In this document: positions 1 to 64,000 of the stretch, piece after piece
How the letters are laid out: each line of letters opens with the position of its first letter
Numbering within the stretch: the first letter of the stretch is position 1
Source of the DNA: an uncultured delta proteobacterium
GTDB lineage: Bacteria > Desulfobacterota > Desulfobacteria > Desulfobacterales > UBA2156
Reading direction: 5' to 3'
Length of the DNA: 64,000 bases
Assembly (NCBI GenBank): GCA_963736855.1
Contig: CAVTQK010000021.1
Location: 753,929-817,928, forward strand
Notes under the pieces: model-generated
What the model saw: only the letters and a program-made list of their open reading frames with translations
Databases searched by the model: none
What the model was told of the DNA's origin: nothing
Program-made: the position numbers and the translations under genes

Positions 1-330
1 ATGGAGTGGGCGATGAATAGAACGAAGATCGGCATTTCCCAGGATCAACTCGCTGACTTCTGTCGGCGCTGGCAGATTAGCGAGTTGGCTCTGTTTGGGT
101 CGGCGCTCCGCGAAGACTTTGGTCCAGACAGTGATGTAGACATTATGGTGACGTTTGCCCCTGGTGCAAAGTGGAGCCTTCTCGACCACGTGAGGATAGA
201 GCGAGAATTGGCTGACCTGTTGCACTGCAGGGTAGACCTGCTCACAAAACGAGCGGTTGAGCGAAGCGCCAACTGGATACTTCGCCGCGAGATTCTGAGC
301 ACAGCCGAGGTGGTCTATGGTGAGGGATGA
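1..330 (+). CDS. Minimal nucleotidyltransferase (MNT) antitoxin of an MNT-HEPN pair
   Basis: LFGS...SDVD motif; overlaps downstream HEPN/DUF86 gene; true start may be ATG 13. Confidence 0.9.
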   Translation: MEWAMNRTKIGISQDQLADFCRRWQISELALFGSALREDFGPDSDVDIMVTFAPGAKWSLLDHVRIERELADLLHCRVDLLTKRAVERSANWILRREILSTAEVVYGEG

Positions 331-655
331 GGCGGTGCTGTTAGACATCGTCCGGGCAGCTCGTCTGGTGCTTGAATTCAAGCAAGGTATGGGGAGGTCC
401 GCTTTTTTTGAAGATGTGAAGACTCAGTCAGCCATCCTGCACCAATTGATGTTGATGGGAGAAGCTGTAAAGCGGCTATCGGCGGAATTTCGCGCCCGTC
501 ATCCCCGAGTTCCGTGGTCGCTCATGGCGGGGATGCGAGACAAGCTGATTCATGGGTACGACATAGTGGACCTGGAGCAGGTTTGGCAGACAGCCGGTGA
601 GGATGTGCCAGAGTTGCTAGCTTTGATTGAACCCCTTCTGCCAAGGCAGGAGTGA
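317..655 (+). CDS. HEPN/DUF86 (HepT-like) RNase toxin
   Basis: GEAVK and MRDKLIHGY (Rx4H) motifs. Confidence 0.9.
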   Translation: MVRDEAVLLDIVRAARLVLEFKQGMGRSAFFEDVKTQSAILHQLMLMGEAVKRLSAEFRARHPRVPWSLMAGMRDKLIHGYDIVDLEQVWQTAGEDVPELLALIEPLLPRQE

Positions 656-705
656 AGGGAAGACCAGCCTGGGCACTGTGCTATCTGGTCGGCAAAGGTG
701 CCGCC

Positions 706-779
706 GCCCAACGAATAAGACTTCGCAGCGGACCATCAAAAGCTGCGCTTTTGCTGTCTGCTGAATTCAGGCGTTAGCG
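706..779 (+). other. attC site
   Basis: GCCCAAC ... internal palindrome ... GTTAGCG between cassette ORFs. Confidence 0.75.
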
Positions 780-814
780 TGCTCGCTCTGCCGGCAAAAG
801 ATAGGAAGAGAACT

Positions 815-1123
815 ATGATCAAAACAAAGCAGGACGTCCTAAATGTGCTCGATCAGCACCAATCCCAGCTGAGAGCACTTGGAGTGAGACGCATCGGGCT
901 ATTCGGTTCCTTTGTACGAGGAGAGCAACGGCCCGACAGTGACATAGATCTACTGGTCGAATTCGAGCCAGGACAAAAGACATTCGATACGTTTATGGAA
1001 CTCTCCTTCCTTCTGGAGGAAGTTCTAGAGCATAGGATCGAACTTGTCACCGTGGAGGCTCTCAGTCCCTATCTTGGTCCTCACATCCTCAGGGAGGTCG
1101 AGTATGCCACTCTCGCCGCTTGA
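815..1123 (+). CDS. MNT antitoxin (second pair)
   Basis: LFGSFVRGEQRPDSDIDLLVEF; ATG 815 preferred over GTG 779 at the attC end. Confidence 0.9.
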   Translation: MIKTKQDVLNVLDQHQSQLRALGVRRIGLFGSFVRGEQRPDSDIDLLVEFEPGQKTFDTFMELSFLLEEVLEHRIELVTVEALSPYLGPHILREVEYATLAA

Positions 1124-1310
1124 ATACCTTCGTCACATACTGGATGAGACCGAATACCTGATGGATGAAAGTCACGGTTTAAGCAAGGAGCACTTTCTGC
1201 AAGACGGAACGCTCAAGCGTGCCTTTGTGAGAAGCATCGAAATCATCGGAGAAGCGTCAAAGAAAGTACCCCTTCAGCTAAAGGATCGATATCCCGGAGT
1301 CAACTGGAAA
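1104..1310 (+). pseudogene. Truncated HEPN/DUF86 toxin
   Basis: RSIEIIGEASKK...PGVNWK, then homology stops before the catalytic Rx4H motif and runs into GC palindromes. Confidence 0.8.
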
Positions 1311-1396
1311 GCTAAGGAGGTTTATCCCGCTGCAGGCGGGGCGCACTCAAAGCGAATCGGCTTGTCCGCTGTAGGCGGAGCATCCAGTTAGGGCGT

Positions 1397-1736
1397 CACA
1401 TCGATCTTGTCGTTTTTTGTTTTGCCGCCGTGGATCGCTTTCATGTATAATGCGTGTCCGAGAACAAACGGTATTTTGTGTGCGGCACAAAGGTCGGCAA
1501 CCCGTTGCCAGTCGAAGATCCCGCCTGAAAGGCGGGGCAGAAAACACATTCAACGCCGACCACGACATCTTTAATGTCAGCGGTGACATCACTTTACCGT
1601 CACAAGCGAAAGGGGGCAACCCGCAGGGCGTTTTCTGTGCGAGAATGGGCCCTTAATCAGCTCGTCGGAGCACAGAAAACAAACTGCGGTTAATTCAACG
1701 ATGCCTCCCTTTTTAGGAAGGCCATAACTAGTATCA
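1397..1736 (-). mobile_element. IS110-family remnant: left end plus N-terminal transposase fragment, inserted in an attC
   Basis: Minus-strand translation gives DVVVGVECVFC..W..VADLCAAHKIPFVLGHALYMKAIHGGKTKNDKID (IS110 DEDD domain motif as I recall it); 1600-1736 nearly identical to reverse complement of 58705-58840. Confidence 0.8.
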
Positions 1737-1815
1737 AGCGGGTCGAGCAGACCGGTAATTGTTCCTGCCTTTATTTGGGCTTGGCTGGCCAGGCTGCTCA
1801 CCCTTTACGTTATAA
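1735..1815 (+). other. Right part of an attC interrupted by the IS110 remnant
   Basis: CAAGCG GGTCGAGCAG ... CTGCTCACCC ... GTTATAA; R'' box displaced. Confidence 0.7.
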
Positions 1816-1857
1816 GGATAGAAAATTTAGATTTTATAGGATGACGGTATTGGGAGG

Positions 1858-2046
1858 TTAAAATTTTGGTTCTAAACCAGCCTGCTTACAGATTTCATTA
1901 GCTGTTATTCGATCGAATTGTTTATGTCTTTTGACAGAGATTACCTTGGTATCATTCGTGTATATGGCATGATTACCGCCTTCCCTCAAAAGGTAAAAGC
2001 CGTTCTTTTCCAAGTAGCGGATTAAGTCACGTCGCTTGACAGACAT
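1858..2046 (-). CDS. hicA: HicA toxin
   Basis: KRRDLIRYLEKNGF..LREGGNH..RH motif; inverted in its cassette. Confidence 0.9.
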   Translation of the reverse strand: MSVKRRDLIRYLEKNGFYLLREGGNHAIYTNDTKVISVKRHKQFDRITANEICKQAGLEPKF

Positions 2047-2263
2047 TTTCGACTTCAACCGGAAGCTGTTCGATTAGCGCATTTCCTAAAGGAACTTCCT
2101 TTTTGAGCTGGCTGTAAGCGAGGATCATTTCACTGAGTGCATCTCTTAACATTTCGCGGCACTCTTCGAGGTCCTTACCTTCAGTGACAACTTCCGGCCA
2201 TTCGACAAGCTGGCCCATATATCCGGATTTAATTTTCGTATACTTTGCGGTATAATTGATCAT
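2027..2263 (-). CDS. hicB: HicB antitoxin
   Basis: EWPEVVTEGKDLEECREMLRDAL; overlaps hicA. Confidence 0.9.
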   Translation of the reverse strand: MINYTAKYTKIKSGYMGQLVEWPEVVTEGKDLEECREMLRDALSEMILAYSQLKKEVPLGNALIEQLPVEVENVCQAT

Positions 2264-2286
2264 TATTAACCTCCTGGGCTATATGT

Positions 2287-2315
2287 AATTTACACATTCT
2301 CGCTGATGATGTCAA
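2287..2315 (-). promoter_or_regulatory. sigma70 promoter for hicBA
   Basis: TTGACA-17bp-TAAATT on minus strand. Confidence 0.7.
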
Positions 2316-2367
2316 ATAACAATTTTAAAATTGAATAATTATAATGCCTTGAAAAATTTACTTTTTC

Positions 2368-2429
2368 TTATAACATCTGCATTCACAAGGACGCTCGTAA
2401 ACTCGCGCCTGTGATGCAGAGCGTTAGGG
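2368..2429 (+). other. attC site
   Basis: TTATAAC ATCTG CATTCACA ... TGTGATG CAGAGC GTTAGGG; canonical 5/6 spacers and extrahelical base. Confidence 0.9.
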
Positions 2430-2493
2430 TGGGTGGTCCCGTTGACCCCCAAGAAAAACGACATCTTTACAATTTTATAGAGGATTGTGGCAC

Positions 2494-3354
2494 ATGACAG
2501 GGCCAATACTGAGTTCTCACGCCGAGTTTTCTCATACAGTGCTTCCGGTCGTGGAAAAAGCTGTATTTCGTATGGGTGTCGCTGGTTCCTATGGTATTGA
2601 TTCCACTGATATCAGATGGGCCGCTGACCACGGGGCTAATTACTGGGTCTGGGGAAGAGGTTTCGGCAAGGTCACAGACGGAATCAGGGAAGTCATTAAG
2701 GGTGATCGCGAAAACCATGTGGTTGGCATGCTCGGGTGGGGCTTTTTCGGCTGGCAGGTGAGGCGGAGTGCGGAAAATGCCCTGCGGAAACTTGGTACGG
2801 ACTACCTGGATGTTTTCAAGCTGGGGTGGCTTGGGAGAACATCAATTTACAGTAAGGGAATGATCGACACCCTTCTGAAACTCAAACAAGAAGGTAAGAT
2901 ACGAAGCATCGGCACCAGCATCCATGATCGAAAGAAGGCTGGAAGGCTAGTGCTGGACTCAGAGATCGATCTGTTCATGATCCGTTACAATGCCAAGCAC
3001 CCTGGAGCCGAACAGGATATCTTTCCTCACCTGTCAAAGCGAAATCCGGCAGTGGTCAGTTATACGGCATTGGCTTGGGGGCAGCTGATCAGGCCATTGA
3101 AAGAAATCGCTATGCCTCCCTGGCCCGGCGGGGAGAGCTTCAATGGCCCGCCTCTTTCTCCGGAGCTCTGTTACCGGTTTGTTCTGACGAATCCAAATGT
3201 GCACGTTGTGTTGACCGGGCCGCAAAACCGGGAGCAGCTCAGTCAGAATATGGATGCAATAAAACAAGGGCCGTTGGATCCGGATGAAATGAGCTGGATC
3301 AGGCAGTACGGTCAATTGGTCAAATTAAAGAAAAGACTTGATTATCTGGGATAG
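2494..3354 (+). CDS. Aldo/keto reductase family protein
   Basis: LRKLGTDYLD, GKIRSIGTS, PNVHVVLTGP motifs. Confidence 0.85.
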   Translation: MTGPILSSHAEFSHTVLPVVEKAVFRMGVAGSYGIDSTDIRWAADHGANYWVWGRGFGKVTDGIREVIKGDRENHVVGMLGWGFFGWQVRRSAENALRKLGTDYLDVFKLGWLGRTSIYSKGMIDTLLKLKQEGKIRSIGTSIHDRKKAGRLVLDSEIDLFMIRYNAKHPGAEQDIFPHLSKRNPAVVSYTALAWGQLIRPLKEIAMPPWPGGESFNGPPLSPELCYRFVLTNPNVHVVLTGPQNREQLSQNMDAIKQGPLDPDEMSWIRQYGQLVKLKKRLDYLG

Positions 3355-3447
3355 ACGTAATTTCCAATTCCTTAACTTGAGGGACCGGACCGCACTAAGC
3401 GATCAATATGGGCAACATGGGCAACAATTTAATCAATCGGCGAAATC

Positions 3448-3507
3448 ACCGAACAAAATCTTCCAGCGGAGCACAAAAAGCCGCGCCCGTTGAAAAGTCC
3501 GTTAGGC
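3448..3507 (+). other. attC site
   Basis: ACCGAAC AAAAT CTTCCAGC ... GTTGAAAAG TCC GTTAGGC. Confidence 0.75.
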
Positions 3508-3525
3508 CAGAGGCCACAAGCTGCT

Positions 3526-3966
3526 ATGATCAAAATAAACAACTGCAAACCTGCCGTAACTAACCATCTCCTTTTGTTTCTTGCAGGACTTGTTTGGATA
3601 TTTGTTGGTATCACGCTTTTGTTTTTAGCATTTTCATGGCTATCAAGGGCAGCAAATATTGACGTTCAGTTGTTCACGATTACTGGAGTAATATTGGCAT
3701 TATTTGTTCATCACCTTGGCTTCTTAAAAATAGCAGATAAAAATTTACAGAGAATACTTTTAATGCATGGGAAGAGCTGTCTATTTGCCTTTATTCCTTG
3801 GAAAAGCTATCTAATTATTGCTGTTATGATTACGATAGGAGCAATTCTTCGTCATTCAACAATTCAAAAACAATATTTAGCGGTCTTATATATAGGCATT
3901 GGTTTAGCTCTTGTTTTATCGAGTGCCAGATATTTCAGAGTCTTCATTCGAGAAATTAGGAGGTAA
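3526..3966 (+). CDS. Hypothetical 4-TM membrane protein
   Basis: Hydrophobic segments; bounded by attC sites. Confidence 0.75.
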   Translation: MIKINNCKPAVTNHLLLFLAGLVWIFVGITLLFLAFSWLSRAANIDVQLFTITGVILALFVHHLGFLKIADKNLQRILLMHGKSCLFAFIPWKSYLIIAVMITIGAILRHSTIQKQYLAVLYIGIGLALVLSSARYFRVFIREIRR

Positions 3967-3969
3967 TTG

Positions 3970-4032
3970 GCCTAGCCAGCCAGTTCACCAGTCCTCCGAA
4001 AAGCGTGGCGGCTGATGACCGGCACGTTAGGA
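3970..4032 (+). other. attC site (degenerate R'')
   Basis: GCCTAGC CAGCC AGTTCACC ... TGATGAC CGGCAC GTTAGGA. Confidence 0.7.
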
Positions 4033-4039
4033 GCGAAGA

Positions 4040-4738
4040 ATGATAAACGAAAAGATCGAGATTGTTTTACCAGAGAACATTATGGAAAACTGGCAGGAAC
4101 TCCTTAACATCCTATCCCACACTGCGAACATTCCTGCCGCATTGATTATGAGATTGCGCGATGCTGATATTGAGGTGTTTGTTTCCAGCCAGAGCGAAGG
4201 AAATCCTTACCATCCAGGTGACAGTGAGCAGTTCCATGGGTCGGGACTGTATTGTGAAACCGTCATTAAAACGCAGAACAAACTTCTTGTGCCCGATGCT
4301 CTGGTAGACGACAACTGGAATAATAACCCAGACATAAAGCTCAACATGATTTCCTATTTAGGATTTCCCCTTATGTTGCCAAATAAACAACCGTTCGGCA
4401 CTATTTGTGTTCTTGATAACAAGAGAAATGAATATTCGAAAACACTTGAAAATCTCATGCTAAATTTCAAGAAATTGATAGAAACACATCTCGAAATGAT
4501 TTATGTGAATGCAGTGCTTGGCGATAAAAACAAACGATTATCAGACTATTTGATGGAGCTTCAAGCTCTACGAGGCGTCGTCCCAATTTGCGCAAACTGC
4601 AAAAACATCAAAGATAAAGAAGACAATTGGCATCCCATTGAGCATTATCTTATTCGACATCCTCATGCTGATTTCAGCCACGGTATTTGCCCTGCGTGCA
4701 TGAAAAAGCTGTACCCGCAATTTAAAGAACGCTCCTAA
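4040..4738 (+). CDS. GAF domain protein with C-terminal Cys/His Zn motif
   Basis: YLGFPL..P..FGTICVLD; ICANCK...SHGICPAC. Confidence 0.85.
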   Translation: MINEKIEIVLPENIMENWQELLNILSHTANIPAALIMRLRDADIEVFVSSQSEGNPYHPGDSEQFHGSGLYCETVIKTQNKLLVPDALVDDNWNNNPDIKLNMISYLGFPLMLPNKQPFGTICVLDNKRNEYSKTLENLMLNFKKLIETHLEMIYVNAVLGDKNKRLSDYLMELQALRGVVPICANCKNIKDKEDNWHPIEHYLIRHPHADFSHGICPACMKKLYPQFKERS

Positions 4739-4761
4739 CCAAGAAGAGTGAGTACGGGCTT

Positions 4762-5145
4762 ATGACAGACGAAGAAAAGAAAAACGCAATCCGAAGCTAT
4801 CTTGCTGCGTACAACGGATTCGATATTGAAGGAATGGTTGCCATCGTCCATCCCGAGGTTGTTTTTAAGAATGTTTCGGGCGGTGAGGTCAATGCCCAAA
4901 CAGAAGGTGTCGAGCAATTCCGACAGTTGGCGAACAAATCGAAAGCGTTGTTTTCATCTCGGAATCAGAAGGCAACCAAATTCAACTTTACCGGAGACAT
5001 CGTTACAGTGGATATCACATATGAGGGTGTCCTGGCTGTCGATCTTCCAAATGGAATGAAAGCCGGAGAAGTACTTCGGCTCAACGGGCGATCGGAGTTT
5101 GAATTCAAAGATGGCAAAATGTTTAAAATTACTGACTTCAGCTAG
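4762..5145 (+). CDS. SnoaL/NTF2-like protein
   Basis: YLAAYNGFDIEGM...GRSEFEFKDGK. Confidence 0.8.
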   Translation: MTDEEKKNAIRSYLAAYNGFDIEGMVAIVHPEVVFKNVSGGEVNAQTEGVEQFRQLANKSKALFSSRNQKATKFNFTGDIVTVDITYEGVLAVDLPNGMKAGEVLRLNGRSEFEFKDGKMFKITDFS

Positions 5146-5157
5146 GCGCAGAAATCC

Positions 5158-5238
5158 GCATAACAACTCGTTCAACGCATTCTCGCCAAAACGCCTCTTT
5201 GCTCTGCTTTGGCAAACCGGTTAACGCGAACTTTAGAT
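5158..5238 (+). other. attC site (degenerate R')
   Basis: GCATAAC AACTC GTTCAACG ... GGTTAAC GCGAAC TTTAGAT. Confidence 0.65.
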
Positions 5239-5259
5239 TTTATACATTGATGAGATAAT

Positions 5260-5583
5260 ATGAAGCTTAATAAGTGGTTTAAGAGATTACTCAAATTGAT
5301 ATTGGCAATTGCTATATTTTCGTTTGCAGGGATCTTCTTTCTTACAGGTGGTAAATTTTTCAAAAAAACAGGCATTTCAAACTGTGTTATTGTAAATGAT
5401 GAAAAAGATTTTACAGGCAATCGGCTTAAACATTCTAAATCGCTTTTCTATTTTCGTATACCAACTATCGAATGCATTGCAAAAGATAAGCAAATCGACA
5501 ATGGAGACGGAAACAAGAAGGGTAAAGTCAGGTGGGCCGAGTGTACGTACGGGCCTGATTGTGATGAAGCAGGCATGTTTTAG
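5260..5583 (+). CDS. Hypothetical membrane-anchored Cys-containing protein
   Basis: N-terminal TM segment; follows attC. Confidence 0.65.
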   Translation: MKLNKWFKRLLKLILAIAIFSFAGIFFLTGGKFFKKTGISNCVIVNDEKDFTGNRLKHSKSLFYFRIPTIECIAKDKQIDNGDGNKKGKVRWAECTYGPDCDEAGMF

Positions 5584-5649
5584 TGGTGTTATCAAATCCT
5601 TCGACTCATTGAAAACAACTCAAAAACAGTCACAAAATAAGGAGGCACT

Positions 5650-6507
5650 ATGGTAAATAACTTAAGGAGTACATGGTTCTTCTGTATCATCTTTGTTATT
5701 GTCTTCGGAGCATTTTCTATGGCAGGAGGAGAATCTGAATTTAAGGACACGCCGTACTTTTCCGGAGTGTCGAGCCATAAAATTACTGAAGCCTCAGATC
5801 AGGAGTTCGCTGATTATCGTTTTTATAACGGCAAGGATTGCACTACAATAGAGGGAAAAAAGTATTTCAGGGTGTATACCTTAAAAGAAGGGGCAAAGCA
5901 GTCCAGCGAACTTCAGATTTCGCGTAACTATTCGAATTCCGTCAAGAGTATGGGCGGTACGGTGATATTCGACGGGGAGTGCTCTGGTTCGGACTGTGCA
6001 GAAAACTGCGGCGGTCGCATGATGGTTGGAAGGGTCACAAAGGGGGGCAATGAGCTTTGGATTGAGGTGGCGCCTTTCAATGACGGGAATGATTATTACC
6101 TAACTGTCGTGGTTAAGGAGGCCATGAAACAGGACGTCACAGCCAGTGACATGTTCGATGCCCTCAATTGTGAAGGGCATATTGCCCTATACATAAACTT
6201 TGATACCGGCAAGTCGATTATTAAACCTGATTCCAAGCAAACCATTTCTCAAATCGTTCAGATGTTAAAAGCTAACCCCGGACTGAATATAAGCATCGAG
6301 GGGCACACAGATAATATGGGTAACCCTAAATCGAACAAGACGCTCTCTGATGAACGGGCAAAGGCAGTTGTTTCGGCGATTGTGGCTCAGGGGATTGATG
6401 CGAAACGCCTGAGCGCTTTAGGGCATGGTCAAGAGAAACCTGTTGCTGATAATAAAACAGAGGAAGGCAGAGCGAAGAACCGCAGGGTCGAACTTGTGAA
6501 GAAATAA
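5650..6507 (+). CDS. OmpA-family peptidoglycan-binding protein
   Basis: IEGHTD..N..LS..RA..KNRRVE; signal peptide; AAGGAGG RBS. Confidence 0.9.
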   Translation: MVNNLRSTWFFCIIFVIVFGAFSMAGGESEFKDTPYFSGVSSHKITEASDQEFADYRFYNGKDCTTIEGKKYFRVYTLKEGAKQSSELQISRNYSNSVKSMGGTVIFDGECSGSDCAENCGGRMMVGRVTKGGNELWIEVAPFNDGNDYYLTVVVKEAMKQDVTASDMFDALNCEGHIALYINFDTGKSIIKPDSKQTISQIVQMLKANPGLNISIEGHTDNMGNPKSNKTLSDERAKAVVSAIVAQGIDAKRLSALGHGQEKPVADNKTEEGRAKNRRVELVKK

Positions 6508-6581
6508 GCTATACAACACCGCATGATAATAGGGGAAGGGGTTTCCTTAGCCGTAAAGAATAAGGGGGTATTTGAAAAAGC

Positions 6582-7349
6582 ATGTCGGATATACACGAGA
6601 CAGTAAAGAAACAATTTGACAATCAAGCATCGAATTTCAGTAATTGGTCCGTTACAAAAAATACTGAATATCAAAGGGCTTATTTTGATTTTTGTGGAAG
6701 CTCCACAAAGGACACATTATTAGATTTTGCGTGTGGGACAGGTGAATATGCTATTTTCGCAGCACCAAAGGTTAAATATGTTCAAGGTGTTGATATCTCA
6801 AAGGGAATGATTGAGATAGCGCGAAAGCAAGCAAAGCGAGAAAATATCAATAACATTAGCTTCTTGTGCAATCCGGTCGAACATACTCCTTTTGAGGCTG
6901 GCTCCTTCTCCGTTGTGGTTTGTCGATCAGCATTTCATCATTTCCATGATTATGCAGGAATTTTTGATGAAATGATTCGATGCTGTCAGCAAAGTGGACG
7001 AATAAGCGTGCAAGATATTGTTGCCTATCCAAACGATAAAATAGATAATTTTTTTGAAGAATTTGAAAAATTGGTTGATATAAGTCATCATAAAACATTG
7101 ACCAAAGAATTTATTTTGAACTTGTATACCCAAAGGGGACTAAAAATAAAGAATACATTTGAAATTGAGGTCGAACTCAATTTTCAAGAATATCTGGGAC
7201 ATGCTAAACAATCAGAAGAAAATAAAAAAAGAATAATTAATCTAATTGAAAAAGGATCCAAAGATCAAGATATTTCAAAATTCTTTATCCTTAAAGAAGG
7301 AGTCCTATTTTTCAAACGAAATGTCTTTTTAATATTAGGTGAGAAATAA
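6582..7349 (+). CDS. Class I SAM-dependent methyltransferase
   Basis: LLDFACGTG; GVDIS; AFHHF. Confidence 0.9.
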   Translation: MSDIHETVKKQFDNQASNFSNWSVTKNTEYQRAYFDFCGSSTKDTLLDFACGTGEYAIFAAPKVKYVQGVDISKGMIEIARKQAKRENINNISFLCNPVEHTPFEAGSFSVVVCRSAFHHFHDYAGIFDEMIRCCQQSGRISVQDIVAYPNDKIDNFFEEFEKLVDISHHKTLTKEFILNLYTQRGLKIKNTFEIEVELNFQEYLGHAKQSEENKKRIINLIEKGSKDQDISKFFILKEGVLFFKRNVFLILGEK

Positions 7350-7367
7350 AGTCGAAAGAGTGAAAAC

Positions 7368-7436
7368 GGCTAACAATTGGGTGCAGGGGATTGCTTTCCG
7401 CTGCGCACCAAGCAACCCATGACCCATGCGTTCGGT
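7368..7436 (+). other. attC site
   Basis: GGCTAAC AATTG GGTGCAGG ... CATGACC CATGC GTTCGGT. Confidence 0.8.
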
Positions 7437-7444
7437 GGCAAGAT

Positions 7445-8506
7445 ATGATGAAACTAAGCGATATAGGTTTTGACAACCGGTTTGAAGCACATGTCGAAGA
7501 CTTGCGTCAAGAGGGTCAAGACATTGCACGCGTGTCAGCAGTTGACCGGGGCTCGTACCTCGTTAGGAATGAACTCAGGGAAGTTCCCGCCGAACTTGCC
7601 GGGAAGTTTTATTTTCGTGTTGAGTCCTCTGTTGACCTTCCGTGTGTCGGCGATTGGGTTACTGTACAGTATCACAACGATGACACTTCGGCAATTATCC
7701 ATGGCGTCTTTCCAAGAAAAACGTTTTTGCGTCGCAAGCGTGCCGGTGAAAATGTTGATTTCCAGATGATTGCAGCCAACATTGACATAGCTTTTATCGT
7801 CCAATCGTGTCACTTTGACTTCAATCTGCGAAGAATGGATCGGTATTTGGTAATGGCAACGGATGGCGATGTTGAGCCGATTGTCATCCTCACCAAGACG
7901 GACCTGATTTCTCATGATGAACTACAACGAAAGCTTATGGCTATCAGACAGACTGGCATCACAGCCAGAGTTATCACCCTGAGTAATATAACTGGCAACG
8001 GATTTGATGAATTCCAACAGGTGTTAATGCCGGGGCAAACGTATTGCCTTCTTGGGTCATCGGGAGTCGGCAAGACTACAATCATCAACCGTCTGATCGG
8101 GCAAGACACATTTTATACAAAGGCCGTCAGCGGAACTGGAGAAGGCACACACACAACAGCGCGGCGGCAGCTCATCATGCTTGATCAAGGGGCGATGTTT
8201 GTTGATACACCCGGAATGCGGGAACTGGGCCTTCTCGGAACCAGCGATGCGATAAATCAAAGTTTTGAAGACATTTATGAACTTTCCGTGACTTGTCGCT
8301 TTGCCAACTGTAGCCACACTCAAGAGCCTGACTGTGCGGTCTTGACCGCAATTAAAAAAGGTGAGTTGAGTGAAGAGCGATATTTTAGCTATATGAAGCT
8401 TAAGAAGGAATCGGAGTACCACGAAATGTCGTACGTGGATAAACGGAAAAAGGACAGAGCATTCGGACGCTTCATTAAAACGGCAATGAAGAAGATGAAG
8501 GATTGA
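7445..8506 (+). CDS. rsgA: Ribosome small subunit-dependent GTPase A (circularly permuted GTPase)
   Basis: TKTD, GSSGVGKT, HTT, DTPG, CRFANCSH..EPDC. Confidence 0.9.
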   Translation: MMKLSDIGFDNRFEAHVEDLRQEGQDIARVSAVDRGSYLVRNELREVPAELAGKFYFRVESSVDLPCVGDWVTVQYHNDDTSAIIHGVFPRKTFLRRKRAGENVDFQMIAANIDIAFIVQSCHFDFNLRRMDRYLVMATDGDVEPIVILTKTDLISHDELQRKLMAIRQTGITARVITLSNITGNGFDEFQQVLMPGQTYCLLGSSGVGKTTIINRLIGQDTFYTKAVSGTGEGTHTTARRQLIMLDQGAMFVDTPGMRELGLLGTSDAINQSFEDIYELSVTCRFANCSHTQEPDCAVLTAIKKGELSEERYFSYMKLKKESEYHEMSYVDKRKKDRAFGRFIKTAMKKMKD

Positions 8507-8515
8507 AAGACTGAA

Positions 8516-8579
8516 ACCGAACAACGCCATTTACCTGATCGCGTGGTGCCCGCGCTCCGGGTGATAGCTGGCGTTTTAA
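8516..8579 (+). other. attC site (degenerate)
   Basis: ACCGAAC AACGC CATTTACC ... GGTGATA GCTGGC GTTTTAA. Confidence 0.7.
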
Positions 8580-8593
8580 TTACTGGAAATGCA

Positions 8594-8920
8594 ATGGGAA
8601 AAATCAACTACTCAATAGAAATCGAGATATATAAAGGCCATGGCTGCGATTTCCATCATCTCGGAGAAAGGTTCAGCTATCCTGAGGATATCGGCAAAAT
8701 TTGCCCATGGTTATTGGATAGCATCAACGCAATGATCCGTGTTCTTCAATTTGGAGGCACCTTGCCGTGGAAATACCAAAATACCGAATATGAAAAAGTA
8801 ATCAACGAGGCCGGTCAAACCACGGAATTCGTGCGTTGCCCAGACCCAACCGATGCGGGTGTAATTGTTAAGATCACAAGAAATAAACTGGCTGAACCGA
8901 AAGAGGTCGGATGGTCATGA
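8594..8920 (+). CDS. TIGR04076-like small Cys protein
   Basis: C...G..F...ICP...CPDP pattern. Confidence 0.65.
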   Translation: MGKINYSIEIEIYKGHGCDFHHLGERFSYPEDIGKICPWLLDSINAMIRVLQFGGTLPWKYQNTEYEKVINEAGQTTEFVRCPDPTDAGVIVKITRNKLAEPKEVGWS

Positions 8921-8959
8921 GAATGGAATGGAAGGTAGAGAGGGAAGGAGGGAGGTCGA

Positions 8960-9421
8960 ATGAGACGACCGAATGATAGACCACACGAGAAACAACCGAA
9001 CAAAAAGGGTCTTGGTATACCTGAGTGGCGCAGGCGAACGGGCAGTTTCACATCGCTGTCTGTACTGCTTCTTGCCGCTTGGATAGCTCCTGTCCTGGCC
9101 GAGGAGCCTGCGGGCAAGGATCTGCGGCTGTTCTATCAGCAGAACTGCGTCGGTTGTCACGGGCCGGACGGCTCGGCGCTCAGCCCTGATGGCACGAAAC
9201 TCAGCGGGCAGGACTTGACCAATCCGCGCTGGCTACAGCGCACCGGGGACGAAGAGATGGTGAAGGTCATCCTGAATGGGAAGTTTTTCGGGCTGGCCAT
9301 GCCAAGATTCAAAGACAAACTCAGTAAGGACGAGGCCCAGCGGATGGTCACAGACATTATCCGCAAGAGTAAGAAGGGGAATGTGATCGAGCCAGAGTTA
9401 ACGGGGCCGGACGGAAAATAG
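8960..9421 (+). CDS. Monoheme cytochrome c
   Basis: CVGCH heme motif, distal AMP, signal peptide; start uncertain. Confidence 0.85.
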   Translation: MRRPNDRPHEKQPNKKGLGIPEWRRRTGSFTSLSVLLLAAWIAPVLAEEPAGKDLRLFYQQNCVGCHGPDGSALSPDGTKLSGQDLTNPRWLQRTGDEEMVKVILNGKFFGLAMPRFKDKLSKDEAQRMVTDIIRKSKKGNVIEPELTGPDGK

Positions 9422-9473
9422 TCTAGACTGGTTTAACGTTGGACGGCAGGGAACGGGGAGAGGAGAGAAACCG

Positions 9474-10365
9474 ATGATCAGAGGAATGATTGTAGTATCA
9501 ATCCTTGTAGCCGGTCTATTGATAGCTGGATTATCACAGGCATCGAGCGCAGTCATAGAAACCCAGCACCTCATCGTAAGCGATGCCACCGGCAAATTGT
9601 CGAATGATCAACTGAAAAGCTTGGCCGATCAAGCGCAAGCGATGTTGGGGCGCATTCTTGCATTCTGGTCTGCCGATTCCGGAGTAGACCGATTTGGAAA
9701 AGATACGGGTCGTTTTCGATGTACCACGCAGGGATGTCTATTCCAGTGTCTTTTACTGGGAAAAAAAGGATGGTGGACGTATACGCATCGTTCAGGTCTT
9801 CAAATCTGAAGGATCGCCGCAAATGATGGCGCACAAGCTTACAAGTGCGGTCTTTCCCCAAAAGGATAAATTGATTCGCAACATGATGGGTATTCTTACA
9901 GAAGCGCAAATCGGGAATCCGTTAACCTTTCCTATGTGTGGATTCAGCAGTGACGAATGGGTATTGGCTCTTCTGGAAACGAAATCATACATCCCCCTAA
10001 ACGAATTGGGACCTGATCATGAGTCATGGGGTATGAAGGACGCCGGGGGCGGCAAACTTTCGATTCTTGATAAAGCAAAACAACACAAGGCATATGCCGA
10101 AACGGGGTCTTTCGGAAACTATTTGTATAAGACCTATGGAATCAACAAGATAAAGCGGCTACAACGACTCTCCCAGGAGAAGGATAGGCCATGGCAGGAC
10201 GTGTTCGGGATCAGTCTGCAGGAACTTGAGGCCAATTGGCTGAAGCATCTGAGGACGAATGGAGAAACAAGAGAGGAAAATGTGTCGATAGTATTAAAGT
10301 TGTTTGAAAGAAACCCCGGCACAGCCTGCTCGGAGGCGCAGAAGCTTGCACCCAGGAAACAGTAG
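9474..10365 (+). pseudogene. Secreted protein (weak peptidase MA-like resemblance) split by a frameshift near 9697
   Basis: ORFs 9474-9809 and 9694-10365 join as FGK-IRVVFD if one A is removed from GGAAAAGAT. Confidence 0.65.
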
Positions 10366-10426
10366 ACAACCAAGGCAGTATGATTTAATCAGTAAAGATG
10401 AACATCAACAAACAAAGGGGATTATT

Positions 10427-10687
10427 ATGGCTGAACTGATCGTTTTTCACAGTGGAAACCCTAATTGAATGTCATGCAAAAAGGCTATAGGTGTAGCCAA
10501 AGATATGAAAGAACTGTTCGGAGATAAATTAGAGTTGAATATCTACACTACTGATTCCCAAGAGGCTCAGAAATATAATTTTAAAAGCTCAACGAATGTT
10601 CTGCTTGATCAAGACATAGTTCCCCTTGATGTGTCTACAGACAAGAGCAAAATGAAGGATTTTCTTTCAGAAAAATTCGAAGAGTGA
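10427..10687 (+). CDS. Putative thioredoxin-like selenoprotein (UMSC motif), 86 aa
   Basis: RBS + ATG 10427 in frame with TGA 10466-10468, then M-S-C; hairpin GGCTA-TAGGTG-TAGCC downstream. Confidence 0.75.
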
Positions 10688-10695
10688 GGAAAAAT

Positions 10696-11007
10696 ATGAA
10701 AACTTTATTCATAATTTCCACAAGCGACGGAGAAACGATTTACAATGCGATGAGACTTGCCAATGTCGGCGTAAAAAAGGGAGGTGATGTAAGTGTTTTT
10801 ATGCTGGGCAAGGGTGTGCTTTTTGAACAGTCAGGTACGGAACAATTCAACGTAATGGAGCAGATAAACCAGTTTAAGGGTGATTTTTATGTCTGAGGTG
10901 TCTGCATGAAATCCCACGGTCTGGAGGGATCAGGTACATGTCCCGTTGCATGGATGGATGATCTGTACGAGCTTGTCCAAGAGGCGGACAAAGTTATAAA
11001 TTTTTAA
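10696..11007 (+). CDS. DsrE-family selenoprotein (UGVC motif)
   Basis: Readthrough of TGA 10894-10896 gives GVCMKSHG..TCP...MDDLYELVQEADKVINF*, a typical DsrE C-terminus. Confidence 0.85.
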
Positions 11008-11061
11008 CAAATATTAATTGAAAGCACCAAATAACCCGTCGGTCAACCGGCAGCGTTAGCA
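11002..11061 (+). other. Degenerate attC-like site
   Basis: TTTTAAC at DsrE stop and GCAGC GTTAGCA; weak internal pairing. Confidence 0.4.
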
Positions 11062-11095
11062 TCATTTTCTAATCAAATAACAGGGAGAGAAATCT

Positions 11096-11675
11096 ATGGA
11101 AAAAATCAAAATTGACAGTGGTGCGGCTTTTTTATATCCGATGCCAATGGTATTGGTAGGCTCTGTTGTTGAAGGAAAAGCAAATTTCATGGCGGTAGGC
11201 TGGGTTTCAAGAGTCAATTTCAAGCCTCCTTTGTTTGCGATAGCATTAGGTCCCCATCATACAAATAAAGGCATTGACGAAAACAAAGAATTCAGTATCA
11301 ATATTCCTGATGTTTCGTTAATCGAGAAAACCGATTATTGCGGACTGGTTTCAGGGAGTAAAACAGATAAATCCGAACTTTTCAATATTTTCTATGGTGA
11401 CTTTGGGCAAAGCTCCGCTGATTGAAGAATGTCCGGTTTGCATGTCATGCTCTTTATATGATGCGGTTAAACTTCCGTTTAATACGCTTTACATCGGAGA
11501 GCCGAAAGAGGTTTTTACAGAAGAAAAATATATGACAGATAAAATGTTGGATATTAAAAAAGTCAATCCGTTCACGTTGACGATGCCGGACAATCATTAT
11601 TGGTCTGTCGGCGAAAATCTTGGAAAGGCATGGAATATCGGAAAAAGTTTAAAGAAAAAAGGTTTCGGAAAATGA
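11096..11675 (+). pseudogene. Flavin reductase-like (flavoredoxin) protein, frameshift near 11403
   Basis: YPMP..LVG; DYCGLVSG; continues KAPLIEECP in another frame; extra T in GACTTTGGG. Confidence 0.8.
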
Positions 11676-11896
11676 TAACCAATCATAAGAAATAAGCTGA
11701 ACCGTCAGACAACACCCCTAACCCGGATATTTCATGAAATTTTTCAACGATATTCGGCGTGCCAATCAATGACAACGGGTAGAATGGTTTTTTAAATTTT
11801 TTCAATAGATAAACGGTCATTGTTTTTAAGTGGTTTGTTCCTGATGTTGTTTAGGGGCCAATCGCTGAAGTTTGTATCAGGCCGCAAAGAGAAACC

Positions 11897-12358
11897 ATGA
11901 ACTCAATCAGCCACACGAAATCCTTCGAAATGGCTCGTCCTGTTTCTGAACTGTTTCCTCTGTTCAGCCCCGAAGGTGAAAAGAAATGGGTGCCGGGCTG
12001 GGACTACGAAAATGTAACGGGAAAGTCCGAACTTTTTGAGGACTTTGTTTTTTTAACCGAAACCCATGATCATGGAACAACTCATGCGATTTGGATAGTA
12101 AAGAAATATGACCCCAAATCGCATTTCATTCAGTTCTACAAAATAGAGCCGGAAGACAAAATTGGAGTTGTCACAGTAAAGTGTTCAAAATTAGAGACTT
12201 CAAAAACAAAGGTTCAAGTGACGTACAAATATATTGCCCTGTCACCATCTGGGAAAAAGTTTATTGCTCAGTTCAGCAAAAGTGCTTTTGAAGAATTCAT
12301 TGGTGAATGGCAGACATTGCTATTGAATTATTTTAAGTCCAAAGGGCAACAAGTTTGA
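11897..12358 (+). CDS. SRPBCC/START-like hypothetical protein
   Basis: LFPLFSPEGEKKWVPGW motif. Confidence 0.7.
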   Translation: MNSISHTKSFEMARPVSELFPLFSPEGEKKWVPGWDYENVTGKSELFEDFVFLTETHDHGTTHAIWIVKKYDPKSHFIQFYKIEPEDKIGVVTVKCSKLETSKTKVQVTYKYIALSPSGKKFIAQFSKSAFEEFIGEWQTLLLNYFKSKGQQV

Positions 12359-12489
12359 GTTTTTACGATTTCATTAGGGTTAACTGTTGTGCAAGTCCCC
12401 CACCCAGCTTCCGGATAAGATTACAGGGCGGTTTTAGGTGATCCGTATCTTTTTATTTCCTTGATATAGCCCATAGTAATTCCATTGAG

Positions 12490-12632
12490 TGCACAGAAAA
12501 ATGTGCAAGTGGATATTTTTTTGTGCAATCGTCCCCTGATGTTTTATCCTTTAGCTCAAAGCGTTCTGCAACTCCCCGGAATATAGAGATCTTTTAAGAG
12601 GGATTCATGTTCATGTTTGGCATGTATCTTGC
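12490..12632 (+). promoter_or_regulatory. sigma54 promoter with upstream enhancer-like palindrome
   Basis: TGGCAT-GTATC-TTGC at 12618-12632; TGCACA-N6-TGTGCA at 12490-12507. Confidence 0.65.
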
Positions 12633-13187
12633 GAAAGCTATAGCAAAAATTCCGTTCCATACCGATTTCTTTGGGTGGTTTCACGCAAAAGCCCTTTTTC
12701 ATCGTTTTTCATACGGGAGGCCAAAATGAACTTAGTCCAACCCTATTTGAGAAAGATCCCTGAATGTTTTTCCCACCCAATAACCGCATGGTTTTTCGTC
12801 CTTTCCTTCTCCATAACCGTGTGGCTTTTCATCCTCTCATTTTTATTGAAACGTTGCCTATGAAAAAACTCCTGAACAGGTTTGAAGCGCGATGATCTGC
12901 TTTAAACCTGCCGGCGGTGATCTATGGCATGAAAGCACGGTGACCGCGTCAGATGGCCGGGGGAACCAAACATACAAAATGACCCGAATATTGGTCATCG
13001 GCAACGGTTTGATCTGATCTTGAGTTTAAAATCCTAACATGATGATCTTCTTGAACAAAGCGGCTTAAACACGTGTGCCCCTTTTTATGCTTTGTATCAT
13101 GGAAAAGGGTGCCATGAAATTCAAACACACCATTTGATATATTCTCCCACCTCGGAATCAGCAGTTCAGCATGATCCATAAAGGAGG

Positions 13188-13535
13188 TTGATCATGAGTG
13201 ATTGTACACCTTGTGAAGAATCCCTTGCCGAATACTCGCCTCTCACTATTTATCTGATAAAATCAGGTGGGGATATTCTTGTTTACTTAAAAAACAACGG
13301 GCGGAATATCATCGTCATCAAGCGGCTGTTATTATATAGGGAGTGGTCCGAAGGAGGACGAACCATTAATTATCTGCGCGGGTCTGATTTTACTATCGGC
13401 GGTGAAGTCGTGGAACAGGGATCGACACAGCTTAAATATAGGGCATCGGCCGCAAACGCAATTTCTGCAACAGCCCGGGCGGAATATTTTGAAATAACCG
13501 GCCGCAGCCTGGCCCGTGAGCTCGATTTGACTTAA
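13188..13535 (+). CDS. Hypothetical protein (N-terminal CxxC, beta-rich)
   Basis: AAGGAGG RBS; start TTG 13188 or ATG 13194. Confidence 0.7.
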   Translation: MIMSDCTPCEESLAEYSPLTIYLIKSGGDILVYLKNNGRNIIVIKRLLLYREWSEGGRTINYLRGSDFTIGGEVVEQGSTQLKYRASAANAISATARAEYFEITGRSLARELDLT

Positions 13536-13542
13536 AAGGAGA

Positions 13543-13884
13543 ATGAAAATGAACCGAGAAAGAAATTCGCCAGGTATCTATAAACTGCATATCGGGCGCA
13601 CTCTTGGCCTGGAAGATGTGGAAAAAGTACTTGAGCGCACCTCCTTTGAGGTTATGGAAAAAGCGGTTAGAACACTGGGATTAAAATTGGCTCGGATAGA
13701 TTTGTTAAAAGACGAAACAGTGGTGTTTTTCAGCGGAGATAAAAAGATTGCAACTGAACTCAAGTCGGTTTTCCGAAAGACCTACGATAAATGCAAAGTA
13801 AGCCTTCGGGTTTCCTCTGTCTCAGATTTGGCAAAAGCCCCTAAAAAAAATGCTCATCTTGGAAAGAGGATGCTCCAAAATTGA
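13543..13884 (+). CDS. Hypothetical protein
   Basis: AAGGAG RBS; stop codon supplied by the MITE end. Confidence 0.65.
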   Translation: MKMNRERNSPGIYKLHIGRTLGLEDVEKVLERTSFEVMEKAVRTLGLKLARIDLLKDETVVFFSGDKKIATELKSVFRKTYDKCKVSLRVSSVSDLAKAPKKNAHLGKRMLQN

Positions 13885-14036
13885 TGGCTTCGTAAAAAGT
13901 CCAATTTCTGCGTTGCGCATCATCCCGTTGCGATTTCGACGTACGATAAGTACGCCTCATCACACGGGATTCGCGATGCCTTGAACTTGAACTTTTTACT
14001 TTGCCATCTGATTTTCGACTTTTTACGAGTTCATCA
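13882..14036. mobile_element. 155-bp MITE, copy 1
   Basis: TIRs TGATGGCTTCGTAAAAAGTC / GACTTTTTACGAGTTCATCA; AAAT on both flanks; inverted near-identical copy at 38199-38353. Confidence 0.85.
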
Positions 14037-14064
14037 AAATTCATGAAGAAAGGATCAGTAAAAA

Positions 14065-14982
14065 ATGTATGCGATGTATAAATGCGTGGAGATTCCCGAA
14101 GCAGGACAACTGGTGGGTACGGGATGGCTTCCGCCTCTTCCGGACCTGAGAGATTACACGGATACGCACCCTGAGATTGCGGAAATGAACAAGAAGTTGC
14201 GATTGCCCAAGGGCAAAGAGTTGAAATCGCTGCCGGCAACCGTCGATCTCAGATCCTGGTGCTCACCTGTAGAAAATCAAAAAAGCCTGGGTTCCTGTAC
14301 GGCACATGCCGCAGCAGGGATTGTCGAGTACTTCCAGCGCAGGGCTTTTAACAAACACCTCGAGGGATCCCGACTTTTCATATACAAAACAACCCGCAAT
14401 CTGATGCAAGTAACCGGGGATGCCGGAGCTTGGTTGAGGAATACCATGGGCGCCTTGACACTTTGCGGTGTCCCGGATGAGAAATACTGGCCATACACGG
14501 ATGCCGAACCGGCCTTCGATAATGAACCTCCGAGCTTCGTTTATGCCATCGCCGACAACTATGAGGCGGTAAAATACTTCTGTCATGACCCTTTAGGAGC
14601 GAACGTCTCGGGAAACACTGTCCTGAACAACGTCAAAAAATATATAGCTGCCGGCGTTCCTTCGATGTTTGGTTTTTGGGGTTTCCCGTCGTTCGATTAT
14701 TGTGACGTGAAAGGCGGAATTCCATACCCATGTCCCGATGAACAAGCGCAGTGGGGACATGCCATCGTTGCGGTCGGCTATGATGACGGAAAAAAGATCA
14801 AGAATACGAAGTGTAACAAGACGACTACAGGGGCTATCCTGATCCGAAATTCGTGGGGTAAGACATGGGGAGACAAGGGGTATGGGTGGTTGCCCTATGA
14901 ATACGTGGTGAACAAGCTGGCTCTCGATTTCTGGTCCCTATTGAGCATGGAATGGGTGGACACGAAGCAATTCGGCTTGTGA
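14065..14982 (+). CDS. Papain-like C1 cysteine peptidase
   Basis: NQ..LGSCTA, GHAIVAVGY, IRNSWG catalytic motifs. Confidence 0.92.
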   Translation: MYAMYKCVEIPEAGQLVGTGWLPPLPDLRDYTDTHPEIAEMNKKLRLPKGKELKSLPATVDLRSWCSPVENQKSLGSCTAHAAAGIVEYFQRRAFNKHLEGSRLFIYKTTRNLMQVTGDAGAWLRNTMGALTLCGVPDEKYWPYTDAEPAFDNEPPSFVYAIADNYEAVKYFCHDPLGANVSGNTVLNNVKKYIAAGVPSMFGFWGFPSFDYCDVKGGIPYPCPDEQAQWGHAIVAVGYDDGKKIKNTKCNKTTTGAILIRNSWGKTWGDKGYGWLPYEYVVNKLALDFWSLLSMEWVDTKQFGL

Positions 14983-14995
14983 AAAAACACCGAAA

Positions 14996-16765
14996 TCACG
15001 ATCTACGACATTTGATCAGGGCCGCTTCCAGGTCGCACTGAAGGCATCGGCTCACCTCTTGCAAAGCCTGGTCATCATCCATGCACAAGTCCACTTCATC
15101 GAAAGAGGTGCGCCTTTCCGATACGGCCAGTCGTCGGGGTTCCTCACGTCTTCGGTCGGCAAATCCAGGGCTCCTTTTTACGGCATCTATCCGGTTTTCT
15201 ATATCCCGGCAATCCGTTCCAGGTGTTTGGCTCCTGAAATCGAATCTGCCGTCTCCGCCCAGGTACCGATCGATGGAAACCGCCGCACGCCTTCCGGCGG
15301 CGACGGCTTCGACCACCGTGCCGGGACCACTGGCTGCATCCCCTCCGGCAAATACGCCGGGAAGCGCTGTGGCTTGGGTTTCGGCATCGATAGAAATAAG
15401 GCCATTTTGAACCGGGATAGATCCTTCTTCCAGGAAGCAAAAATTCCTGCAAAATGCCGTTTCGCTAGCCTGGCCGACAGCTAAAATCACCTGATCCGTT
15501 TCCACTGTTTTTTGGGTCTCATTGAAAAAGGGGCAGAAATTCCCCTGTTCATCGAAGACGGACAGACACCGGACCAGTTCGACTCCGGAAACCCTGCCAT
15601 CGTTTCCCGTGATTCTTGCCGGACCCCAGGAATAAAGCATTTCAACACCCTCTTCCAGGGCCATTTCAATTTCCCAGGGGTTGGCGGGCATCTCTTCTCT
15701 GCTCTCAAGACAGGCCAGTGTCACTTTTTCGGCCCCCAATCGAAGGGCGGTCAGAGCCACGTCGATGGCCACATTCCCGCCTCCAACCACCAGGGTCCGC
15801 TTAGCTACTTTTGGAGGATTCCCTTCCGAAACCAAAACCAGGAAATCGACTCCCCAGGCCACATTTTCCAGATCGATCCCTTCGATGCGGAGCCTCTTGC
15901 TGATCTGGGCCCCTACCGCAAGAAAGACTGCGTCGAATCCTTCCCGCTTTAAATCCTCCACCTGGAAATCCGTCCCCAGTTTCCGGCCCATCCTCAGGTC
16001 AATTCCCATTCTTAAGATCCGGTTTATTTCCTGGTCGATAACCGTCTCCGGAAGTCGGTACCTGGGAATTCCGTATCGGAGCATCCCGCCCGCTTTTTTC
16101 CTAGCTTCGAAGAGTGTTACCCGGTGCCCCTTTTTACGCAAGAAAAAGGCGGCGGTCAGTCCCGCAGGACCGGCGCCGATGATGGCCACCTTTTTGTCGG
16201 TATCCGCACCTGGAGATAAGATTTTAGCAAAGTCACCTCCGGCCTTGTCGGCGGCATACCGCTTGGCCGCGCAAATGGCGATCGGCGCGTTGATCTCCCC
16301 CCGCTTGCAGACGGTTTCGCAGGGGTGTGTGCATACCCGTCCCAGAATCCCCGGGAAAGGAGCCTTTTCCATGATCCGCTCGAAGGCTTCGTCCATCTTA
16401 CCCCGAGCGATGCATCTCAGGTACCCAGGCACATCGATTCCAGCCGGACAGGCGGCTACGCAGGGAGCGCCTTCAGGGATTCTTTCCGCTGGAGAAAACT
16501 CCCTGAGGGCGCGGGTCATATCGATGATTTTGATACCGTTGGGGCAGGCATCTTCGCATCGGCCGCAGACAGCGCAATACCACGGCATGTCCGATGATGC
16601 GATCTCCCGGATCCTGTCGAGTTCCACATAATGAATCATCCGCCGAATATTGAATTCATTGACGCCGGTGATCGGGCAGGCCGAGCTGCATCGGCCGCAC
16701 TGCTCGCAGTAGCGCAGCATTTTGACGTCGTTGAAGCGCTCGCTAAACGATGGCATGGGTTTCAT
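14996..16765 (-). CDS. HdrC-like 2x[4Fe-4S] domain fused to GltD/NfnB-like FAD/NAD(P)H oxidoreductase
   Basis: CEQCGRCSSACP, WYCAVCGRCEDACP, APC..ACP, GRVCTHPCE, GAGPAG, GGGNVA, RCLQC. Confidence 0.85.
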   Translation of the reverse strand: MKPMPSFSERFNDVKMLRYCEQCGRCSSACPITGVNEFNIRRMIHYVELDRIREIASSDMPWYCAVCGRCEDACPNGIKIIDMTRALREFSPAERIPEGAPCVAACPAGIDVPGYLRCIARGKMDEAFERIMEKAPFPGILGRVCTHPCETVCKRGEINAPIAICAAKRYAADKAGGDFAKILSPGADTDKKVAIIGAGPAGLTAAFFLRKKGHRVTLFEARKKAGGMLRYGIPRYRLPETVIDQEINRILRMGIDLRMGRKLGTDFQVEDLKREGFDAVFLAVGAQISKRLRIEGIDLENVAWGVDFLVLVSEGNPPKVAKRTLVVGGGNVAIDVALTALRLGAEKVTLACLESREEMPANPWEIEMALEEGVEMLYSWGPARITGNDGRVSGVELVRCLSVFDEQGNFCPFFNETQKTVETDQVILAVGQASETAFCRNFCFLEEGSIPVQNGLISIDAETQATALPGVFAGGDAASGPGTVVEAVAAGRRAAVSIDRYLGGDGRFDFRSQTPGTDCRDIENRIDAVKRSPGFADRRREEPRRLAVSERRTSFDEVDLCMDDDQALQEVSRCLQCDLEAALIKCRRS

Positions 16766-16786
16766 GGTCCATTTCTGCGGCAGTCG

Positions 16787-18913
16787 CTACTTAAGATGGA
16801 GTTGTTTGACCATATCCTTCATGGTCCTGGCGAACTTGGGGCCGTCGGCCGCGCTGCACCATACATTCCAGAGGCGATCCGGATCGTACCCTGCCTTGGC
16901 CAGCTTCTTTCGCATCCGCCTCACCCGGGATTCCGCCGCATAGTTGCCTGAAATATAGTGACAGGTGGGAAATTCGCATCCGGCCACCAGGACGCCGGCT
17001 GCTCCTTTTTCAAAGGCCCGCAGCATCATTTTCATAGAGACCCGTGCCGAACACATCACCCGGATCAGCCTTGCATGGATCGGGTATTGGAGGCGGCTGA
17101 CGCCGGCCATGTCGACGCCGCCTAAAGCGCACCAGTGGCAGACGAATCCAACGATTTTCTTTTCCGGATCTTCCGAAAGTGCTGCATCGACCTGGGCCAG
17201 GACCTGATCGTCGGTGAAATGGACGATGGTGACGCACTCCTTGGGGCAGTCCGCCGCACAGAGCCCGCACCCCTTGCATAGGGCCTTGATGACGTGGGGA
17301 TTCTTGTCGGCGTCAACGCTGATGGCGCTGTATGGGCATCGTTTGTAGCATAAGCCGCATTGGTTGCAATCGGCAAGATCGATATCCGCAACGATCCCTT
17401 CCGCTTCCACGTATCCCCGTTTCATGGGGATGGAAACCCGCATGGCAGCACCGGCACCGGCCTCGATGCTCTCCTTGAGCATCATGGGCGCCTTGGCGCA
17501 TCCGGCAAGGGCAATGCCGTCAGTGGGAAACTCCAGAGGGGCCAGCTTCACGTGAGATTCCTGGAAAAACCCGTCCGTGTTGGCAGAAACCTTCAACAGC
17601 CCCTTGAGGCGTTCAACGGTTTCATCCCCCTGAAAGGCGGTGGTGAGGACCAGGAGGTCAGCCGGCAGATCCAATTCTTTCCCGATGAGAAGATCAAGGG
17701 GCTTGACGAGGAGGGATCCATCCGCCTGCTGCACGATTTCCGGATAGCGGTTGTCGGGAAATCGGGAAAAGCGGACTCCCATTCGCTTGGCCTGTTCCAG
17801 CATGGACCCTTCTTCCTTGACCATGGAAAGGTCCCGGTAGAGGATATGGATCTGCACATCCGGATTCAGGCGTTTTAATGCCAGGGCATTTTTCACGCTC
17901 ACGTGGCATCCGATTCCGCAGCAACCCCGAGTTTCATTTTTAGACCCGACACACTGGATGATGACCACATTTTTCATCAAGCCTTCCGGACCGAACACTG
18001 AAGCTAAACCCCCATCCGACATTTTCTCTTCGTCCGTTGTATTCGTCAGGGCCGAAAGCTTTCTTTCCAGTTGGAGTTGGGTGATCACCCGTGGATTTTC
18101 CCCATACCCGAAAAGACCTTCGGGCTCGATTTCCCGCATTCCTGTGGCCACCACGATGGTGGAGACATCGAGGCGCTCCCCCGGCGCTTGATTTTTCTCT
18201 CTCAGGGTGACCTTGTAATTTCCGATGTAACCTTCAACGGTATCGATCTTAGCGCCTGTGACGACACGAATACCGGGGTTGGACGTCACACGTTCCTCAA
18301 GCTGTTTTACCAGTTCGAAGGCCTGTGCTTCATGATGATCATGGCAGACCCTGTTCAAATCTTTTAAGATTCCGCCGAGCCTGTCCCGTTTCTCGAAAAG
18401 GAATGCCGAAAACCCCTGTTCGGCAATGTTCAATGCGGCAGTCATGCCGGCTGCCCCGCCGCCGATAATGAGACATTCCTGCTTGACCGGAAGCCGGATC
18501 TCCTCCCCCTCTTCCAGAAGGATGGCCTTGGCCACCCCCATCCGGATGAGGTCCTTTGCCTTCTCCGTGGCTGCCTCCGGTTCCTTCATGTGCACCCAGG
18601 AAACCTGTTCCCGAATGCTGACGAATTCCAGCAAATAGGGGTTCAATCCGGCCTGCTTGACGTTTCTTTTAAAAAGCGATTCATGGGTCCGGGGCGTACA
18701 GGATGCGATGACCACCCGGTTGATGCGGTGCTCTTTGATCAGATCCTGCATCCTGGAAAGATAGTCGACGCTGCAGGACCACCGCCCCTCGTCGGCCAGA
18801 ACCACATGGTCCAGCTCCTTGGCATATTCCACCACTTCCGGGACGTTCACGACGCCGGCGATATTGGAGCCGCAGTCGCAAACAAAGACACCCACCCGGA
18901 TATCGTCATTCAT
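16787..18913 (-). CDS. hdrA: HdrA-like flavoprotein with C-terminal MvhD domain (QmoB-like architecture)
   Basis: VGVFVCDCG, CTPRTHE, IREQVSWVH, IQCVGS, two ferredoxin motifs, FVCHWC..RVMCSARV..GC..CHY. Confidence 0.9.
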   Translation of the reverse strand: MNDDIRVGVFVCDCGSNIAGVVNVPEVVEYAKELDHVVLADEGRWSCSVDYLSRMQDLIKEHRINRVVIASCTPRTHESLFKRNVKQAGLNPYLLEFVSIREQVSWVHMKEPEAATEKAKDLIRMGVAKAILLEEGEEIRLPVKQECLIIGGGAAGMTAALNIAEQGFSAFLFEKRDRLGGILKDLNRVCHDHHEAQAFELVKQLEERVTSNPGIRVVTGAKIDTVEGYIGNYKVTLREKNQAPGERLDVSTIVVATGMREIEPEGLFGYGENPRVITQLQLERKLSALTNTTDEEKMSDGGLASVFGPEGLMKNVVIIQCVGSKNETRGCCGIGCHVSVKNALALKRLNPDVQIHILYRDLSMVKEEGSMLEQAKRMGVRFSRFPDNRYPEIVQQADGSLLVKPLDLLIGKELDLPADLLVLTTAFQGDETVERLKGLLKVSANTDGFFQESHVKLAPLEFPTDGIALAGCAKAPMMLKESIEAGAGAAMRVSIPMKRGYVEAEGIVADIDLADCNQCGLCYKRCPYSAISVDADKNPHVIKALCKGCGLCAADCPKECVTIVHFTDDQVLAQVDAALSEDPEKKIVGFVCHWCALGGVDMAGVSRLQYPIHARLIRVMCSARVSMKMMLRAFEKGAAGVLVAGCEFPTCHYISGNYAAESRVRRMRKKLAKAGYDPDRLWNVWCSAADGPKFARTMKDMVKQLHLK

Positions 18914-18931
18914 GGAGGCACCTCATACAGG

Positions 18932-20284
18932 TCAGGATCTCAAAACCGCCTTCATGCCTGCGGCGCATGCCTGCACTACGGATTCGGCGATGTCGATGGG
19001 CCCGGTGGCCCCTCCGCACAGGTAAATCCCCGGTACAGAAGTCTCCAGGGGAGCTGTCAGCGGGTCTTTTTCCCTGAAATATCCCAGATGATCCAGCTCG
19101 ATGTTCAAAACCTTGGCAATTTTTTCGTTTCTCTCACTGGGAATAATCCCGGTGGAAAGAACGAGCAACTCCACCTCATGGGTTTCGATCTTTCCGGTTT
19201 CCAGATTTTCATACCGGACAATCAGATTCTTCGTTTGAGAATCCTCCCGGACCTGATACGGCCGGCCACGGACATAACGGACGCCGTTGTCGATGGCCTT
19301 TCGATAAAATTCCCAGAAGTTTTTCCCATAGGCTTTCAGGTCGTTGTAAAAAACAACGGCCTCGACGGATGCGTCGTGCTCTTTGGTGATGATGACCTGC
19401 TTTGTAGCAATCATGCAGCAGATCTTGGAACAGTAGGGAACCCCTTTTCCTTCCGCCAGCCCCCGGCCGGCGCATTGAACCCAGGCGATCTTCTTGGCAT
19501 GGCGCCTGTCAGAGGGGCGGATGATCTCTCCGGCGGTGGGACCTCCGGCGTTCATCAGGCGTTCGAACTGCATGCCGGTTATGACGTTGTCGTAAATGCC
19601 GTAGCCAAGCAGGTCGCCGGCAGGCTTGGCGTCGGCAATCCCGGTTGCCACCACGATGCTCTTGACCTCCAACGCGAAGTTCTTGCTGGATTGCCAGAGC
19701 ATGATCGCCTTCTTCCCTTCTTTCTCACAAGCCTTGACGCATAGGGCGATGGGGCACTCCCGGCACTGACTACAGTCCACGGCACAGCCGCCGATGCAGG
19801 CCCCGGCGGCTCGCATCTCTCCAGACCGGCATGCCAGGTCCACGGACACCACGTTGGGGACCGCCTGGGGAAAAGCCATATGGATGAGTTTTCGTTTTCC
19901 GCCGATCTTTCCGTCCATTTCGTCGCGAATGCTCACCGGACATGCTTCCACGCAGGCGCCGCATCCGGTGCATTTTTCTTCGTCCACATATTTGGGCTTC
20001 TTGACCAGCCGGACTTCAAACCTGTTGTTTTTGGCCTTAACCTTTTTGACTTCCGTACTGGTGAGGATCTCGATATTTTCCTGGTTGTCGGCATCGTACA
20101 TCTGAGGCGCCTCGATACAGATGGAACAATCGTTGGTCGGAAAGGTCTTATCCAGGCGCGCCATCATTCCGCCGATACTGGGCGTGTCGTCCACCAGGTA
20201 AACTTTACTGCCGTATTTGGCGGCGTTCAGGGCACAATTGATTCCGGCAATCCCCGCCCCGATGATCAGGATCGCATCGCTCAT
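18932..20284 (-). CDS. hdrA: HdrA-like flavoprotein lacking the N-terminal domain (QmoA-like architecture)
   Basis: GAGIAG, LDKTFPTNDCSIC, FERLMNAGGPT, YCSKICCM. Confidence 0.9.
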   Translation of the reverse strand: MSDAILIIGAGIAGINCALNAAKYGSKVYLVDDTPSIGGMMARLDKTFPTNDCSICIEAPQMYDADNQENIEILTSTEVKKVKAKNNRFEVRLVKKPKYVDEEKCTGCGACVEACPVSIRDEMDGKIGGKRKLIHMAFPQAVPNVVSVDLACRSGEMRAAGACIGGCAVDCSQCRECPIALCVKACEKEGKKAIMLWQSSKNFALEVKSIVVATGIADAKPAGDLLGYGIYDNVITGMQFERLMNAGGPTAGEIIRPSDRRHAKKIAWVQCAGRGLAEGKGVPYCSKICCMIATKQVIITKEHDASVEAVVFYNDLKAYGKNFWEFYRKAIDNGVRYVRGRPYQVREDSQTKNLIVRYENLETGKIETHEVELLVLSTGIIPSERNEKIAKVLNIELDHLGYFREKDPLTAPLETSVPGIYLCGGATGPIDIAESVVQACAAGMKAVLRS

Positions 20285-20302
20285 GACATCACCTTATGAA
20301 TT

Positions 20303-20512
20303 TTAGATTTCCGTGATGATAACGGCCTTAGACTTGCACACCGCCTCGCAGGTGCGGCACCCCAGGCAATTCTGCGGTCTCACGGGGTAGGCCTTGATGG
20401 AAAAATCGAAGACTTCGGCGGGGCAAATCTTGATGCACTCCTCGCAACCGTCACATCGATCGGGATCCACATGGATCAGGTAGACTTCAAAATCCCGGAA
20501 TTGCTTTGCCAT
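20303..20512 (-). CDS. 2x[4Fe-4S] ferredoxin
   Basis: CDGCEECIKICP, CLGCRTCEAVC. Confidence 0.9.
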   Translation of the reverse strand: MAKQFRDFEVYLIHVDPDRCDGCEECIKICPAEVFDFSIKAYPVRPQNCLGCRTCEAVCKSKAVIITEI

Positions 20513-20525
20513 GACGAGGATCGTT

Positions 20526-20948
20526 TTATCTTCCCTCGAGCTCTTTCCACTTGTAGTCGATGAGTTCCAAAAGGACGCCGCTCATCTTCTTGGGATGGAT
20601 GAAGGCAAACTCGCAGTCGCGGAAAGGCCGGGCACCGCCGATGAAGGGGTAATCCTTCCCTTTCAGTTCTTCCATGGCCTTTCGGGTGTTATCCACGTTC
20701 AGGCTGATCAGCATAATCCCTTCACCCCGCTTCTCGATGAACTTGGCCACATCACCATCCGGCGTGGTGGATTCCATGAGCTCGAAGCCGACTTCTCCCA
20801 CCCAGTATCGGGCTACTTTGATCTTTTCGGATTCGTCGATGTACTCGTCGTCCGGTTTCGTTTTCCCCAGGACCGGTTCCCAGATCTTGCGGGCCTGGTC
20901 CAGGTTTTTGACCGCAACACAGATATGGTCGATCTTGTTGGCTTTCAC
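20526..20948 (-). CDS. VOC-family (methylmalonyl-CoA epimerase-like) protein
   Basis: IDHICVAV, ELME, FIHPK..GVLLELI; GTG 20948 has GGGAGG RBS. Confidence 0.85.
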   Translation of the reverse strand: MKANKIDHICVAVKNLDQARKIWEPVLGKTKPDDEYIDESEKIKVARYWVGEVGFELMESTTPDGDVAKFIEKRGEGIMLISLNVDNTRKAMEELKGKDYPFIGGARPFRDCEFAFIHPKKMSGVLLELIDYKWKELEGR

Positions 20949-21063
20949 CGGTTCCTCCCATTGTTTCATAAAAATGTTTTCAATCCTAAAGGGCCGGGGA
21001 GTCGAGTGTCGGAAAACTGCTTCCACTCTATCCCTGGAACTCCTTACCCCTTGAACCCTTTTC

Positions 21064-21270
21064 TTAAAACGTCACCTTGGTAAGGGGTATCGTGATGGCT
21101 TTGTCCGGGCAGACGCACCCGCATTCGTTGCAATCTTCGCATAAGAACTCCGTCACCACCACGCGATCTCCCTGGACCCGGATTGCATGATCCGGGCATA
21201 TCTCCACACACAGCGGTTGGGTAAAACCGCCGCACATGGTGCACTTGTCCAAATCGACTTGGGCTGCCAT
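21064..21270 (-). CDS. Ferredoxin
   Basis: CTMC...PLCVEICP, CEDCNECGCVCP. Confidence 0.88.
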   Translation of the reverse strand: MAAQVDLDKCTMCGGFTQPLCVEICPDHAIRVQGDRVVVTEFLCEDCNECGCVCPDKAITIPLTKVTF

Positions 21271-21281
21271 AACCAGTTCTC

Positions 21282-21812
21282 CTATTTTTCTTTTTTGTAC
21301 AGTCGAATCTGCCACATCCCCTCTCCCCGGGGAATGGCCTTCTGGACTTCGATATCCAGCGAAATATTGAAGAAAACACTCACATCTTCCAGGATGGATC
21401 TGAGCATTCTCTCCCTGCAAAGGGCGACTTCCTGCATGGGGACACCGAACTCCTTAGCCCAGGTGGGCCAGGGATCCCGGGTACAGCGTATGAACACTTC
21501 CGACGGCTTTTCCCCTTTCTCCGCGGTGGCCACACCGCCGTCCACCACCCAGAGATCCGCCAGAGACCGTCCCAGAGTCAGCATGAAGGCTGCTTCCCCT
21601 TTGAGCCAGTTGAGCCGCGGCAGTAACGCTTTCCCGATGTCTTTTCCGAAGATTTCCGCGGCCTTCAGACCCACATCGAGGGGTTTCACGCCGTCCCCGG
21701 CAATTTCCAGCGCCGTATGGCGCCAGCGGTAATAGGTTTTCCCGATTTCACCCTGGGCGGCGCGAAGGCCGCTCAAGAATTTTCCAATCTCTTTTTCCGC
21801 ATCGAATTGCAT
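21282..21812 (-). CDS. Hypothetical protein, V4R/ATC-hydrolase-like fold
   Basis: GGAGG RBS; CTRDPW..C..IPRG pattern. Confidence 0.6.
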   Translation of the reverse strand: MQFDAEKEIGKFLSGLRAAQGEIGKTYYRWRHTALEIAGDGVKPLDVGLKAAEIFGKDIGKALLPRLNWLKGEAAFMLTLGRSLADLWVVDGGVATAEKGEKPSEVFIRCTRDPWPTWAKEFGVPMQEVALCRERMLRSILEDVSVFFNISLDIEVQKAIPRGEGMWQIRLYKKEK

Positions 21813-21825
21813 GGCTGACCTCCTC

Positions 21826-23808
21826 TTATATCCTTATCCCGATCCGGTAACCGTCATGTACCGCACTGGACAGGTTTCGGGGAACCAGCGCATCCCCGAT
21901 GACGAAAAGCTCGATTCCTTCGGCCTGTACGGCTTTCTTAAGGGCTTCGTTTGCCGCACGATCGCTATTCACAATCGTGTCGCATGCTATCGGAATCCGG
22001 TAGCCGTCGTAGGTACGAATGATAATCCCCTCCGGTGTGATGGTTTCGATCTCGCAATCATTGTAGGCTTTGATTCCGTTTTGGCGCAGGTAAATCATGT
22101 AACGCCACTTGAAAGAAGGATTGACGTCGAACCCTGCGGTCTTTTCCTTGCCTACGAGGGTCACCTTCTTTCCCTGCTTGGTCAGATACAGAGCACATCC
22201 GATTCCGGGCTTGCGGTTTCCCCAAATCACCACATTCTCGCCGACCTGAGCCTTCCCGCTCATCACATCCAAAAGATGGACCACGTTCTTTTGGGAACCA
22301 CCCGGCAAATCCGGATAAATCGGTCCGGTGGCCAGCACCACCGTATCAGGCATTACGTCGGAAATCATCTCTTCGGTGACCGCTGTTCCCAGATGAAAGG
22401 TTACACCGGCCAGCTCGCACATCTTTTTCTGGTACGCTGCGCAGGTCCACAATTCATCATCGCCATAGGGAGCTTTCCGGGCCTCGTTGAGGGTACCGCC
22501 GATAGTGTCCCGCTTATCGTAAACGTGAACCTCATGGCCGCGACTGGCCGCCATATAGGCGCATTCAAGGCCGGCCGGCCCGGCGCCCACGATCATGACT
22601 TCCTTTTTATCTTCCGCAGGCTTGGGATTCGTGAATTCCGGGTTCGATTCATGGGCACATATAGGATTTATATAGCAGGTCATGGGTGCATCCCGGAACA
22701 GTCGGGACAGGCAGAGGTTGCAAGCCACGCAGTGCCGGATTTCATCCTCTCTCCCTTCCAGAACCTTTTTGGGCATCAAGGGATCGGCGATCATGGATCG
22801 GCACATCTCCCATATGTCGAGTTCACCGGCGCCGATGGCCTTGTTCGGCAGGTCCGGTTTGAATAGGCGATAAGCCATCTGAACCGGGATTTTAACATGT
22901 TCCTTGGCCCGCTTGGCCAGATGGATCCAGTTCCCCATGGGTATATCGCGACTGATGACCGGTTGAATGGACTCCTGCCAGCCGAGGGTGACGCTGATGT
23001 AGTCCGCTCCGGCCTCTTCGGCAATTTTATAAGTTTCCATGGACTCCTGGGGCGTGTTCCCCCGTACATCGTCAAGGAGTTCTTCGGAGCATAGTCGGAT
23101 TCCCAAAGGAACATCCGGGCCGCAAACCGCCTTGACGCCCTGGATGATCTCCACCACCGCCCGCATCCGACCCCGGATGTCTCCGCCGTATTCGTCGGTG
23201 CGTCGGTTGGTGTAGCTGGAAATGAAGTTGGAGATGAGGTAACCGACGATACCCGAGATCTCCATAATGTCGAATCCGGCCTCGATTCCTCTGCGGGCCG
23301 CATCAATGTGCTGCCGGATCATCTCCTTGATCTCCGCCTTGGTCATCTCCTTCATGGGTCTGAAGATGCGCAAGCGCTGGGGAACCGCCGAGGGTCCGTG
23401 CCCGTGCGGCACATCCACGGCGCCTACCCTGCCGCAGTCCATCAATTGAAAACCAACCACGGCTTTCTGCTCGTGAACGGCATCGGCAATACGCTTCAGT
23501 CCCGGAACAAACTTGTCGTCCCAGCAGGCCGCCTGTCCCACATAACCCTGACCTTGCCGCTTTGCATCCATGTAAACGCCCTGCATGAAGCATAGGCCTC
23601 CCACCACGCCCTTGGCGCGCTCACGCATATAGGCCACCCCCGAATCGGTTACGAACCCATCATGCGCATTCAGATTTTCTTCCGTTGCGGCATATTTGAT
23701 CCGGTTGGGCACGATGAGATTGCCGATCCGGATCGGTTTGAACAGGTGGGGGTAGGTTTTTGCCCCCGGGTACGACGAATAGTCCCACTCAAACAGTTGC
23801 TTCGCCAT
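21826..23808 (-). CDS. Old yellow enzyme FMN/[4Fe-4S]/FAD reductase resembling 2-naphthoyl-CoA reductase (class III aryl-CoA reductase clade)
   Basis: NRIKYAATE, GQGYVG, EISGIVGY in place of the usual HxxH, CVACNLC..C, GAGPAG; NCR similarity is from recollection. Confidence 0.75.
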   Translation of the reverse strand: MAKQLFEWDYSSYPGAKTYPHLFKPIRIGNLIVPNRIKYAATEENLNAHDGFVTDSGVAYMRERAKGVVGGLCFMQGVYMDAKRQGQGYVGQAACWDDKFVPGLKRIADAVHEQKAVVGFQLMDCGRVGAVDVPHGHGPSAVPQRLRIFRPMKEMTKAEIKEMIRQHIDAARRGIEAGFDIMEISGIVGYLISNFISSYTNRRTDEYGGDIRGRMRAVVEIIQGVKAVCGPDVPLGIRLCSEELLDDVRGNTPQESMETYKIAEEAGADYISVTLGWQESIQPVISRDIPMGNWIHLAKRAKEHVKIPVQMAYRLFKPDLPNKAIGAGELDIWEMCRSMIADPLMPKKVLEGREDEIRHCVACNLCLSRLFRDAPMTCYINPICAHESNPEFTNPKPAEDKKEVMIVGAGPAGLECAYMAASRGHEVHVYDKRDTIGGTLNEARKAPYGDDELWTCAAYQKKMCELAGVTFHLGTAVTEEMISDVMPDTVVLATGPIYPDLPGGSQKNVVHLLDVMSGKAQVGENVVIWGNRKPGIGCALYLTKQGKKVTLVGKEKTAGFDVNPSFKWRYMIYLRQNGIKAYNDCEIETITPEGIIIRTYDGYRIPIACDTIVNSDRAANEALKKAVQAEGIELFVIGDALVPRNLSSAVHDGYRIGIRI

Positions 23809-23891
23809 CGGTCAGCCCTCCTACTTTGATAATTCCTGGAATCCATTGTTTCACTGAAACGTTATCGAAAAGCCCAAGTCTTGGTTAATAT

Positions 23892-24575
23892 CTATGCTTC
23901 GTTACCATGCTTTATGCCTGCGGGCGTCTGGGTTGCCTCGGCTAATAGAGTCCTCACCGGTAAAGCCGGATCGTTTTCCCGGGTTGTAAACGCACTCACC
24001 ATCAGGTCAAACGTCTCTTCAAGATTTTCAAAGAGGCTGTATTTCCGATCCCTCAACAGCCATAAGGTGATGATATGTTCCATGGTGCCAATAAAAATGT
24101 TGCGGGCAATGCGCGGATTGATATGCGACCGCATCTCGCCGGTGCGCTTGCCCTCCTCGAAAATCTCAAGCAGGTAAGCATACAGCACCTTCACGTTGGA
24201 ATAGACCTCGGTCTGCATAAAATTGGCATTGGTCTTTAGAAAAAGGTACACAATCTTGGCATCCAGCGGCGACTCCTCAATTCGGCGGAAGTACCACCAG
24301 AGATACTTCCTCAGTTTGTTAACGGCTCCCTTGATTCCGAAAAGCTGCCGTTCGAGGTCTTCAATAAGTTCGGATACCCACATATCCGGTATGGTTAAAA
24401 GCAGGTCTTCTTTGCCCTGGAAATACTCATAAAGCGCCGCCTCGGATAATTCCGCCTGTTTGGAGATATCCGCAATGGTGGTTTTGAGATACCCCTGGTC
24501 GGCAAATAGCGTTTTTGCGGCATCGATGATTCGATTTTTGGTGGATTCTTTTTTATTTTTCGGGGATTTTGCCAT
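23892..24575 (-). CDS. TetR/AcrR family regulator
   Basis: AKTLFADQGY..TTIADI..ALYEYF..KEDLL. Confidence 0.92.
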   Translation of the reverse strand: MAKSPKNKKESTKNRIIDAAKTLFADQGYLKTTIADISKQAELSEAALYEYFQGKEDLLLTIPDMWVSELIEDLERQLFGIKGAVNKLRKYLWWYFRRIEESPLDAKIVYLFLKTNANFMQTEVYSNVKVLYAYLLEIFEEGKRTGEMRSHINPRIARNIFIGTMEHIITLWLLRDRKYSLFENLEETFDLMVSAFTTRENDPALPVRTLLAEATQTPAGIKHGNEA

Positions 24576-25002
24576 AATCCTAATATAGTTTTATAAAAAG
24601 ATTGTATTAAAGTTTAACTCAATTCAAGATATTGTAAATATTATAATTTATTGTCCTAATACCGTTAGAATATTTTTATAATTGTCCCTAATGAATTGGT
24701 TATAGCCCATGAGGTCACCGGTCAACAACGGTAGTTATTTGGATTTTCCGGATAAAATATTGTATTTCATTTTGCTATTTTACTTTAAATAACTAATTGT
24801 TTTTATTTGATATATATATTTTATTAACCCATGTTTTTTAAATTTTCGAATAACATTAGGTCTTTTTATTGTCAAGAAAAAACCGTCGGCAGTCCGATCC
24901 TTCGGAGGAATTGATTGTTGTGTTCAACGATCCTTTTTGATATCCCAACGCAAGCGCGCGACCCGTTGTTATCCAATTATCAACGAAGGAAAAGCATCAA
25001 CG

Positions 25003-25596
25003 ATGAAGACCATCTTGGCAATTTATGGAAGTCCCCGCCGAAAGGGAAACACTTCCTCCCTCCTGAAGCGGGCCGTGGAAGGCGCGCTTCAGGCAGGCGC
25101 TCAGGTGGAAGAAGTGGTCCTTCGGGATCTTAAAATATCACCCTGCCTGGAAATTTACGGCTGCAGAAAAACCGGACGGTGCGCCATCCAGGATGACTTT
25201 CAGGGGCTTTATGACCGTCTGCTGGCATGCGACGGCCTCATGCTGGCAAGCCCCATTTTCTTTTACACCGTCAGCGCCCATACCAAAATTCTCATGGACC
25301 GTTGTCAATCCTTATGGGTCAAGAAATACTGGGTCGACAAGAACCCCTTTTCACCTAAAATCGTGAAGCGAAAAGGTCTGTTTATCGCTGTGGGGGCTAC
25401 ACGCGGAAAAAAGCTTTTTGATGGAGCACTTCTGACGGTCCGTTACTTTTTCGACACCTTCGACGCCGAACTGTGGCAATCGCTTTTGTATCGGGGACTC
25501 GATTTTGAAGGTGATATTCTCAAACATCCCGAATACCTTCAAGAGGCCTATTCTTCCGGACAGGCACTAGCCCAAGCTGAGGCGTGCATCATTTGA
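25003..25596 (+). CDS. Flavodoxin-like iron-sulfur flavoprotein / FMN reductase
   Basis: GSPRRKGNT, PCL...C....C..DD, SPIFF. Confidence 0.88.
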   Translation: MKTILAIYGSPRRKGNTSSLLKRAVEGALQAGAQVEEVVLRDLKISPCLEIYGCRKTGRCAIQDDFQGLYDRLLACDGLMLASPIFFYTVSAHTKILMDRCQSLWVKKYWVDKNPFSPKIVKRKGLFIAVGATRGKKLFDGALLTVRYFFDTFDAELWQSLLYRGLDFEGDILKHPEYLQEAYSSGQALAQAEACII

Positions 25597-25741
25597 GTAC
25601 TGATTAATAACCAGACTATTTTCTCATAGCAAGAATTTTTTCCAGTGAAATCATATGCATAAGGACAAGAACCGGTTTTGCCGAAAGCCAAAGCAAAACC
25701 TTTTGTTTTAAACTTCCATTCCGACCAGAAAATATGCACTT

Positions 25742-26986
25742 ATGAAGATTAACAAAGCCGCCTTCGTTGTCGTGATCTTATCGGCTCTTAGTTTACTTGG
25801 ATGGACGATCTACCAAAAACGTGATCGTTTCCGCTCGAGTTTGAATAAAGAACTCCGAAAAGCGCCGGTAACCGTAGAGATCAGCCCTGTCCGAAAGGCC
25901 GACATCCGTGATCGGATTTCATTGACAGGAACCTTACAAGCTTGGTCATCCTGTATCCTTGCCCCGAAAATCGCGGGAAGGCTGGAAAAGATTTGGGTCA
26001 ATATCGGGGACACGGTTAAAGTCGGACAATTGGTGGCGGTCCTGGATGACGAAGAATATCGTCAGCAGGTCAACCAGGCAAGGGCGGAGATGGAAGTGGC
26101 CCAGGCCAATCTCCTGGAGTGGGAAAGCGCTTTGGAGAATGCCAAACGGGAATTTGCGCGAACGGTCGAGCTGAGAAAAAAAAAGATCGCTTCAGAATCC
26201 CAACTCGATGCTTCCGAATCCGAATATAAAACCCAACAAGCCAAGATCAAGGTGGCCCTCGCTCAGGTCGCGCAAAAAAAAGCGGCTTTAAAGGCTGCAG
26301 AGGCACGACTTTCTTATGCTCGGATTCAAATCGGCGAAAATATTGCTTCAAGTTGCCAGGTCGTTGGGGAACGGTTTGTCGACGAAGGATCCATGCTGGC
26401 TCCCAATACACCCATTGTTTCCATTCTGGACATCGGTAAACTCATTGCCGTTGTCCATGTCATCGAACGGGATTACCATAAAGTTCGTACCGGGATGGAG
26501 GCGATAATCACCACGGATGCCCTTCGCGAAATGTCCTTTGCCGGAAAAGTGGCCCGTATTGCCCCGTTGTTGAAGGAACAATCCAGAGAGGCCAGAATTG
26601 AAATCGAAGTCCCGAACGACCGGCTACTCCTCAAACCCGGTATGTTTATCACCGCTGAAATCCTATTCGCCATACATGAAAACGCCACGGTGATACCCAA
26701 TGTCGCTCTGATGAAAAGAGAAGGTCTGCAAGGGGTATTCATTGCCGATCTGAAAGAAAAAAAAGCGCATTTCGTTCCTGTAAAAGTCGGCATCACCGAT
26801 GAAAGCCTTATAGAGATCTTGCAGCCTCCTCTTGCCGGATCCATTGTGACGCTGGGTCAGCATCTGCTGGAAGACGGGGACTCCATAATCGTTCATGAAA
26901 AAGAACCGGTCCAAGACATCATTCAGAAAGGAAATTCCGAAAACATCAGGGAAAATCCACTACCTTCCGGAAAACAACCATCTTGA
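25742..26986 (+). CDS. RND efflux periplasmic adaptor
   Basis: GDTVKVGQ lipoyl motif, coiled coil, LKPGMF. Confidence 0.92.
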   Translation: MKINKAAFVVVILSALSLLGWTIYQKRDRFRSSLNKELRKAPVTVEISPVRKADIRDRISLTGTLQAWSSCILAPKIAGRLEKIWVNIGDTVKVGQLVAVLDDEEYRQQVNQARAEMEVAQANLLEWESALENAKREFARTVELRKKKIASESQLDASESEYKTQQAKIKVALAQVAQKKAALKAAEARLSYARIQIGENIASSCQVVGERFVDEGSMLAPNTPIVSILDIGKLIAVVHVIERDYHKVRTGMEAIITTDALREMSFAGKVARIAPLLKEQSREARIEIEVPNDRLLLKPGMFITAEILFAIHENATVIPNVALMKREGLQGVFIADLKEKKAHFVPVKVGITDESLIEILQPPLAGSIVTLGQHLLEDGDSIIVHEKEPVQDIIQKGNSENIRENPLPSGKQPS

Positions 26987-29900
26987 ATATCGCCCAATTT
27001 TTCATCCGCCGCCCGATCATGACGATCATGTTTTCTTTGATCGTCATTATTTTAGGGAGCGTTTCATTCTATCGCCTAACCATTGATCTCATGCCGGATA
27101 TCACCTATCCGACCCTAAGCATCACTACCGAATACGAAAATTCCGGTCCCGAAGAGGTTGAAGAATTGATCACGCGCCCCGTGGAAGAAGCCATGAGCGC
27201 TGTTCCCGGGGTGGAAGAGGTGACCTCGGTATCCGCAGAGGGAAGAAGCAACGTTCGAGTCACCTTTACCTGGGGAACGGATCTGGACGCAGCGGCAAAT
27301 GATGTTCGGGATCGGTTGGATCGAATCATCCCTGTTCTGCCGGAAGATGCGGAACGGCCTAGTTTAAGAAAATTCGATCTTGCCTCATTCCCGATCCTCA
27401 TTCTCGGTGTTTCCAGTCGGTTGGATCCGATTCAAGTCCGAAGAATCATCGACGACCAGATTAAAAACCGCATCGAACGGATCCCAGGGGTGGCATCTCT
27501 GGACATCCGAGGCGGTCTGAATCGAGAAATCCACATCAACCTGGATGCGGAAAAGGTTAAGGCATTGGGACTCCCTGTGGATCGATTGCTTACCCTTCTC
27601 CAGGAGGAGAACGTCACGATTCCGGCCGGAACGATCGAACAAGGGAACTTTGATATCACGATCCGAACTCCCGGCATTTACAACAACCTGGATGAGTTGC
27701 GGAATACCGTGATCGCTCTTCGGGAAAACGTTCCCATCCAATTGAAAGAAATCGCTACGGTTGAAGATGCTTGGGAAAAAATCACCCGGATTGTCCGAGT
27801 AAACGGTAAACCGGGCGTACGCCTTGCCGTGAACAAGCAATCCGGGAAAAACACGGTAGAGGTGGCTTCAAGTGTCCTTGAGGAAATCACTCGTATTAAT
27901 CAAGATGTTCCTCAACTGCAGATCGTTCCCATCATCGACACCTCTGATTATATCAAGCGTTCCATCACCAATGTCGGCACATCGGCTTTATATGGAGGTG
28001 CGCTTGCCGTATTGGTCCTGCTCTTTTTCTTGAGAAATATCCCCAGCACCGCCATTATCGCAACCACCATTCCCATTTCTGTAGTGGCCACGTTTGGCCT
28101 GATGTATTTTAATGGTTTTACACTGAATTTGATGACGCTGGGCGGGCTCGCACTCGGCGTCGGGATGCTGGTCGATAATGCCATTGTTGTGCTGGAGAAC
28201 ATTTTTCGGCTTCGAGAATCAGGCCAGGATCCGGAATCGGCCGCTATAAACGGAAGCCATGAAGTGGCGGCAGCCGTGATTGCCAGTACGTTAACCACAC
28301 TGGTCGTATTCCTTCCCTTGATCTTTGTTCGTGGGATGTCCGGAATCATGTTCAAGCAGTTGTCCTATGTGGTGAGTTTTTCTCTTGCCTGCTCATTGGC
28401 CGTGGCACTCACCCTCGTCCCGATGCTCTCGTCAAGGGTCCGCGCCCCGGTTATTGACTATTCCAATGGCCGAATCTCCATAAAAAGCCGGATTTTCCAT
28501 ATCACCGGACAATGGTTTGCCGGGATGGAAACCGGCTATCAGAAGGTGTTGCGATATGCATTGGACCATCGATCGTTGATTTTAACGGCAACTTCGGTAT
28601 TGCTGGCTGCTTGTCTCCTTCTGATACCCTTAATCGGCGTCGAATTGATGCCGGCTGTTGATGAGAGCGAGGTTCGGATCTATGCGGAAATGGCTGTCGG
28701 AACGCGTATCGATGTGGTGCACCAGGCGCTTCAAAAAATCGAAGCCATCGTAGAACAGGAAGTGCCTGAAATCCAAAATTCCGTTTCGTTCATCGGTGGG
28801 TCCTCCTGGCGCGCCCGTGGATCCAATACCGGCGAGATGCGAATCGCCCTGCTACCGGTTAAAATGCGAACTCGATCCAGCGAAGAGATTGCCGCTGCAC
28901 TTCGGAAAAAGCTTGGCACCATACCCGGTGCTAAGATCCGGACCCGGGCAGGACAAGGTCTTTTCATTCTCAGGCTCAGCGCCGGGGAGGGAGATCAGAT
29001 TCAATTGGAACTCCGCGGCCATGAGCCAGAAAAGGCGGATATGATAGCCCACATCATTGAAAACATTATCCGCCAGATTCCGGGAATCACCGACACCCAA
29101 ATCAGCAGGGAGATTGGAACTCCGGAAGAGCTCGTCATCATTAACCGTCAAAAGGCCGCGAGCATGAAATTGACGGTATCGAAAATTGCTAATATGCTTC
29201 AAACCATGCTCTCCGGAACGTCTGCGGGAAATTTTCGCGAAGAAGGGAAAGAATATCCGATTCGAGTGAAGTTAAAAGGCGCAGAACAGAAGAGTATCCA
29301 GGAAATTTTGAACCTTCCCATCAACAACTCGGACGGAAACCTTGTTGTGCTTGGAAACGTGGTTGAACTCAAAGATAGAAGCGGACCGATACTCATCGAA
29401 CGTAAAGATCAGGAACGTGTGGTTTACATAACGGCAAACGTCAGCGGCCGGGATATGGGCTCCATTCTTGATGACATCCGCAACGCGATATCCTCCGTTC
29501 CATTACCCAAAGGATTCAGCTTCCATTTTGGAGGTGATTACGAGGAACAGCAGAAATCTTTTCGCGAATTGTTGCTAAGCTTTATTCTGGCCCTGATTCT
29601 GGTATACATGGTGATGGCATGCCTATATGAATCCATCCGTTATCCCTTTGTCGTAATGTTTTCAGTTCCACTGGCCAGTATCGGTGTTATTCTGATGCTT
29701 TTTCTAACCGATACCACATTCAACGTACAGTCCTATATCGGCTGCATCATGCTGGGCGGTATCGTGGTCAACAACGCAATTTTACTCGTGGATCACACCA
29801 ACTTGCTTATACGAAGAGACAGGCTACCTCTCAGAGAAGCCATAGAGGAGGCGGGCAAGAGACGGCTGCGGCCTATTTTAATGACCGCTTTGACGACGAT

Positions 29901-30069
29901 TTTAGCCATGATACCCCTCGCCTTAGGCATCGGTGAGGGGGGAGAAGCCCAAGCGCCAATGGCCAGAGCCGTCATCGGAGGGCTGTTTAGCTCGACTCTG
30001 ATCACCCTGGTAGTGGTTCCCACCATTTATACGCTTTTTGAAAAAGATTCTTCGAAAAAGGCTGCATGA
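26983..30069 (+). CDS. RND efflux permease (AcrB family)
   Basis: [30 protein letters not shown]. Confidence 0.95.
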
Positions 30070-30119
30070 TAATCGTTTTTTCTATATTTGTTGCAGGAAG
30101 GGGATAAAATCCTGATGCC

Positions 30120-31739
30120 ATGAAATCCCTTTTTATTACAAGATTACAATTCATTCTCCCCGGGGTATTCGCATTTTTATGCCTTTCCTGTTCCGGTGTA
30201 GAAACGTTATCGGCGGACCGGACACCCTCTCCCTCCGGCATCCCCATTCAATCGGGTCTGAATCCCGACCCAGGAGCAAATCCTGTTGAAAAACAAGTCG
30301 ACGATGTTTCGGAAAAGAGTCCGCTGAGAATTTCATTGATGGACGCCATATTGATGGCTATTCAAAATAACCGCACTTTGGCGGCCGAAAAAATCACCCC
30401 CTTCATTCAGCAGACCTATGAAGAACAAGAACGAGCGAAGTTCGACCCTGTCCTGGGAGGCGAATTCTACACCGAACAAGACGATGGTAAGAAGCCGATC
30501 CAGACGGGGACCGGAACCGAAAACCTGAGGAGCACCGTTTATGAGGGGGCCGTTTTCCTCAAAGAATTTTTCCCTACAGGCACAGATGTTGAAATCGGAA
30601 TTTACCACCAGAGCGCGGATTCGAGCGGATACAAGGATCTATTTTCTTCCACTCGGCTGGGGTTGTTCGTCACGCAATCGCTCCTTAAAGGTAATGGTCT
30701 TAATGCCAACCTGGTGACTCTTCGACAATCTCGGATCCAAACGGACATCACGAGATATGAACTTCGCGGGTTTGTCGAATCGCTTGTGGCCCAGGTTGAA
30801 ACCGCCTACTGGGACTATGCGCTTTCCCAACGTCAAATTGAAATTGTTAAAGAATCCCTAAAAGTTGCCCACCGTCAGCTCGAAGAAACAGAGGAAATGA
30901 TCAAAATCGGGACCATGGCGGAAGCAGAACTTGCCGCTCTTCAGGCAGAAGTGGCGATACAGCAGCAGGAATTGATCAACGCAAAAAGCAATCTGGAATC
31001 ATCCCGCCTTCACCTATTGCAGTTACTGACCCCATATAGAACGGTTCTTTATGATCGCGACGTCATTTTGATCCATCCGCCCACGCTGCCGAATATCAAA
31101 ATGGATGAAATTCAATCGCATGTTCTGGTGGCTCTCAAAATGCGACCCGAAATCAATAATGCGAGACTGAGCCTCGAACAAAAAGGCCTCGAAGTGGTGC
31201 GCACGAAAAATGGTCTTCTCCCTAAAATGGACCTTTTCATCTCATTGGGCAAAACCGGATATGCGGATTCGTTCGCGGGATCCATCAGCGATATCGGAGG
31301 AGAGTCTTACGATGCGTTGATCGGGGCAAAGATCGAGTCCCCGTTTTTCAATCGATCGGCCAAAGCGGAACATCGAAGATCCCTCCTGAAAAAGGACCAG
31401 GCCGAAAAGGCCCTGGAGAATTTGGAAAATCTCGTCGAACTGGATGTGCGAAACGCCTTCATCGAAATGAGCCGTTCAAAAGAGCAAATAGCCGCGAGCG
31501 TGGCAACCCGAAAATTCCAGGAAGAAAAGCTGAGGATCGAAATCGAAAAATTTCGAGTAGGCCGCTCAACCAACTTATTCGTGGCGCAAGCCCAGCGGGA
31601 TCTTTTATCAAGCCGAATCGGCGAAGTTAAGGCACTGGTGAATTACCTCAAGTCTTTAACCCGTTTTTATCAACTCGAAGGCTCTCTTCTCGAACGACGC
31701 GGCATTCAGGCTCCGGGCGGAAACAATGACGGGGCATGA
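30120..31739 (+). CDS. TolC-family outer membrane protein
   Basis: Lipobox-like signal, OEP repeats, third gene of RND operon. Confidence 0.9.
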   Translation: MKSLFITRLQFILPGVFAFLCLSCSGVETLSADRTPSPSGIPIQSGLNPDPGANPVEKQVDDVSEKSPLRISLMDAILMAIQNNRTLAAEKITPFIQQTYEEQERAKFDPVLGGEFYTEQDDGKKPIQTGTGTENLRSTVYEGAVFLKEFFPTGTDVEIGIYHQSADSSGYKDLFSSTRLGLFVTQSLLKGNGLNANLVTLRQSRIQTDITRYELRGFVESLVAQVETAYWDYALSQRQIEIVKESLKVAHRQLEETEEMIKIGTMAEAELAALQAEVAIQQQELINAKSNLESSRLHLLQLLTPYRTVLYDRDVILIHPPTLPNIKMDEIQSHVLVALKMRPEINNARLSLEQKGLEVVRTKNGLLPKMDLFISLGKTGYADSFAGSISDIGGESYDALIGAKIESPFFNRSAKAEHRRSLLKKDQAEKALENLENLVELDVRNAFIEMSRSKEQIAASVATRKFQEEKLRIEIEKFRVGRSTNLFVAQAQRDLLSSRIGEVKALVNYLKSLTRFYQLEGSLLERRGIQAPGGNNDGA

Positions 31740-31878
31740 TTTCCTTGCCCTGTCGTACTCCATGTATGAGAAAGAACGCTAAGACTACGAAGAACATTTA
31801 TGCATAAAATAAGTTTGGAATAGGCATATTCATTAATTAAAAACGTATTACTTATGGTATCACATACGGAGGAAAAAG

Positions 31879-33000
31879 ATGACAAAGCCCACTTACGAAA
31901 ACCTGTTCAAGCCTCTGAATCTGAAAGGTCTCAGATTGAAAAACCGCATCACCATGGCACCACTATATTTGGGATACGCCGCCTCAGGGGGCCAAGTGAC
32001 CCCGCTATTGCTTCACCATTATAAGGAGATGGCCCGAAGCGGCGCCGCCATGATTATGGTCGAGAATTCGAGTATAATACCCAACGGCAGTGGAACACCC
32101 CGAACCATAAGATGTGACCACAATCGATATCTAAAGGGTTTAGAAACCCTTGCGGATACAATCCATCAGGAAAAGAGTCTGGCCGGTCTTCAGATCAACC
32201 ATGCAGGACGATTTGCCCATGTTTCGGAACCGGTGGCACCATCCGCCGTGCCGGTATTTGGGAAAACACCTCGAGCACTGACTAAAAGCGAAATAATCAC
32301 CATCCAGAAGCAATTTGCAAATGCCGCTTTACGTGTGAAACGGGCTGGATTTGATTTGGTGGAACTTCACGGAGGAACCGGTTACCTCCTCGCCCAGTTT
32401 GTATCTCCGAGAACCAATCATCGAAGGGATTCTTACGGCGGACCGATTGAAAACCGGATCCAATTTCCCATTGAAGTTTTAAAACGGGTGAAAGATGCTG
32501 TGGGAGATTTCCCGGTCGGATACCGTTTCTTGGTTAATGAGTGGCTGCCGGACGGCCTTCAGGAGAGCGAGTCCATCCTTTTAGCTAAAAGTCTGGAGCA
32601 AGAAGGCATTGCCTACCTCTCTGCCATGGGTGGAACATATGAATCCTTTTTTCTGCCGGACATGGTGAAAAAAGCCAGAAGAGCCGGCTACATGGTATCC
32701 TTGGCATCCGTTGTCAAAAAAAACGTGGACGTTCCGGTCATAGCAGCGGGAAGAATTTCAACGCCATCTAAAGCCGAATCCATATTAAAAGAAAAAAAGG
32801 CGGATCTTATCGGGTTGGCCCGTATGTTATGGGTCGATCCTGAATGGCCTAAGAAAGCTCGAAAAGGAGCCGAACGATCCATCATCAAGTGCAGCCCGCA
32901 ATGCAATGCATGCTTTCATTTGGTTATGCAAGGCAAATCCGCTTATTGTACCAGATGGAGCTTAGAAAAGCGGACGATCTATCAGGATCTGTTTCAATAA
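31879..33000 (+). CDS. NADH:flavin oxidoreductase (short OYE with Cys cluster motif)
   Basis: NRITMAP, QINHAGR, ELHGGTGYLL, YGG..ENR. Confidence 0.9.
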   Translation: MTKPTYENLFKPLNLKGLRLKNRITMAPLYLGYAASGGQVTPLLLHHYKEMARSGAAMIMVENSSIIPNGSGTPRTIRCDHNRYLKGLETLADTIHQEKSLAGLQINHAGRFAHVSEPVAPSAVPVFGKTPRALTKSEIITIQKQFANAALRVKRAGFDLVELHGGTGYLLAQFVSPRTNHRRDSYGGPIENRIQFPIEVLKRVKDAVGDFPVGYRFLVNEWLPDGLQESESILLAKSLEQEGIAYLSAMGGTYESFFLPDMVKKARRAGYMVSLASVVKKNVDVPVIAAGRISTPSKAESILKEKKADLIGLARMLWVDPEWPKKARKGAERSIIKCSPQCNACFHLVMQGKSAYCTRWSLEKRTIYQDLFQ

Positions 33001-33030
33001 CGCTTTTGAAGATTGTTGCGTTTTTTAGCG

Positions 33031-33078
33031 CAGGGCCTTCCGTTTCCCCCCATATTCTGGGAGAAACGGAAGGCCCTG
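33031..33078. terminator. Hairpin between convergent OYE and wrbA genes
   Basis: CAGGGCCTTCCGTTTC / GAAACGGAAGGCCCTG 16-bp stem. Confidence 0.7.
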
Positions 33079-33102
33079 TTCTCAAAAGAGCGATTCTTTG
33101 GC

Positions 33103-33714
33103 CTATGAGGACAACTTAGAAGCGATCGCGGCGACGTGTTTACCCTGAAATCGGGCTGCAGAAAGCTCGTTTTCACTGGGTGTACGGGATCCGTCTCCGC
33201 CGGCGATGGTGGAAGCGCCGTAAGGGGATCCTCCGGTGATCTCATCGATGATCATCTGCCCCTGGAACGTATAGGGTAACCCAACCAAGACGAACCCATG
33301 ATGCAGCAGGGTGACATGAAAGGTCAGAATGGTCGATTCCTGGCCACCGTGCTGGGTCGCGCTGCTCGTGAAAACGCTGCCCACTTTGCCGACCAAGGCC
33401 CCCTTGGCCCACAATCCGCCTGTAGCATCCAGAAACTGGCGCATCTGCCCGCACATATTGCCGAACCGGGTCGGGGTTCCAAAGATAATGGCATCGGCTC
33501 CGGCCAGCTCTTCCACTGTACAGACCGGTATGTGGGCAAAGCGCTTTTGGGCCTCGAGCGCCCCCATTTGTTTCAAAACTTCGTTAGGGAGTGTTTCTGG
33601 AACACGGCGCAAAACCACTTCGGCCCCACTCACCGCCCTTGCACCTTCAGCGATGGCTTCTGCCATCTGATATATATGGCCGTAAGTCGAATAAAAAACC
33701 ACCAATACTTTCAT
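33103..33714 (-). CDS. wrbA: NAD(P)H:quinone oxidoreductase type IV
   Basis: [28 protein letters not shown]. Confidence 0.95.
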
Positions 33715-33888
33715 AGCCCCCTCCTCTTTTAGATAATCTTATATTCCTCAAGAAATCGTAGTTTAAAAATATAACCGGCATAAAATCTGTCAACCTAAAG
33801 AAAAGGGAATGTCAATTAAACTGCGGCATATTCCTCATAAATTGGCAATTGACAAAAGACGTTTCATGACTTAACAATCCCGAACATC

Positions 33889-34092
33889 GAACAGGTGCCA
33901 TGCCGGGGTAATGAACCCTTGCATTGGTAAAAGGAAAGCGTGGTGAGAGTCCACCGCAGGCCAGCCATTGCTGTAATCGGGGACGAACGCTGCAAGGATG
34001 CCACTGTCAGCCGATCGATTGAAAAAAGCGGATTGACTGATGGGAAGGCGCAGTCAGTAGGATGATCCATAAGCCAGAAAGCCTGCCTGTTT
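33889..34092 (+). ncRNA. Cobalamin riboswitch
   Basis: AGGTG..AAAGGAAAG.GGTGAGAGTCC..GCTGTAA..GCCACTG..TGGGAAGG..AAGCCAGAAAGCCTGCC; P1 AACAGG/CCTGTT; upstream of cobT. Confidence 0.9.
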
Positions 34093-34338
34093 GTTGTTGA
34101 AATAACGGGTATCATGCTGGATGTTATCCGTATCTTAGACTGCTGCCGGAGCCATGAGGATGCAGAAAAGATACGGAAAAGCGTTCAGCGGAGCTATCTC
34201 TTTTTACATCGAAATTTCTAACCTTTCGGCTCTACCCTCCCTTTTCCCTCCGGAAATTGCCGTCTGCAACGTCTTTGCCGTCTTTCCCGACCTCATCGAG
34301 GCTCAGTCGGTAAAAAATTTCAATGGAGGAATGTTCCC

Positions 34339-35481
34339 ATGACACATCTGGTTAAAAGATCAAATCGCTCAATAGATAAGAATATTGTCATCAGTCGGTC
34401 AGCACCGGGCTTTGAATCCTTCCGGGAGCCCTTTAGGTCCACCCTGAAATCCATAGAGCCGATCGGGAAAGATCTGCTTTCCGCTGCCCAGGCAAAAATA
34501 GACAACAAAACGAAACCCCTGGGGTCTTTGGGAAAGCTGGAAGATCTGGCCGTTCAACTGTGTCTGATTCAAAAAAATTTCAATCCCCGGATCCATCGGA
34601 AATCCATGTTCGTATTTGCCGCAGATCACGGCGTTGTTGAAGAAGGTGTTTCCGCCTACCCTTCGGAAGTGACCGGTCAAATGGTGAAAAATTTCCTGGA
34701 AGGGGGTGCTGCCATTAATGTGCTTTGTCGTCATGGTGGCATCGACATCCGCGTGGTGGACATGGGCGTCGCCGGCGAGATCGAAAATCACCCGTTATTA
34801 TTAAATAAGAAAGTCCGTAAGGGGACACGCAATTTTACGCTTACTTCCGCCATGACACCCGAAGAAACCGTTTCGGCTATTCAGAACGGCGCGGAGGTGT
34901 TTTTAAACGAATATAAGTCCAATCCCATCGACATTGTAGGTCTGGGTGACATGGGGATCGGCAATACCACTTCGGCAACCGCCACGATCTGTGCAATTTG
35001 CGGAATCAATCCTGCTGAAGCTACGGGTCGAGGTACAGGCATCGATGATAAGGCGTTGAAGCATAAGGCCGAGGTGATCGCGAGATCCTTGAGGTTTCAT
35101 CGACCCGACCCTAAAGATGCCCTTGATGTACTGCAGAAAGTGGGGGGCTTTGAGATCGCGGGCATCGCAGGAGCGGCCCTTGCGGCAGCATCAAAACGAA
35201 CGGCGGTGGTTCTGGACGGAGTCATATCAACGGCAGGAGGACTCATCGCCTATCTCATCAACCCCAACATCCAAGGATTCCTCATCTCCGGGCATCGCTC
35301 CGTAGAACCCGCTCAAGAGGCTGCCCTCGCTTTCATGGAGCTGAAACCTCTTGTAGACCTGAACATGAGGCTGGGCGAGGGAACCGGGGCTTCCCTGGCC
35401 ATCCATATCGCCGATGCTGCAGCAAAAATCATGGGGGAGATGGCATCCTTCGAGGAAGCCGGAGTTACCAAAAAAAGATGA
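34339..35481 (+). CDS. cobT: Nicotinate-nucleotide-dimethylbenzimidazole phosphoribosyltransferase
   Basis: TKPLGSLGKLE, AADHGV, MGIGNTT, MRLGEGTGA. Confidence 0.95.
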   Translation: MTHLVKRSNRSIDKNIVISRSAPGFESFREPFRSTLKSIEPIGKDLLSAAQAKIDNKTKPLGSLGKLEDLAVQLCLIQKNFNPRIHRKSMFVFAADHGVVEEGVSAYPSEVTGQMVKNFLEGGAAINVLCRHGGIDIRVVDMGVAGEIENHPLLLNKKVRKGTRNFTLTSAMTPEETVSAIQNGAEVFLNEYKSNPIDIVGLGDMGIGNTTSATATICAICGINPAEATGRGTGIDDKALKHKAEVIARSLRFHRPDPKDALDVLQKVGGFEIAGIAGAALAAASKRTAVVLDGVISTAGGLIAYLINPNIQGFLISGHRSVEPAQEAALAFMELKPLVDLNMRLGEGTGASLAIHIADAAAKIMGEMASFEEAGVTKKR

Positions 35482-35612
35482 TGGTTATCTCGAATTGATT
35501 GCGAACCCCGCAGCTTCAACGCTGTGGGATGAACACACTTTGGAATGGCTCTAACGGCAGAGGCGCCGATGACATACCGGCGCCTCTGCTATTTCTAAAT
35601 GAAAAATCTGGG

Positions 35613-36755
35613 CTATTTTTGGGGTTTTCCCATGACCTCTTCGAACATCGCTTCATCCCAGTTTTTTCCGGCAGCAATATTCTGACGAAATTTAATGAAG
35701 TCGATGACATCCTTGCCGGTGATCTTTTTCGTATTGAAAGCACCGAAACCGAGGTAGGCTTCCCCGCTCATATTGGCGGCCAGCCAGTGCCTGTGGGCAT
35801 TTTTCATGGTATCCCAGAAAAACTTCTTCTTCTGACGGACGCTGTCGATGGACTCGATCAGACAACCGGGGAACAGGTTGGCAAAGGTCCATACGACTTT
35901 GTCCACTTCCTTGTCCAGGAGTTCAAAATCCGCATTTGGCTGATGCGCTTTCACAAATTCCCGGGCCTCCTTGGCCTCCGGACCGGTCTTGTATTCACCG
36001 TAAACGATCTCGCCGTCCTCGATGTATTTATCCGTAACGATCGTGGGGTTTCTCACCCACTTGCCGTCCACCTTCAACACCGGCACCACCTTGCTGATCA
36101 GGTTCTTGGCCTTCATTTTATAGGCAGACCACATCTCGCAGGACACGCAGTTCCACATTGCGTCTTCAATACTGAGGTACCAGGGGAGGAAATCCGATGC
36201 CCCACCCACGGGCGCCGACCCGTGTCTTGGTCCGGCCTGTCCGAAAATAGCCAAGTCCGAAGAAAGGGCCAAATCACATGCCATGCCGATCTCCTGTCCG
36301 CCGGCCACCCGCATCCCGTTCACCCGGCAGATAACGGGTTTCTTGCACTGAAGGATGGAATCCACCATGCCGTTGAAGAGCTCCATATATTGGCCGTACT
36401 CGTCACATCGCATGCTGTAAAATTCACTGTACTCTTTGGTGTTGCCCCCGGTGCAGAAAGCATAGGGGCCGGTTCCGGTGAAAACTACCGATACAACGCT
36501 TCGATCCAGCGAGGCATTCTGAAATCCGGCGATGACGCCCTTGACCATCTCGGTTGTATACGAATTATACTGCTTCGGGTTGTTCAACCGGATCCATGCC
36601 ACATAGAGCCCGTCCACTACATTTCCCTTGGGGTCTTTCAGGGGTCGCTTTTCGAAAACCACGCAAGGCGCATTCTCTTCCTTGCCCCAGTGGACATCGG
36701 TGTGCAGGTTATGGTCTTTCATCTTGTTATCTCTCGGTACCCAATCCAAACTCAT
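35613..36755 (-). CDS. oah: 6-oxocyclohex-1-ene-1-carbonyl-CoA hydrolase (Oah/BamA)
   Basis: QYNSYTTEMVKGVI, FCTGGNTKEY, GMRVAGGQE, QAGPRHGSAP. Confidence 0.95.
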   Translation of the reverse strand: MSLDWVPRDNKMKDHNLHTDVHWGKEENAPCVVFEKRPLKDPKGNVVDGLYVAWIRLNNPKQYNSYTTEMVKGVIAGFQNASLDRSVVSVVFTGTGPYAFCTGGNTKEYSEFYSMRCDEYGQYMELFNGMVDSILQCKKPVICRVNGMRVAGGQEIGMACDLALSSDLAIFGQAGPRHGSAPVGGASDFLPWYLSIEDAMWNCVSCEMWSAYKMKAKNLISKVVPVLKVDGKWVRNPTIVTDKYIEDGEIVYGEYKTGPEAKEAREFVKAHQPNADFELLDKEVDKVVWTFANLFPGCLIESIDSVRQKKKFFWDTMKNAHRHWLAANMSGEAYLGFGAFNTKKITGKDVIDFIKFRQNIAAGKNWDEAMFEEVMGKPQK

Positions 36756-36812
36756 TGTATTCTCCTCCTTCTTTTCAATTTCAGTTAACGGTTTGATCCG
36801 CTGTTTGTTTTT

Positions 36813-37919
36813 TTAAAAGTCCGGGGTCAGCACGATTCGCCGATCCGGAGCGCTTTTATGGGCTTCGGCAAACGTTTCGACGATGGTGCTCATGGGTCGA
36901 GTTTGAACAAAAGGCTCGATGTCGATCTTTTTTTTCAGAACCATATCCAGGACGATGGGGTAATATTCCGGGAGGCATCCCCAGGTCCCCAGGATATCGG
37001 CATCAAAGGCCATCAGTCGTCCGAACATGTAATCCACTTTTGCCATGCCGAACCCCACAACCACCAATTTCCCGATGAAGCTCAAAAGTGTAAGCGCCAT
37101 TTCCTGGCCTGCCTTGGACCCGGTGACTTCGAAGATCTTCCAGCCGAATCCCGGAAGACCGTTTTTCTTGCAAATCCCCTTAAAATCATCGGAGACCGCT
37201 TTGACATCCTTATCGGTGGAATTGATGATTAAATCAGCGCCGTATTTCAGGGCTCTTTCCAGACGTTCCTGATTCCGGGCAATGCCCACCACACAATTCG
37301 CCCCCAGGGCCTTCAGGGTCTGGCCCATATATTGGCCGACTCCACCGGTGATACCGATGACCACCGCATTATCCCCTGGTTGGAATGCTGCTCGTTTGGC
37401 CGCCTGGTAGGGTGTGGTGGCGGCATCCGCCACGACCGCCAGATGTTCCAGGGGAACCTTGCCTCGATTCCTCACTTCACAAAGGTCGATGCTCGGCACC
37501 GGGATGTGGCTGGAAAACCCGCCATAAATCCCCAGGCTGTTACCAGGCATCTTCTGAGCCAGACATCGGTTCCCTCTTCCGGTTTTACACAAAATGCACT
37601 TCCGGCAAGGCATCACAGCCGGGATGATCACCTCTTTCCCGATCCAGGCTTCATCTCCCGCCACTACGATTCCTGAAATCTCGTGCCCAAGGGTCAGCGG
37701 AGGCTTTGAAATGGTGGGGACACCATCATAAAAATATCCCAAGTCCGTGTGGCAAACGCCGCATCCGGCCACTTCCACCAAAACTTCTCCGGATTGAAGT
37801 TCCGGAACCGATATCTCCGCTTTTGCGAGTTTTCCGGGGATTTTTTCCTTGGTTTCTTTGTTGAATGTTGTCGGCTGGACCATTTGCCAGGTCTGGATCT
37901 TCTCCGGTACTGTCGGCAT
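36813..37919 (-). CDS. had: 6-hydroxycyclohex-1-ene-1-carbonyl-CoA dehydrogenase (Had/BamQ)
   Basis: GCGVCHTD, GHEISG, QKMPGN, LMAFDA..GTWGC; adjacent to oah. Confidence 0.92.
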   Translation of the reverse strand: MPTVPEKIQTWQMVQPTTFNKETKEKIPGKLAKAEISVPELQSGEVLVEVAGCGVCHTDLGYFYDGVPTISKPPLTLGHEISGIVVAGDEAWIGKEVIIPAVMPCRKCILCKTGRGNRCLAQKMPGNSLGIYGGFSSHIPVPSIDLCEVRNRGKVPLEHLAVVADAATTPYQAAKRAAFQPGDNAVVIGITGGVGQYMGQTLKALGANCVVGIARNQERLERALKYGADLIINSTDKDVKAVSDDFKGICKKNGLPGFGWKIFEVTGSKAGQEMALTLLSFIGKLVVVGFGMAKVDYMFGRLMAFDADILGTWGCLPEYYPIVLDMVLKKKIDIEPFVQTRPMSTIVETFAEAHKSAPDRRIVLTPDF

Positions 37920-38198
37920 GTAACACCTCCTTAACCAATTTTAAAAAATTCAGCTGGAACGGCCGGGACTCATCTCGCTCAAATTAAAAATCATATTATA
38001 GCTACAATATAACTAGATGGGTGTCAATAGGTTTTCTCGGGGCAGGTATAAAAAAGCCGTCTCAATCAATTTGGGTTTAGCCTCCAGAGGAAAGAAAAAA
38101 ATTCAAGATTTAAGACGGCAGTCCTCCATTTCGGTCTTGACTCGGCTCTGACATAGCTGTAATATAGCTTTCTTATTAGATATAAAGATAAACAAATA

Positions 38199-38353
38199 TG
38201 ATGAACTCGTAAAAAGTCGAAAATCAGATGGCAAAGTAAAAAGTTCAAGTTCAAGGCGTCGCGAATCCCGTGTGATGAGGCGTACTTATCGTACGTCGAA
38301 ATCGCAACGGGATGAAGCGCAACGCAGAAATTGGAATTTTTACGAAGCCATCA
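38199..38353. mobile_element. 155-bp MITE, copy 2 (inverted)
   Basis: Reverse complement of 13882-14036 with few changes; AATA on both flanks. Confidence 0.85.
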
Positions 38354-38386
38354 AATATTAAACGGATTGAAAACAAGGGGGAAAAC

Positions 38387-39136
38387 ATGTTGTTGAAGGA
38401 TAAGAACGCCATCGTGACCGGGGGGTCACAGGGAATCGGAACAGCGATCTCTCTGGAGATGGCAAAAGAGGGTGCGAACATCTGTCTGACCTACCGTAAG
38501 CACGAAAAAGAGGCTCTGGAGGTGAGAGACCAGATTCTGAATATGGGCCGAAAAACCATCGCCGTAAAGTGCGATATCGCCTCCTTTACAGAGGCAGAAG
38601 ATGTCGTCAAAAAGACCCTGGAAGCGTTCGGCAAGGTCGATATACTGGTCAACAACGCCGGCATGAACTGGGACGGTGTTTCTTGGAAAATGAGCGAAGA
38701 ACAGTGGGACCGTGTCATTGAAGTCAATCTCAAAGGGTATTTCAACTTCACCCGCCATGTGGTCCCCCTGCTCAAGGATCAGAAATACGGAAAAATCATT
38801 AACATCACGTCCATCAACGGGTTGCGGGGAAAATTCGGCCAGACGAACTACTCGGCCTCAAAGGCCGGCATCATCGGATTCACCAAGGCCTTGGCCAAAG
38901 AGCTGGGGGCCTTCAACGTCAATGTAAACGCCGTGGCACCCGGTCTCATCGAAACACCCATGCTGACCCAGTCCGAGGCCCGAAATAAAATCATAGATAT
39001 GGCCATGGCCGAAATCGTCCTCAAGCGAGTGGGAACACCGGAGGACCTTGCCAATGTGGTTGTCTTTTTGGCCTCGGAAAAGGCACGACATATCACCGGC
39101 GGGGTGATCAAAGTAGACGGCGGACAATATATCTGA
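38387..39136 (+). CDS. SDR (FabG-like 3-oxoacyl/3-hydroxyacyl-CoA dehydrogenase)
   Basis: TGGSQGIG, NNAG, YSASK. Confidence 0.92.
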   Translation: MLLKDKNAIVTGGSQGIGTAISLEMAKEGANICLTYRKHEKEALEVRDQILNMGRKTIAVKCDIASFTEAEDVVKKTLEAFGKVDILVNNAGMNWDGVSWKMSEEQWDRVIEVNLKGYFNFTRHVVPLLKDQKYGKIINITSINGLRGKFGQTNYSASKAGIIGFTKALAKELGAFNVNVNAVAPGLIETPMLTQSEARNKIIDMAMAEIVLKRVGTPEDLANVVVFLASEKARHITGGVIKVDGGQYI

Positions 39137-39216
39137 GCTATCAAGGGGTCAAAGAGGATTAGGAATCGAGGGGTCAAAGGTCAAAGTAAAAGACTAACGA
39201 CAAGGGGGAATCGTTT

Positions 39217-40383
39217 ATGGGAAAAGTGGGAATTATTGGTGTCGGCCAAAGCGCCTTCGTCCGCCAGTACCCCGGATCCATTCGGGAACTGGCCTTTGAA
39301 GGCTTCAAAAATGCCATGAAAGACGCTCAGATTACGGTCAAAGATATCGACGCCTCGGTCATCTGTTCAGCGCCCGAATATGACAAACAGCGGTCTCCGG
39401 CCGGTGTCTTTGCCGAATATCTGGGTCTAAATCCTCAGCCCACGTTTTATGTGGAAAGCCTTTGCTCTTCGAGCAGCATGGGGCTTCGCCTGGCCTATTC
39501 TCTGATCAAATCCGGCCTGCATGAAGTGGTGGCAGTCATCGGCTTCCAGAAGATGTCCGAGATCAGTTCATCGGAATCCCAGGAGCGGATGGGCCGCGGG
39601 GCCGACATCCAGTGGGAAAGCCCTTTCGGCACCATGATGCCTGCCTATTACGCCATGTATGCCCGGGCTCATATGGAGGCTTACGGGACCACGCCTGAAG
39701 ACCTGGCCCTGATCCGCGTCAAGTCCGCCACCTATGGTCAACTGAATGAGCTGGCTGTTTACCGAAAACCGGTGACTTGCGAGATGTTCTCAGACCCCAA
39801 TGATCGGATGGCCGGACCCGTGGCAAGCCCCCTGAGAGTGGGTGACTCCTGCGCCAATGCCGATGGAAGTTCCTGCATCATCGTGGCCAGCAAAGAAAAA
39901 GCCAAGATTTTCTCGAAAAACCCGGTTTGGATTCTGGGGTTGGGTGCCGCCTCCGCCAGCGTCAACCTGACGGGCAGAAACCTTTTCACCGGGCTCACCG
40001 TGGCTCGGGATGCGTCCAAAGAAGCCTATGAAATGGCCGGTGTGGGTCCCAAGGATATCGATGTGGCGGAAGTGCACGACTGCTTCACCATCGCCGAACT
40101 CATGGCCTATGAAAACCTGGGTTTTGCAAAACCCGGCGAAGGGAAGGATCTTATCCGGAACAAGGAAACTTACAGGGAAGGAAGCATCCCGGTGAACGTG
40201 GACGGCGGACTCCTCTCCAAAGGACATCCCATCGGCGCCACCGGAGGATCCCAGATCCGCACCGTCGTGCTCCAGCTCAGAGGGGAAGCCGGCACCATCC
40301 AGGTAAAAGACCCGGAAATCGGGCTTGTTCACAACATCGGCGGGGTCGGACTCTACGGCAACGTGACCATACTGGGGAGGTAA
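39217..40383 (+). CDS. Thiolase (SCP2-type)
   Basis: ESLCSS, EVHDCF, GHPIGATG. Confidence 0.92.
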   Translation: MGKVGIIGVGQSAFVRQYPGSIRELAFEGFKNAMKDAQITVKDIDASVICSAPEYDKQRSPAGVFAEYLGLNPQPTFYVESLCSSSSMGLRLAYSLIKSGLHEVVAVIGFQKMSEISSSESQERMGRGADIQWESPFGTMMPAYYAMYARAHMEAYGTTPEDLALIRVKSATYGQLNELAVYRKPVTCEMFSDPNDRMAGPVASPLRVGDSCANADGSSCIIVASKEKAKIFSKNPVWILGLGAASASVNLTGRNLFTGLTVARDASKEAYEMAGVGPKDIDVAEVHDCFTIAELMAYENLGFAKPGEGKDLIRNKETYREGSIPVNVDGGLLSKGHPIGATGGSQIRTVVLQLRGEAGTIQVKDPEIGLVHNIGGVGLYGNVTILGR

Positions 40384-40386
40384 CTC

Positions 40387-40821
40387 ATGGGTAAAACAAA
40401 AGAAGTAGACGATCGGTTTAAAAAATTCGGAACGGTAAGCTTTACCGCCATCACGAAGACCAACGATTTTATCGATTACCTGGAACAGAATAAGGTGATG
40501 GGGACCCGATGCCGGGACTGTGGAATGCAATTTTTCCCCCCCCGGGCGGATTGCTACCGCTGCCTGACCAGCCACATGGAATGGTTTGAAGTCACCGGAA
40601 CGGGAAAACTGGTCACTTACAGTAAGCTGGAATTCGGACCGGTGGGATTTGAAAAGGATATTCCCTACCGGATCGCTCTTCTGGACTTCGGGGACTACAA
40701 GGTTTTCGGTCGAATCGCAGATGAGGTCCAAGATGATGCGATTAAAATCGGCATGGAAATGAAAACGACGGTAAATCGTCTGCCTAACGGTCAGTTGAAC
40801 TATGTTTTTCAATCGGCCTGA
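40387..40821 (+). CDS. Zn-ribbon/OB-fold (DUF35) thiolase partner
   Basis: CRDCG..FPPR..C..C. Confidence 0.9.
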   Translation: MGKTKEVDDRFKKFGTVSFTAITKTNDFIDYLEQNKVMGTRCRDCGMQFFPPRADCYRCLTSHMEWFEVTGTGKLVTYSKLEFGPVGFEKDIPYRIALLDFGDYKVFGRIADEVQDDAIKIGMEMKTTVNRLPNGQLNYVFQSA

Positions 40822-40904
40822 TCCTGCAGTTGCAACAGCAGGCTAAACTGAGCGGCGATCATGCACCGCACCGGCAATCACCCATAACATACAGGACGGC
40901 TATC

Positions 40905-41675
40905 ATGACGGAATTTAAGAATATCCGGATCGAGACGATCAATGGGGTGGCCAACGTCACCTTGGACAGGCCCAAGCATAATGTTCTGAATCTCCCAATG
41001 ATGGATGAATTGAGCACCACCATGGAACAACTGGCATCCGACACCGCCCTCAAGTGCGTGGTCATTTACGGCAAAGGTCCCAGTTGGTGCGCCGGCGTCG
41101 AAGTCGTCGATCATAAACCCGATGTGGTGCACAAAATGATTCCCGGCTTCAACCGGATCTTCTTTTCCATGGACAAAATCGAGATCCCTATTATCGCCGC
41201 CGTAAATGGTTTCTGTCTCGGAGGCGGCATGGAAGTGGCCATCGCCTGCGATATGATCGTTGCGACAAAAAGCGCCTTTTTCGGCCAACCCGAAATCAAG
41301 CTGGGATTCTTCCCTCCTTATGCGGCTTTCCGGCTCCCTCAACTGGTCGGTCCGGCCAAAGCCATTGAAATCTGCACCACAGGAAAGCGATACACGGCGG
41401 AAGCCTTCCGTTCGATGGGGCTTGTCACATCCATAGCGGACGATGATAAGCTCCAGTCAGAAGTGGACAAACTGCTGGGTGAAATCACTGCCTGCAGCCC
41501 CCTCATCATTCGGCTCAATAAGCGGGCTGTCAAACAACATCTGGGCATGGGATTAACGCAGGGCATGGAGCGTATCTCCGACCTGTTCCTAAATACCCTG
41601 ATGAAAACGCAAGACACCCTCGAAGGGATTGCCAGCTTCGAAGAAAAACGAAAACCGGTCTGGAAAAATCGTTAA
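40905..41675 (+). CDS. dch: Enoyl-CoA hydratase, probably cyclohexa-1,5-diene-1-carbonyl-CoA hydratase (Dch/BamR)
   Basis: CAGVEVVDH, CLGGGME, GQPEIKLGFFPP, LM.T.D..EG; context with oah and had. Confidence 0.75.
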   Translation: MTEFKNIRIETINGVANVTLDRPKHNVLNLPMMDELSTTMEQLASDTALKCVVIYGKGPSWCAGVEVVDHKPDVVHKMIPGFNRIFFSMDKIEIPIIAAVNGFCLGGGMEVAIACDMIVATKSAFFGQPEIKLGFFPPYAAFRLPQLVGPAKAIEICTTGKRYTAEAFRSMGLVTSIADDDKLQSEVDKLLGEITACSPLIIRLNKRAVKQHLGMGLTQGMERISDLFLNTLMKTQDTLEGIASFEEKRKPVWKNR

Positions 41676-41689
41676 CAGGAGGAACATCC

Positions 41690-43729
41690 ATGTCAGTCAT
41701 CCAAAAAATCGGCGTCATCGGCGCTGGAAACATGGGGAGCGGAATCGCCCAGAAGATAGCCCAGGAAGGGATCCATGTGGTCATGGTGGATTTGAAAGAG
41801 GAATTCGTCCAACGTGGGATGAACACCATTAAAGTCCTCCTCAGCGAGGGTGTCGAAAGGAAGATCTTCACGGCCGCACAGATGGAAGCCATTCTGAATC
41901 GCATCACCGCCACCACGGATTTTAACGCCGTAGCCGATGCCGACATCATCATCGAAGCGGTCTTCGAAGACAAAGCCGTCAAATCCGAACTCTTCCAAAA
42001 ACTGGATAAGATCTGCTCGAAAAAGACCATCCTGGCCACCAATACTTCCAGTTTTTTTGTTCGGGAGTTTGCCGGAAAGACCTCCCGCCCCGATCGCTTC
42101 GTCGGGCTTCATTATTTCTACCATCCGGCGAAAAATCGCCTCCTGGAAGTCATTCCCCATGACGGTACAAGTCGGGAAACAATCGAAAAGGCCATGCTTG
42201 CCGCCAAGCTCCAAGGCAAGACCGCCATCCTGGTCAAAGATGCGCCGGGATTTGCCGTAAACCGTTTCTTCGTCCCGTTTCTCAACGAAGCCGCCCGGAT
42301 GCTCGAAGAGGGTATCGCCGATATCCCTACCATCGAAGAAGCCGCCAAACGAGCCTTTCGCATCGGCATGGGTCCCTTCGAACTCATGAATGTCACGGGC
42401 ATTCCCATCGCCGTTCATGCGGCCACAACACTGGGAAACGAGATTGGTCCCTTTTATGCACCGGCGGAAATCCTGAAAAAGCAGATGGGAAAAAAGACGA
42501 ACTGGCCTCTGGATGGCAAAGTGGATGAATCCCGCCTCGAAGGGGTCATGGATCGTTTTTATGGCATCTGCCTGGGCGTTTCGGCTGCTCTCGTGGATGA
42601 AGGGGTGGCTTCCATCGAAGATACGGATCGGGGGGCAAAGGTCGGTCTTCTATGGGCTCAAGGGCCTTTTGAGATTGCCAACCGGATCGGCATCGAAAAA
42701 ACCCATGCGGTAGTATCGGCCATCTGTAAAAAATATCCGGACTTCAAGATGCCCAACCTCCTGGAAAGACAGAAACAGCTGGGCAAACCCTTTGATTTTA
42801 AATTGGTGGACTTGGAAATCCGGTCGGGTGTGGCCTCCATCACCATCAACCGGCCAGAAGCCATGAACGCCCTCAACGAGGCTGTGTTTATCCAACTCGA
42901 GGAGTACTTCACAAAAGCTGAAAAGGATCCGGAAGTCAAAGCCATCGTTTTCCGAGGCGCGGGGAAGGCCTTTGTTGCCGGCGCCGACATCCGCTATTTC
43001 GTGCAAAAAATCAAGGCGAACAAAATCGCCGATATCGTGGCATTCACCCGAAAAGGGCACGAATTGTACATGAGGATTGAAAACTGCAAAAAGCTCACCA
43101 TAGCACTTTTGGAAGGGTTGTCTTTAGGCGGCGGAAGTGAGCTGGCGCTGTCCTGCCAGGCGATTGTGGCAACACCGGCCGGGTCTCTGGCCTTTCCGGA
43201 AACCGGAATCGGCATCTTTCCGGGCCTGGGCGGCATGCTGAGATTCTCCCGGCATGTCGGTCCCGAATTGTCTAAATACTTCACCTTCACCGGACAGACG
43301 CTTTCCGCAAAAGAGGCTCAAGAACTGGGGCTCGTGACTCGGCTTGCAGAGCCCGCCGAAGTGGAGTCGGCCATCCAATTCCTCATCGCCTCGGGAAAAC
43401 CGAACAAGTATAGTCCTCGGGATATCCCGGAACGATTCAGAAACCTGGCCGCCGCCTGTTCGCCGGAAAACGTCAAGCGTCTTTTGGCTAAACAACCGCC
43501 CTTGGGCGTTTCGGGAGACCTTGCCGCCAAAATGGTCAAATCCGTCGGGTTCAAAGCACCCCTTGCCATTAAGATCGCCAACGAAATCATCGATGCCCAG
43601 GTTGGAAAAAGCATTCCGGAGGCGGTCGAAATCGAGCTTTCGAGGCTCCACGAAATCTTTTCCACCGAAGATGCTCTCGAGGGACTGTCTTCTCTGGGAC
43701 GCAAGCGGCCGGAATACAAGGGCAAATAA
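41690..43729 (+). CDS. 3-hydroxyacyl-CoA dehydrogenase / enoyl-CoA hydratase fusion
   Basis: GAGNMGSG, ATNTSS, PGFAVNR, crotonase AFVAGADI. Confidence 0.92.
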   Translation: MSVIQKIGVIGAGNMGSGIAQKIAQEGIHVVMVDLKEEFVQRGMNTIKVLLSEGVERKIFTAAQMEAILNRITATTDFNAVADADIIIEAVFEDKAVKSELFQKLDKICSKKTILATNTSSFFVREFAGKTSRPDRFVGLHYFYHPAKNRLLEVIPHDGTSRETIEKAMLAAKLQGKTAILVKDAPGFAVNRFFVPFLNEAARMLEEGIADIPTIEEAAKRAFRIGMGPFELMNVTGIPIAVHAATTLGNEIGPFYAPAEILKKQMGKKTNWPLDGKVDESRLEGVMDRFYGICLGVSAALVDEGVASIEDTDRGAKVGLLWAQGPFEIANRIGIEKTHAVVSAICKKYPDFKMPNLLERQKQLGKPFDFKLVDLEIRSGVASITINRPEAMNALNEAVFIQLEEYFTKAEKDPEVKAIVFRGAGKAFVAGADIRYFVQKIKANKIADIVAFTRKGHELYMRIENCKKLTIALLEGLSLGGGSELALSCQAIVATPAGSLAFPETGIGIFPGLGGMLRFSRHVGPELSKYFTFTGQTLSAKEAQELGLVTRLAEPAEVESAIQFLIASGKPNKYSPRDIPERFRNLAAACSPENVKRLLAKQPPLGVSGDLAAKMVKSVGFKAPLAIKIANEIIDAQVGKSIPEAVEIELSRLHEIFSTEDALEGLSSLGRKRPEYKGK

Positions 43730-43841
43730 AAGATTCGATAACGGCACTTTTCAGCCTGAAACCTGATGCAATCGGGGGGTGTTCACCGGTCCATGAAGCC
43801 CCCCTTTCTCCTTATCCGATATTTTCAAGGAGTTCGTTTTA

Positions 43842-44411
43842 ATGCCTACAAACGAGTTTCCCGTCCTGCTGATCATCGACATGGTCAAAGACAACTTTGA
43901 TCCCAAGAAAAACCTCCCCATCACCCCGCTTGCACAAAAGACGATCGACCCGATCAACCGTACGATCAGAACTTTTCGGGAAAAGAATTGGCCCATCGTC
44001 TTTTCCACGGATGCTTTCCACAAAGACGATTTCATTTTCAAAGGGAAGATGAAACCCCATTCGCTTGCCGGAACCGAGGGGGCGAAAGTCATCAATGAAC
44101 TGGAAAAAAAGGAAACCGACCTGTGGCTTCCCAAACCCCGGTTTTCAGCTTTTTTTAACACCGGTCTGGAACGGCATCTGAAAAAGCAAGGAGTCACCCT
44201 GTGCGCCGTAGCCGGAATCGCCACCCATTTCTGCGTCCTCACAACGGCCATGGACGCGCTTTGCCACGACTTCAAGGCGGTCATCTTAGAAGACTGTACC
44301 GCCGCTCCCTCTGAAGCCTTGCACCGGCAAGTTCTCGACACGTACCGAAAAAACCCCCTCTATCCCCTCTTCCGCATGCTTTCTTCCGCCGATCTCCCGG
44401 AAAGCCTATAA
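43842..44411 (+). CDS. Isochorismatase-family cysteine hydrolase
   Basis: IIDM, K.RFSAF, GIATHFCV. Confidence 0.9.
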   Translation: MPTNEFPVLLIIDMVKDNFDPKKNLPITPLAQKTIDPINRTIRTFREKNWPIVFSTDAFHKDDFIFKGKMKPHSLAGTEGAKVINELEKKETDLWLPKPRFSAFFNTGLERHLKKQGVTLCAVAGIATHFCVLTTAMDALCHDFKAVILEDCTAAPSEALHRQVLDTYRKNPLYPLFRMLSSADLPESL

Positions 44412-44697
44412 ATAGCGTTATAAATAATTGCGCATGTTTAAAGCAATAATGCCGAACGGATGCAGCCTTATAATTGCAGACGGCTGTTTTCATATTGACA
44501 GCGCATATTCTATAAGGGTATTAAAAAATTTATAGATTTTGACAACTGCAGGTTCCTATATGTTGGAGTGCAGATGATGCCAAAACACAATTCATGCCCA
44601 CACTAAATCCGTCTGTGAAAAACCGAGTTCTCATCAATGCGGTTTTATGGCGATTCTTGGCAAAGGCGCCTTTATCTAAATAGGAGGAGGAGGGACA

Positions 44698-45987
44698 ATG
44701 AGAAAAATCTGTGTGCTATTTTGTGTGGTGGGTCTGTTGAGTCTTGTAACATCGCCGCTGTTTGCCGGCGGGATCATCAACAAACAAAACATGAGCGCTG
44801 ATTATATCCGCACATTGAACCGCAACGCGGCTACCGACGCTGCGGACATCGTGGTCTACAACCCGGCGGGCGTGATGAAACTGGAAAACGGGTTCTACAC
44901 CAAGCTGGATGTCATGTACTTCAACAAGGAATACAGCAATACGGTCCCGGGTTTCGACGAGTTCGAATCCGACGAACCCTCCATCATCCCCGGCTTTTTC
45001 GCCGTTTACAAGCAGGACCGGTGGGCGGGCTTTTTCGCGGTGACCATTCCCGGAGGCGGCGGGGCGGTGGAATACCCTAATGGTGATGCCAGCACGGCAA
45101 GCCTTGCCTCATCAATCATTACGCAATACAACAGGGCAGGGTATGGTATCATTTACACCGGCATCAACAGCATGAAGCTTGAGGCCGACAGCATGGATGT
45201 GGGCTACAACATGGGAGGCGCTTTTAAAATCAACGAGATATTTTCGGTTGCCGGCGGTTTGCGCTATATCGACGCCAAGCAAAGCTTCAAGGGGGAGGCA
45301 GTCCTCGACCGAAACCTTGCCAACCCGGCGTCAAGATTATTCGGCACGACCTATGATGTCGACGTGGAACGCACCGCCACCGGCTGGGGCTACTTTTTGG
45401 GGCTGAACGTAACGCCAATCGACAAACTCAATCTGGGCCTATTCTATATTTCCAATACCGAACTCGATTTCGAATCCGAGGTTTCCGAAGACACCAATGT
45501 TGGAAGCACAACTATTGCCAGACTGCTCGGCTGGGAAGACGGCAGCAAGCAGCGCGAAGATCTTCCCGGTGAACTAGGTTTAGGGGCATCCTATATGATC
45601 ACGCCCCAGTTGCGCGTTGAAGTCGACTACACCCTTTTCCTGGAGAATAGCGCCACGTTCGAATCGGACCGTCTCGAAGGAAAAACGGGCAACAGCTGGG
45701 AGACCGGCATCGCTTTCGAGTACACCATCAACCCACGATGGAAGACGAGTGTAGGCTATCTGAGGACCGATATCGTCGGGCTGTCTACAGACAACAAACT
45801 TCCGGAAGCCCCGGAGCTGGACGCCGACACTATATCCGCCGGCGTGGTGTTCAGCCCGCTTGAACGCCTGAAGCTTACGCTTGGCGCTCTAAAAGTCTGG
45901 TATGATTCAGAAGTGATGTCCAGCGGCGTCAAGCTTGAAAAAGATGTCTGGGCCGTGGCTTTCGGCGTCCAATACCGCTTCTTCTAA
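44698..45987 (+). CDS. FadL/OmpP1-family hydrophobic-substrate outer membrane channel
   Basis: Signal peptide, YNPAG hatch motif, C-terminal YRFF. Confidence 0.85.
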   Translation: MRKICVLFCVVGLLSLVTSPLFAGGIINKQNMSADYIRTLNRNAATDAADIVVYNPAGVMKLENGFYTKLDVMYFNKEYSNTVPGFDEFESDEPSIIPGFFAVYKQDRWAGFFAVTIPGGGGAVEYPNGDASTASLASSIITQYNRAGYGIIYTGINSMKLEADSMDVGYNMGGAFKINEIFSVAGGLRYIDAKQSFKGEAVLDRNLANPASRLFGTTYDVDVERTATGWGYFLGLNVTPIDKLNLGLFYISNTELDFESEVSEDTNVGSTTIARLLGWEDGSKQREDLPGELGLGASYMITPQLRVEVDYTLFLENSATFESDRLEGKTGNSWETGIAFEYTINPRWKTSVGYLRTDIVGLSTDNKLPEAPELDADTISAGVVFSPLERLKLTLGALKVWYDSEVMSSGVKLEKDVWAVAFGVQYRFF

Positions 45988-46021
45988 CAACCGAAGCACC
46001 GCCGCATCTTTCCTCTTGTGA

Positions 46022-46055
46022 GAACCCCGGGCCGTTTGTTCCCGGGGTTCTTTTT
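46022..46055 (+). terminator. Rho-independent terminator
   Basis: GAACCCCGGG..CCCGGGGTTC followed by TTTTT. Confidence 0.8.
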
Positions 46056-46105
46056 CTTTAATCCCGCCCTTTTGACCTGCCCTGCCCTCAGAATGAGAGT
46101 CTTCC

Positions 46106-46600
46106 TTAGCCTGAAATATGGCGCCATTCCTTTGTTTTAAAGTCATAATTATATGTTTCAAATGGTATATATGTAGCCGGATATACCAAAAATGGTTCAT
46201 CGGAATTCAGGCTGTAAAATATTCGTTCTTTATGCAATAATACCTGTGTGATCCCTGCTTCTTCTGGTGAGCTTGGATAGAAGCCATTTTCTTTTTTATA
46301 TATCTCTATAGTTTTTGCTATTTTGTTTGCAATTTGCCTCGTCTCTTGATGCATTTCAGTATGAACCAAAATTACGACCAAGATGCCCGATAGCCAAATT
46401 AGAGCTTGTGAAATTCTTAGTTTTTTCTGCAAGGGATCTTTAATGCAGACCATGTATCTTTTGATGAATAATGGGATTAGAAAAATAAGGAAAAATAGCA
46501 AAATAAAGCCGGAATGACGTGGCAGGCACAGTAGGAGCATGACAGCACAAGCAATCGTCGTCTTTATAACAGGCTTTTTCAACGGCTGTGTGTTTTCCAT
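46106..46600 (-). CDS. Hypothetical membrane protein (last cassette of right array)
   Basis: ATG directly after attC; TM segments; AT-rich. Confidence 0.7.
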   Translation of the reverse strand: MENTQPLKKPVIKTTIACAVMLLLCLPRHSGFILLFFLIFLIPLFIKRYMVCIKDPLQKKLRISQALIWLSGILVVILVHTEMHQETRQIANKIAKTIEIYKKENGFYPSSPEEAGITQVLLHKERIFYSLNSDEPFLVYPATYIPFETYNYDFKTKEWRHISG

Positions 46601-46605
46601 TTGGG

Positions 46606-46669
46606 CCTTAACGCCCGGCATAAGAGGCGCGCGGTATTTTGCCTGCCTTGCTCAATGCCGATGTTCGGC
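46606..46669 (-). other. attC site
   Basis: Minus: GCCGAAC ATCGG CATTGAGC ... CTTATG CCGGGC GTTAAGG. Confidence 0.85.
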
Positions 46670-46675
46670 AATTCA

Positions 46676-47473
46676 TTATTTTTCCCCAACTGCCTTGAAA
46701 AACGTATAGCAAAACACTCCATCTGCTTCTGTTGTTCTGTACAAAGCCTTAATGCCATCATCAAAGGTTTTTTCGTCAATCAAGCCTGCTTCAACAGAAG
46801 CTTGACGAACGCCATCAATCATTGCCGTGAAAGTGTTTTTTGTGAAGCCATCGACAAGCAAAGGTTTACTCGAATCAACATAAACCATGCGCGGAGATAC
46901 GTGAATAGAATTGAACCCCGCTGCCTTTAAAAGGGGATACAGTTCTCTTCCTATATTGGCATTCCCTCCTGTTCTCTTTTGAAGTTCGATCTGGCATAGA
47001 ATAGCTCTATGCGCATCATCGTTATCAGGATAAAAATAAGTCGATCCATGATCTCCCTCGATAACAGTGATTGTACCACCGACCTTAAGAAGCTTTTTTA
47101 GGCAGTCTAGCGCTCTACCCGGCAGTGCCAAATGTTCAAGGACAAAACAAACAAAGATATGATCAAATGATTCCGGTTTAAAAGGCAAATCAAAAATATC
47201 ACCCTTTTGAAAGCTGACATTTGTGTATCCGGCTTCTTCAATTTTTTTCTTGGCTTCAGCAAGAGAGCTGCCTGATATGTCGACGGATGTTATATAAGCA
47301 TGTGGGCTGTGATGGGCCAAGGTTATGGTTTGTGCACCGACACCACAACCGGCTTCAAGAACTCGGCTCTCTGCCGGATAAAATGTATCAGAATGTAATA
47401 ATTCTACAAGAGTTGATGCTTGGTCCTGTAGCCGAATGTTTTCTCGTTGATGATATCCATGAACGTATTTCAT
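46676..47473 (-). CDS. Class I SAM-dependent methyltransferase
   Basis: VLEAGCGVG, FVLEH. Confidence 0.9.
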   Translation of the reverse strand: MKYVHGYHQRENIRLQDQASTLVELLHSDTFYPAESRVLEAGCGVGAQTITLAHHSPHAYITSVDISGSSLAEAKKKIEEAGYTNVSFQKGDIFDLPFKPESFDHIFVCFVLEHLALPGRALDCLKKLLKVGGTITVIEGDHGSTYFYPDNDDAHRAILCQIELQKRTGGNANIGRELYPLLKAAGFNSIHVSPRMVYVDSSKPLLVDGFTKNTFTAMIDGVRQASVEAGLIDEKTFDDGIKALYRTTEADGVFCYTFFKAVGEK

Positions 47474-47497
47474 ATTTATAGCCTCAATTTCCAATCC

Positions 47498-47582
47498 GTC
47501 GAACGACCAGTTTCACCGGCGGGAACATTACAGAGCGAAGCGGCGGCGTGTTCCCCGTCCGTGTAGTATGCACATATTAGCC
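47498..47582 (-). other. attC site (degenerate)
   Basis: GTCGAAC ... GGGAACA/TGTTCCC ... ATTAGCC on + strand. Confidence 0.6.
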
Positions 47583-47595
47583 GCTTGCTCTTTTG

Positions 47596-48498
47596 CTATT
47601 TCATCAACAGCAGACTCAAGGCCATGATGACCATACCGCCAATGAGACCGAAAATGCTTTCGTGTCCCTTTCCATAAGCCCGACTGGTTGGAAGCAGTTC
47701 ATCCAGACTGATGTAAACCATGATGCCCGCTACCGCTCCAAAGAGAATGCCCATCACTTGAGAGGGGATGCCCCCACTTTCACTCCCCGTCATAACGCGT
47801 AGAGCCAAGTAGCCGATCCCTGCTCCGACAGGTTCAGCCAAACCGCTTAGGAGGGAGTAAATGAACCCCTTCTTGCGATTGCCAGTAGCGTAGAAAATAG
47901 GCACCGAGACGCTTATCCCTTCGGGGATGTTGTGTAGAGCAATCGCTATCGCAATCGCTACGCCCAGGCTCGGGTCTTGCAAGGACGTAAGGAATGTGGC
48001 CAGCCCTTCCGGGAAGTTGTGGATCGCGATCGCGAGTGCAGTGAACAGCCCCATGCGCAGAATCTTTCTCTGATACATACCATGGTCGTGGACGCCGCGA
48101 GTCACCTCCTGACCAGCTTGAGCGATCGCATCAAAATCCGGGAAGGGAACGGTGCGGTCATAGAGTGGTGCGATCTCCTCTTCCGCATGCGTCTCATGCG
48201 GATTCACGGTCGATGGTATCAGGTTGTCGATGATGCCGATCAGAAACATGCCACCAAAGAAGGATGCCGCATTGATCCAGTGCGCCCAGTAATCTCCGTA
48301 AGCCTCTGCCAGTGCATCAACGCCCTTGTAGAAAATTTCTACGAAAGAAACGTACAGCATGACGCCGGCCGAGAAGCCCGTTGACACCGACAGGAAACGA
48401 TAGTTCGTCCTCTTGGCAAAGAATGCAATTGCGCTGCCTACGCCTGTTGCAAGGCCAGCAAAAACCGTCAATCCAAGTGCAAACCATACATTCGTCAT
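47596..48498 (-). CDS. zupT: ZIP-family zinc transporter
   Basis: HNFPEG, HNIPEG, SGLAEP, DELLP; ATG 48498. Confidence 0.92.
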
Positions 48499-48513
48499 AG
48501 CATTGTACTCTCC

Positions 48514-48586
48514 GGCCAACGCTGTGGGCAAGCGGCAGGTATGGAGCGCAACGGAATACCTGTCCGACTTCACCCGCTTATTATCT
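48514..48586 (-). other. attC site
   Basis: GGCCAAC ... CAGGTAT/ATACCTG ... ATTATCT on + strand. Confidence 0.7.
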
Positions 48587-48624
48587 GCTAATTCCGAGCC
48601 CTATAAAATTTTCAAGAAAAAGAC

Positions 48625-48676
48625 TTGACATGATCAAATGATGGTTTTATATATAAGTTATTACTTAATCACTTAA
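48625..48676 (+). promoter_or_regulatory. sigma70 promoter and putative ArsR operator
   Basis: TTGACA-17-TATATA; TAAG-TTATT-ACTTAA resembles the palindrome at 49125. Confidence 0.65.
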
Positions 48677-48694
48677 TTGTTGTATTGGTAACCT

Positions 48695-49108
48695 ATGAAA
48701 ACCATGTCTTCCGAGATATTCAAAGTATTGAGCGTGGAAACACGCGTAAAAATAATCGAGATGCTTAAAACCCAGGGACCTCTGGGTGCTAAGGATATTG
48801 CAGCAACAATAGGCATAACAACTGCGGCCGTATCCCAACACTTAAAAATATTGAAACAAGCAGGTCTTGTCAGAAGCGAGAGGAAAGGATATTGGATACC
48901 ATATACAATAGATGAGAAAGCCATGGAAAATTGTCGGCAAGTATTAAATGAAGTTTGTACGTGCGGATGCAAAGGAACAGGTAATTTTAGAGAATCCGAC
49001 TCAGACAGATCAAGATTTGAATCCCTAAAAAAATATGAGGAAGAACTAAGAAATGAGCTTGCCACCGTACGACAGAGGCTTAAAGAATTGGAGGCTATGA
49101 AAAGATAG
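48695..49108 (+). CDS. ArsR/SmtB regulator with CTCGC motif
   Basis: FKVLSVETRVKI, VSQHLKILKQAGLV. Confidence 0.92.
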   Translation: MKTMSSEIFKVLSVETRVKIIEMLKTQGPLGAKDIAATIGITTAAVSQHLKILKQAGLVRSERKGYWIPYTIDEKAMENCRQVLNEVCTCGCKGTGNFRESDSDRSRFESLKKYEEELRNELATVRQRLKELEAMKR

Positions 49109-49174
49109 GCAATTTTTTTTGCCCAAGCAGTTAAGCTATTGCTTAACTGCTTAATAAGAAAGGAGGTGATCAAG

Positions 49175-49276
49175 ATGGCAGAAAAAAAGAACGTCTGCGG
49201 CTGCGGCTGCGTTCCGCTGAAGCAAGCAAATGAAAAGCCAGCCAAAGACAAAAAAGACGCCAAGAAATCTAAGTAA
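49175..49276 (+). CDS. 33-aa Cys-rich basic peptide (MAEKKNVCGCGCVPLK...)
   Basis: AAGGAGGTG RBS, ATG 49175, TAA 49274; below the ORF-track cutoff. Confidence 0.75.
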   Translation: MAEKKNVCGCGCVPLKQANEKPAKDKKDAKKSK

Positions 49277-49375
49277 GTAGAAGGTTTTTTGGCACTACCA
49301 AGGGGGATGGGAGTGTTGGGAATAATTCCTGTCCCCTTTGGTCTAACTGCAGAACTTTCCAAATGGAGGTGAAAA

Positions 49376-49867
49376 ATGAATCTATGGATACTGGCATTGA
49401 GCCATTTTATCCATGTTATCGGAACAATAGTATGGATTGGTGGAATTCTGATGACTCTTTTTGTAATATTACCAAGCTCGCAAACAGCTCTGGAATCGCT
49501 GCCAATAGTGGGCAAACTGATGAAGGAGATTTCAAAACGCTTCACTCCGATGGCAAACGTTAGTATCATTCTGATAATAGTTACAGGCATTATTATGTAC
49601 CTGTATGACAAAAACTATACATTTTTCTCAGATCTGGAAAATCGATGGAATATGTTGATTGCCTTAAAACATGTTTTCATCGCCACAATGATTATCATTC
49701 ACTTTTACAGGGGATTGATATTAAATCCAAAAATCGAAAGATTTTCCTCACAACCAAATGAAAAACAAACGTCGAAGTTAAAGAAGATTTCGTTAGACCT
49801 TGTTAAAATAAACTTTGCATTGGGAATTATAGTCCTTTTGCTGACAGCTGTCATATTATCCGTCTAA
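49376..49867 (+). CDS. CopD/DUF4149-like membrane protein
   Basis: HFIH..WIGG, IVTG, KH; GGAGGTG RBS. Confidence 0.75.
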   Translation: MNLWILALSHFIHVIGTIVWIGGILMTLFVILPSSQTALESLPIVGKLMKEISKRFTPMANVSIILIIVTGIIMYLYDKNYTFFSDLENRWNMLIALKHVFIATMIIIHFYRGLILNPKIERFSSQPNEKQTSKLKKISLDLVKINFALGIIVLLLTAVILSV

Positions 49868-49892
49868 TTATCAAAATGGGTTTTTCCATGAC

Positions 49893-49956
49893 AGATAACG
49901 CCCAGCATGAGAGGCGCGCGGTATTTTGCCCGCCCTGCTCAATGCTGATGTTATGA
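49893..49956 (-). other. attC site
   Basis: Near-identical to 46606-46669. Confidence 0.85.
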
Positions 49957-49957
49957 A

Positions 49958-50479
49958 TTATCTATTCTTCAAGTACTGTTCGATCGCCTGCCTATGTTTA
50001 GATACGTAATTACAGCTGGGCTCTTCGCCGCACTTTCGACATTTATGGTCGTATGTGGAATTGATGGTTTGGCATCGTGGACAGGAATAGTTTTCTCGAA
50101 TTTCTTTGAGCCATTGTTTATACCCAACAGACTTGATTCGTTCAAGGTTGGCCCATAGCTCTATTCGGTGAGGCATTGCAGCTTGAAACCGTTTCAGCTC
50201 ATTACAGGGATAATCTTCACATTGGCTGCAAAAGTCGATGCCCCGTTCTGCTGCGCAAGCGAACATCCTGCATTTTTCGCAATAAGGCAACCTTTTAGCC
50301 GACCGGCATCCAAAGCACTTGCTCTCTTCCTCTGAAAAATGTAGTTGAGCCGCAAGCCTTTTGAGTCTTTCATGATCCTCATTGGTGGCAATAAACCATG
50401 AGCACGCCTCACAATAAAGGCCACACACAGCAGCAAACTTTTTGTCCAATTCTTGAAGAGTATCTTCTTTCTTTTGCAT
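49958..50479 (-). CDS. DUF3795 Cys-rich protein
   Basis: CGLYCEAC..C.GC..C..C..C..YPC. Confidence 0.85.
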   Translation of the reverse strand: MQKKEDTLQELDKKFAAVCGLYCEACSWFIATNEDHERLKRLAAQLHFSEEESKCFGCRSAKRLPYCEKCRMFACAAERGIDFCSQCEDYPCNELKRFQAAMPHRIELWANLERIKSVGYKQWLKEIRENYSCPRCQTINSTYDHKCRKCGEEPSCNYVSKHRQAIEQYLKNR

Positions 50480-50525
50480 GGCAACCTCATCCTTGTTGAC
50501 TGATGTATGCCTTTATTATCCCCTT

Positions 50526-50585
50526 GCATAGCAGCGAACTCACAGGCGCCTGTTCCTTTGCGTCCTGTGTAGTTGTTGGTTCGGC
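50526..50585 (-). other. attC site
   Basis: Minus: GCCGAAC CAACA ACTACACA ... GTGAGT TCGCT GCTATGC. Confidence 0.7.
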
Positions 50586-50627
50586 TTTCACAAATGAATC
50601 ACTTTGGATTTAGGAGGCGCAACTTGT

Positions 50628-51260
50628 TCAATCGCCTTTAAATACTTTGCAAAGTCTATATGCAAGTATGTTGGTCAAAGCAAAAACTCCAGCCAAATCG
50701 AGGTGGAAATGCGCCCTGTCATCAATTCCGATTAACGCTCTGGCGGAAGACTCCTGATCTCCTCGCCAAAATAATACGTATAATGGCACATATGGTAACC
50801 CGGGCAATTTAACAGCAATGTCGGCTCCTTCGATAATTTCTCCGCCAAGTCGAAGAGCGCTATCTATCAATTGGTCAGGATCTTTTTCGAAATATTCGGC
50901 CAATTGTCCGTTGGCAACACTGTGGGCACCGGTAAAGAACATTCGTCCACCGGGAAGCTCCTGCGGCACAGCCATCCTGCCGCTGGGTGGCACTCCCTTA
51001 GAAATGGATAGGGTGGTTAGCAATACCACTCCTGCCTGATAGCTGACCAGATGATCGGCCTTGTCTGCCATTTTGATTCGCCGGCTGCCTGGATCAATGG
51101 TATATTGGACCCCAAGCAAAGGCACTTTGAATCTTTCCCCGTCCCATTCCGCACCGACAGCCTCTGCTGCTTGTTTGGGAGATCGATTACGTAGATCGTT
51201 CCATGATGCCGCTGGTATCTGATCTGCCCACCTGAACAATTCTTTTGGAGATGACTTCAT
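50628..51260 (-). CDS. DUF3786-like protein
   Basis: ELPGG..F, LPYVP..W.GD.E..A. Confidence 0.8.
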   Translation of the reverse strand: MKSSPKELFRWADQIPAASWNDLRNRSPKQAAEAVGAEWDGERFKVPLLGVQYTIDPGSRRIKMADKADHLVSYQAGVVLLTTLSISKGVPPSGRMAVPQELPGGRMFFTGAHSVANGQLAEYFEKDPDQLIDSALRLGGEIIEGADIAVKLPGLPYVPLYVLFWRGDQESSARALIGIDDRAHFHLDLAGVFALTNILAYRLCKVFKGD

Positions 51261-51348
51261 ACTGTTTACATCCTCTATAAATATTTTTCATTATGAAGCC
51301 CAACGTTACGAGTCACCCTCTCGCGTAGCGATTGAGTGACATAGCAAT

Positions 51349-52659
51349 CTATCCCTTTTCTGTTTGTGAAATAGTGACTGGGGCATGACCCAAATCTTGA
51401 CCAAACACAGCAAAGTACAAAGTGCCTATCAAGCCAAACCCGAAAGCGACAAGGAAATTTGTTGTAGGCGAAGTAATGGCGTTGAAAAAGGGCATGAGAG
51501 ATTTTCCTATTCCTATTGTGTCAACGATGAGTTTTGCAGTGGATGAATCCCAAAACAACGCGCCGCCAAAAGCGGCAATGGATACGATAACATCACGGAT
51601 GAGATAGTATACGCCGAAAGTTGCCGCCTTTCTGCCATCAAGTGCTAAATCCATTATCAAGGCTTTGCGAGTTGGCTCGCCAAATTCTTTCAGCCCCCGA
51701 ATGACAAAAGCAATGACCATCACCCAAAAGGATTGCGCCACAAGTAGCACTAATGGAAATATGGTAAAGAATACAAAGGTTGTCACAACAAACGGTTTTT
51801 TGGTACTCTTGTCTGCCAGATAAGCCACAGGAATATATACCAAAACTGCCGTGGCCATTTCAATCGTTGTCAACAAACCAAATTGTAACGGTGTAATCTT
51901 TTTGATGGTGACACACCAGATAACCACAAACGCATAAGGGATTTGCTCACAAAAACGCACTAGAACGTCAGACACTAATAATTTCCGCAGATGAGGCGTA
52001 AGCAGGACGAAACCATTTTGCGCGGATGCGTTTTCTTTTTGAACTTTTGGCGTATCATCAATCATCATTTGTTGGATGAAAAGCGACACGCCCGCTAAAA
52101 TGAATGCCACAATAAAAGCAATATGGATGCCTGTTTTCTCTCCGAACATTCCGATAAGCACACCGCCGATAACGGGTCCAAACGCCATAGGAATACGTCG
52201 AACCAAAGAATTTACCGATACACCCATCGTGCGTTTGTTCTTTGGTAGAACGGTTGCTACCATATCCATTGTGGCAGGTAAGGAAATTGCCGTCCATGAT
52301 ATGAATAGAATTGCGCCAATGATAACGGCTTGCCAGTAGGGAAATACAATCACCACTGCATAGCCGGCCATTGCAATCATGTTGAATAATAACAAGGCTT
52401 TCTTATGCCCTAATCGGTCACTGGCATAACCACCAGGGAGAGAATAGAGTGCGCTCAATAAATTATCCAAGCCATTCAATAAACCGATGGAAAATGTTCC
52501 CCCGCCTAATGCAATCAGATAAAGCGGCAGAAAACGCTCTGCCATCTTTTCGCCAAGCCCAACTAAAATCACCATTGAAAGCAGGGCGACGATGCTTTTT
52601 TTGAGACCGAGGAAATCGGCGATTTTTCTGTGCTGTTCTGAGAGTTGCATATTGAACAA
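51349..52659 (-). CDS. MFS transporter
   Basis: GGYASDRLGHKK; about 12 TM segments. Confidence 0.9.
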   Translation of the reverse strand: MFNMQLSEQHRKIADFLGLKKSIVALLSMVILVGLGEKMAERFLPLYLIALGGGTFSIGLLNGLDNLLSALYSLPGGYASDRLGHKKALLLFNMIAMAGYAVVIVFPYWQAVIIGAILFISWTAISLPATMDMVATVLPKNKRTMGVSVNSLVRRIPMAFGPVIGGVLIGMFGEKTGIHIAFIVAFILAGVSLFIQQMMIDDTPKVQKENASAQNGFVLLTPHLRKLLVSDVLVRFCEQIPYAFVVIWCVTIKKITPLQFGLLTTIEMATAVLVYIPVAYLADKSTKKPFVVTTFVFFTIFPLVLLVAQSFWVMVIAFVIRGLKEFGEPTRKALIMDLALDGRKAATFGVYYLIRDVIVSIAAFGGALFWDSSTAKLIVDTIGIGKSLMPFFNAITSPTTNFLVAFGFGLIGTLYFAVFGQDLGHAPVTISQTEKG

Positions 52660-52687
52660 TTTACCTGACTGAATTAAGAGACCAAGT

Positions 52688-52766
52688 GCCTAACGATGCG
52701 GGTCAGGCGCGCCGGTTTTGCAAAAAAACGCCCCGTTCCTTGGCGTCGAACATCTGCTGGTTCGGG
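52688..52766 (-). other. attC site (degenerate)
   Basis: GCCTAAC ... GTTCGGG on + strand. Confidence 0.6.
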
Positions 52767-52772
52767 ACTCAT

Positions 52773-53315
52773 TTAGAGTTCGACGTTCGCCAGCCCTTCG
52801 ACTACGGCCTTGTACTTCTCGTGGATCATCTTGCGATCAAATTCCCAGAATTCCGCCAGCATCGCTTGATCTTCTTGATCGCTGAAGTAGGCGCGGGCTG
52901 CCGGAAAGAACACTTTGTCCTCCTTTGCAATATGCTTCGGATAGAACTCCACAAGGGTCTGGAGTCTCTCAGTAATCTCGGCCAGAGCGTCTGCGTTGCC
53001 GTTCCGATAGCGCGTGTTGGCGTCAACAAGCATTTTGATCGTCTGCCTCCCGAACACATGTTCTTGGACAAGTTCCTTCATGACCCGCCGGTCATCGGGC
53101 GACAGGGACTTCTTTTCCAAGTCACGAAACAGTATCTCCTCTTCCTTCCCGTGGTGCGTGCGGTCTGCATAGACACGGATGAAATCGACTGCCACATCAA
53201 CGAAGAACGGGTCAATCCTGCCGGCCGATTGGATGTGTCCGAGCGCTTCCTGGATTCGCGCAATCATTCGCTCAATCAGACGATGCTCAATCATCAGTGG
53301 TCCGCGTGCTTGCAT
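52773..53315 (-). CDS. Hemerythrin domain protein
   Basis: EH, HHGKEE, EH, HIAKED. Confidence 0.9.
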   Translation of the reverse strand: MQARGPLMIEHRLIERMIARIQEALGHIQSAGRIDPFFVDVAVDFIRVYADRTHHGKEEEILFRDLEKKSLSPDDRRVMKELVQEHVFGRQTIKMLVDANTRYRNGNADALAEITERLQTLVEFYPKHIAKEDKVFFPAARAYFSDQEDQAMLAEFWEFDRKMIHEKYKAVVEGLANVEL

Positions 53316-53335
53316 CTTCGGTTCCTTTCTCGATT

Positions 53336-53401
53336 TCTGAACGACAGGCTTGCACGGAAAGCGGCGCTCTTTGCCGCGTCCCGTGCAAGCCTTGGTTAGG
53401 C
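53336..53401 (-). other. attC site
   Basis: Minus: GCCTAAC CAAGG CTTGCACG ... CGTGCAAG CCTGTC GTTCAGA. Confidence 0.85.
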
Positions 53402-53416
53402 GCTGTTATTATTCCT

Positions 53417-53869
53417 TCAATATCTCCTATTATGTTTTTCCACCAACCTCGTTATTTTGTCGCATTTGAAGCACTTCTTGTTGTGAATTGAGATCAATCC
53501 ACCGCACCTTGAACAACTGTATTTTCCATATTGATCTTTGATAAATTCGCCGACTCCAGCTTTCTTAATATATTCCAAATTGTCCTTCATGCTGAACAGA
53601 TAATTATTTCTATACCGGTCGTCCATGCGTCTAAGTTGTTTGCAAGGATACTGATGGCATTCAATACAAAAAAACCACTTGCCTCTTGAAGTATTATTAA
53701 TGCCAGTACATTTTTCGAATAAGTATGTACATCTACTTTTTCTTGGCCGACAGCCGATGCATTGACTTCGCTTTAGATTATTTACATAAGACAGATATCG
53801 ACTGCAAATCGCACAATTCATTCCGCAGGGCGCGATAAGTTCCTCTGCGATTGGATTTAGATTTTCCAT
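53417..53869 (-). CDS. DUF3795 Cys-rich protein
   Basis: APCGMNCAIC, CIGC, FCIEC..YPC. Confidence 0.85.
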   Translation of the reverse strand: MENLNPIAEELIAPCGMNCAICSRYLSYVNNLKRSQCIGCRPRKSRCTYLFEKCTGINNTSRGKWFFCIECHQYPCKQLRRMDDRYRNNYLFSMKDNLEYIKKAGVGEFIKDQYGKYSCSRCGGLISIHNKKCFKCDKITRLVEKHNRRY

Positions 53870-53876
53870 TATCGGT

Positions 53877-53935
53877 GCCTAACCTGCTAATCAGCCGCGC
53901 GGCTTTTTGGGTCGGCAGAATTAGCCTTGTTGGGC
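53877..53935 (-). other. attC site
   Basis: Minus: GCCCAAC AAGGC TAATTCTG ... CTGATTA GCAG GTTAGGC. Confidence 0.8.
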
Positions 53936-54229
53936 CACAGACTCAGACCAAGGTTTGATGCTTTTTAGCATGGGACCAATTGTGCGTTCTGCAACTTCGG
54001 TATCATGGGCAGCCTGAGCACGCAGCCAATAACCGTTGGATAGACCAAAGAATCGACACAACCTCAAATCGGTATCTGCCGTTATTGAACGCTTACCAGC
54101 AACAATCTCGCTGATTCGTTGTGCAGGAACGCCAATTTCCTTTGCCAGACGATACTGGCTAAGCCCCATGGGTTTTAGGAATTCTTCTAATAGGATTTCG
54201 CCTGGTGTAATGGGTTCGAACTTTTTCAT
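53921..54229 (-). CDS. higA: HigA antitoxin
   Basis: PGEILLEEFL, ITADTDLRL, WLRAQ. Confidence 0.92.
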   Translation of the reverse strand: MKKFEPITPGEILLEEFLKPMGLSQYRLAKEIGVPAQRISEIVAGKRSITADTDLRLCRFFGLSNGYWLRAQAAHDTEVAERTIGPMLKSIKPWSESVAQQG

Positions 54230-54241
54230 AATGGACCCTCC

Positions 54242-54521
54242 TCAGTGGTAATCAACGATTTCCACATTTTCTGCACCTCCATCCGTCCAACGAAAGCAGA
54301 CTCGCCACTGATCGTTGATGCGAATGCTGTATTGACCTGAACGATCACCCTTAAGTGCTTCAAGATGATTGCCGGGTGGCACCCTCAAATCATCAAGCCG
54401 GTTAGCGATTTCAAGCTGTCTCAGTTTTCGCCGTGCGACTTTTGCAATGTTTAGGAATTGCCTGACATCGATGACCTTTTGATAGCGCCTCAGTGTATTC
54501 ACATTTGAATGATCTGATCAT
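54242..54521 (-). pseudogene. higB: HigB toxin with +1 frameshift
   Basis: MIRSFKC start at 54521 is out of frame with LRVPPGNHLE..YSIRINDQWR; span 280 nt. Confidence 0.8.
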
Positions 54522-54571
54522 GTTTTATATAATAATGCATTGCGTGATTAACGTCAAGCGTGATTGTTTTG

Positions 54572-54682
54572 GCTCAACATCCAAAGCTGACCGGCCGCGC
54601 CGAAGAATCGCTGGCCATCACTTCACAGCAACTACTGTTGATAGCCACGCGGATGCGCGGTCCGGTCGAGCGGTTCTTAGCA
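54572..54682 (-). other. attC site (long, degenerate)
   Basis: GCTCAAC..GACCGGCCGCG / CGCGGTCCGGTC..CTTAGCA on + strand. Confidence 0.6.
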
Positions 54683-54689
54683 TTCCGGA

Positions 54690-55715
54690 TTACACATTCG
54701 CGCTTACAGACTGCCAATCACGTCTGATCATTTCTCCTATTCTCCTGGCGCGTTCCGAGTAGAGTGCGATACTCTCCCAGACAGGTTCTTGACTGACCTT
54801 CTGCATCAGCAAGCCGTCTCCGTTGCGCCCACAGGGCAGCATGCCGCCGAGGAAGTAGCCGTGCCCACGCAAGATATCGGTCGCTGCAAATATTGATGGG
54901 GAGGCGAGTGGCAGCCAGACCTGGAAGATCACTATGCCTTTTTTGCGCGCTTCGCTTTCCAGGCGGACAATGAATTGGTCGAAATCCGGTCCGATCCAAT
55001 CAATTGTCATCCGTGCGACTTGCGCCAAGTCGAATAGGTTCATGCTGCCCTGACTGCTTCCCTCATCCGGCAAATCACTTCTCGAAAACACAAAGGTGCG
55101 CTCCACATTCAAACCTGCATAAAGGTACTCCAGCTCATCCCGATAGACCATCGGTATCTGGACGGTTTGCACTCTGGGTTTGTGCATGAAAAATCCGAGC
55201 AGCACAGAAACGCGACCGGATACGCCCGGTTCCATGCCATAGGCAGTCGCCGGCATCAGATCGACTTCAAGACCTGATTCTTTGAAGTCAAGCTGCAAGC
55301 ACATCTTCTGTACATGGGTGTGGCTGCACACGGGTTCCCCGACAATTCCTTCCACGTCAAAACGTTTCGAGGTATTGACGATAGTATGCTTGAACAAGCG
55401 GGGGAAGACGCCTTGCCCGCGAAAAGCCGGTAGCACCGCTCCTGCTGCATTTTCATAGAGGTGAGTGGCAGAGTCCAGAAGAACGAGCGCATTATGGCCA
55501 ACAACTTCGCCGGCGGGTGTGCGGGCCACGCAGGAGATGATGTGACCGGCAGCATTCTCTTCGATTAACTGATCCGGAAGGTAATAAGTCCTGATGGGGT
55601 ATCCTTCTCCGTAGACTTCGCGAAAAAGCCGGGCAATCCCAGGTGCGTCTTCGATACGGAAAAAATCTATCTCGATTTCCTGTCTTGTTGTGTCTGAAGC
55701 TTGGGTTTCGCTCAT
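54690..55715 (-). CDS. GNAT-domain protein
   Basis: AVLPAFRGQG; VCSH..QK. Confidence 0.8.
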   Translation of the reverse strand: MSETQASDTTRQEIEIDFFRIEDAPGIARLFREVYGEGYPIRTYYLPDQLIEENAAGHIISCVARTPAGEVVGHNALVLLDSATHLYENAAGAVLPAFRGQGVFPRLFKHTIVNTSKRFDVEGIVGEPVCSHTHVQKMCLQLDFKESGLEVDLMPATAYGMEPGVSGRVSVLLGFFMHKPRVQTVQIPMVYRDELEYLYAGLNVERTFVFSRSDLPDEGSSQGSMNLFDLAQVARMTIDWIGPDFDQFIVRLESEARKKGIVIFQVWLPLASPSIFAATDILRGHGYFLGGMLPCGRNGDGLLMQKVSQEPVWESIALYSERARRIGEMIRRDWQSVSANV

Positions 55716-55891
55716 TGTCCATCTTCCTCCTTACGCCATGACCCTCATTTGTGCGCCATCGTCTCTACTAGCGCCCATGAACCGGCATATAGGAAGCGTT
55801 GATCTTGGGACTGCCTGGAGGAGGACCAATTTTCCTGTCACCGGTGAGTTGCATTCGACCGTTTGTGTCTTTGCTTGGGTTATGATACCGC

Positions 55892-55956
55892 TGCTAATAT
55901 TGAAGATCAGCCGCAACAACCGCAGGTTTTTTTTCGGATGAAGCTAATTGTTAGAA
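55892..55956 (-). other. attC site (degenerate)
   Basis: TGCTAAT ... GTTAGAA on + strand; overlaps the stop of the upstream ORF. Confidence 0.5.
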
Positions 55957-56361
55957 ATTCTTTATTAGTTCAATAATATTCCAAACAAGCTGTCCATATC
56001 CTTGATTAATATATAATCCTATCTGCGCAATTAATGAGTACGCTATCGCAAATTGTGCCAAGGCATAAACAGCAATAGTGAATTGGCTTATGCTAATGAT
56101 GCCTACACCAAACTGGGAAATATTGATTATACCGATACCAAATTGCCCAATCGAAATTATTCCTTTAGCCGGTACCGGTATTCTGTTAGGGCGATATTTG
56201 AATGAAATATGAAGTAGAGGCAATCCCATGATGATTGTTTTGCTTTTATATTCAAATCCCCAACCATCCCATTTTTCTTTAGCGGGATACGGGGCGCCGC
56301 AATTTGGGCAAGCAAAAGCTTGTTCGCTAATATCATGTCGACACTCTCTGCATTTTTTCAT
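55951..56361 (-). CDS. Zinc-ribbon protein with Gly-rich hydrophobic repeats
   Basis: CREC..CPNCG; repeated ISQF/IGQF. Confidence 0.75.
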   Translation of the reverse strand: MKKCRECRHDISEQAFACPNCGAPYPAKEKWDGWGFEYKSKTIIMGLPLLHISFKYRPNRIPVPAKGIISIGQFGIGIINISQFGVGIISISQFTIAVYALAQFAIAYSLIAQIGLYINQGYGQLVWNIIELIKNF

Positions 56362-56382
56362 GTTTTTCCTTTTAATATTTAT

Positions 56383-56444
56383 TTCAAACGACCGGCGTCA
56401 GTGTCCGCGATCTCCAGCGGTAGAACTGAAAGCCGAGGTTATAT
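56383..56444 (-). other. attC site
   Basis: Minus: ATATAAC CTCGG CTTTCAGT ... ACTGACG CCGGTC GTTTGAA. Confidence 0.75.
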
Positions 56445-56823
56445 GCCGCTTTTTATCAATGAGCCATCCTGTTGGTGGAAATAGAAGCCAAGGCAGTAAG
56501 TAATATACAGTTAGGTACCAGAATTTCCATAAAAAATTAAGGCCATGCCCGAGGTAAATACCAGCATATAAAAGATCATAAACGAACAAGGGAAATGTAA
56601 TGTAAAATGCCCACCATAAGGAAGCAATTAGCGCTCTACCAGGTCTCGCTTTTTGCACATTACGATAAATTATGAACCAAATCGGTGGCAAAATTACCAA
56701 ATCGAATATGATCATGATTTTTATTGAGTATTGCTGATAATAATCCGGAAGACCGGCTATCCAAAATAAAATCCATGCAATTGTGACTAACACCAACAGC
56801 CTTAGATGATTATACAATATCAT
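56398..56823 (-). CDS. Hypothetical membrane protein
   Basis: 4 TM; ATG 56823 after attC; reads into the next attC. Confidence 0.7.
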   Translation of the reverse strand: MILYNHLRLLVLVTIAWILFWIAGLPDYYQQYSIKIMIIFDLVILPPIWFIIYRNVQKARPGRALIASLWWAFYITFPLFVYDLLYAGIYLGHGLNFLWKFWYLTVYYLLPWLLFPPTGWLIDKKRHITSAFSSTAGDRGH

Positions 56824-56842
56824 AAATTTTCGAAAATCCTTG

Positions 56843-56915
56843 CATAAACGTCTGCCTTCACTGGTGGAAATGGAGCACAACGGATTTTCCATCCGAGTGC
56901 ATGGCATTGCTATTT
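56843..56915 (-). other. attC site (degenerate)
   Basis: CATAAAC..TGCCTTCAC..TGGAAA/TTTCCA..GTGCATGGCA..GCTATTT on + strand. Confidence 0.6.
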
Positions 56916-57302
56916 GTTTCTTTTATAATGCCTTTTAACGAAAAAATTAGAATTTATTACCTAAATCTTGCACGCTTTTTTTATTTTCCGTGCAAGAAAT
57001 ATTTTGCACGGTTAAATTTCAGTGTATTTTCATTGTGTTATAAATATATCAAAATGAACCTCTTTGTGAGAGCCCGAATTTACTGGCTTCGAGAGTGTTT
57101 CTACGAGACCAATACTGGCATGTATTTGCTGAAAGTTGAAAAATGAGTTTTTACCTCGTTGGTAAAAATAGGCTTTATTTCTGCTTCACGTGAACTGTTT
57201 AGTCATAAGGTTTTACAGGTCTCACGTTGATTTATAAGAAGTTTGGTGAAAGATTCAGGTATTAAATTACGAATTAAATATATTCACTATAATTTTATTT
57301 TA

Positions 57303-57788
57303 CTATGATTTAGAATGCAAATAATACCGAAAATCACAATAGTCTGCTCCTTCCATAATGGTTTTGGTCCGCACTAACTTGAGTCGGGGATTAAAGCCTC
57401 TGGCAAACGGTTCATCACGACAGCAGGACAATTCTACACCAAACTCTTCTAATCCTAGTTCTCGATATTTCTCATAATAAGGACACCGGAACACGTTAAA
57501 AAAATAGGTGGTTGAAGTTTGTTCTAAAACGTCCATTTCCCAAATTCCACCCACTCCCCAGCTTGCTACATCTTTAACCAATTCCTCTATCCCATTCTTC
57601 CCCTCTGTCCTCATCATATTTTGACCACGCCGAAATGCTTCTTGCTGATTGACTTCCTTCAATATTGCCAAAGCTTCGTCCTTGCCTATTCTTTGGGACA
57701 CCGCTCTTATCACTGGCACAATAGCTAAAGCTTCAATAGCCCTTTTTTCTATCCGGTTAAGTTCTTTTTTCTCTAAGTATTTTTTCAT
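57303..57788 (-). CDS. L-2-amino-thiazoline-4-carboxylate hydrolase-like protein
   Basis: RCPY, SCCRD, RTKTIMEGADYCDFRY. Confidence 0.85.
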   Translation of the reverse strand: MKKYLEKKELNRIEKRAIEALAIVPVIRAVSQRIGKDEALAILKEVNQQEAFRRGQNMMRTEGKNGIEELVKDVASWGVGGIWEMDVLEQTSTTYFFNVFRCPYYEKYRELGLEEFGVELSCCRDEPFARGFNPRLKLVRTKTIMEGADYCDFRYYLHSKS

Positions 57789-57807
57789 ATTTATCCAATC
57801 CTTTTTC

Positions 57808-57966
57808 ACATAACGGCCGGGGCCAAGGCCCTCGTGGTTCTCTTCTTGCTGCGCGCCTCGATGACGCCGGGGATAACCGGCCTAAACCACGCTTCCAAAG
57901 AACTCCAGGCAACGCCACTAGATGCCCCCAGCGTGGTTTGGTTCCGCCTTGATACCCTGGTTAGGG
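57808..57966 (-). other. Long attC site (159 bp)
   Basis: ACATAAC..GGGCCAAGGC / GCCTTGATACCC..GTTAGGG on + strand. Confidence 0.6.
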
Positions 57967-58019
57967 CATTTTTAGGGCACGATTTGGAAAGTCATCTATT
58001 GTACACAGTATACAAGGCT

Positions 58020-58571
58020 CTATCCCAAACCTGCGATGAAATCATCTGTGCTGATAACCTTTGCATACACCTCGGCTAAGGCCGCCAGAAAAGCTGCATG
58101 GACCTGCTTGGCGGGAATTATGTCGCTATTAAAAGATAGGGTCCTGGTTGCACACGCGTCGTGTAAAACTGTGCACTGAAAACCATGGTCGAATGCGGCA
58201 CGAGTGGTTGCATCGACACACATGTGGGTCATCATACCAGCGATGACTACATGGGCTACGTTCTTCCTTCTTAGATGCTCCAGAAGAGAAGTGTCCCGAA
58301 ACGGGTTTGGATAGTGCTTCTGGATTACCAGTTCACTGGCAACTGGTTGGACATTGGGGTGAATTCCCACTCCTTCGGTTCCAGAGATGAAGAAAGAGGC
58401 CCCCGGACGGGCAGATATGTGTTGGATATGTGCTAATGGCAGGCCCTTCTCCCGGAACAGGTAGAGGACCTGTTTTGCCTTTTGACTTGCCTCGGGACTC
58501 CCTTCAAGTACCATCTTACCGCCAGGGAAGTAATCATTCTGGATATCGATTAACAATAGAACTGTATTCAT
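58020..58571 (-). CDS. Isochorismatase-family cysteine hydrolase
   Basis: IDIQNDYF, GMMTHMCVD. Confidence 0.9.
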   Translation of the reverse strand: MNTVLLLIDIQNDYFPGGKMVLEGSPEASQKAKQVLYLFREKGLPLAHIQHISARPGASFFISGTEGVGIHPNVQPVASELVIQKHYPNPFRDTSLLEHLRRKNVAHVVIAGMMTHMCVDATTRAAFDHGFQCTVLHDACATRTLSFNSDIIPAKQVHAAFLAALAEVYAKVISTDDFIAGLG

Positions 58572-58621
58572 GGTGTCCTTTCTTCCTACAAGATGAGTAT
58601 GTAGCGCGTAGACCAGCTGAG

Positions 58622-58860
58622 CCCTAGCGCTCCACATAAGCTGCGCCGCCTAATAAACATGTCGCGTAACGCCCCCGAGCTTCTCTGCGTCGGCTTAATC
58701 TGCTTGATACTAGTTATGGCCTTCCTTAAAAGGGAGGCAGCGACAATAACCCGCAGTACGTTTTCTGTGCTCCGACGAGCTGATTAAGGGCCCATTCTCG
58801 CACAGAAAACGCCCTGCGGGTTACCCCCTTTCGCTTGTGAAGGCCATATAGATGTTAGCT
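58622..58860 (-). other. attC site interrupted by the mini-element
   Basis: Removing 58707-58854 restores minus-strand AGCTAAC AAGCA GATTAAGC ... GCTTATG TGGAGC GCTAGGG. Confidence 0.8.
58707..58854 (+). mobile_element. 148-bp non-autonomous IS110/IS1111-like mini-element
   Basis: Subterminal 10-bp IRs TATGGCCTTC (58715-58724) / GAAGGCCATA (58839-58848); TG core at both junctions; shared with the IS110 remnant at 1.4-1.7 kb. Confidence 0.8.
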
Positions 58861-59721
58861 GGCTATCTTATGCTTCAAAAAAGTCCCACGCTGATATTCC
58901 GCAAACGCTTCTTCTAATTCGGCCTGCGTGTTCATCACAATTGGCCCATACCACGCTACCGGTTCATTCAACGGTTTCCCTGAAACCAATAGAAAGCGTA
59001 CGCTCTCCGCTTCCGTTGAAACAGTCACCCCATCCCCATCACCAAAAACGACCAGATTCTCAACGCCGATAGTGCGCTCCCGCACCGCATCAAAATACCC
59101 TTGCCCTTCAATTACATATGCGAACACCGTATATCCTGCCGGGACAGAATGAGTGAACGTCGTCTGGGCCGGTAGACTCACATCCAAATAACCTGGGTCA
59201 ATCACAATATTCTGGACCGGACCGCGCAGTTCATTGAATGGACCGCATATGAGCCGAATCTCAATGCCGTTCCCCAATCGAATCACCGGAATCTCATCTG
59301 CCGTGAGCCCCTGGTAGCGCGGCATCATCATTTTGTGGGTCGCGGGAAGGTTAGCCCAAAGCTGAAACCCCCATAACCAACCGTCTTCTCCCCCTTGGGG
59401 CATTTCCTGGTGAATGATGCCACTCCCGGCGGTCATCCACTGAACATCCCCCGCCGCAATCACTCCCTGATTCCCCATACTATCGCCATGGGCAACCTGT
59501 CCCTGTAATACATACGTGATCGTCTCGATCCCGCGATGAGGATGCCAAGGAAAACCAGAGAGATATTCATCTTGTTTATCCGAATGAAAATTATCCAGCA
59601 ATAAAAAGGGGTCAAGGCGAGGCTCCCGTCGAAAACCAAAGGCCCGCTTTAAATGTACGCCTGCCCCTTCCAAGGTCGGCTGGCTCTTGAATATTTGACT
59701 AACTTTTCTGGCTGTATCCAT
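58855..59721 (-). CDS. Pirin family protein
   Basis: DPFLLLD, HPHRGIET, WMTAGSGI.H.E, GPIVMNT. Confidence 0.93.
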   Translation of the reverse strand: MDTARKVSQIFKSQPTLEGAGVHLKRAFGFRREPRLDPFLLLDNFHSDKQDEYLSGFPWHPHRGIETITYVLQGQVAHGDSMGNQGVIAAGDVQWMTAGSGIIHQEMPQGGEDGWLWGFQLWANLPATHKMMMPRYQGLTADEIPVIRLGNGIEIRLICGPFNELRGPVQNIVIDPGYLDVSLPAQTTFTHSVPAGYTVFAYVIEGQGYFDAVRERTIGVENLVVFGDGDGVTVSTEAESVRFLLVSGKPLNEPVAWYGPIVMNTQAELEEAFAEYQRGTFLKHKIAS

Positions 59722-59752
59722 AGCGATTCTCCTTCACAATCTGCTGAGAGAT

Positions 59753-59810
59753 AGCTAACGCCAAAATCAACGGCGGTTGCAAGACGTCGGTTGTATAAGT
59801 CTTGTTGGCC
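59753..59810 (-). other. attC site (degenerate)
   Basis: AGCTAAC..CAAC/GTTG..GTTGGCC on + strand. Confidence 0.6.
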
Positions 59811-59812
59811 GG

Positions 59813-60148
59813 TTAATAGATGCACGCATCTAATATGGAAAGCACGTCTGACAGCAACTTATCATTGCCGTGTTCAATACGTTTAGCGCGGCGAGCACGG
59901 AAATCAACAGATTTAACTTGCTCAACCATAATGAAGCCCGTCAGCTTACTGTCTTCGGGAATAGGTACGTGAAAAGGAAAACCACGCTCTGTGTTTGTAA
60001 CTGGGCATACAATAGCCAACCCTGTGCTTTGATTGAACAGGTCTTTGCTAACAACAAAAGCAGGGCGCCGCCCTTTTTGTTCATGACCAGATTGTGGATC
60101 AAATGTGATTGCGATGATGTCCCCTTGTTTGGGAATATATGCGGCCAT
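59813..60148 (-). CDS. mazF: MazF/PemK toxin
   Basis: FDPQSGHEQKGRRPA, CPVT, QVKSVD. Confidence 0.92.
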   Translation of the reverse strand: MAAYIPKQGDIIAITFDPQSGHEQKGRRPAFVVSKDLFNQSTGLAIVCPVTNTERGFPFHVPIPEDSKLTGFIMVEQVKSVDFRARRAKRIEHGNDKLLSDVLSILDACIY

Positions 60149-60397
60149 CTACCAAGCCTCCTTGCCAACTGGCTCTCCCCAGTCTAATTCTTCGCTTTGG
60201 TAGTTCTCAGGAATACGTGCCACAAGATCCTTAAGCTTATGCCGTCCGCGTATCCTGTTGGCTGGTGTGACAATCATAATGCCTTCTTTTACGCTGATAT
60301 CCACCTCATCGCCGACACCAAGCTGTGCATCTGCGAGCAGGTTTTTGGCAAGACGAATGCCTTGGCTATTTCCCCATTTTTGTATTTTTGCAAACAT
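60149..60397 (-). CDS. mazE: MazE/AbrB antitoxin
   Basis: KWGNSQGIR..DWGEPVGKE. Confidence 0.92.
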   Translation of the reverse strand: MFAKIQKWGNSQGIRLAKNLLADAQLGVGDEVDISVKEGIMIVTPANRIRGRHKLKDLVARIPENYQSEELDWGEPVGKEAW

Positions 60398-60423
60398 TTG
60401 ATTACCTCCTATTGTATATCCGA

Positions 60424-60452
60424 AGTATAGCCATTGTGAGATAAGCGGTCAA
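60424..60452 (-). promoter_or_regulatory. sigma70 promoter for mazEF
   Basis: TTGACC-17-TATACT. Confidence 0.75.
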
Positions 60453-60464
60453 GGAATATTTTTT

Positions 60465-60581
60465 GGCCAATGAGGAGTTGAGCGGAATCCCCTTTGCCAC
60501 GAGGGCTGCAATTTATTGTAGGTCCGAGTGTCAACGAAGGGCGGAGCCGCCCAATGGGCGGTTTCCGCTCGAACGTTATGT
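60465..60581 (-). other. attC site (long)
   Basis: GGCCAAT..GAGCGGAA / TTCCGCTC..GTTATGT on + strand. Confidence 0.6.
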
Positions 60582-60616
60582 GGCCTTCTCCCTGGACGAG
60601 TACTGTGCACCTAACT

Positions 60617-61996
60617 TTAATCCTTTCTCTCAGCGATCTCCTTCAATCTCCCACTGGAGAATTTTGTTATGTTCATGTAGAACTTCTTTCTAAACCTAGG
60701 GATTTTTGTCAATGCCATCATGATGGGGTTGGCGATCCACAACTTGAGCTCTTTCTGTGGAAAATCATACTTACCATGCTTCTTATAGTATCTATGATCT
60801 GCCTGCCAAATCATGCGGAGCCTTCCCCAAATATCGTCTCTAAATACTTTATGTCCACCGACACCAAGGAAGTTTTGCGGTCTAACGTACCCCTTTTCAG
60901 CAAAACTGACCAGGCGCTCCGCAAAACTCTGTAAAATGGCGTCGAGTTCTTTCGAGCTTTCACACTCATCGGTGACTATGTCTGCGTGATTGGCATCCTG
61001 CCGTGTGGTAGAAGAGGCTTCGAGAATCTGAATGAGATTCTGCCTCTGACTCAAAGGCCCTGAGATTATATATCCCAATTGCTTACCAACCAAAGAGGGG
61101 GTGTGGTTCCAGAAAAAAGCGCGATCATAGAATTCCTTCCATTTCGAGGATAGATATGGACCCCTGACTTCTCCAGCAAACACAATGATATCTGCAGGTA
61201 TAACTCGACTGTTGTAGAAGTCGGTAAACCCATCCTTTTGAACACACGTATAGTCGTATCCACATCGCATACAGCCTAAGCAACCGCCCCTGATGTCGAT
61301 ATCGTTAAGGTCGATTATTTCGATCTCCTCCGTAAAAGGCTGCTTGAATCGGGCAATCATCTTTCCTAAGTTTGAATTGCTGTCACGCACGTCCGTAAGG
61401 ACGACAATCTTCTTGCCCCTCGTGGCGATCTCTTTCTCCGGAGAAGAGGGCTCATAGGCAAAATCGCTAAACGCTAGCGGCTTGAAAAGTCGAGCCGTGG
61501 TGAACCTTTTCTCGATTGCCTCAAAGAAGTTCTCAGCAAAAGTTGTGAGGTCTCGTCTTCTGTTCTTGTCTGTTAGGTCCTGTAAATAGAGAGATAGTCC
61601 ATCAGTATATATCATATTAAGGTCTTCACAAACGGTCCTCATATAGTTATGAGCCGTGTGGTCAAAGAAGTGAATCGAAGTTGTGAGAACAGCTGCATAC
61701 TTGTCCTTGAAAGCGTCTTCCACGCCTCTTTCGTAAATCAGCTCAACGAACCTCATATACTGAGAGGGTGCAGCAAGAACAAAGACACCAAACGCCCACA
61801 AGATACCATCAGACGACCTGACTTCCTCTATGATCTCTCGAAAGGTCTTCTCATCCGTCTCGAGCCTTTTGATACGTTGTGAGACATGAAAGATTTTTAA
61901 CTCATGCTGAGAGAACTTGTTTTGAAGGAAGTGCACATACTGTAGTGTTATGCTCAACTCGCCCTTTGGACTTCCATTCAGAACAGTGACCTTCAT
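60617..61996 (-). CDS. Two-domain flavodoxin-like NAD(P)H/FeS flavoprotein
   Basis: LNGSPKG, CLGCMRC....C; GGAGG RBS. Confidence 0.85.
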   Translation of the reverse strand: MKVTVLNGSPKGELSITLQYVHFLQNKFSQHELKIFHVSQRIKRLETDEKTFREIIEEVRSSDGILWAFGVFVLAAPSQYMRFVELIYERGVEDAFKDKYAAVLTTSIHFFDHTAHNYMRTVCEDLNMIYTDGLSLYLQDLTDKNRRRDLTTFAENFFEAIEKRFTTARLFKPLAFSDFAYEPSSPEKEIATRGKKIVVLTDVRDSNSNLGKMIARFKQPFTEEIEIIDLNDIDIRGGCLGCMRCGYDYTCVQKDGFTDFYNSRVIPADIIVFAGEVRGPYLSSKWKEFYDRAFFWNHTPSLVGKQLGYIISGPLSQRQNLIQILEASSTTRQDANHADIVTDECESSKELDAILQSFAERLVSFAEKGYVRPQNFLGVGGHKVFRDDIWGRLRMIWQADHRYYKKHGKYDFPQKELKLWIANPIMMALTKIPRFRKKFYMNITKFSSGRLKEIAERKD

Positions 61997-62028
61997 ACGA
62001 CCTCCTAGTATGATAATCCTGAAGGCCA

Positions 62029-62589
62029 TTAGCCGAACAGCAAATAGCGCGGCGTGGACTTCATGTATTCTCGGTAGGCATCCCCATATGTTTCAATGCA
62101 ATAGCGCTCCTGTGCCCGAATCGACGGATATGACACGACGGCGAGGAGCAGGCATGCCCCAAATATGATCCATGATAGTGTAGCTATTCCGACACCTATC
62201 CACATGATAATAGCCAGAACCTGTATGGGGTTTCTCGAAAATCGGTACATGCCCTTTCTAACAGGTTGATCTTGGGAAGTTGTGGCAAAGTTGATCATGG
62301 CAATGGCCGTTAGAGGGGCACCGATAAGAAAGATGAAAACCCCGATCCAGTGCCATAGGGTGTTCAGTTCGAGAGGCACAAAGATCGAATAAATCATGAT
62401 CGCTCTGCCAAATAAGGCAGCGCCGAGTAAAACAGGTATCTTTTGCTTGATGGATTCAGACTTTGGAAAACGGAAGAATCTCTTTGAAAACTCTCTACCA
62501 TAAATCGCGACTATTGAGATCGTGATCAACACGTAAGTGGCCGGAAACCACCATGCATATCCCCAGCCTATATTCAGTTCAGGTAACAA
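62029..62589 (-). CDS. Isoprenylcysteine carboxylmethyltransferase/PEMT family membrane protein
   Basis: GMYRFSRNP, YGDAYREY...PRY. Confidence 0.85.
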   Translation of the reverse strand: MLPELNIGWGYAWWFPATYVLITISIVAIYGREFSKRFFRFPKSESIKQKIPVLLGAALFGRAIMIYSIFVPLELNTLWHWIGVFIFLIGAPLTAIAMINFATTSQDQPVRKGMYRFSRNPIQVLAIIMWIGVGIATLSWIIFGACLLLAVVSYPSIRAQERYCIETYGDAYREYMKSTPRYLLFG

Positions 62590-62688
62590 TGTTCCAAGAG
62601 TCTCGCTTTCTCTTCAGTATTCTTGATCTTGTTTTGAGTATCATAATATATGGCGCTTGTGTTTCGTGCTGATACAGCATAAGGAGCC

Positions 62689-62763
62689 ACATAATGGCAG
62701 GGCTAACAGGCTGTCTTTGGAGCGCCAGCGAAATCCCAGTCACGGTTCATGCCATGGTTATCC
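62689..62763 (-). other. attC site
   Basis: ACATAAT ... GTTATCC on + strand; near-identical to 63425-63500. Confidence 0.75.
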
Positions 62764-62777
62764 GTTCCTTGGTGAAA

Positions 62778-63065
62778 TTATGCAGCCTCTATTCGCTTTA
62801 ATCTGCTGATATCAATGGATTGTTCTGCTTTCCATAAATCTAACTGCAGTTGCAATCGAAGCCACCCTTCGGGTGTTCGCCCAAAAACCTTTGACAGCCT
62901 TAAAGCCATCTCAGGACTAATTCCTGCTCGGCCGTTCAAGAGGGTTGAAAGGGTCTTTCGAGCAACACCAAGAGCTTCGGCTGTTTCGGTTACGGTTAAA
63001 TCCAATGGCTCAATGCAAAGCTCTCTTATGATTTCACCAGGATGTGGGGGATTATGCATACGCAT
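62778..63065 (-). CDS. higA: HigA antitoxin
   Basis: [22 protein letters not shown]. Confidence 0.93.
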
Positions 63066-63076
63066 GGTATACTCCT

Positions 63077-63355
63077 TTAATGGTAATCTTCGTAATTTAC
63101 GTCGAAGGCATCTCCTTCTTCTAGTTTAAAGGTGACACGCCAATTTCCGCTTACTTTTACAGACCATGTTCCTTTACGCCCACCTTTAAGTTCATGCAGA
63201 TTTAAACCGGGCAAATCCATATCATCTAAGGTTTCAGCGGTTTCGAGAAGTGCGAGGATTTGCCGTAGGCGTGTTACATGTTGCGGGTTGATACCTGCAG
63301 AGCTGCCAGATTCAAATAGCTTTTTTAAACCCTTGTGTATGAATTTTTGTATCAT
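63077..63355 (-). CDS. higB: HigB toxin
   Basis: [29 protein letters not shown]. Confidence 0.93.
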
Positions 63356-63363
63356 TCAAATAT

Positions 63364-63392
63364 ATTGTAACCAGATACGTAACAGGTGTCAA
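63364..63392 (-). promoter_or_regulatory. sigma70 promoter for higBA
   Basis: TTGACA-17-TACAAT. Confidence 0.75.
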
Positions 63393-63424
63393 GGGGTTAT
63401 AAGGGGCCATCGTTTTAATTTTAC

Positions 63425-63500
63425 GGATAATGGCAGGGCTAACAGGCTGTCTTTGGAGCGCCAGCGGAAAAGCCAGTCCTTGTTCAGCCCTTGGTTCGGC
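63425..63500 (-). other. attC site
   Basis: Minus: GCCGAAC CAAGG GCTGAACA ... TGTTAGC CCTGCC ATTATCC. Confidence 0.8.
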
Positions 63501-63810
63501 CAAACCTTTCTCTGAGTTCTTTGAGCCGACCTCGCCAGTATCTTGGCCGTCTTTTGTGGTGCGCTACCGCCACGATCACGACCAACCCGGACTCAACAGC
63601 ATACAACAGGCTGTACGGGAAATGGTTCAGGACTTTCCGCCTTATGCCACTCCCAACGGCCACTGCGGCAAAAGGATTTTCGGTGATGAAGGTCACACCC
63701 TTTCGAACTTCTGCAACGAACCGGAGGCCGACCCCTGGCGCTTCGTTTTCGTAGTACCGAACCGCCTCGCGGAACTCCTCATCAGCTTCGGGAAGGAATT
63801 CTGAGTTCAT
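63484..63810 (-). CDS. RelE/ParE toxin
   Basis: EA..E..EA..YY; FPY.L.Y; AVAH..RRP.YW. Confidence 0.9.
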   Translation of the reverse strand: MNSEFLPEADEEFREAVRYYENEAPGVGLRFVAEVRKGVTFITENPFAAVAVGSGIRRKVLNHFPYSLLYAVESGLVVIVAVAHHKRRPRYWRGRLKELRERFGRTKG

Positions 63811-64000
63811 GAGATGTCAGCGATAGCTCGGTTGAAGACTTCTTCCGCCGGGATGCCTTTCACCTTGCCCTCGCGGTACTCCTGAAGCCGACGCTCAGCC
63901 TCCTGTAGCCAGAGGCGCTCAACCTCAGATTCCGATGGTTCATCCAGGCTAAGCAGAAGCGTCCCCGCCAACTGAGCTCGCTCTTCCAGACTGAGATCCT
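63807..64000 (-). CDS. Addiction module antitoxin (5' end outside window)
   Basis: LSLEERAQLA..LL.SLD..W..EAERR..G.VKGIPAEEVF; ATGA overlap with toxin. Confidence 0.85.
   Translation of the reverse strand, partial: DLSLEERAQLAGTLLLSLDEPSESEVERLWLQEAERRLQEYREGKVKGIPAEEVFNRAIADIS

Follow-up and report, generated by a model that had tools for sequence, protein, structure and literature searches.

Within a 64,000-nt stretch of contig CAVTQK010000021.1 from an uncultured member of the Desulfobacterales (hereafter the window), two short neighbouring reading frames each break at an in-frame TGA that is followed three codons later by a cysteine codon, raising the question of whether these are genes for selenoproteins that act as a pair, and whether the pair is carried by the integron that lies upstream. 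A reading made from the sequence alone had answered that they are tandem UxxC selenoprotein genes, the first thioredoxin-like and the second a DsrE family member restored by readthrough, each with a hairpin consistent with a bacterial SECIS, placed inside a cassette array and suggestive of a sulfur/selenium relay. The features of the locus are given in Table 1.

Table 1. Features of the two-gene locus and its surroundings (window coordinates).
Feature	Position	Strand	Description
tsoX	10427-10687	+	86 aa, predicted thioredoxin-fold selenoprotein; stop TGA 10685-10687
Sec14 TGA of tsoX, in frame	10466-10468	+	codon 14; Cys at codon 17
SECIS-like hairpin of tsoX	10483-10498	+	GGCUAU / loop AGGU / GUAGCC; starts 14 nt after TGA
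DsrE-like selenoprotein gene	10696-11007	+	103 aa, U67-G-V-C70; conserved C82 besides
Sec67 TGA of DsrE-like gene, in frame	10894-10896	+	codon 67; Cys at codon 70
SECIS-like hairpin of DsrE-like gene	10911-10930	+	AUCCCAC / loop GGUCUG / GAGGGAU; 14 nt after TGA
Upstream gene	9474-10365	+	context; split into overlapping ORFs 9474-9809 and 9694-10365
Last fairly clear attC-like hairpin before the pair	8517-8581	+	home-made hairpin scans and nhmmer profile
Other attC-like hairpins	709-782, 2371-2428, 3448-3507, 7364-7436		possible further one: 9391-9447
Mini-palindrome 3' of the DsrE-like gene	11029-11060	+	32 nt, ATAAC-CCGTCGG-TCAA-CCGGCAG-C-GTTAG

Two UxxC selenoprotein genes

The first gene, whose N-terminal part reads MAELIVFHSGNPN-U-MSC and whose translation contains the motif H8-S-G-N-P-N-U14-M-S-C17, is preceded by a Shine-Dalgarno-like AAGGGG 7 nt 5' of its ATG. 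It is a full member of the named family TsoX: the match to NCBIfam NF045809 ('HSGNPxU motif (seleno)protein TsoX') reached 143.6 bits (E = 1.7e-42; cut-off 52) and spanned profile positions 2-82 of 82, and a six-frame search of the genome with the same model scored 136.3 bits with one TGA read through. The name goes back to Haft & Tolstoy (2025, mSystems 10:e0141724) as cited in a 2026 review (PMC13188914), beyond which a full-text literature search for TsoX together with selenoproteins found nothing. Residues H8, S9, C14 (U) and C17 were invariant across the TsoX alignment (n=28), and the TGA was kept at the aligned codon in all 28 TsoX loci of other genomes; similarly, a search of 60 relatives revealed five other genomes with an above-cut-off TsoX match, each with the TGA. 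All five aligned full-length database homologues carry W at Sec14, the TGA having been read by code 4, and most TsoX database entries begin at Met15 because gene callers stop at the TGA. A Cys form of TsoX was absent from the 33 database clusters, seven of them aligned, and a Cys counterpart for Sec14 appeared at the superfamily level only, in PDB 1NHO, whose CPYC aligned on U14xxC17 in a comparison with the TsoX profile (E = 1.5e-4). The top Foldseek matches of the AlphaFold model (pLDDT 88.2) were thioredoxins with a TM of about 0.7. Together with the 1NHO alignment, these matches bear out the thioredoxin-like assignment, and TsoX is predicted to hold Sec at the N-terminal active-site position of the CxxC motif.

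The second gene starts with an ATG 8 nt past the tsoX stop, has a GAGG Shine-Dalgarno sequence within the tsoX 3' end, and reads GDFYV-U-GVC around its TGA. With readthrough, residues 1-103 aligned to positions 1-116 of 116 of Pfam PF02635 (DsrE; E = 4.7e-11), scoring 43.3 bits against a gathering cut-off of 22.7, an end-to-end match that agrees with the proposed restoration of a full DsrE protein. The best Foldseek match of its AlphaFold model (pLDDT 81) was YchN (1jx7; E = 7.4e-5, TMq 0.71), together with DsrE (2hy5_A), 3pnx and 3mc3, and TusD (2d1p_A) stood further down at rank 48 (E = 0.09). By profile and model, the predicted product is therefore a DsrE family protein with a DsrE/YchN fold, as had been read from the sequence. 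It resembles the proteins of the DsrEFH, TusBCD and YchN systems (2hy5, 2d1p, 1jx7) in fold, in small size and in a conserved Cys/Sec after the central beta-strand, whereas its motif is CxxC/UxxC and no dsrF/dsrH or tusB/tusC-like genes adjoin it; no second or third DsrE family ORF lies next to it, the other PF02635 matches of the genome being elsewhere. Neither Foldseek nor the PDB sequence and profile searches, which returned nothing relevant, gave a residue-level map between Sec67 and the catalytic cysteine of DsrE or TusD, which we take to be Cys78.

Across the DsrE-like loci the Sec67 codon was TGA in 29 of 30 cases and Cys in the remaining one (L106), and among 21 database homologues the same column held W (code-4 TGA) in 19, Cys in one (P0014) and a gap in one. 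Three paralogues in the same genome also carry Cys there, and Sec67 and Cys70 are the sole invariant Cys columns common to the Cys-form homologues and the paralogues. Cys-aligned homologues at the TGA, which the sequence-only reading had named as a check, were thus found for the DsrE-like protein, while for TsoX the superfamily-level alignment with 1NHO is all that was obtained. Most of the 120 DsrE database matches listed were 66-aa fragments. A DsrE-like UxxC selenoprotein has been on record since 2005 (Zhang, Fomenko & Gladyshev 2005, PMC1088965) and was noted in Desulfovibrio vulgaris by Zhang et al. 2006 (PMC1794560). The accessible parts of these two papers give it the same PF02635 domain, UxxC motif, Cys-form homologues and SECIS element with an apical-loop G, and describe no fixed partner, whereas the gene studied here recurs beside TsoX.

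Bacterial SECIS elements are hairpins that lie shortly downstream of the UGA and carry G in the apical loop. Both TGAs are followed by such a hairpin with a G-rich loop (Table 1), the one in the DsrE-like gene containing an A-A mismatch in the present genome. When the 60 nt downstream of each TGA were folded as single sequences, the result lacked significance (z = -1.14 and +1.28), and comparative analysis was therefore relied on instead. Among 29 sequences, 98.9% of the cells in the TsoX hairpin were paired, with compensatory change at pairs 18-33 and 21-30; for the DsrE hairpin (26 sequences) the value was 89.0%, with compensatory change at three pairs (six cells). The covariation score of either hairpin was reached by none of 500 shuffles. 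RNAalifold independently recovered the same TsoX helix and six of the seven DsrE pairs, including the outer stem and leaving out only 23-32, and the codons of the TsoX hairpin (GCU-AUA-GGN-GUA-GCC) were near-fixed at synonymous sites. This comparative evidence shows that the predicted hairpins exceed chance; an Rfam search at a permissive threshold gave chance matches only and no SECIS family. The sequence-only reading was correct in placing a hairpin after each TGA and in the outer ATCCC/GGGAT stem of the second, but the conserved register differs from its inner CCA/TGG pairing.

The genome encodes the machinery for selenocysteine insertion that had been named as a further check, with matches to selA (617 bits), selB (381 bits) and selD (374 bits, with a TGA of its own) and a tRNA-Sec with anticodon TCA. 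The conserved TGAs, the cysteine that follows each of them at the third codon, the covarying hairpins and this machinery, taken together, confirm by sequence comparison that both are genuine selenoprotein genes, tandem and of the UxxC type. That the two TGAs are instead ordinary stops in truncated or decayed genes, as might be read from the public gene callers halting at them (66-aa DsrE fragments, TsoX entries from Met15) and from frameshifts in the genes flanking the pair on both sides, is virtually eliminated by the conservation of frame, post-TGA residues and hairpin over dozens of genomes, by the replacement of Sec with Cys in homologues and by the complete Sec machinery. Standard gene callers would annotate both genes as short fragments, exactly as they appear in public protein collections, and recognising the tsoX and DsrE-like Sec genes corrects the annotation. 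Both families are already catalogued (TsoX as NF045809; the DsrE-like UxxC protein since 2005), so that the find is well supported and fairly ordinary.

A recurrent pairing of TsoX and DsrE-like genes

The two genes were found together in other genomes. A DsrE-like Sec gene occurred in 7 of the 28 TsoX-centred loci, adjoining in six and 1.2 kb off in one (L070), and a TsoX gene adjoined the DsrE-like gene in 10 of the 29 DsrE-centred loci other than its own; after removal of duplicates, the pair was present in 11 or more further genomes of Desulfobacterota, belonging to several families. The gap between the genes was 8-22 nt in the loci read, and in the one genome where their order is reversed (L074/L085) they still adjoin on the same strand. 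Nucleotide similarity between the locus and other genomes was confined to 10381-11023, that is, to exactly the tsoX and DsrE-like genes, and the best match of the pair (90.3%) came from a genome of another family. This recurrent adjacency, as seen across the compared loci, shows that the predicted selenoprotein genes form a conserved two-gene module. The partner was not found in the available DNA of 21 of the 28 TsoX loci and 19 of the 29 DsrE-like loci, indicating that neither protein strictly needs the other.

Several of the related loci are arranged as ArsR-TsoA-(J-domain)-TsoX-DsrE or as ArsR-TsoA-DsrE, and in others TsoX adjoins TsoB instead (L054, L069, G060). In the present genome, tsoABC do not lie beside tsoX; the genome's own Tso locus is on contig C9, away from the window (C9:340302-344808), and comprises TsoB (975 bits, two TGAs), TsoA, TsoC paralogues, ArsR and a TrxR-like gene; two genes past TsoC there is a DsrE gene of the Cys form (CxxC). 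Since membership in TsoX is defined by the NF045809 model, the absence of tsoABC is a difference of context only. The gene shares with its family the whole-protein match, the HSGNPxU and UxxC motifs, the conserved Sec codon with its hairpin and the small thioredoxin fold, and departs from it in lacking adjoining tsoABC and in its location, a variable region next to an integron, where its partner is a DsrE-like selenoprotein gene. A search for TsoB at E<=1e-100 did not detect it in three of the five other TsoX genomes, whose completeness is 83-91%. A second TsoX-like gene, suspected at 12701 from direct repeat D8, was rejected as a chance match because no ORF is found there.

The pair and the upstream integron

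An integron integrase (TIGR02249, 440.9 bits; cut-off 265) is encoded on the minus strand at C21:744805-745752, which places it 8.2 kb ahead of window position 1 and 18.6 kb upstream of tsoX, divergent to an array in which attC-like hairpins stand at most gene boundaries up to about 8581 and perhaps 9447. The pair lies within the same low-GC, strain-specific block as the array: the stretch from 2 to 14 kb has a GC content of 39-47%, with one 1-kb bin at 52%, where the core has 55-57%, and positions 1-12380 of the window were unmatched in five genomes of the same genus save for scattered matches of ~110-1,080 nt at unrelated loci. Even rsgA (7391-8506, the only copy in the genome) is accessory in this block, being present in two of six genus genomes and flanked by attC-like hairpins, and its earlier candidacy as the end of the array was withdrawn. 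The TsoX and DsrE-like Sec genes were not found in the five congeners, although the pair has 90% identical DNA in another family. These observations would accord with the pair being an integron cassette by itself, or forming the end of a cassette with several genes, captured by the upstream IntI as cargo that depends on a Sec-competent host.

We consider such capture possible but rather unlikely, as several observations speak against it. Past 9447, no attC was detected ahead of the pair; GTT is absent from the 61 nt that separate tsoX from the upstream gene (10366-10426), and on the 3' side of the DsrE-like gene there is just the 32-nt palindrome, much shorter than known attC sites. This palindrome is too short for a canonical attC and may be either a remnant or a weak terminator; the terminator scan did not report it, and that scan, like the one for sigma-70 promoters, remained near shuffle level and yielded nothing usable (8 versus 5.0 and 3 versus 2.0 for promoters and terminators, respectively). 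No IntI gene turned up in the 58 homologous loci of other genomes (322 kb), where attC-like matches, 15 in total, were at background. The home-made detectors, which reported no canonical attC flanking the pair, consisted of hairpin scans of our own making and of an nhmmer profile from seven local attC sites, and they are improvised and of low specificity, one scan having a high background of 137 matches genome-wide and the relaxed scan showing no enrichment (8 matches in 14 kb versus 21 in 50 kb). A MAFFT alignment of the seven sites gave no consensus structure, and no attC covariance model was therefore built. A repeated element of 110-150 nt at 11712-11860 does not fold into a single hairpin.

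The earlier placement of the pair inside a cassette array is thus uncertain and half supported: the integrase, the run of attC-like hairpins and the low-GC block speak for it, and the lack of detected canonical attC sites flanking the pair and of IntI in the 58 loci speaks against it. Compared with integron cassettes, a class defined by an attC site that IntI recognises, the genes share the orientation of the array, their compactness, a strain-specific low-GC block downstream of intI and evidence of horizontal transfer, and differ in that no canonical attC was detected at their borders. Proof that the integron carries the pair would turn it into a neat case of horizontal transfer in which the host's recoding machinery acts as the gate: the cassette genes would be truncated and useless in recipients without selA/B/C/D, and integron cassette pools would be partitioned by the genetic-code capability of the recipient. 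Among the papers listed by a literature search, none addresses, to judge by its entry, selenoprotein genes as integron gene cassettes. We are doubtful of the broader proposal that this is a two-selenoprotein module carried as chromosomal-integron cargo in a sulfate-reducer-type bacterium and also an instance of a 'small Sec-thioredoxin + CxxC/UxxC DsrE' partnership common to the Tso and SAO systems.

The gene upstream of the pair had no Pfam or NCBIfam match. The share of the sampled words present in any single sequencing run was at most 0.23. Contigs derived from the runs extended over 9600-10385, in the upstream gene, and over a short conserved DsrE-like piece (10878-10948), and not over the full pair; RNA contigs covered the upstream gene alone, and this coverage has no bearing on expression. 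Metagenome contigs have one base fewer than the window at 9693 and diverge from it at 10359-10385.

Possible function of the pair

We lean towards the view that the two selenoproteins, encoded by a conserved and probably co-transcribed module, act as a dedicated selenol/thiol couple; the co-transcription, the physical coupling and the chemistry of the pair are what we infer. During decoding, SelB and tRNA-Sec would recode each UGA by means of the small hairpin 14 nt downstream, with its G-rich apical loop. Sec67 of the DsrE-like protein may then carry or accept an adduct of the sulfane-sulfur type, or selenium, or another soft electrophile, which Cys70 would resolve, unless Sec67 simply forms an Se-S bond with Cys70. 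TsoX, as the thioredoxin-like partner, would reduce the DsrE-like protein or take over the adduct, and could in turn be recycled by an enzyme of the thioredoxin-reductase type. The module would move among Desulfobacterota genomes either inside Tso (three-selenoprotein-operon) neighbourhoods or alone. As a description of the pair, the 'sulfur/selenium relay' of the sequence-only reading is plausible. Set against the chemistry of the couple, the ArsR-type regulators of related loci would fit a metalloid role equally well.

Such a role would mean that the pair handles metals, metalloids or organometallics (for example As, Hg, Te or Se compounds) and not sulfane sulfur, the UxxC motifs being soft-metal ligands and the two proteins binding such species and handing them over, as has been proposed for SaoT and SaoD. 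ArsR-family genes head many of the related neighbourhoods (cluster c6) as well as the genome's own Tso locus, but regulators of this family also control non-metal redox genes; moreover, genes of known metal systems (transporter, lyase, methyltransferase) do not adjoin the pair within the window. The SAO system of C. difficile offers a parallel: according to the accessible part of the preprint by Haft & Gwadz (bioRxiv 10.1101/2022.07.06.499078), it pairs a small thioredoxin-like (seleno)protein, the ~85-aa MJ0307-like SaoT (CD2368), with the adjacent CxxC DsrE-like SaoD (CD2369), and its authors propose that the system binds a mercury-like moiety. Common to both systems is a UxxC/CxxC thioredoxin-like protein of ~85 aa next to a DsrE-like one, and the CxxC of SaoD is invariant; in the same text SaoD is never a selenoprotein, whereas the DsrE-like partner here almost always is. 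TsoX matched the SaoT model NF040730 only weakly (E = 0.041), the DsrE-like protein reached no SaoD-type NCBIfam model, and no ABC transporter or MerB-like genes lie near the pair. On this balance we think metal or metalloid handling unlikely, if credible.

The selenol/thiol couple that we prefer has also to be weighed against TsoX and the DsrE-like protein being functionally independent redox proteins, neighbours only through joint transfer. Each gene does occur alone in most loci, but same-strand adjacency in 11 other genomes of several families, reversed order included, the short intergenic gap, and the analogous thioredoxin-like and DsrE-like pairing in the unrelated SAO system, as described in the accessible preprint text, make independence improbable. 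The adjacency of TsoX and the DsrE-like gene, echoed by SaoT and SaoD, suggests a testable idea, namely that the DsrE-fold protein is a carrier with a Sec-thioredoxin of its own to serve it.

Two selenoprotein genes with in-frame UGA codons

Under the standard code, tsoX and the DsrE-like gene that follows it are each split into two ORFs; the frames starting at 10427 and 10696 bear out the sequence-only reading, in which both genes are broken at an in-frame TGA (see table). The tsoX stop and the ATG of the DsrE-like gene are 8 bases apart, and Shine-Dalgarno-like purine runs precede both start codons; because the second run lies within the 3' end of tsoX, the two genes are likely to be co-transcribed. 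A promoter and terminator scan gave nothing informative.

The read-through product of tsoX had no match in Pfam and corresponded to NCBIfam NF045809, 'HSGNPxU motif (seleno)protein TsoX' (E=1.7e-42; 143.6 bits, cut-off 52). Its proposed thioredoxin-like nature was supported by a six-sequence TsoX profile, which retrieved the 85-residue thioredoxin-like protein 1NHO (E=1.5e-4) with CPYC aligned on U14xxC17, and by an AlphaFold model (pLDDT 88.2) whose best PDB matches were thioredoxins (TM about 0.7). The second read-through product matched Pfam DsrE along its entire length (E=4.7e-11), and its predicted model (pLDDT 81; poor at residues 72-82) gave YchN (1jx7), DsrE of DsrEFH (2hy5_A), 3pnx and 3mc3 as the top four structure matches and TusD (2d1p_A) as the 48th (E=0.09), confirming its assignment to the DsrE family. 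Neither family is new to the literature: DsrE-like UxxC selenoproteins are present in the Sargasso Sea survey (PMC1088965) and on the Desulfovibrio vulgaris list (PMC1794560), and the TsoX entry of a 2026 review (PMC13188914) carries NF045809 and UxxC and credits Haft and Tolstoy 2025. The pair is a new instance of these two catalogued families.

Coordinates and gene orders of the features discussed (window positions unless a contig is named; L-numbers are fetched loci)
Feature	Position	Strand	Details
tsoX	ATG 10427, stop TGA 10685-10687	+	MAELIVFHSGNPN - TGA (10466-10468) - MSCKK...
DsrE-like gene	ATG 10696, end 11007	+	103 codons; TGA 10894-10896 within ...GDFYV-U-GVCMK...
TsoX SECIS hairpin			GGCUAU/AGGU/GUAGCC; 98.9% paired, 29 sequences
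DsrE-like SECIS hairpin			AUCCCAC/GGUCUG/GAGGGAU; 89.0% paired, 26 sequences
Integron integrase	C21:744805-745752	opposite	TIGR02249, 440.9 bits (cut-off 265)
attC-like hairpins before window	-8010, -6315, -3668, -192	+	
attC-like hairpins in window	709-782, 2371-2428, 3448-3507, 7364-7436, 8517-8581	+	
Weaker attC-like hairpins	near 3976-4033, 5161-5226, 9391-9447	+	
rsgA	7391-8506		TIGR00157, 160.6 bits; low GC, sole genome copy
Own Tso locus (L115 and beyond)	C9:338991-344808		TrxR-like, ArsR, TsoA, J-domain, TsoB (2 TGA), two TsoC paralogues (NEPxGxxU), DedA-like membrane protein, Cys-form CxxC DsrE-family gene
L064			TrxR-ArsR-TsoA-J-TsoX-DsrE
L101			ArsR-TsoA-J-TsoX-DsrE
L084			ArsR-TsoA-TsoX-DsrE
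L087, L088			ArsR-TsoA-DsrE
L069			ArsR-TsoA-TsoX-TsoB-TsoC

All four selA/B/C/D components were found in the genome: selA (617 bits), selB (381 bits, above cut-off), selD (374 bits, with one in-frame TGA of its own) and a tRNA-SeC with anticodon TCA (Rfam 75.8 bits, ARAGORN concordant). The TsoX Sec codon was TGA in all 28 loci of a scan with one genome per species, every locus coming from a Desulfobacterota-type MAG, and among 60 relatives five genomes had an over-cut-off TsoX, with one TGA in each. Seven of the 33 TsoX clusters in a big protein collection were aligned; five were full length with Trp at position 14, which is TGA under code 4, and two started at Met15. Searched with a DsrE-like profile, 32 of 301 genomes from the order gave matches (E<=1e-15), and the Sec codon was TGA in 29 of 30 fetched loci and Cys in the other (L106, 37% identity). 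The protein collection held 1,495 DsrE-like relatives (E<=1e-5); the majority of the 120 listed were 66-residue fragments stopping at the TGA, and 21 longer relatives had Trp (19), Cys (one, P0014, 72% identity) or a gap (one) at this position. Three Cys-form DsrE-family paralogues from the same genome have Cys at both the Sec67 and the Cys70 columns, the sole invariant Cys columns in the alignment that includes them. Cys-aligned homologues at the TGA, proposed as a check, were found for the DsrE-like protein; for TsoX, no Cys form was seen among the seven aligned clusters. In the public protein collection, many calls of these genes on short contigs read TGA as Trp (code 4), so that Trp stands in place of Sec and the protein falsely looks 'full-length'.

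A hairpin starts exactly 14 nt 3' of the UGA in each gene. The TsoX hairpin shows double changes (G-C to A-U, U-A to C-G), its slid controls drop to 18-51% paired, and synonymous sites in the five codons that build it are nearly frozen; the DsrE-like hairpin shows double changes in three pairs (6 cells), and its A-A mismatch in this genome is A-U in eight sequences and G-C in two. The covariation score of either hairpin was reached by none of 500 shuffles, a control that overstates significance since the aligned sequences are related, and most pairs are just invariant. RNAalifold returned the same helix from the TsoX alignment and the same outer stem from the DsrE-like one, whose GGUCUG loop may resemble the loop bound by SelB in the E. 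coli fdhF SECIS. Pairing, double changes, shuffles and RNAalifold together support a SECIS-like hairpin after each TGA. The original observation of two in-frame-TGA selenoprotein genes was correct, and its interpretation holds for the most part. We regard UGA recoding together with the family assignment of both genes as nearly certain; recoding would proceed via SelB, tRNA-Sec and the downstream hairpins, for which support is indirect and strong. That the TGAs are ordinary stops, as the standard code would read them, or the genes pseudogenes, has almost no room left.

A recurring two-gene unit and its possible function

A close DsrE-like Sec gene was found in 7 of 28 TsoX-centred loci, directly downstream of TsoX (L051, L052, L053, L055, L064) or upstream of it (directly in L074, 1.2 kb away in L070), and TsoX adjoins the DsrE-like gene in 10 of 29 DsrE-centred loci from other genomes. 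After removal of duplicates (the same genome in both locus sets, recognised by identical BLAST figures), the pair is present in 11 other genomes. Because the partner is absent within the available DNA from 21 of 28 TsoX and 19 of 29 DsrE loci, some of which end at contig ends, the partnership is frequent, not obligatory. Nucleotide similarity to other pair-bearing genomes is limited to 10381-11023 (both genes plus a handful of flanking bases), the closest match (90.3% over 580 nt) comes from a different family, and profile searches found neither gene in five of five same-genus genomes; these patterns point to the two genes having moved horizontally as a unit.

Neighbouring ORFs were clustered, with TsoA named by LULAxC (read-through) and TsoC by NEPxGxxU, names that are our own and derive from the motifs. 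Recurrent neighbours comprised an ArsR-like regulator, TsoA, a J-domain protein, a SAM methyltransferase, TsoB (rhodanese/DsbD), TsoC, a thioredoxin-reductase-like enzyme and MvhD/FlpD-like genes; the genome's own three-selenoprotein-operon (Tso) locus lies outside the window. Among 61 relatives searched with both models, no TsoB was found at E<=1e-100 in the pair-bearing genomes G024, G031 and G056, and in G060 TsoX immediately precedes TsoB with no DsrE-like gene close by. The module appears independent of TsoB; at 83-91% completeness, these three genomes may still carry one. Because of these two arrangements, TsoX appears to take either partner, a DsrE-fold protein or the DsbD-like TsoB. 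Thioredoxin clients include both DsbD-type proteins and persulfide carriers, and for this reason a role as reductant of the couple would fit TsoX.

TsoX and the DsrE-like protein would form a selenol/thiol couple, in which Sec67/Cys70 of the latter may carry or cycle a reactive group, Sec14/Cys17 of TsoX may reduce that group or take it over, and a TrxR-type enzyme may recycle TsoX. Functional coupling of the two proteins is reasonably probable. Relays running from rhodanese to TusA to DsrE suggest by analogy that the transferred group would most likely be sulfane sulfur, or selenium, and a sulfur or selenium relay specifically, as had been suggested, is a tentative reading. Its main rival is a metalloid or organometallic ligand, a reading that gains from the ArsR regulators in related neighbourhoods and from likeness to the SAO system. 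The preprint on that system describes SaoT, a thioredoxin-like (seleno)protein that is small and MJ0307-like, encoded beside the CxxC DsrE-like SaoD (bioRxiv 10.1101/2022.07.06.499078). On that description, SaoT-SaoD is an independent parallel to the TsoX-DsrE pair. This parallel may be new, in a modest way, as may the recurrence of the TsoX/DsrE-like adjacency as a compact unit independent of TsoB, which Haft and Tolstoy 2025 may already describe.

On contig C15 (107386-109026; L010, L117), a DsrE-fold CxxC gene lies about 450 nt downstream of the TGA-bearing selD; its CxxC aligns with Sec67/Cys70, and its product may be a YedF-like partner in selenium metabolism.

An integron-contiguous variable block

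The pair had been placed inside an integron cassette array. The pair's location in an acquired variable block contiguous with the integron is solid; that it is, or once was, cassette cargo is doubtful. The cargo reading draws on the integrase 18.6 kb upstream (three further over-cut-off matches lie on other contigs) and on plus-strand hairpins of attC-like length with AAC...GTT ends at gene boundaries, continuing to 8581 with a weaker one beyond. It also draws on window 1-12380, for which five same-genus genomes gave nothing beyond short scattered matches, about 110-1,080 nt long and at unrelated loci (among them a 1.1-kb rsgA gene, 78%, in G003), conservation returning at about 12380 in G005 and 14989 in the others; on GC of 39-47% over 2-14 kb (one 1-kb bin, 9-10 kb, at 52%) versus 55-57% past 15 kb; and on rsgA, which just 2 of the 6 genus genomes carry, so that it may itself be a cassette. 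However, hairpin scans found no attC-like element from about 9447 to the pair, the 61-nt spacer before tsoX has no GTT, a 32-nt palindrome (ATAAC/GTTAG ends) is all that follows the DsrE-like gene, and the repeated element at 11712-11860 did not fold as a single hairpin. Furthermore, no integrase occurred in the 322 kb that make up 58 homologous loci from other genomes, where attC-like matches were at background level, and the attC detectors were improvised, one giving 137 matches genome-wide and a relaxed one no enrichment in the array. The pair's position adjoining an integron may likewise be modestly new.

The attC-like hairpins also flank rsgA on both sides (7364-7436, 8517-8581), and one (709-782) separates two MNT/HepT-type nucleotidyltransferase and RNase toxin-antitoxin pairs at the window start (1-655 and 779-1391). 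Far from the array, a well-formed 59-nt attC-like hairpin of the array sequence type lies at 53877-53935 (- strand), nhmmer gave weaker matches at C21:803824 and C21:800537, and in another genome identical 61-nt attC-like hairpins 5.8 kb apart (L077:3987-4047 and L077:9795-9855, - strand) bracket the TsoX gene.

Both genes flanking the pair are split. The function-unknown gene on the 5' side (9474-10365) falls into ORFs 9474-9809 and 9694-10365. Contigs from wetland metagenomes and metatranscriptomes, with 90-99% identity to this gene, have one base fewer at 9693 and pass into unrelated sequence at 10359-10385, right before the pair. The flavin-reductase-like gene just 3' (Pfam Flavin_Reduct, 11096-11675) consists of overlapping ORFs 11096-11425 and 11394-11675, with a one-base frameshift close to a GGG run at about 11405, which reflects either a pseudogene or an indel in the assembly. 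A repeat of about 160 nt at 13876-14045, present in dozens of copies (75-99% identity) across the genome and its congeners, resembles a MITE or REP element, and a second repeat family occurs at 1400-1740.

Follow-up and report, generated by a model that had tools for sequence, protein, structure and literature searches.

How does an OYE-type (class III) aryl-CoA reductase obtain low-potential electrons? The earlier note on this DNA held that the donor of these enzymes is not established, and the portions of the literature available to us agree, since they only guess that it is ferredoxin (PMC6502838, PMC12093976, PMC13101529, PMC13365417). The question is raised anew by an operon in the window (the whole stretch of 64,000 nucleotides that was analysed), which encodes an NCR-like OYE together with two ferredoxins and HdrA-like proteins. 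[quoted passage not shown]

Organization of the operon

The operon occupies positions 14996–24575 of the window and comprises nine genes, all on the minus strand, for which an ORF check found the coordinates given in the earlier note to be exact. From the gene for TetR to that for HdrC-GltD, the successive intergenic gaps are 83, 13, 11, 37–94, 13, 18, 18 and 21 bp, so that the description of nine co-oriented, closely spaced genes (gaps of 11–94 bp) holds. No AFOR-family gene (BamB-type tungsten subunit) was found among the nine. As part of an overall explanation in which our confidence is somewhat short of even, we read the operon as one functional unit of two blocks. The first (OYE, a 176-aa protein, ferredoxin A and an epimerase/isomerase-like VOC protein) would be the catalytic part, and the second (ferredoxin B, a short HdrA, an HdrA-MvhD fusion and HdrC-GltD) a putative HdrA-type module of flavin-based electron bifurcation.

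The OYE protein

The OYE (660 aa, positions 21826–23808, minus strand) matches PF00724 (Oxidored_FMN, 194 bits) and PF07992 (Pyr_redox_2, 63 bits). Its best relative of solved structure is 2-naphthoyl-CoA reductase (NCR, 6qkg), with 454.8 bits over the full length, while FadH reaches 281.9 bits. It shows the architecture of three-domain FadH/NCR-type OYEs: an FMN-binding TIM barrel, a four-Cys [4Fe-4S] linker (Cys360, 363, 366 and 378, aligned with Cys367, 370, 374 and 386 of NCR), an FAD Rossmann domain (GAGPAG, aligned with GAGPSG of NCR) and a degenerate second Rossmann domain. We built trees with FastTree and IQ-TREE, using E. coli FadH as the outgroup and leaving out DHNCR, AprB-E and DCO. 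In these the OYE clade is sister to (P0125,(P0127,P0129)), with support of 99 and 98. P0124, which scores 726 bits to 6qkg and was used as a proxy for NCR, branches next as the sister of all of these, with support of 99 in either tree. The OYE thus represents a separate clade within the NCR-like group, apart from FadH; it falls into its own 50% cluster and is 42% identical to P0124. Both the bit scores and the trees (support 99) place it closer to NCR than to FadH and inside the NCR-like clade, as expected of a class III enzyme, and thereby support the claim that it resembles NCR and is not of the FadH type.

The residues were compared with the roles described for NCR in sections 7 and 8 of PMC6502838, mapped via the OYE–NCR alignment. 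The segment EISGIVGY is found in place of the usual HxxH/N, as had been noticed before: EISGIVGYLI aligns with EVCAIVGYLI of NCR and EVMGSEGYLI of FadH. The equivalents of NCR Tyr197, Ile194, Val195, Tyr82, Gly81, Arg245, Glu341, Tyr320, Thr280, Gly282 and Phe379 are retained. This list includes the FMN-site signature of NCR, namely Tyr197, Arg245 and Glu341, and the His pair is absent. According to the same sections, the FMN potential of NCR is lowered by Glu341 (counteracting Arg245) and by the missing His pair, Tyr197 is the proton donor, and the hydrophobic Val38 lies at FMN N5 (PMC6502838). In the OYE Val38 is replaced by Glu (within YAATE in 78 of 79 orthologues), His284 by Gln, and Asn247 is altered too; the substrate pocket is partly changed, with Leu at the positions of both Phe375 and Val378. 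The motif WE.CR occurs in 79/79 orthologues.

The second Rossmann motif reads GNRKPG in 79/79 orthologues, compared with GCGGIG in FadH and GGNEIS in NCR. Trp459, described as blocking the NADPH site in NCR (PMC6502838), aligns ambiguously, and a Trp after GDDEL is present in just 35 of the 79 orthologues. The surroundings of the FAD differ as well: Glu446, Asn540, Glu541, Gln545 and Lys655 of NCR correspond to Thr, Arg, Lys, Gly and Asn, and of the acidic environment formed in NCR by Glu446, Glu541 and Asp649 only Asp649 is kept in the OYE. It is consequently not evident that the OYE preserves a low-potential FAD such as has been argued for NCR. We regard the OYE as a putative NCR-like catalytic subunit, the substrate of which is probably a hydrophobic acyl-CoA, cyclic or aromatic.

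Small proteins encoded with the OYE

A CoA-ester substrate is also indicated by three other genes taken together. The first encodes the TetR protein (positions 23892–24575, minus strand), composed of TetR_N (PF00440, 58.5 bits) and a YsiA-like TetR_C_4 domain of the type with acyl-CoA ligands (PF08359, 57.9 bits). The NCBIfam model that fits it best is the Bacillus-type FadR, although its 112 bits fall short of the cut-off (200). Of the 69 loci with enough upstream sequence, 53 have this gene immediately upstream in the same orientation. The second encodes the VOC-superfamily protein (ORF at positions 20526–21026, minus strand), which resembles methylmalonyl-CoA epimerase (PF13669, 49 bits; TIGR03081, 83 bits, where the cut-off is 115) and probably starts at the ATG at 20969, because its orthologues span just 0.83–0.87 of the ORF. 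The third is a FadB-like gene downstream, found in about 9 of 40 loci.

The 176-aa protein (positions 21282–21812, minus strand), whose gene always adjoins that of the OYE, gave no match in Pfam (E ≤ 0.01) or NCBIfam searches. When its AF2 model (pLDDT 92.9) was submitted to Foldseek, Bet3/TRAPPC3 ranked first (TM 0.57–0.61), and the phenol-sensor domains of PoxR and MopR, which we take to be V4R domains, and H-NOX followed with TM of 0.4–0.53 (PoxR and MopR at 0.43–0.53). The label "V4R-like" is therefore justified for the fold of the predicted model (Bet3/V4R/H-NOX), but not for the sequence, which has no Pfam V4R match. The model suggests a small protein of putative ligand-binding fold. As a separate observation, and as a lead only, its Atlas features resemble clusters of ATC_hydrolase/DUF6125.

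Both ferredoxins match Fer4 families. Ferredoxin A (positions 21064–21270, minus strand) was called as an ORF at 21064–21420, while 75 orthologues favour the ATG at 21270 and hence a protein of 68 aa. It is acidic (pI 4.4), and the first of its 2x[4Fe-4S] motifs is extended (CxxCx7CxxxCP ... CxxCxxCxxxCP). Its sequence is similar to HdrA's C-terminal ferredoxin domain (NF040770 positions 561–625), and the mean column identity among 25 sequences is 87%. Ferredoxin B (69 aa, 2x[4Fe-4S], positions 20303–20512, minus strand) matches the same HdrA domain (NF040770 positions 567–626). In a subset of loci the two blocks are separated by an aminotransferase gene, and where this intervenes between the genes for VOC and ferredoxin B, the latter stays beside short HdrA; ferredoxin B thus travels with the Hdr genes.

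The HdrA-type module

The short HdrA (450 aa, positions 18932–20284, minus strand) consists only of the thioredoxin-reductase-like FAD domain with the inserted ferredoxin domain, and aligns with HdrA residues 145–562 (5odc, 9sfi). It contains Cys53-x-x-Cys56, and its segment CSKICCMIATK falls on the CSxxCCMxxxK motif of HdrA in the alignment; Lys295 of this segment is presumably the counterpart of Lys409 of methanogen HdrA. The CxxC and the flavin-adjacent Lys motif are both present in 55/55 orthologues. The protein thus combines the features of a bifurcation core (a TrxR-like FAD domain, CxxC and a Lys beside the flavin N5), which makes its FAD the candidate bifurcating flavin.

The HdrA-MvhD fusion (708 aa, positions 16787–18913, minus strand) aligns with residues 3–238 and 320–648 of 5odc HdrA and with residues 5–125 of MvhD (FlpD/MvhD domain, 145 bits). 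It comprises the N-terminal domain, an FAD domain without the ferredoxin insert, the C-terminal 2x[4Fe-4S] domain and the MvhD [2Fe-2S] domain; CxxC after the FAD motif is absent from all 48 orthologues. The HdrA domain set is therefore complete but divided, with the insert in short HdrA and the N- and C-terminal domains plus MvhD in the fusion.

HdrC-GltD (589 aa, positions 14996–16765, minus strand) begins with an HdrC-like dicluster region (TIGR03290, residues 18–90, 54 bits, below the cut-off of 160), followed by Fer4_20 and Pyr_redox_2. Its score with PRK12771 is 487 bits, as for a flavoprotein of NfnB/GltD type that binds NAD(P) and carries two [4Fe-4S] clusters, and its best PDB matches are 9bov, 9n5u (NfnA), 8oh5 and 4ylf (NfnB). 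A CCG domain of the HdrB type, the disulfide-reducing exit, was not found in the operon proteins with Pfam or NCBIfam. In one variant locus (L052), a separate HdrC and a CCG-domain HdrB take the place of HdrC-GltD, which marks this slot as a high-potential exit.

In the class II benzoyl-CoA reductase (BCRII), as described in the available part of a preprint (10.64898/2026.04.10.717634), the N-terminal TrxR1 of BamE bears the bifurcating FAD (Lys280, Cys59–Cys62), the inserted ferredoxin domain leads to the low-potential output, BamD accepts the high-potential electron, and the C-terminal ferredoxin domain, together with BamF, is where electrons enter. The two HdrA genes of the operon mirror this layout of BamE (a fused HdrA dimer) and BamF, which supports the class II-like electron supply that had been proposed. 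The module is nevertheless of a generic type: the source genome encodes about eight paralogous tandem HdrA pairs, the closest of which are only ~40% identical to the pair of the operon.

Conservation of gene order

Synteny was analysed in the best 80 of 138 related genome stretches, and the denominators count the loci long enough for the gene concerned. Relative to the OYE gene, order and strand are kept for the 176-aa gene in 76/76 loci, for ferredoxin A in 71/71, up to short HdrA in 50/50 and up to HdrA-MvhD in 44/44, across orders, which argues for more than a chance arrangement and shows strict synteny of the hdrA genes with this OYE clade. HdrC-GltD is present in 34 of 39 loci; one locus (L049) has no HdrC partner at all, and one divergent locus (L113) is without the Hdr genes and retains, besides the OYE, only ferredoxin A and the 176-aa protein. 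Among 75 OYE loci at ≤41% identity, a set to which those of N47, NaphS2 and TRIP do not belong, none shows the operon partners or the Hdr link. With these 75 loci as the comparison, only this OYE clade shows the Hdr link.

Relation to benzoyl-CoA degradation

Outside the operon, 12 kb away in the same window and on the minus strand, lie bamA (6-oxocyclohex-1-ene-1-carbonyl-CoA hydrolase, positions 35613–36755; TIGR03200, 565 bits, cut-off 464) and bamQ (6-hydroxycyclohex-1-ene-1-carbonyl-CoA dehydrogenase, positions 36813–37919; TIGR03201, 474 bits, cut-off 339). bamA scores above the cut-off in 19 of 20 genomes that bear the cluster. In a sample of the phylum a bamA match with E ≤ 1e-130 was found in 6/7 cluster-bearing genomes and in 104/394 others (Fisher p = 0.002, with kin that are not independent). 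One of these six matches (in G013) lies just under the cut-off.

The source genome also possesses a bamB-C-D-E-F-like cluster in which the double HdrA is fused (bamB on contig C17), and a BamB-like gene occurs in 13 of the 15 cluster-bearing genomes examined, so that the OYE-Hdr system is for the most part found in addition to class II BCR and not in its place. Two complete chromosomes (G404 and G410) have the cluster and bamA, and in them we found no BamB-like gene (E ≤ 1e-60) and no class I BCR subunit above curated cut-offs; there the OYE-Hdr system could be the sole ring-reducing enzyme. It could even represent a fourth route of dearomatisation, independent of tungsten and ATP, in which the Hdr module, drawing electrons from ferredoxin and using NAD(P)+ as the high-potential sink, lowers the potential of an NCR-type flavin enough for benzoyl-CoA, or for substituted benzoyl-CoA beyond the reach of class II BCR, but we consider this quite doubtful.

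Proposed electron flow and alternatives

The explanation that we tentatively prefer, with confidence a little below even, is that Hdr bifurcation feeds the NCR-type OYE, with reduced ferredoxin as donor, NAD(P)+ as high-potential acceptor and a cyclic CoA ester as recipient of the low-potential electrons. Reduced ferredoxin would enter at HdrA-MvhD, via its C-terminal ferredoxin domain and its MvhD part, and the electrons would then arrive at the bifurcating FAD of short HdrA. The high-potential electron would leave via HdrC, reach the flavin of GltD and reduce NAD(P)+, while the low-potential electron would leave via the inserted ferredoxin domain and travel over ferredoxins B and A to the FAD, the [4Fe-4S] cluster and finally the FMN of the OYE. 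The low-potential FMN would pass a hydride to the acyl-CoA, and the reduced ester would enter a lower pathway of benzoyl-CoA type (BamR/Q/A). We think it likelier that NAD(P)+ accepts electrons and that reduced ferredoxin donates them, since HdrC-GltD sits at the high-potential exit, the position of BamD in BCRII and of HdrC plus HdrB in the variant. We infer the direction of flow from homology of position alone, and from the sequences we infer that the operon proteins may form a complex.

The roles could instead be exchanged, as in energy-conserving enoyl- or dienoyl-CoA reductases that resemble Bcd-Etf or caffeyl-CoA reductase: HdrA would bifurcate, with NAD(P)H as the mid-potential donor at GltD, the OYE substrate (e.g. 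a cyclic dienoyl-CoA) the high-potential acceptor and the ferredoxins the low-potential acceptor, and reverse operation during oxidation could also be conceived. Such a scheme suits the NAD(P)H binding that is normal for GltD/NfnB-like proteins, the fact that most OYE/FadH relatives work at high potential in reducing activated C=C bonds, the FAD surroundings less acidic than in NCR, and the FadB-like and beta-oxidation genes nearby. We nonetheless judge it unlikely, as HdrC-X is the high-potential exit in both HdrABC and BCRII, according to the available part of the preprint (10.64898/2026.04.10.717634), the dithiol of HdrC plus HdrB, which hold the slot in variant loci, is unable to act as a mid-potential donor for ferredoxin reduction, and the FMN site keeps the NCR-specific Glu341 without the His pair.

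The earlier note had envisaged a linear chain from NAD(P)H via the HdrA flavins to ferredoxin and the OYE. With entry at GltD and both ferredoxins in the chain, Hdr would then simply be a dedicated NAD(P)H:ferredoxin reductase for an aryl-CoA reductase. Every component is encoded in the operon, and DHNCR is reported to accept NADH in the accessible text of PMC12016498. For couples below about -380 mV, however, this chain runs uphill unless it is driven by a second, exergonic reaction, and the operon encodes no such reaction; no second, high-potential acceptor was named. For these reasons the proposal is not supported. It would also make the bifurcating HdrA pair superfluous and leave the HdrC plus HdrB variant unexplained, and we find it improbable.

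That the blocks are co-regulated but physically separate, with Hdr-GltD as a general enzyme balancing NAD(P)H and ferredoxin and free ferredoxin as the sole link, would agree with the HdrA pairs elsewhere in the genome, the OYE trio without Hdr genes in L113 and the intervening aminotransferase gene. The 44/44 synteny across orders, the gaps of 18–21 bp and the fixed places of two small ferredoxins, both like the HdrA C-terminal domain, make it highly improbable. We give hardly any credence to an oxidative (aromatising or dehydrogenating) system, in which the OYE would oxidise a reduced cyclic CoA ester like 1,5-dienoyl-CoA oxidase and Hdr would spread the very low-potential electrons to ferredoxin and NAD(P)+. 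Even if DHNCoA, the product of NCR, readily reduces the enzyme in an exergonic reverse reaction, as the part of PMC6502838 at hand states, and the module is expected to be reversible like other bifurcating systems, no bifurcation would be needed for ferredoxin to be reduced by a couple near -500 to -620 mV, and aromatisation beside bamA and bamQ meets no evident need of the pathway.

Comparison with known systems

FadH, the E. coli 2,4-dienoyl-CoA reductase (1ps9), shares with the OYE its domain architecture and a CoA-ester substrate, but it falls outside the NCR-like clade, retains an intact NADPH motif and His26, and lacks an equivalent of Glu341. The GltD part of HdrC-GltD is closest to NfnB-type proteins of NfnAB. 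HdrL (an HdrA/GltD fusion) and the multi-gene HdrA loci of the sulfate reducer Desulfobacterium autotrophicum HRM2 likewise combine HdrA with a module resembling the NAD(P)H-binding small chain of glutamate synthase and with MvhD, as outlined in the part of PMC2702500 at hand. The operon differs from HdrL in that GltD is fused to an HdrC-like domain and not to HdrA, and from the HRM2 loci in that its module is tied to an OYE and not to Dsr, Fdh or other partners.

The apr cluster of Desulfatiglans TRIP_1, compared by its description in the accessible part of PMC13101529, also encodes a small ferredoxin (AprA), proposed as low-potential donor, together with OYE reductases (AprB-E). It has several OYE paralogues and genes for a carboxylase and a ligase, and no Hdr module is described there, whereas the operon has a single OYE and lacks activation genes. 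The class III prototype, NCR from N47 (6qkg), has in common with our OYE the FMN/[4Fe-4S]/FAD architecture, IVGY in place of the His pair, the degenerate GxGxxG and a ferredoxin as expected donor. The OYE clade differs by its identity of <50%, the basic FAD environment, the Val38 to Glu exchange, the partly altered pocket and its co-encoded HdrA module; the available portions of the literature on NCR and Apr reductases mention no link to such a module.

With BCRII of Geobacter metallireducens (BamBCDEFGHI) the operon shares the bifurcation core of two HdrA units and an MvhD-type adaptor, the HdrC-type high-potential exit and the low-potential exit towards a CoA-ester reductase, as far as the preprint text at hand goes (10.64898/2026.04.10.717634). 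It has neither the BamB/BamC tungsten enzyme nor BamGHI, and the catalytic partner is a flavoenzyme; its HdrA units are separate genes, with MvhD fused to the second, and the exit slot is filled by a GltD/NfnB-like flavoprotein, in contrast to the CCG-domain BamD, which passes electrons to ETF. The NCR-like OYE, the BamE/F-like Hdr proteins and their synteny together support the proposed hybrid of class III catalysis and class II-like electron supply.

Organization and conservation of the operon

The operon on the minus strand at 14996-24575 is a real and strongly conserved feature. As the earlier note described, it comprises nine co-oriented, closely spaced genes, with intergenic gaps of 11-94 bp. 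Pfam and NCBIfam searches identified, in order, a TetR regulator with a ligand domain of the YsiA/FadR type; the 660-aa OYE (Oxidored_FMN, 194 bits, with a pyridine-nucleotide-disulfide-oxidoreductase domain); a 176-aa protein that matches no Pfam or NCBIfam family; ferredoxin A (2x[4Fe-4S], 68 aa, start corrected to the ATG at 21270); a VOC protein whose nearest match, methylmalonyl-CoA epimerase, scores 83 bits against a cut-off of 115, and whose true start is probably 20969, judging by orthologue coverage; ferredoxin B, again a small 2x[4Fe-4S] ferredoxin; a short HdrA (450 aa, 18932-20284); HdrA-MvhD (708 aa), an HdrA that ends in an MvhD/FlpD domain (145 bits); and HdrC-GltD (589 aa), in which an HdrC-like stretch (residues 1-90) precedes an NAD(P)-binding flavoprotein part of GltD/NfnB type. 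A promoter and terminator scan of the operon gave counts at the level of shuffled sequence (8 vs 8.6 and 16 vs 14.2); it revealed no strong terminator inside the operon, and at such counts the promoter-like hexamers directly 5' of the TetR gene are non-evidential. The gap between the TetR and OYE genes shows no inverted repeat.

When a single genome per species was scanned, 138 related stretches emerged, and at least 138 species genomes carry a close relative of the OYE. The best 80 of the 138, which were retained, share 75-97% identity with it and come nearly all from MAGs labelled Desulfobacterales, Desulfatiglandales or Syntrophaceae; one belongs to the Olavius 'Delta 1' symbiont. We compared these loci with the nine window proteins by tblastn, limiting each count to contigs that extend far enough. 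Order and strand are kept for the 176-aa gene after the OYE in 76/76 loci, through ferredoxin A in 71/71, through the short HdrA in 50/50 and through HdrA-MvhD in 44/44, and HdrC-GltD is reached in 34 of 39. Three of the five loci scored without HdrC-GltD end at the locus edge. The fourth (L052) encodes a separate HdrC (158 aa) and a CCG-domain HdrB (291 aa) in its place (L052:11222-12570), a variant probably shared by locus L046, while in the fifth (L049:15379-17424) HdrA-MvhD lacks an HdrC partner and is immediately followed by a FadB-like gene. The TetR gene lies directly 5' in 53/69 loci and a FadB-like gene 3' of the cluster in about 9/40; no other widely conserved neighbour was found among the loci compared. 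By clustering, 9/40 loci carry a class I/II (PLP) aminotransferase between VOC and ferredoxin B (e.g. L011:14072-15307 and L006:8643-9824; NCBIfam PRK06836, 576 bits), which separates the operon's OYE block from its Hdr block and is a hint that the substrate derives from an amino acid.

The synteny of hdrA with NCR homologues that the earlier note looked for holds throughout the clade of the window OYE, but not beyond it: none of 75 more distant OYE loci (at most 41% identity, 8 of them from the sister clade) has the 176-aa gene, the ferredoxins, VOC or HdrA in the fetched flanks. A divergent contig (L113, OYE identity 56%) contains only the OYE, the 176-aa gene and ferredoxin A. The 176-aa gene occurs in 7 of 401 genomes sampled evenly across the phylum, and in none of the 13 sampled from the window's order. 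Together with the G+C content of the operon (0.52-0.57 in window 14001-24000, vs 0.42-0.44 in both flanks), this absence suggests a horizontally spreading unit, and is consistent with a self-contained operon acquired or spread as a whole.

Relationship of the OYE to NCR and FadH

The best match of the OYE among solved structures is NCR (6qkg; E = 4.6e-135, 454.8 bits, residues 18-660 vs 13-670), followed by E. coli FadH with 281.9 bits. The EISGIVGY motif pointed out in the earlier note is present, and the stretch EISGIVGYLI aligns with EVCAIVGYLI of NCR and EVMGSEGYLI of FadH. FastTree (150 rows) and IQ-TREE (32 rows) phylogenies, with E. coli FadH as outgroup, concordantly recovered the clade of the window OYE with support 100, as sister of the library representatives (P0125,(P0127,P0129)) with support 99 and 98; in both trees the sister of this assemblage is P0124, with support 99. 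The latter, which scores 726 bits to 6qkg, is used here as a proxy for NCR, as the trees contain neither the proven NCR, DHNCR, Apr and DCO enzymes nor sequences from N47, NaphS2, TRIP_1 or Geobacter. Given these scores and this placement, the OYE does not fall with FadH, the outcome named in the earlier note as contrary to its assignment; the likeness to NCR is upheld and FadH orthology is rejected. Among the 50%-identity library representatives the OYE has a cluster of its own (P0121, 77% identity), and the next representatives are a mere 37-42% identical. P0127 and P0129 were considered as NCR's own cluster and rejected, with only 396 and 426 bits, respectively, to NCR.

We mapped the residues named in the available text of Willistein et al. 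2019 (PMC6502838) onto the alignment of the OYE with 6qkg. According to that text, Tyr197 is the proton donor of NCR and Glu341 an NCR-specific counter-charge that is missing from FadH. Both are conserved in the OYE (NCR numbering), as are Ile194, Val195, Tyr82, Gly81 and Arg245 on the FMN/substrate side, and also Tyr320, Thr280, Gly282, Phe379 and all four cluster cysteines. Altered on the same side are Val38->Glu, His284->Gln, Asn247->Cys, Phe375->Leu and Val378->Leu, along with the proton-relay residues His123, Arg155 and Tyr156. On the FAD side we found Glu446->Thr, Asn540->Arg, Glu541->Lys, Ile542->Pro, Gln545->Gly, Lys655->Asn and Met626->Arg; Trp459 aligns ambiguously, and a Trp after GDDEL is present in just 35/79 orthologues. 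The glycine motif of NAD(P)H type reads GCGGIG in FadH, GNRKPG in the OYE (79/79 orthologues) and GGNEIS in NCR. Judged from the alignment, the FAD side of the OYE is less NCR-like than its FMN/substrate side.

Other flavoenzymes are encoded nearby and elsewhere in the genome. Divergent from the TetR gene, the segment 24937-33714 encodes an FMN reductase, the MFP, AcrB and OEP components of an RND efflux system (25742-31739), a second OYE of 373 aa with a single domain (31879-33000) and an NAD(P)H:quinone oxidoreductase of WrbA type (33103-33714). Contig C3 of the window's own genome (C3:14724-16617, minus strand) encodes a FadH/NCR-type OYE split into an FMN domain and a FAD domain as two adjoining genes, 29-33% identical to the operon OYE.

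The 176-aa protein

The AF2 model of the 176-aa protein (pLDDT 92.9) resembles Bet3/TRAPPC3 (TM about 0.6); its likeness to H-NOX and to the phenol-sensor domains of PoxR and MopR is weaker. These folds hold hydrophobic ligands. The protein could act as a substrate-handling subunit or adaptor. A language-model search placed it nearest to clusters named ATC_hydrolase or DUF6125; we rejected its assignment as an ATC hydrolase, which that likeness alone would suggest and no Pfam match accompanies. An ATC_hydrolase-family protein (PF14196) is encoded elsewhere in the window (57303-57809, minus strand).

Link to benzoyl-CoA metabolism

The window also encodes, on the minus strand, two genes of the lower benzoyl-CoA pathway, bamA (35613-36755; TIGR03200, 565 bits, cut-off 464) and bamQ (36813-37919; TIGR03201, 474 bits, cut-off 339). 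A plus-strand ORF at 35499-36788, longer than bamA but without a family match, is probably a shadow of that gene. Further along the plus strand (38312-43729) are genes for an SDR, an SCP-x-type thiolase, an enoyl-CoA hydratase (147 bits to the dienoyl-CoA hydratase model, below the cut-off of 292) and a FadB-like protein, after which comes a FadL/TodX porin (44698-45987).

In the phylum sample, a bamA match (E <= 1e-130) was found in 110/401 genomes: 6/7 of those with the 176-aa gene vs 104/394 of the others (Fisher p = 0.002, a value overstated because related genomes are non-independent). Among the seven, G013 has a bamA score just under the cut-off and G378 has no bamA match. Of 20 further cluster-bearing genomes reached via the loci, one of which (G419) appears to be identical to G216 of the phylum sample, all except G412 have bamA above the cut-off, and in at least three it lies on the cluster's contig, 3-16 kb away. 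A BamB-like gene is present in 13/15 cluster-bearing genomes examined; in the two without it, the complete chromosomes G404 and G410, neither a bcr-type subunit B nor a bzd-type BzdO scores above the cut-offs (best 191 and 110 bits). Since most carriers of the cluster also have BamB, benzoyl-CoA itself is a less likely substrate of the OYE than an analogue of it, or some other CoA ester of cyclic or aryl type, channelled to BamR/Q/A.

The window's own genome contains a bamBCDEF-like cluster on contig C17 (locus L182:4457-12276). In it an AFOR gene read in three frames is followed by a 177-aa gene and an HdrD-like Fer4+CCG gene, then by a double HdrA fusion (at least 946 aa) and an MvhD-Fer4 gene. 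BamB was identified via PDB 4z3w, as NCBIfam has no BamB model; its frames are 4457-4837, 4824-5918 and 5863-6468, the middle piece scoring 652 bits. The frame breaks reflect either two assembly indels (short homopolymers are nearby) or a pseudogene. The N-termini of the double HdrA and the MvhD-Fer4 protein appear cut, possibly owing to selenocysteine codons.

Hdr module and proposed electron flow

HdrA-MvhD aligns to residues 3-238 and 320-648 of HdrA in 5odc, which means that it lacks the inserted ferredoxin domain, and its C-terminus aligns to MvhD. The short HdrA aligns only to residues 145-562, i.e. the flavin domain and the inserted ferredoxin domain, and both ferredoxins A and B match the C-terminal ferredoxin domain of HdrA (NCBIfam models). 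In 55/55 orthologues the short HdrA possesses a CxxC (Cys53/Cys56) and the motif CSxxCCMxxxK with Lys295; a CxxC after the FAD motif is found in 0/48 orthologues of HdrA-MvhD. Within its inserted ferredoxin domain the short HdrA has a Cys-rich insertion of ~26 residues relative to methanogen HdrA (residues 152-186), with seven Cys at residues 163-186, which might bind an extra or altered cluster. HdrC-GltD is nearest to NfnB-type proteins (9bov, 9n5u 'NfnA', 8oh5 and 4ylf).

Tandem HdrA pairs number about eight in the genome as a whole. That of the OYE operon, only ~40% identical to the rest, belongs to a modular family and is no recent copy of bamE. The further pairs of a short HdrA and an HdrA(-MvhD), about eight in number, were seen on contigs C6, C8, C9, C12, C13, C15, C17 and C20, some with GltD-like partners (e.g. 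C8:93096-103028 and C6:137647-142331). At least seven GltD/NfnB-like paralogues are also encoded, and the number of modular Hdr units in this genome is unusually high.

The partners of the module are NAD(P)(H), the OYE substrate and, necessarily, a ferredoxin, among which three wirings are thermodynamically possible. From gene position and homology we favour the one in which reduced ferredoxin would donate electrons to the Hdr module, NAD(P)+ would be the high-potential acceptor, and the CoA ester, via the OYE, the low-potential one. We prefer it because an HdrC-X protein serves as the high-potential exit of HdrABC and of BCRII, because HdrC and HdrB occupy the slot of HdrC-GltD in variant loci, and because the OYE retains those features of NCR which, in the text consulted, lower the FMN potential. 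The potential of NAD(P)+ is near -320 to -380 mV and that of ferredoxin near -500 mV. By simple arithmetic from these textbook values, such a wiring could reduce couples as low as about -620 to -680 mV. Bifurcation from NAD(P)H to ferredoxin and a high-potential enoyl-CoA is a live alternative. The linear chain proposed in the earlier note, from NAD(P)H through HdrA and ferredoxin to the OYE, would have no exergonic partner. Its broader idea, a hybrid of class III catalysis with a bifurcating supply of class II type, is the best reading of the operon, although with ferredoxin as the donor the direction of flow differs from that proposed.

Comparison with known systems

In the available parts of the relevant papers the natural donor of NCR and Apr reductases is only presumed to be a ferredoxin (PMC6502838, PMC12093976, PMC13101529, PMC13365417), aprA being a proposed ferredoxin (PMC13101529), and in such texts up to 2026 the class III donor is still assumed to be 'a ferredoxin'. 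Full-text searches turned up no description of the OYE-Hdr gene combination; an earlier mention, e.g. in HdrA reviews or supplements, is possible. The ORM2 'Magic' cluster (PMC13101534) was set aside as a different, GlcDEF-like system. Here, a whole NCR-like clade has its genes tied to those of two ferredoxins and of a bifurcation module resembling BamE/F, and eight defined proteins make up an expressible set for testing low-potential electron supply to flavin-based ring or diene reduction. If our reading is true, HdrA machines would gain a flavoenzyme as a new output module and, via the HdrC-GltD fusion, NAD(P)+ as a new exit. The operon also flags a widespread step linked to the benzoyl-CoA pathway in Desulfobacterota of sediments and aquifers.

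A close comparison is offered by the cryo-EM preprint on BCRII (10.64898/2026.04.10.717634), the available text of which mentions neither OYE nor class III. According to that text, BamE is a fused HdrA dimer with the bifurcating FAD solely in its N-terminal TrxR1 (Lys280, Cys59-Cys62); electrons enter via the C-terminal ferredoxin-like domain and BamF, the low-potential output BamC/BamB is supplied via the inserted ferredoxin domain, and cluster E4 leads to the HdrBC-like BamD, the high-potential output. The asymmetry of BamE so described, with one bifurcating HdrA unit, closely matches the split of the operon into the short HdrA and HdrA-MvhD.

Follow-up and report, generated by a model that had tools for sequence, protein, structure and literature searches.

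The window, that is, the whole stretch of 64,000 nucleotides analysed here (G000:C21:753929-817928), contains a 148-bp insert that splits an attC site (copy B in Table 1). Very probably, this insert is an internally deleted, non-autonomous remnant of an attC-targeting, IS1111-type insertion sequence (IS) of 1.7-1.9 kb from the IS110 family, and the hairpin it carries is an accessory element that does not specify the target.

The insert, its parent element and its host site

The preliminary description of this DNA had recognised a 148-bp insert with TG at both junctions, perfect 10-bp subterminal inverted repeats and a long internal stem, and all these features were found again. The left flank ends in TG and so does the insert, the repeats are set 8 nt in from the left terminus and 6 nt in from the right one, and the plus strand of the insert folds at -68.7 kcal/mol (z = -6.75), a value equalled by none of 200 shuffles. 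The hairpin is composed of an outer stem, a 3x3 internal loop, an 11-bp stem and a conserved apical region (58770-58800). The mini-element encodes no protein. Its termini, ATACTAG...ATAGATG, are the same ends as in 18 full-length relatives. Past the last base pairs of the left-end (LE) segment, copy A and the copy on contig C9 continue with CGGTAAA.., which is IS interior, and homology with copy B stops there. The LE segment and the right-end (RE) segment of copy B overlap by a 2-bp microhomology (GA), and the -35 TTGACA located upstream of the RE segment in full copies is deleted.

Table 1. Positions of the features described in the text; numbers without a contig name refer to the window
Feature	Position	Strand	Basis
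Mini-element (copy B), non-autonomous IS remnant	58707..58854	+	92% identity to left end of C9 parent and copy A
LE-derived segment, 134 bp	58707..58840	+	homology to copy A and C9 IS as far as ..CGCTTGTGA
RE-derived segment, 16 bp, GAAGGCCATATAGATG	58839..58854	+	matches C9 RE CCGAAGGCCATATAGAAG|TTAGGC and family RE consensus
Left subterminal inverted repeat, TATGGCCTTC	58715..58724	+	sequence check, 10 bp, perfect
Right subterminal inverted repeat, GAAGGCCATA	58839..58848	+	sequence check, 10 bp, perfect
Hairpin module, probably accessory	58747..58823	+	fold; R1 covariance model; stem covariation
Left flank, attC sequence beside R'' box, bottom strand, ends TTG	58694..58706	+	sequence check
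Rest of R'' box (AGCTAA, cassette strand)	58855..58861	-	sequence; its TAA terminates the pirin cassette ORF
Degenerate R'-like box (ATTAGGC, cassette strand)	58648..58654	-	sequence; weak palindromy with 5' half
Upstream cassette ORF, pirin	58855..59721	-	Pfam PF02678 and PF05726
Downstream cassette ORF, isochorismatase family	58020..58574	-	Pfam PF00857
Copy A, rearranged truncated remnant of the same IS	1340..1734	-	homology; R1 match 1626-1684
Candidate bridge/seek RNA in C9 copy	C9:680809-681008 (L008 2954-3153)		conserved words and covariation
Integron-integrase genes	C21:744805-745752, C24:200981-201931, C22:4704-5633, C13:157249-157968		TIGR02249 above cut-off

A DNA search of the genome gave three places: the insert itself, window 1597-1739 (92%) and C9:679362-679503 (92%). 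The last of these is the beginning of a near-full parent with the same ends (C9:679362-681255), which runs on into an IS110-family transposase gene (PF01548 and PF02371 match its two frames) and terminates 1.89 kb on at ..GAAGGCCATATAGAAG|TTAGGC. This result bears out the earlier suggestion that the insert is a transposase-free IS110/IS1111-type derivative, for which an IS110 parent with these ends had to be sought. An intact relative close to the C9 copy (P0001) matches the NCBIfam model NF033542 ('IS110 family RNA-guided transposase') with 173.7 bits, the cut-off being 140. The same end as in copy B is also present, as had been noted, at window 1734|1735 beside a fragment of an IS110-family transposase gene. 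This second remnant, copy A, is oriented opposite to copy B and contains an LE with hairpin, 172 bp of transposase sequence and 65 bp of the right non-coding end; its RE terminus is absent. The family transposase gave three matches at two loci of the genome (the C9 gene in two pieces and the copy A fragment), none of them intact; the assembly consists of 25 contigs, and an intact IS copy could be unassembled. The C9 gene is split by a 26-nt insert with a small hairpin (CCCGCC..GGCGGG; L003 about 1887-1912). The same frame-breaking insert occurs in copy A (window about 1490-1515) and is absent from the intact relative in G028, and therefore a broken allele was duplicated or moved.

The attC site is split, as the preliminary description had stated, but the cut does not fall right after the R'' box: it lies inside this box (cassette strand AGCTAA|C AAGCAG). 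The other attC sites of the right-hand array start with GCC(T/C)AAC(A/C)AAGGC on the cassette strand, and the insertion point is therefore RYYYAA|C, inside R''. These sites were read by eye from the intergenic stretches; three home-made attC finders yielded almost nothing. The interrupted site had also been called otherwise normal, which is not clearly the case, given that the presumed R' box is ATTAGGC and that the site rejoined in silico folds like its shuffles (-13.8 vs. a shuffle mean of -13.3 kcal/mol, z = -0.2). Its 3' half is poorly palindromic, and the target of copy B may already have been a decayed attC. The remnant separates the R'' box from the remaining attC, so that the pirin and isochorismatase cassettes are probably locked together, and attC function would have been lost at this site.

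All three IS copies of the genome are antisense to the cassettes, as judged against the cassette ORFs and intI. Four integron integrases exceed the TIGR02249 cut-off in the 3.9-Mb genome; one is encoded about 8 kb upstream of the window, and three of the four are located at most about 5 kb from the end of their contig. The window itself contains parts of two cassette arrays, oppositely oriented, with about 40 kb of ordinary genes between them, among which a cobalamin riboswitch (RF00174, 75.7 bits) was observed at 33876-34104. Two toxin-antitoxin cassettes of the nucleotidyltransferase/HepT (MNT-HEPN) type are located at 1-655 and 779-1391, and the second HepT gene is truncated at its border with copy A.

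Junctions, classification and right non-coding end of the family

An exact scan of genome contigs with a 15-mer of the LE gave at least 118 loci, including many chance 15-mers and some hairpin-less copies; among the matches listed, the LE hairpin is present in 14 copies at 13 loci. Desulfosarcina alkanivorans PL12 contains at least nine hairpin-bearing LE copies at different palindromic sites, the elements measuring about 1770 bp in the five copies that are long enough to measure. From all loci, 18 distinct full-length relatives of 1506-1986 bp were recovered. The left flank ends in TG in 18/18 of them and the right flank begins with TT in 17/18, in agreement with the targeting at TTG|TTRR of attC that had been proposed. 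The junctions of the family read ..TG|ATACTAG...ATAGATG|TTAG.. and fall within the R'' box of attC sites, the elements themselves being antisense to the cassettes. Full copies have at the right end a conserved CTTGACA, about 17-18 nt before the terminus, and on circularisation this motif would come to face GATACT at the left end, an arrangement that has been described for these families as the junction promoter.

These features allow the family to be classified. The parent protein carries DEDD_Tnp_IS110 and Transposase_20 and places the element in the IS110 family. The perfect 10-bp repeats fall within the 7-17 bp given for the subterminal inverted repeats of the IS1111 group (PMC11208160). 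In the published account (PMC3001079), IS1111-attC elements sit close to the 5' end of attC and are antisense to the array, and all three own copies are inserted at such a fixed point and in this orientation. According to the published descriptions, on which the comparison with ISPst6 and ISKpn4 was based, the IS1111-attC group (ISPa21, ISPst6, ISKpn4, ISPa25) shares with the present family the IS110-family DEDD transposase, the subterminal inverted repeats, a long downstream non-coding end and one fixed antisense insertion position (PMC3001079, PMC11187229). The present relatives differ from this group in their hosts, named as Desulfobacterales and Desulfosarcinaceae, and in that some members have an extra LE hairpin. 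The present transposase is less than 60% identical to the protein in each of 517 matching plasmid records (best 58.3%, next 31.2%, among the matches listed). A Klebsiella IS110 match (H9), which is not located in an integron, was rejected.

The bridge or seek RNA of IS1111-type elements is described as lying in the RE or downstream non-coding region (PMC11208160, PMC11187229). In the present family the right non-coding end is 530-652 nt long in hairpin-bearing and hairpin-less members alike and contains a block of about 210 nt that is closed by UCUGC...GCAGA and includes three covarying hairpins. When 13 distinct right-end sequences were compared, 11 of the 43 predicted pairs showed compensatory changes. 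The invariant single-stranded words of the block are CTAACTGG, AAGCC and GATGTTTGGTGCAGA. A covarying hairpin is flanked immediately 5' by CCUAAC and immediately 3' by CAAGCC, and AUAGAUGUUUGG is the third invariant unpaired word. Read in the sense orientation, CCUAAC and CAAGCC correspond to the R'' region of the cassette strand (GCCTAAC AAGGC), and AUAGAUGUUUGG corresponds to the right terminus plus the right flank (ATAGATG|TTAGG). Therefore, matches to both target strands exist in the block.

On the basis of its conserved words and covariation, this right-end structure of about 210 nt is the most likely guide RNA of the family. It resembles the bridge RNA of IS621 and the seekRNAs of ISEc11, ISKpn4 and ISEc21 in that it would be a structured non-coding-end RNA of an IS110-family element, with a multi-hairpin fold and conserved single-stranded target-like words. 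All family members share one target, so that guide-target covariation has no variation to draw on. The mini-element does not contain the right-end block, and copy A retains only its 65-bp piece (window 1340-1404).

The left-end hairpin as a separate module

The hairpin has an invariant loop, CUCCGACGAGC-N5-12-GCCCAUUCUCG, on a freely covarying stem of 12-25 bp. A 206-nt LE query matched 13 of 61 related genomes, most matches spanning a core of 31-61 nt only. Twenty-two examples were aligned; 14 of the 15 stem pairs had changed on both sides, and 92.4% of the cells were paired, as compared to 67.9% in shuffles and 32-55% with slid partners. The covariance model of the hairpin (R1) matches the three IS copies of the genome and nothing else in it (window 58756-58814, 76.8 bits; window 1626-1684; L003 1555-1613). 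Of 151 genomes sampled from the phylum, 13 have a match to the model, the own genome being one of these. The loop pattern was also found in four viral contigs and at least 119 metagenome contigs. The 99 distinct rows obtained from 100 listed loci have 92.4% of the cells paired vs. 56.3% in shuffles and 36-42% with slid partners, and 624 cells with changes on both sides vs. 195 in shuffles; this alignment was fitted to the model, which favours structure, and the selection by loop only left the stem unconstrained.

The hairpin is present in some members of the family and absent from others. A scan of 401 genomes with a 16-mer of the LE, allowing one mismatch, gave matches in 37 genomes, many of them chance hits by the reversed-pattern control columns, and only hand-checked matches were used. 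Among 30 loci listed, 11 are real left ends without hairpin (85-90-nt leader), 6 have the hairpin or a decayed form of it, 11 are chance matches inside genes, and the other two are an 86-bp mini-element and a locus too short for classification. Two hairpin-less elements (L072 and L097) have the same junction as a hairpin-bearing one of D. alkanivorans (L062), to whose transposase theirs are 88% identical. Alignment of the leaders showed that hairpin-less and hairpin-bearing relatives differ by a clean indel of about 105 nt.

The same module occurs well outside this family. Five transposase queries were used to classify the contexts of 123 listed loci, which gave IS110 at 20, IS256 at 4, rve at 3, ISH6 at 1 and none at 95. 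In G088 and G126, an IS3-type element carries the hairpin after the orfB stop and before its right inverted repeat; in G051 and G013, the hairpin is located in the stretch from the element end to the start of an ISH6-family transposase gene. It was also found after tyrosine-recombinase genes. Among the matches listed, the nearest upstream frame is on the same strand at 60 loci and on the opposite strand at 21, and the median gap from this frame to a point 20 nt before the loop pattern is 31.5 nt, i.e. about 50 nt to the loop. Among the matches listed, 27 of the 28 classified contexts have hairpin and transposase gene on the same strand, and because of this strand bias an RNA element of transposase transcripts is favoured. 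At six loci (L229, L240, L261, L263, L267 and L278) very long stems of about 40 bp were observed, the outer part of which is DnaA-box-like (TTATCCACA, TTGTCCACA).

At the gathering thresholds of Rfam 15 no family covers the element, the cobalamin riboswitch being the sole match in the window; with E up to 10, positions 58600-58950 gave only sub-threshold matches of the miRNA-like kind and to PhotoRC-I. A full-text search, which cannot exclude one, found no published description of the module. Complements of the invariant loop words are not enriched in the own genome (50 vs. 46 for the control, and 65 vs. 57), and no obvious RNA-gene partner was found there. Pairing of the hairpin stem with the transposase mRNA was considered and dropped, since the common GTTTTCTG is absent in G028, whose stem differs. 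Tentatively, we regard the module as a structured RNA (or single-strand DNA) of a possible undescribed class that is widespread and resides in non-coding ends of unrelated transposon families. By analogy with ssr9 of ISPpu9, it may be a hitchhiker or a regulator of transposase transcripts.

Guide, hitchhiker or deletion remnant

The preliminary description had seen in the hairpin a minimal bridge or seek RNA whose loop pairs with attC, so that the 148 bp would form a mini-transposon that guides itself and is mobilised in trans. The hairpin does have a strong structure, IS110-group elements are reported to encode RNA in the left end (PMC11187229, PMC11208160), and the loop word at 58776-58788 does match the reverse complement of 58694-58706 at 11 of 13 positions. 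This match, however, is within chance: 27 of 400 dinucleotide-preserving shuffles of the 148 bp attained at least 11/13 within the 30-nt flanks on either strand, and 2 of the 13 positions match by construction. When the loop 13-mer was compared with the flank at 22 distinct hairpin-bearing insertion sites, the score was 11 at copy B, 8 at copy A (as already noted in the preliminary description) and 3-7 at the other 20 (7 at three, 6 at two, 3-5 at fifteen), and only 1/22 reached at least 9/13. Moreover, the loop words CGAGC and GGGCCCATTCTCG are invariant in unrelated IS families, and CGAGC, which recurs in IS3, IS256 and ISH6 contexts, supplies matching letters. The variable loop part of 5-12 nt, on the other hand, differs among elements with one and the same target (TGATTAA, TTATTAA, TGATTCA, AATTTTAA, TTTTTAATA, ACCTCTATT, AAATTGG, AATCCTAT). 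The loop thus does not behave as a target-complementary sequence that changes with the target. Nor would the hairpin be required for transposition or targeting, as natural hairpin-less relatives use the same target. In these respects it differs from the bridge RNA of IS621 and the seekRNAs of ISEc11, ISKpn4 and ISEc21: it has no target-matching variable loops, is optional and occurs outside the IS110 family. The reading of the hairpin as a minimal guide is already largely refuted, and we consider it highly improbable. The hairpin could, instead, be the structural arm of a two-part guide RNA, as the circle makes RE and LE contiguous and might yield one transcript or ribonucleoprotein. In fact, it is found in the right non-coding end, 200-460 nt past the transposase gene, at L244, L239 and other IS110-family loci, it lies downstream of the gene in 12 and upstream in 8 of the 20 IS110-family contexts listed, and it is nearly always on the transposase strand. 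But the relatives with an 88% identical transposase and the same target do without it, and it is also carried by IS3, IS256 and ISH6 elements, which are not known to use guide RNAs; a two-part guide is just as improbable.

A hitchhiker of the MITE type has somewhat more in its favour, although we still regard it as unlikely. In this case the ends and the hairpin RNA would be spread by a family transposase and right-end RNA acting in trans, in the way in which ISPpu9 spreads MITEPpu9/ssr9. Copy B has an intact terminus and an intact subterminal repeat at either end, mini-IS constructs move in trans, and an independent 86-bp mini-element of the hairpin-less type is present at a palindromic attC-like site in another genome (L211, G330:C5:319600-320200, minus strand, about 411-326), so that remnants of this kind arise repeatedly. 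An IS110-family module without transposase that bears an sRNA, forms minicircles and is dispensable for transposition has also been reported (PMC12288879). Against this, copy B has the ends of a MITE but occurs as a single copy in its genome, and the G330 mini-element lacks the hairpin and is joined internally at another point. In run X3, the insert is in place on a 3056-nt contig that covers 57960-59796 and shows 59 differences, and the insert therefore predates a divergence of about 3%; the internal junction of the mini-element is also found in run X1, and no contig of runs X1-X4 joins across 58707-58854 as an empty site would. The hairpin has no end-like boxes of its own on its flanks; flanking inverted repeats of at least 9 nt were found at 14 of 94 metagenome hairpin loci vs. 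4 of 94 shuffled flanks, which is no clear excess. With one copy, fixed in the ~3% diverged relative, and no intact transposase found in the assembly, there is no evidence for the mobilisation in trans that the preliminary description had assumed. In the published account, MITEPpu9/ssr9 of ISPpu9 is likewise a small transposase-less unit with IS110-family ends and an RNA-like module dispensable for transposition, and it is the closest published natural analogue of a mobilisable unit; it differs, however, in having 8 copies, its own A'/B' boxes and demonstrated minicircles (PMC12288879), whereas copy B is one copy, apparently made by internal deletion, with a hairpin that lacks end boxes.

The data are thus best described by the internally deleted remnant. 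The full element, 1.66-1.99 kb long, would be inserted into the R'' box of attC, where site-specific recombination would take place at a shared G or TG, the target being ..TTG|TTAGG.. on the IS strand and GCCTAA|CAA on the cassette strand, with the element antisense to the cassettes. A deletion between the 2-bp microhomology would then have taken out about 1.7 kb, comprising the transposase gene, the right non-coding end (the likely source of the bridge or seek RNA) and the -35 of the junction promoter, and would have left 134 bp of LE and 16 bp of RE, both subterminal repeats among them. The hairpin would be an optional accessory stem-loop in the 5' leader of some members, without a part in specifying the target. 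The deletion could also have preceded the insertion, the mini-element then having moved once as such; one copy cannot distinguish between these two orders of events.

Laboratory mini-IS (ISEc11, LE 50-84 bp and RE 46-71 bp; ISEc21, LE 29 bp and RE 16 bp) also consist of ends only and move when transposase and RNA are supplied in trans. Copy B differs in being natural and in having only 16 bp of RE in an IS1111-type element, as compared to the 46-71 bp kept in the published IS1111-type mini-IS, and 16 bp may or may not be sufficient for recognition. Copy B is probably an inert, ordinary deletion remnant of a known kind of element, which freezes one cassette junction.

Copy B itself matters little, considering that attC-targeting IS1111-type elements, their RNA guides and their decay products are already known. 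There is natural evidence here that a structured RNA can be conspicuous in the leader of an IS110-family element without being the guide, which is a caution for automated bridge-RNA calling. The strongly covarying stem-loop, absent from Rfam 15, common to several IS families and abundant in metagenomes, is worth a study of its own. As for the family, the ends and the target of an attC-targeting group of IS1111-type elements in Desulfobacterales are now defined, and a candidate for its guide RNA is available in the right end.
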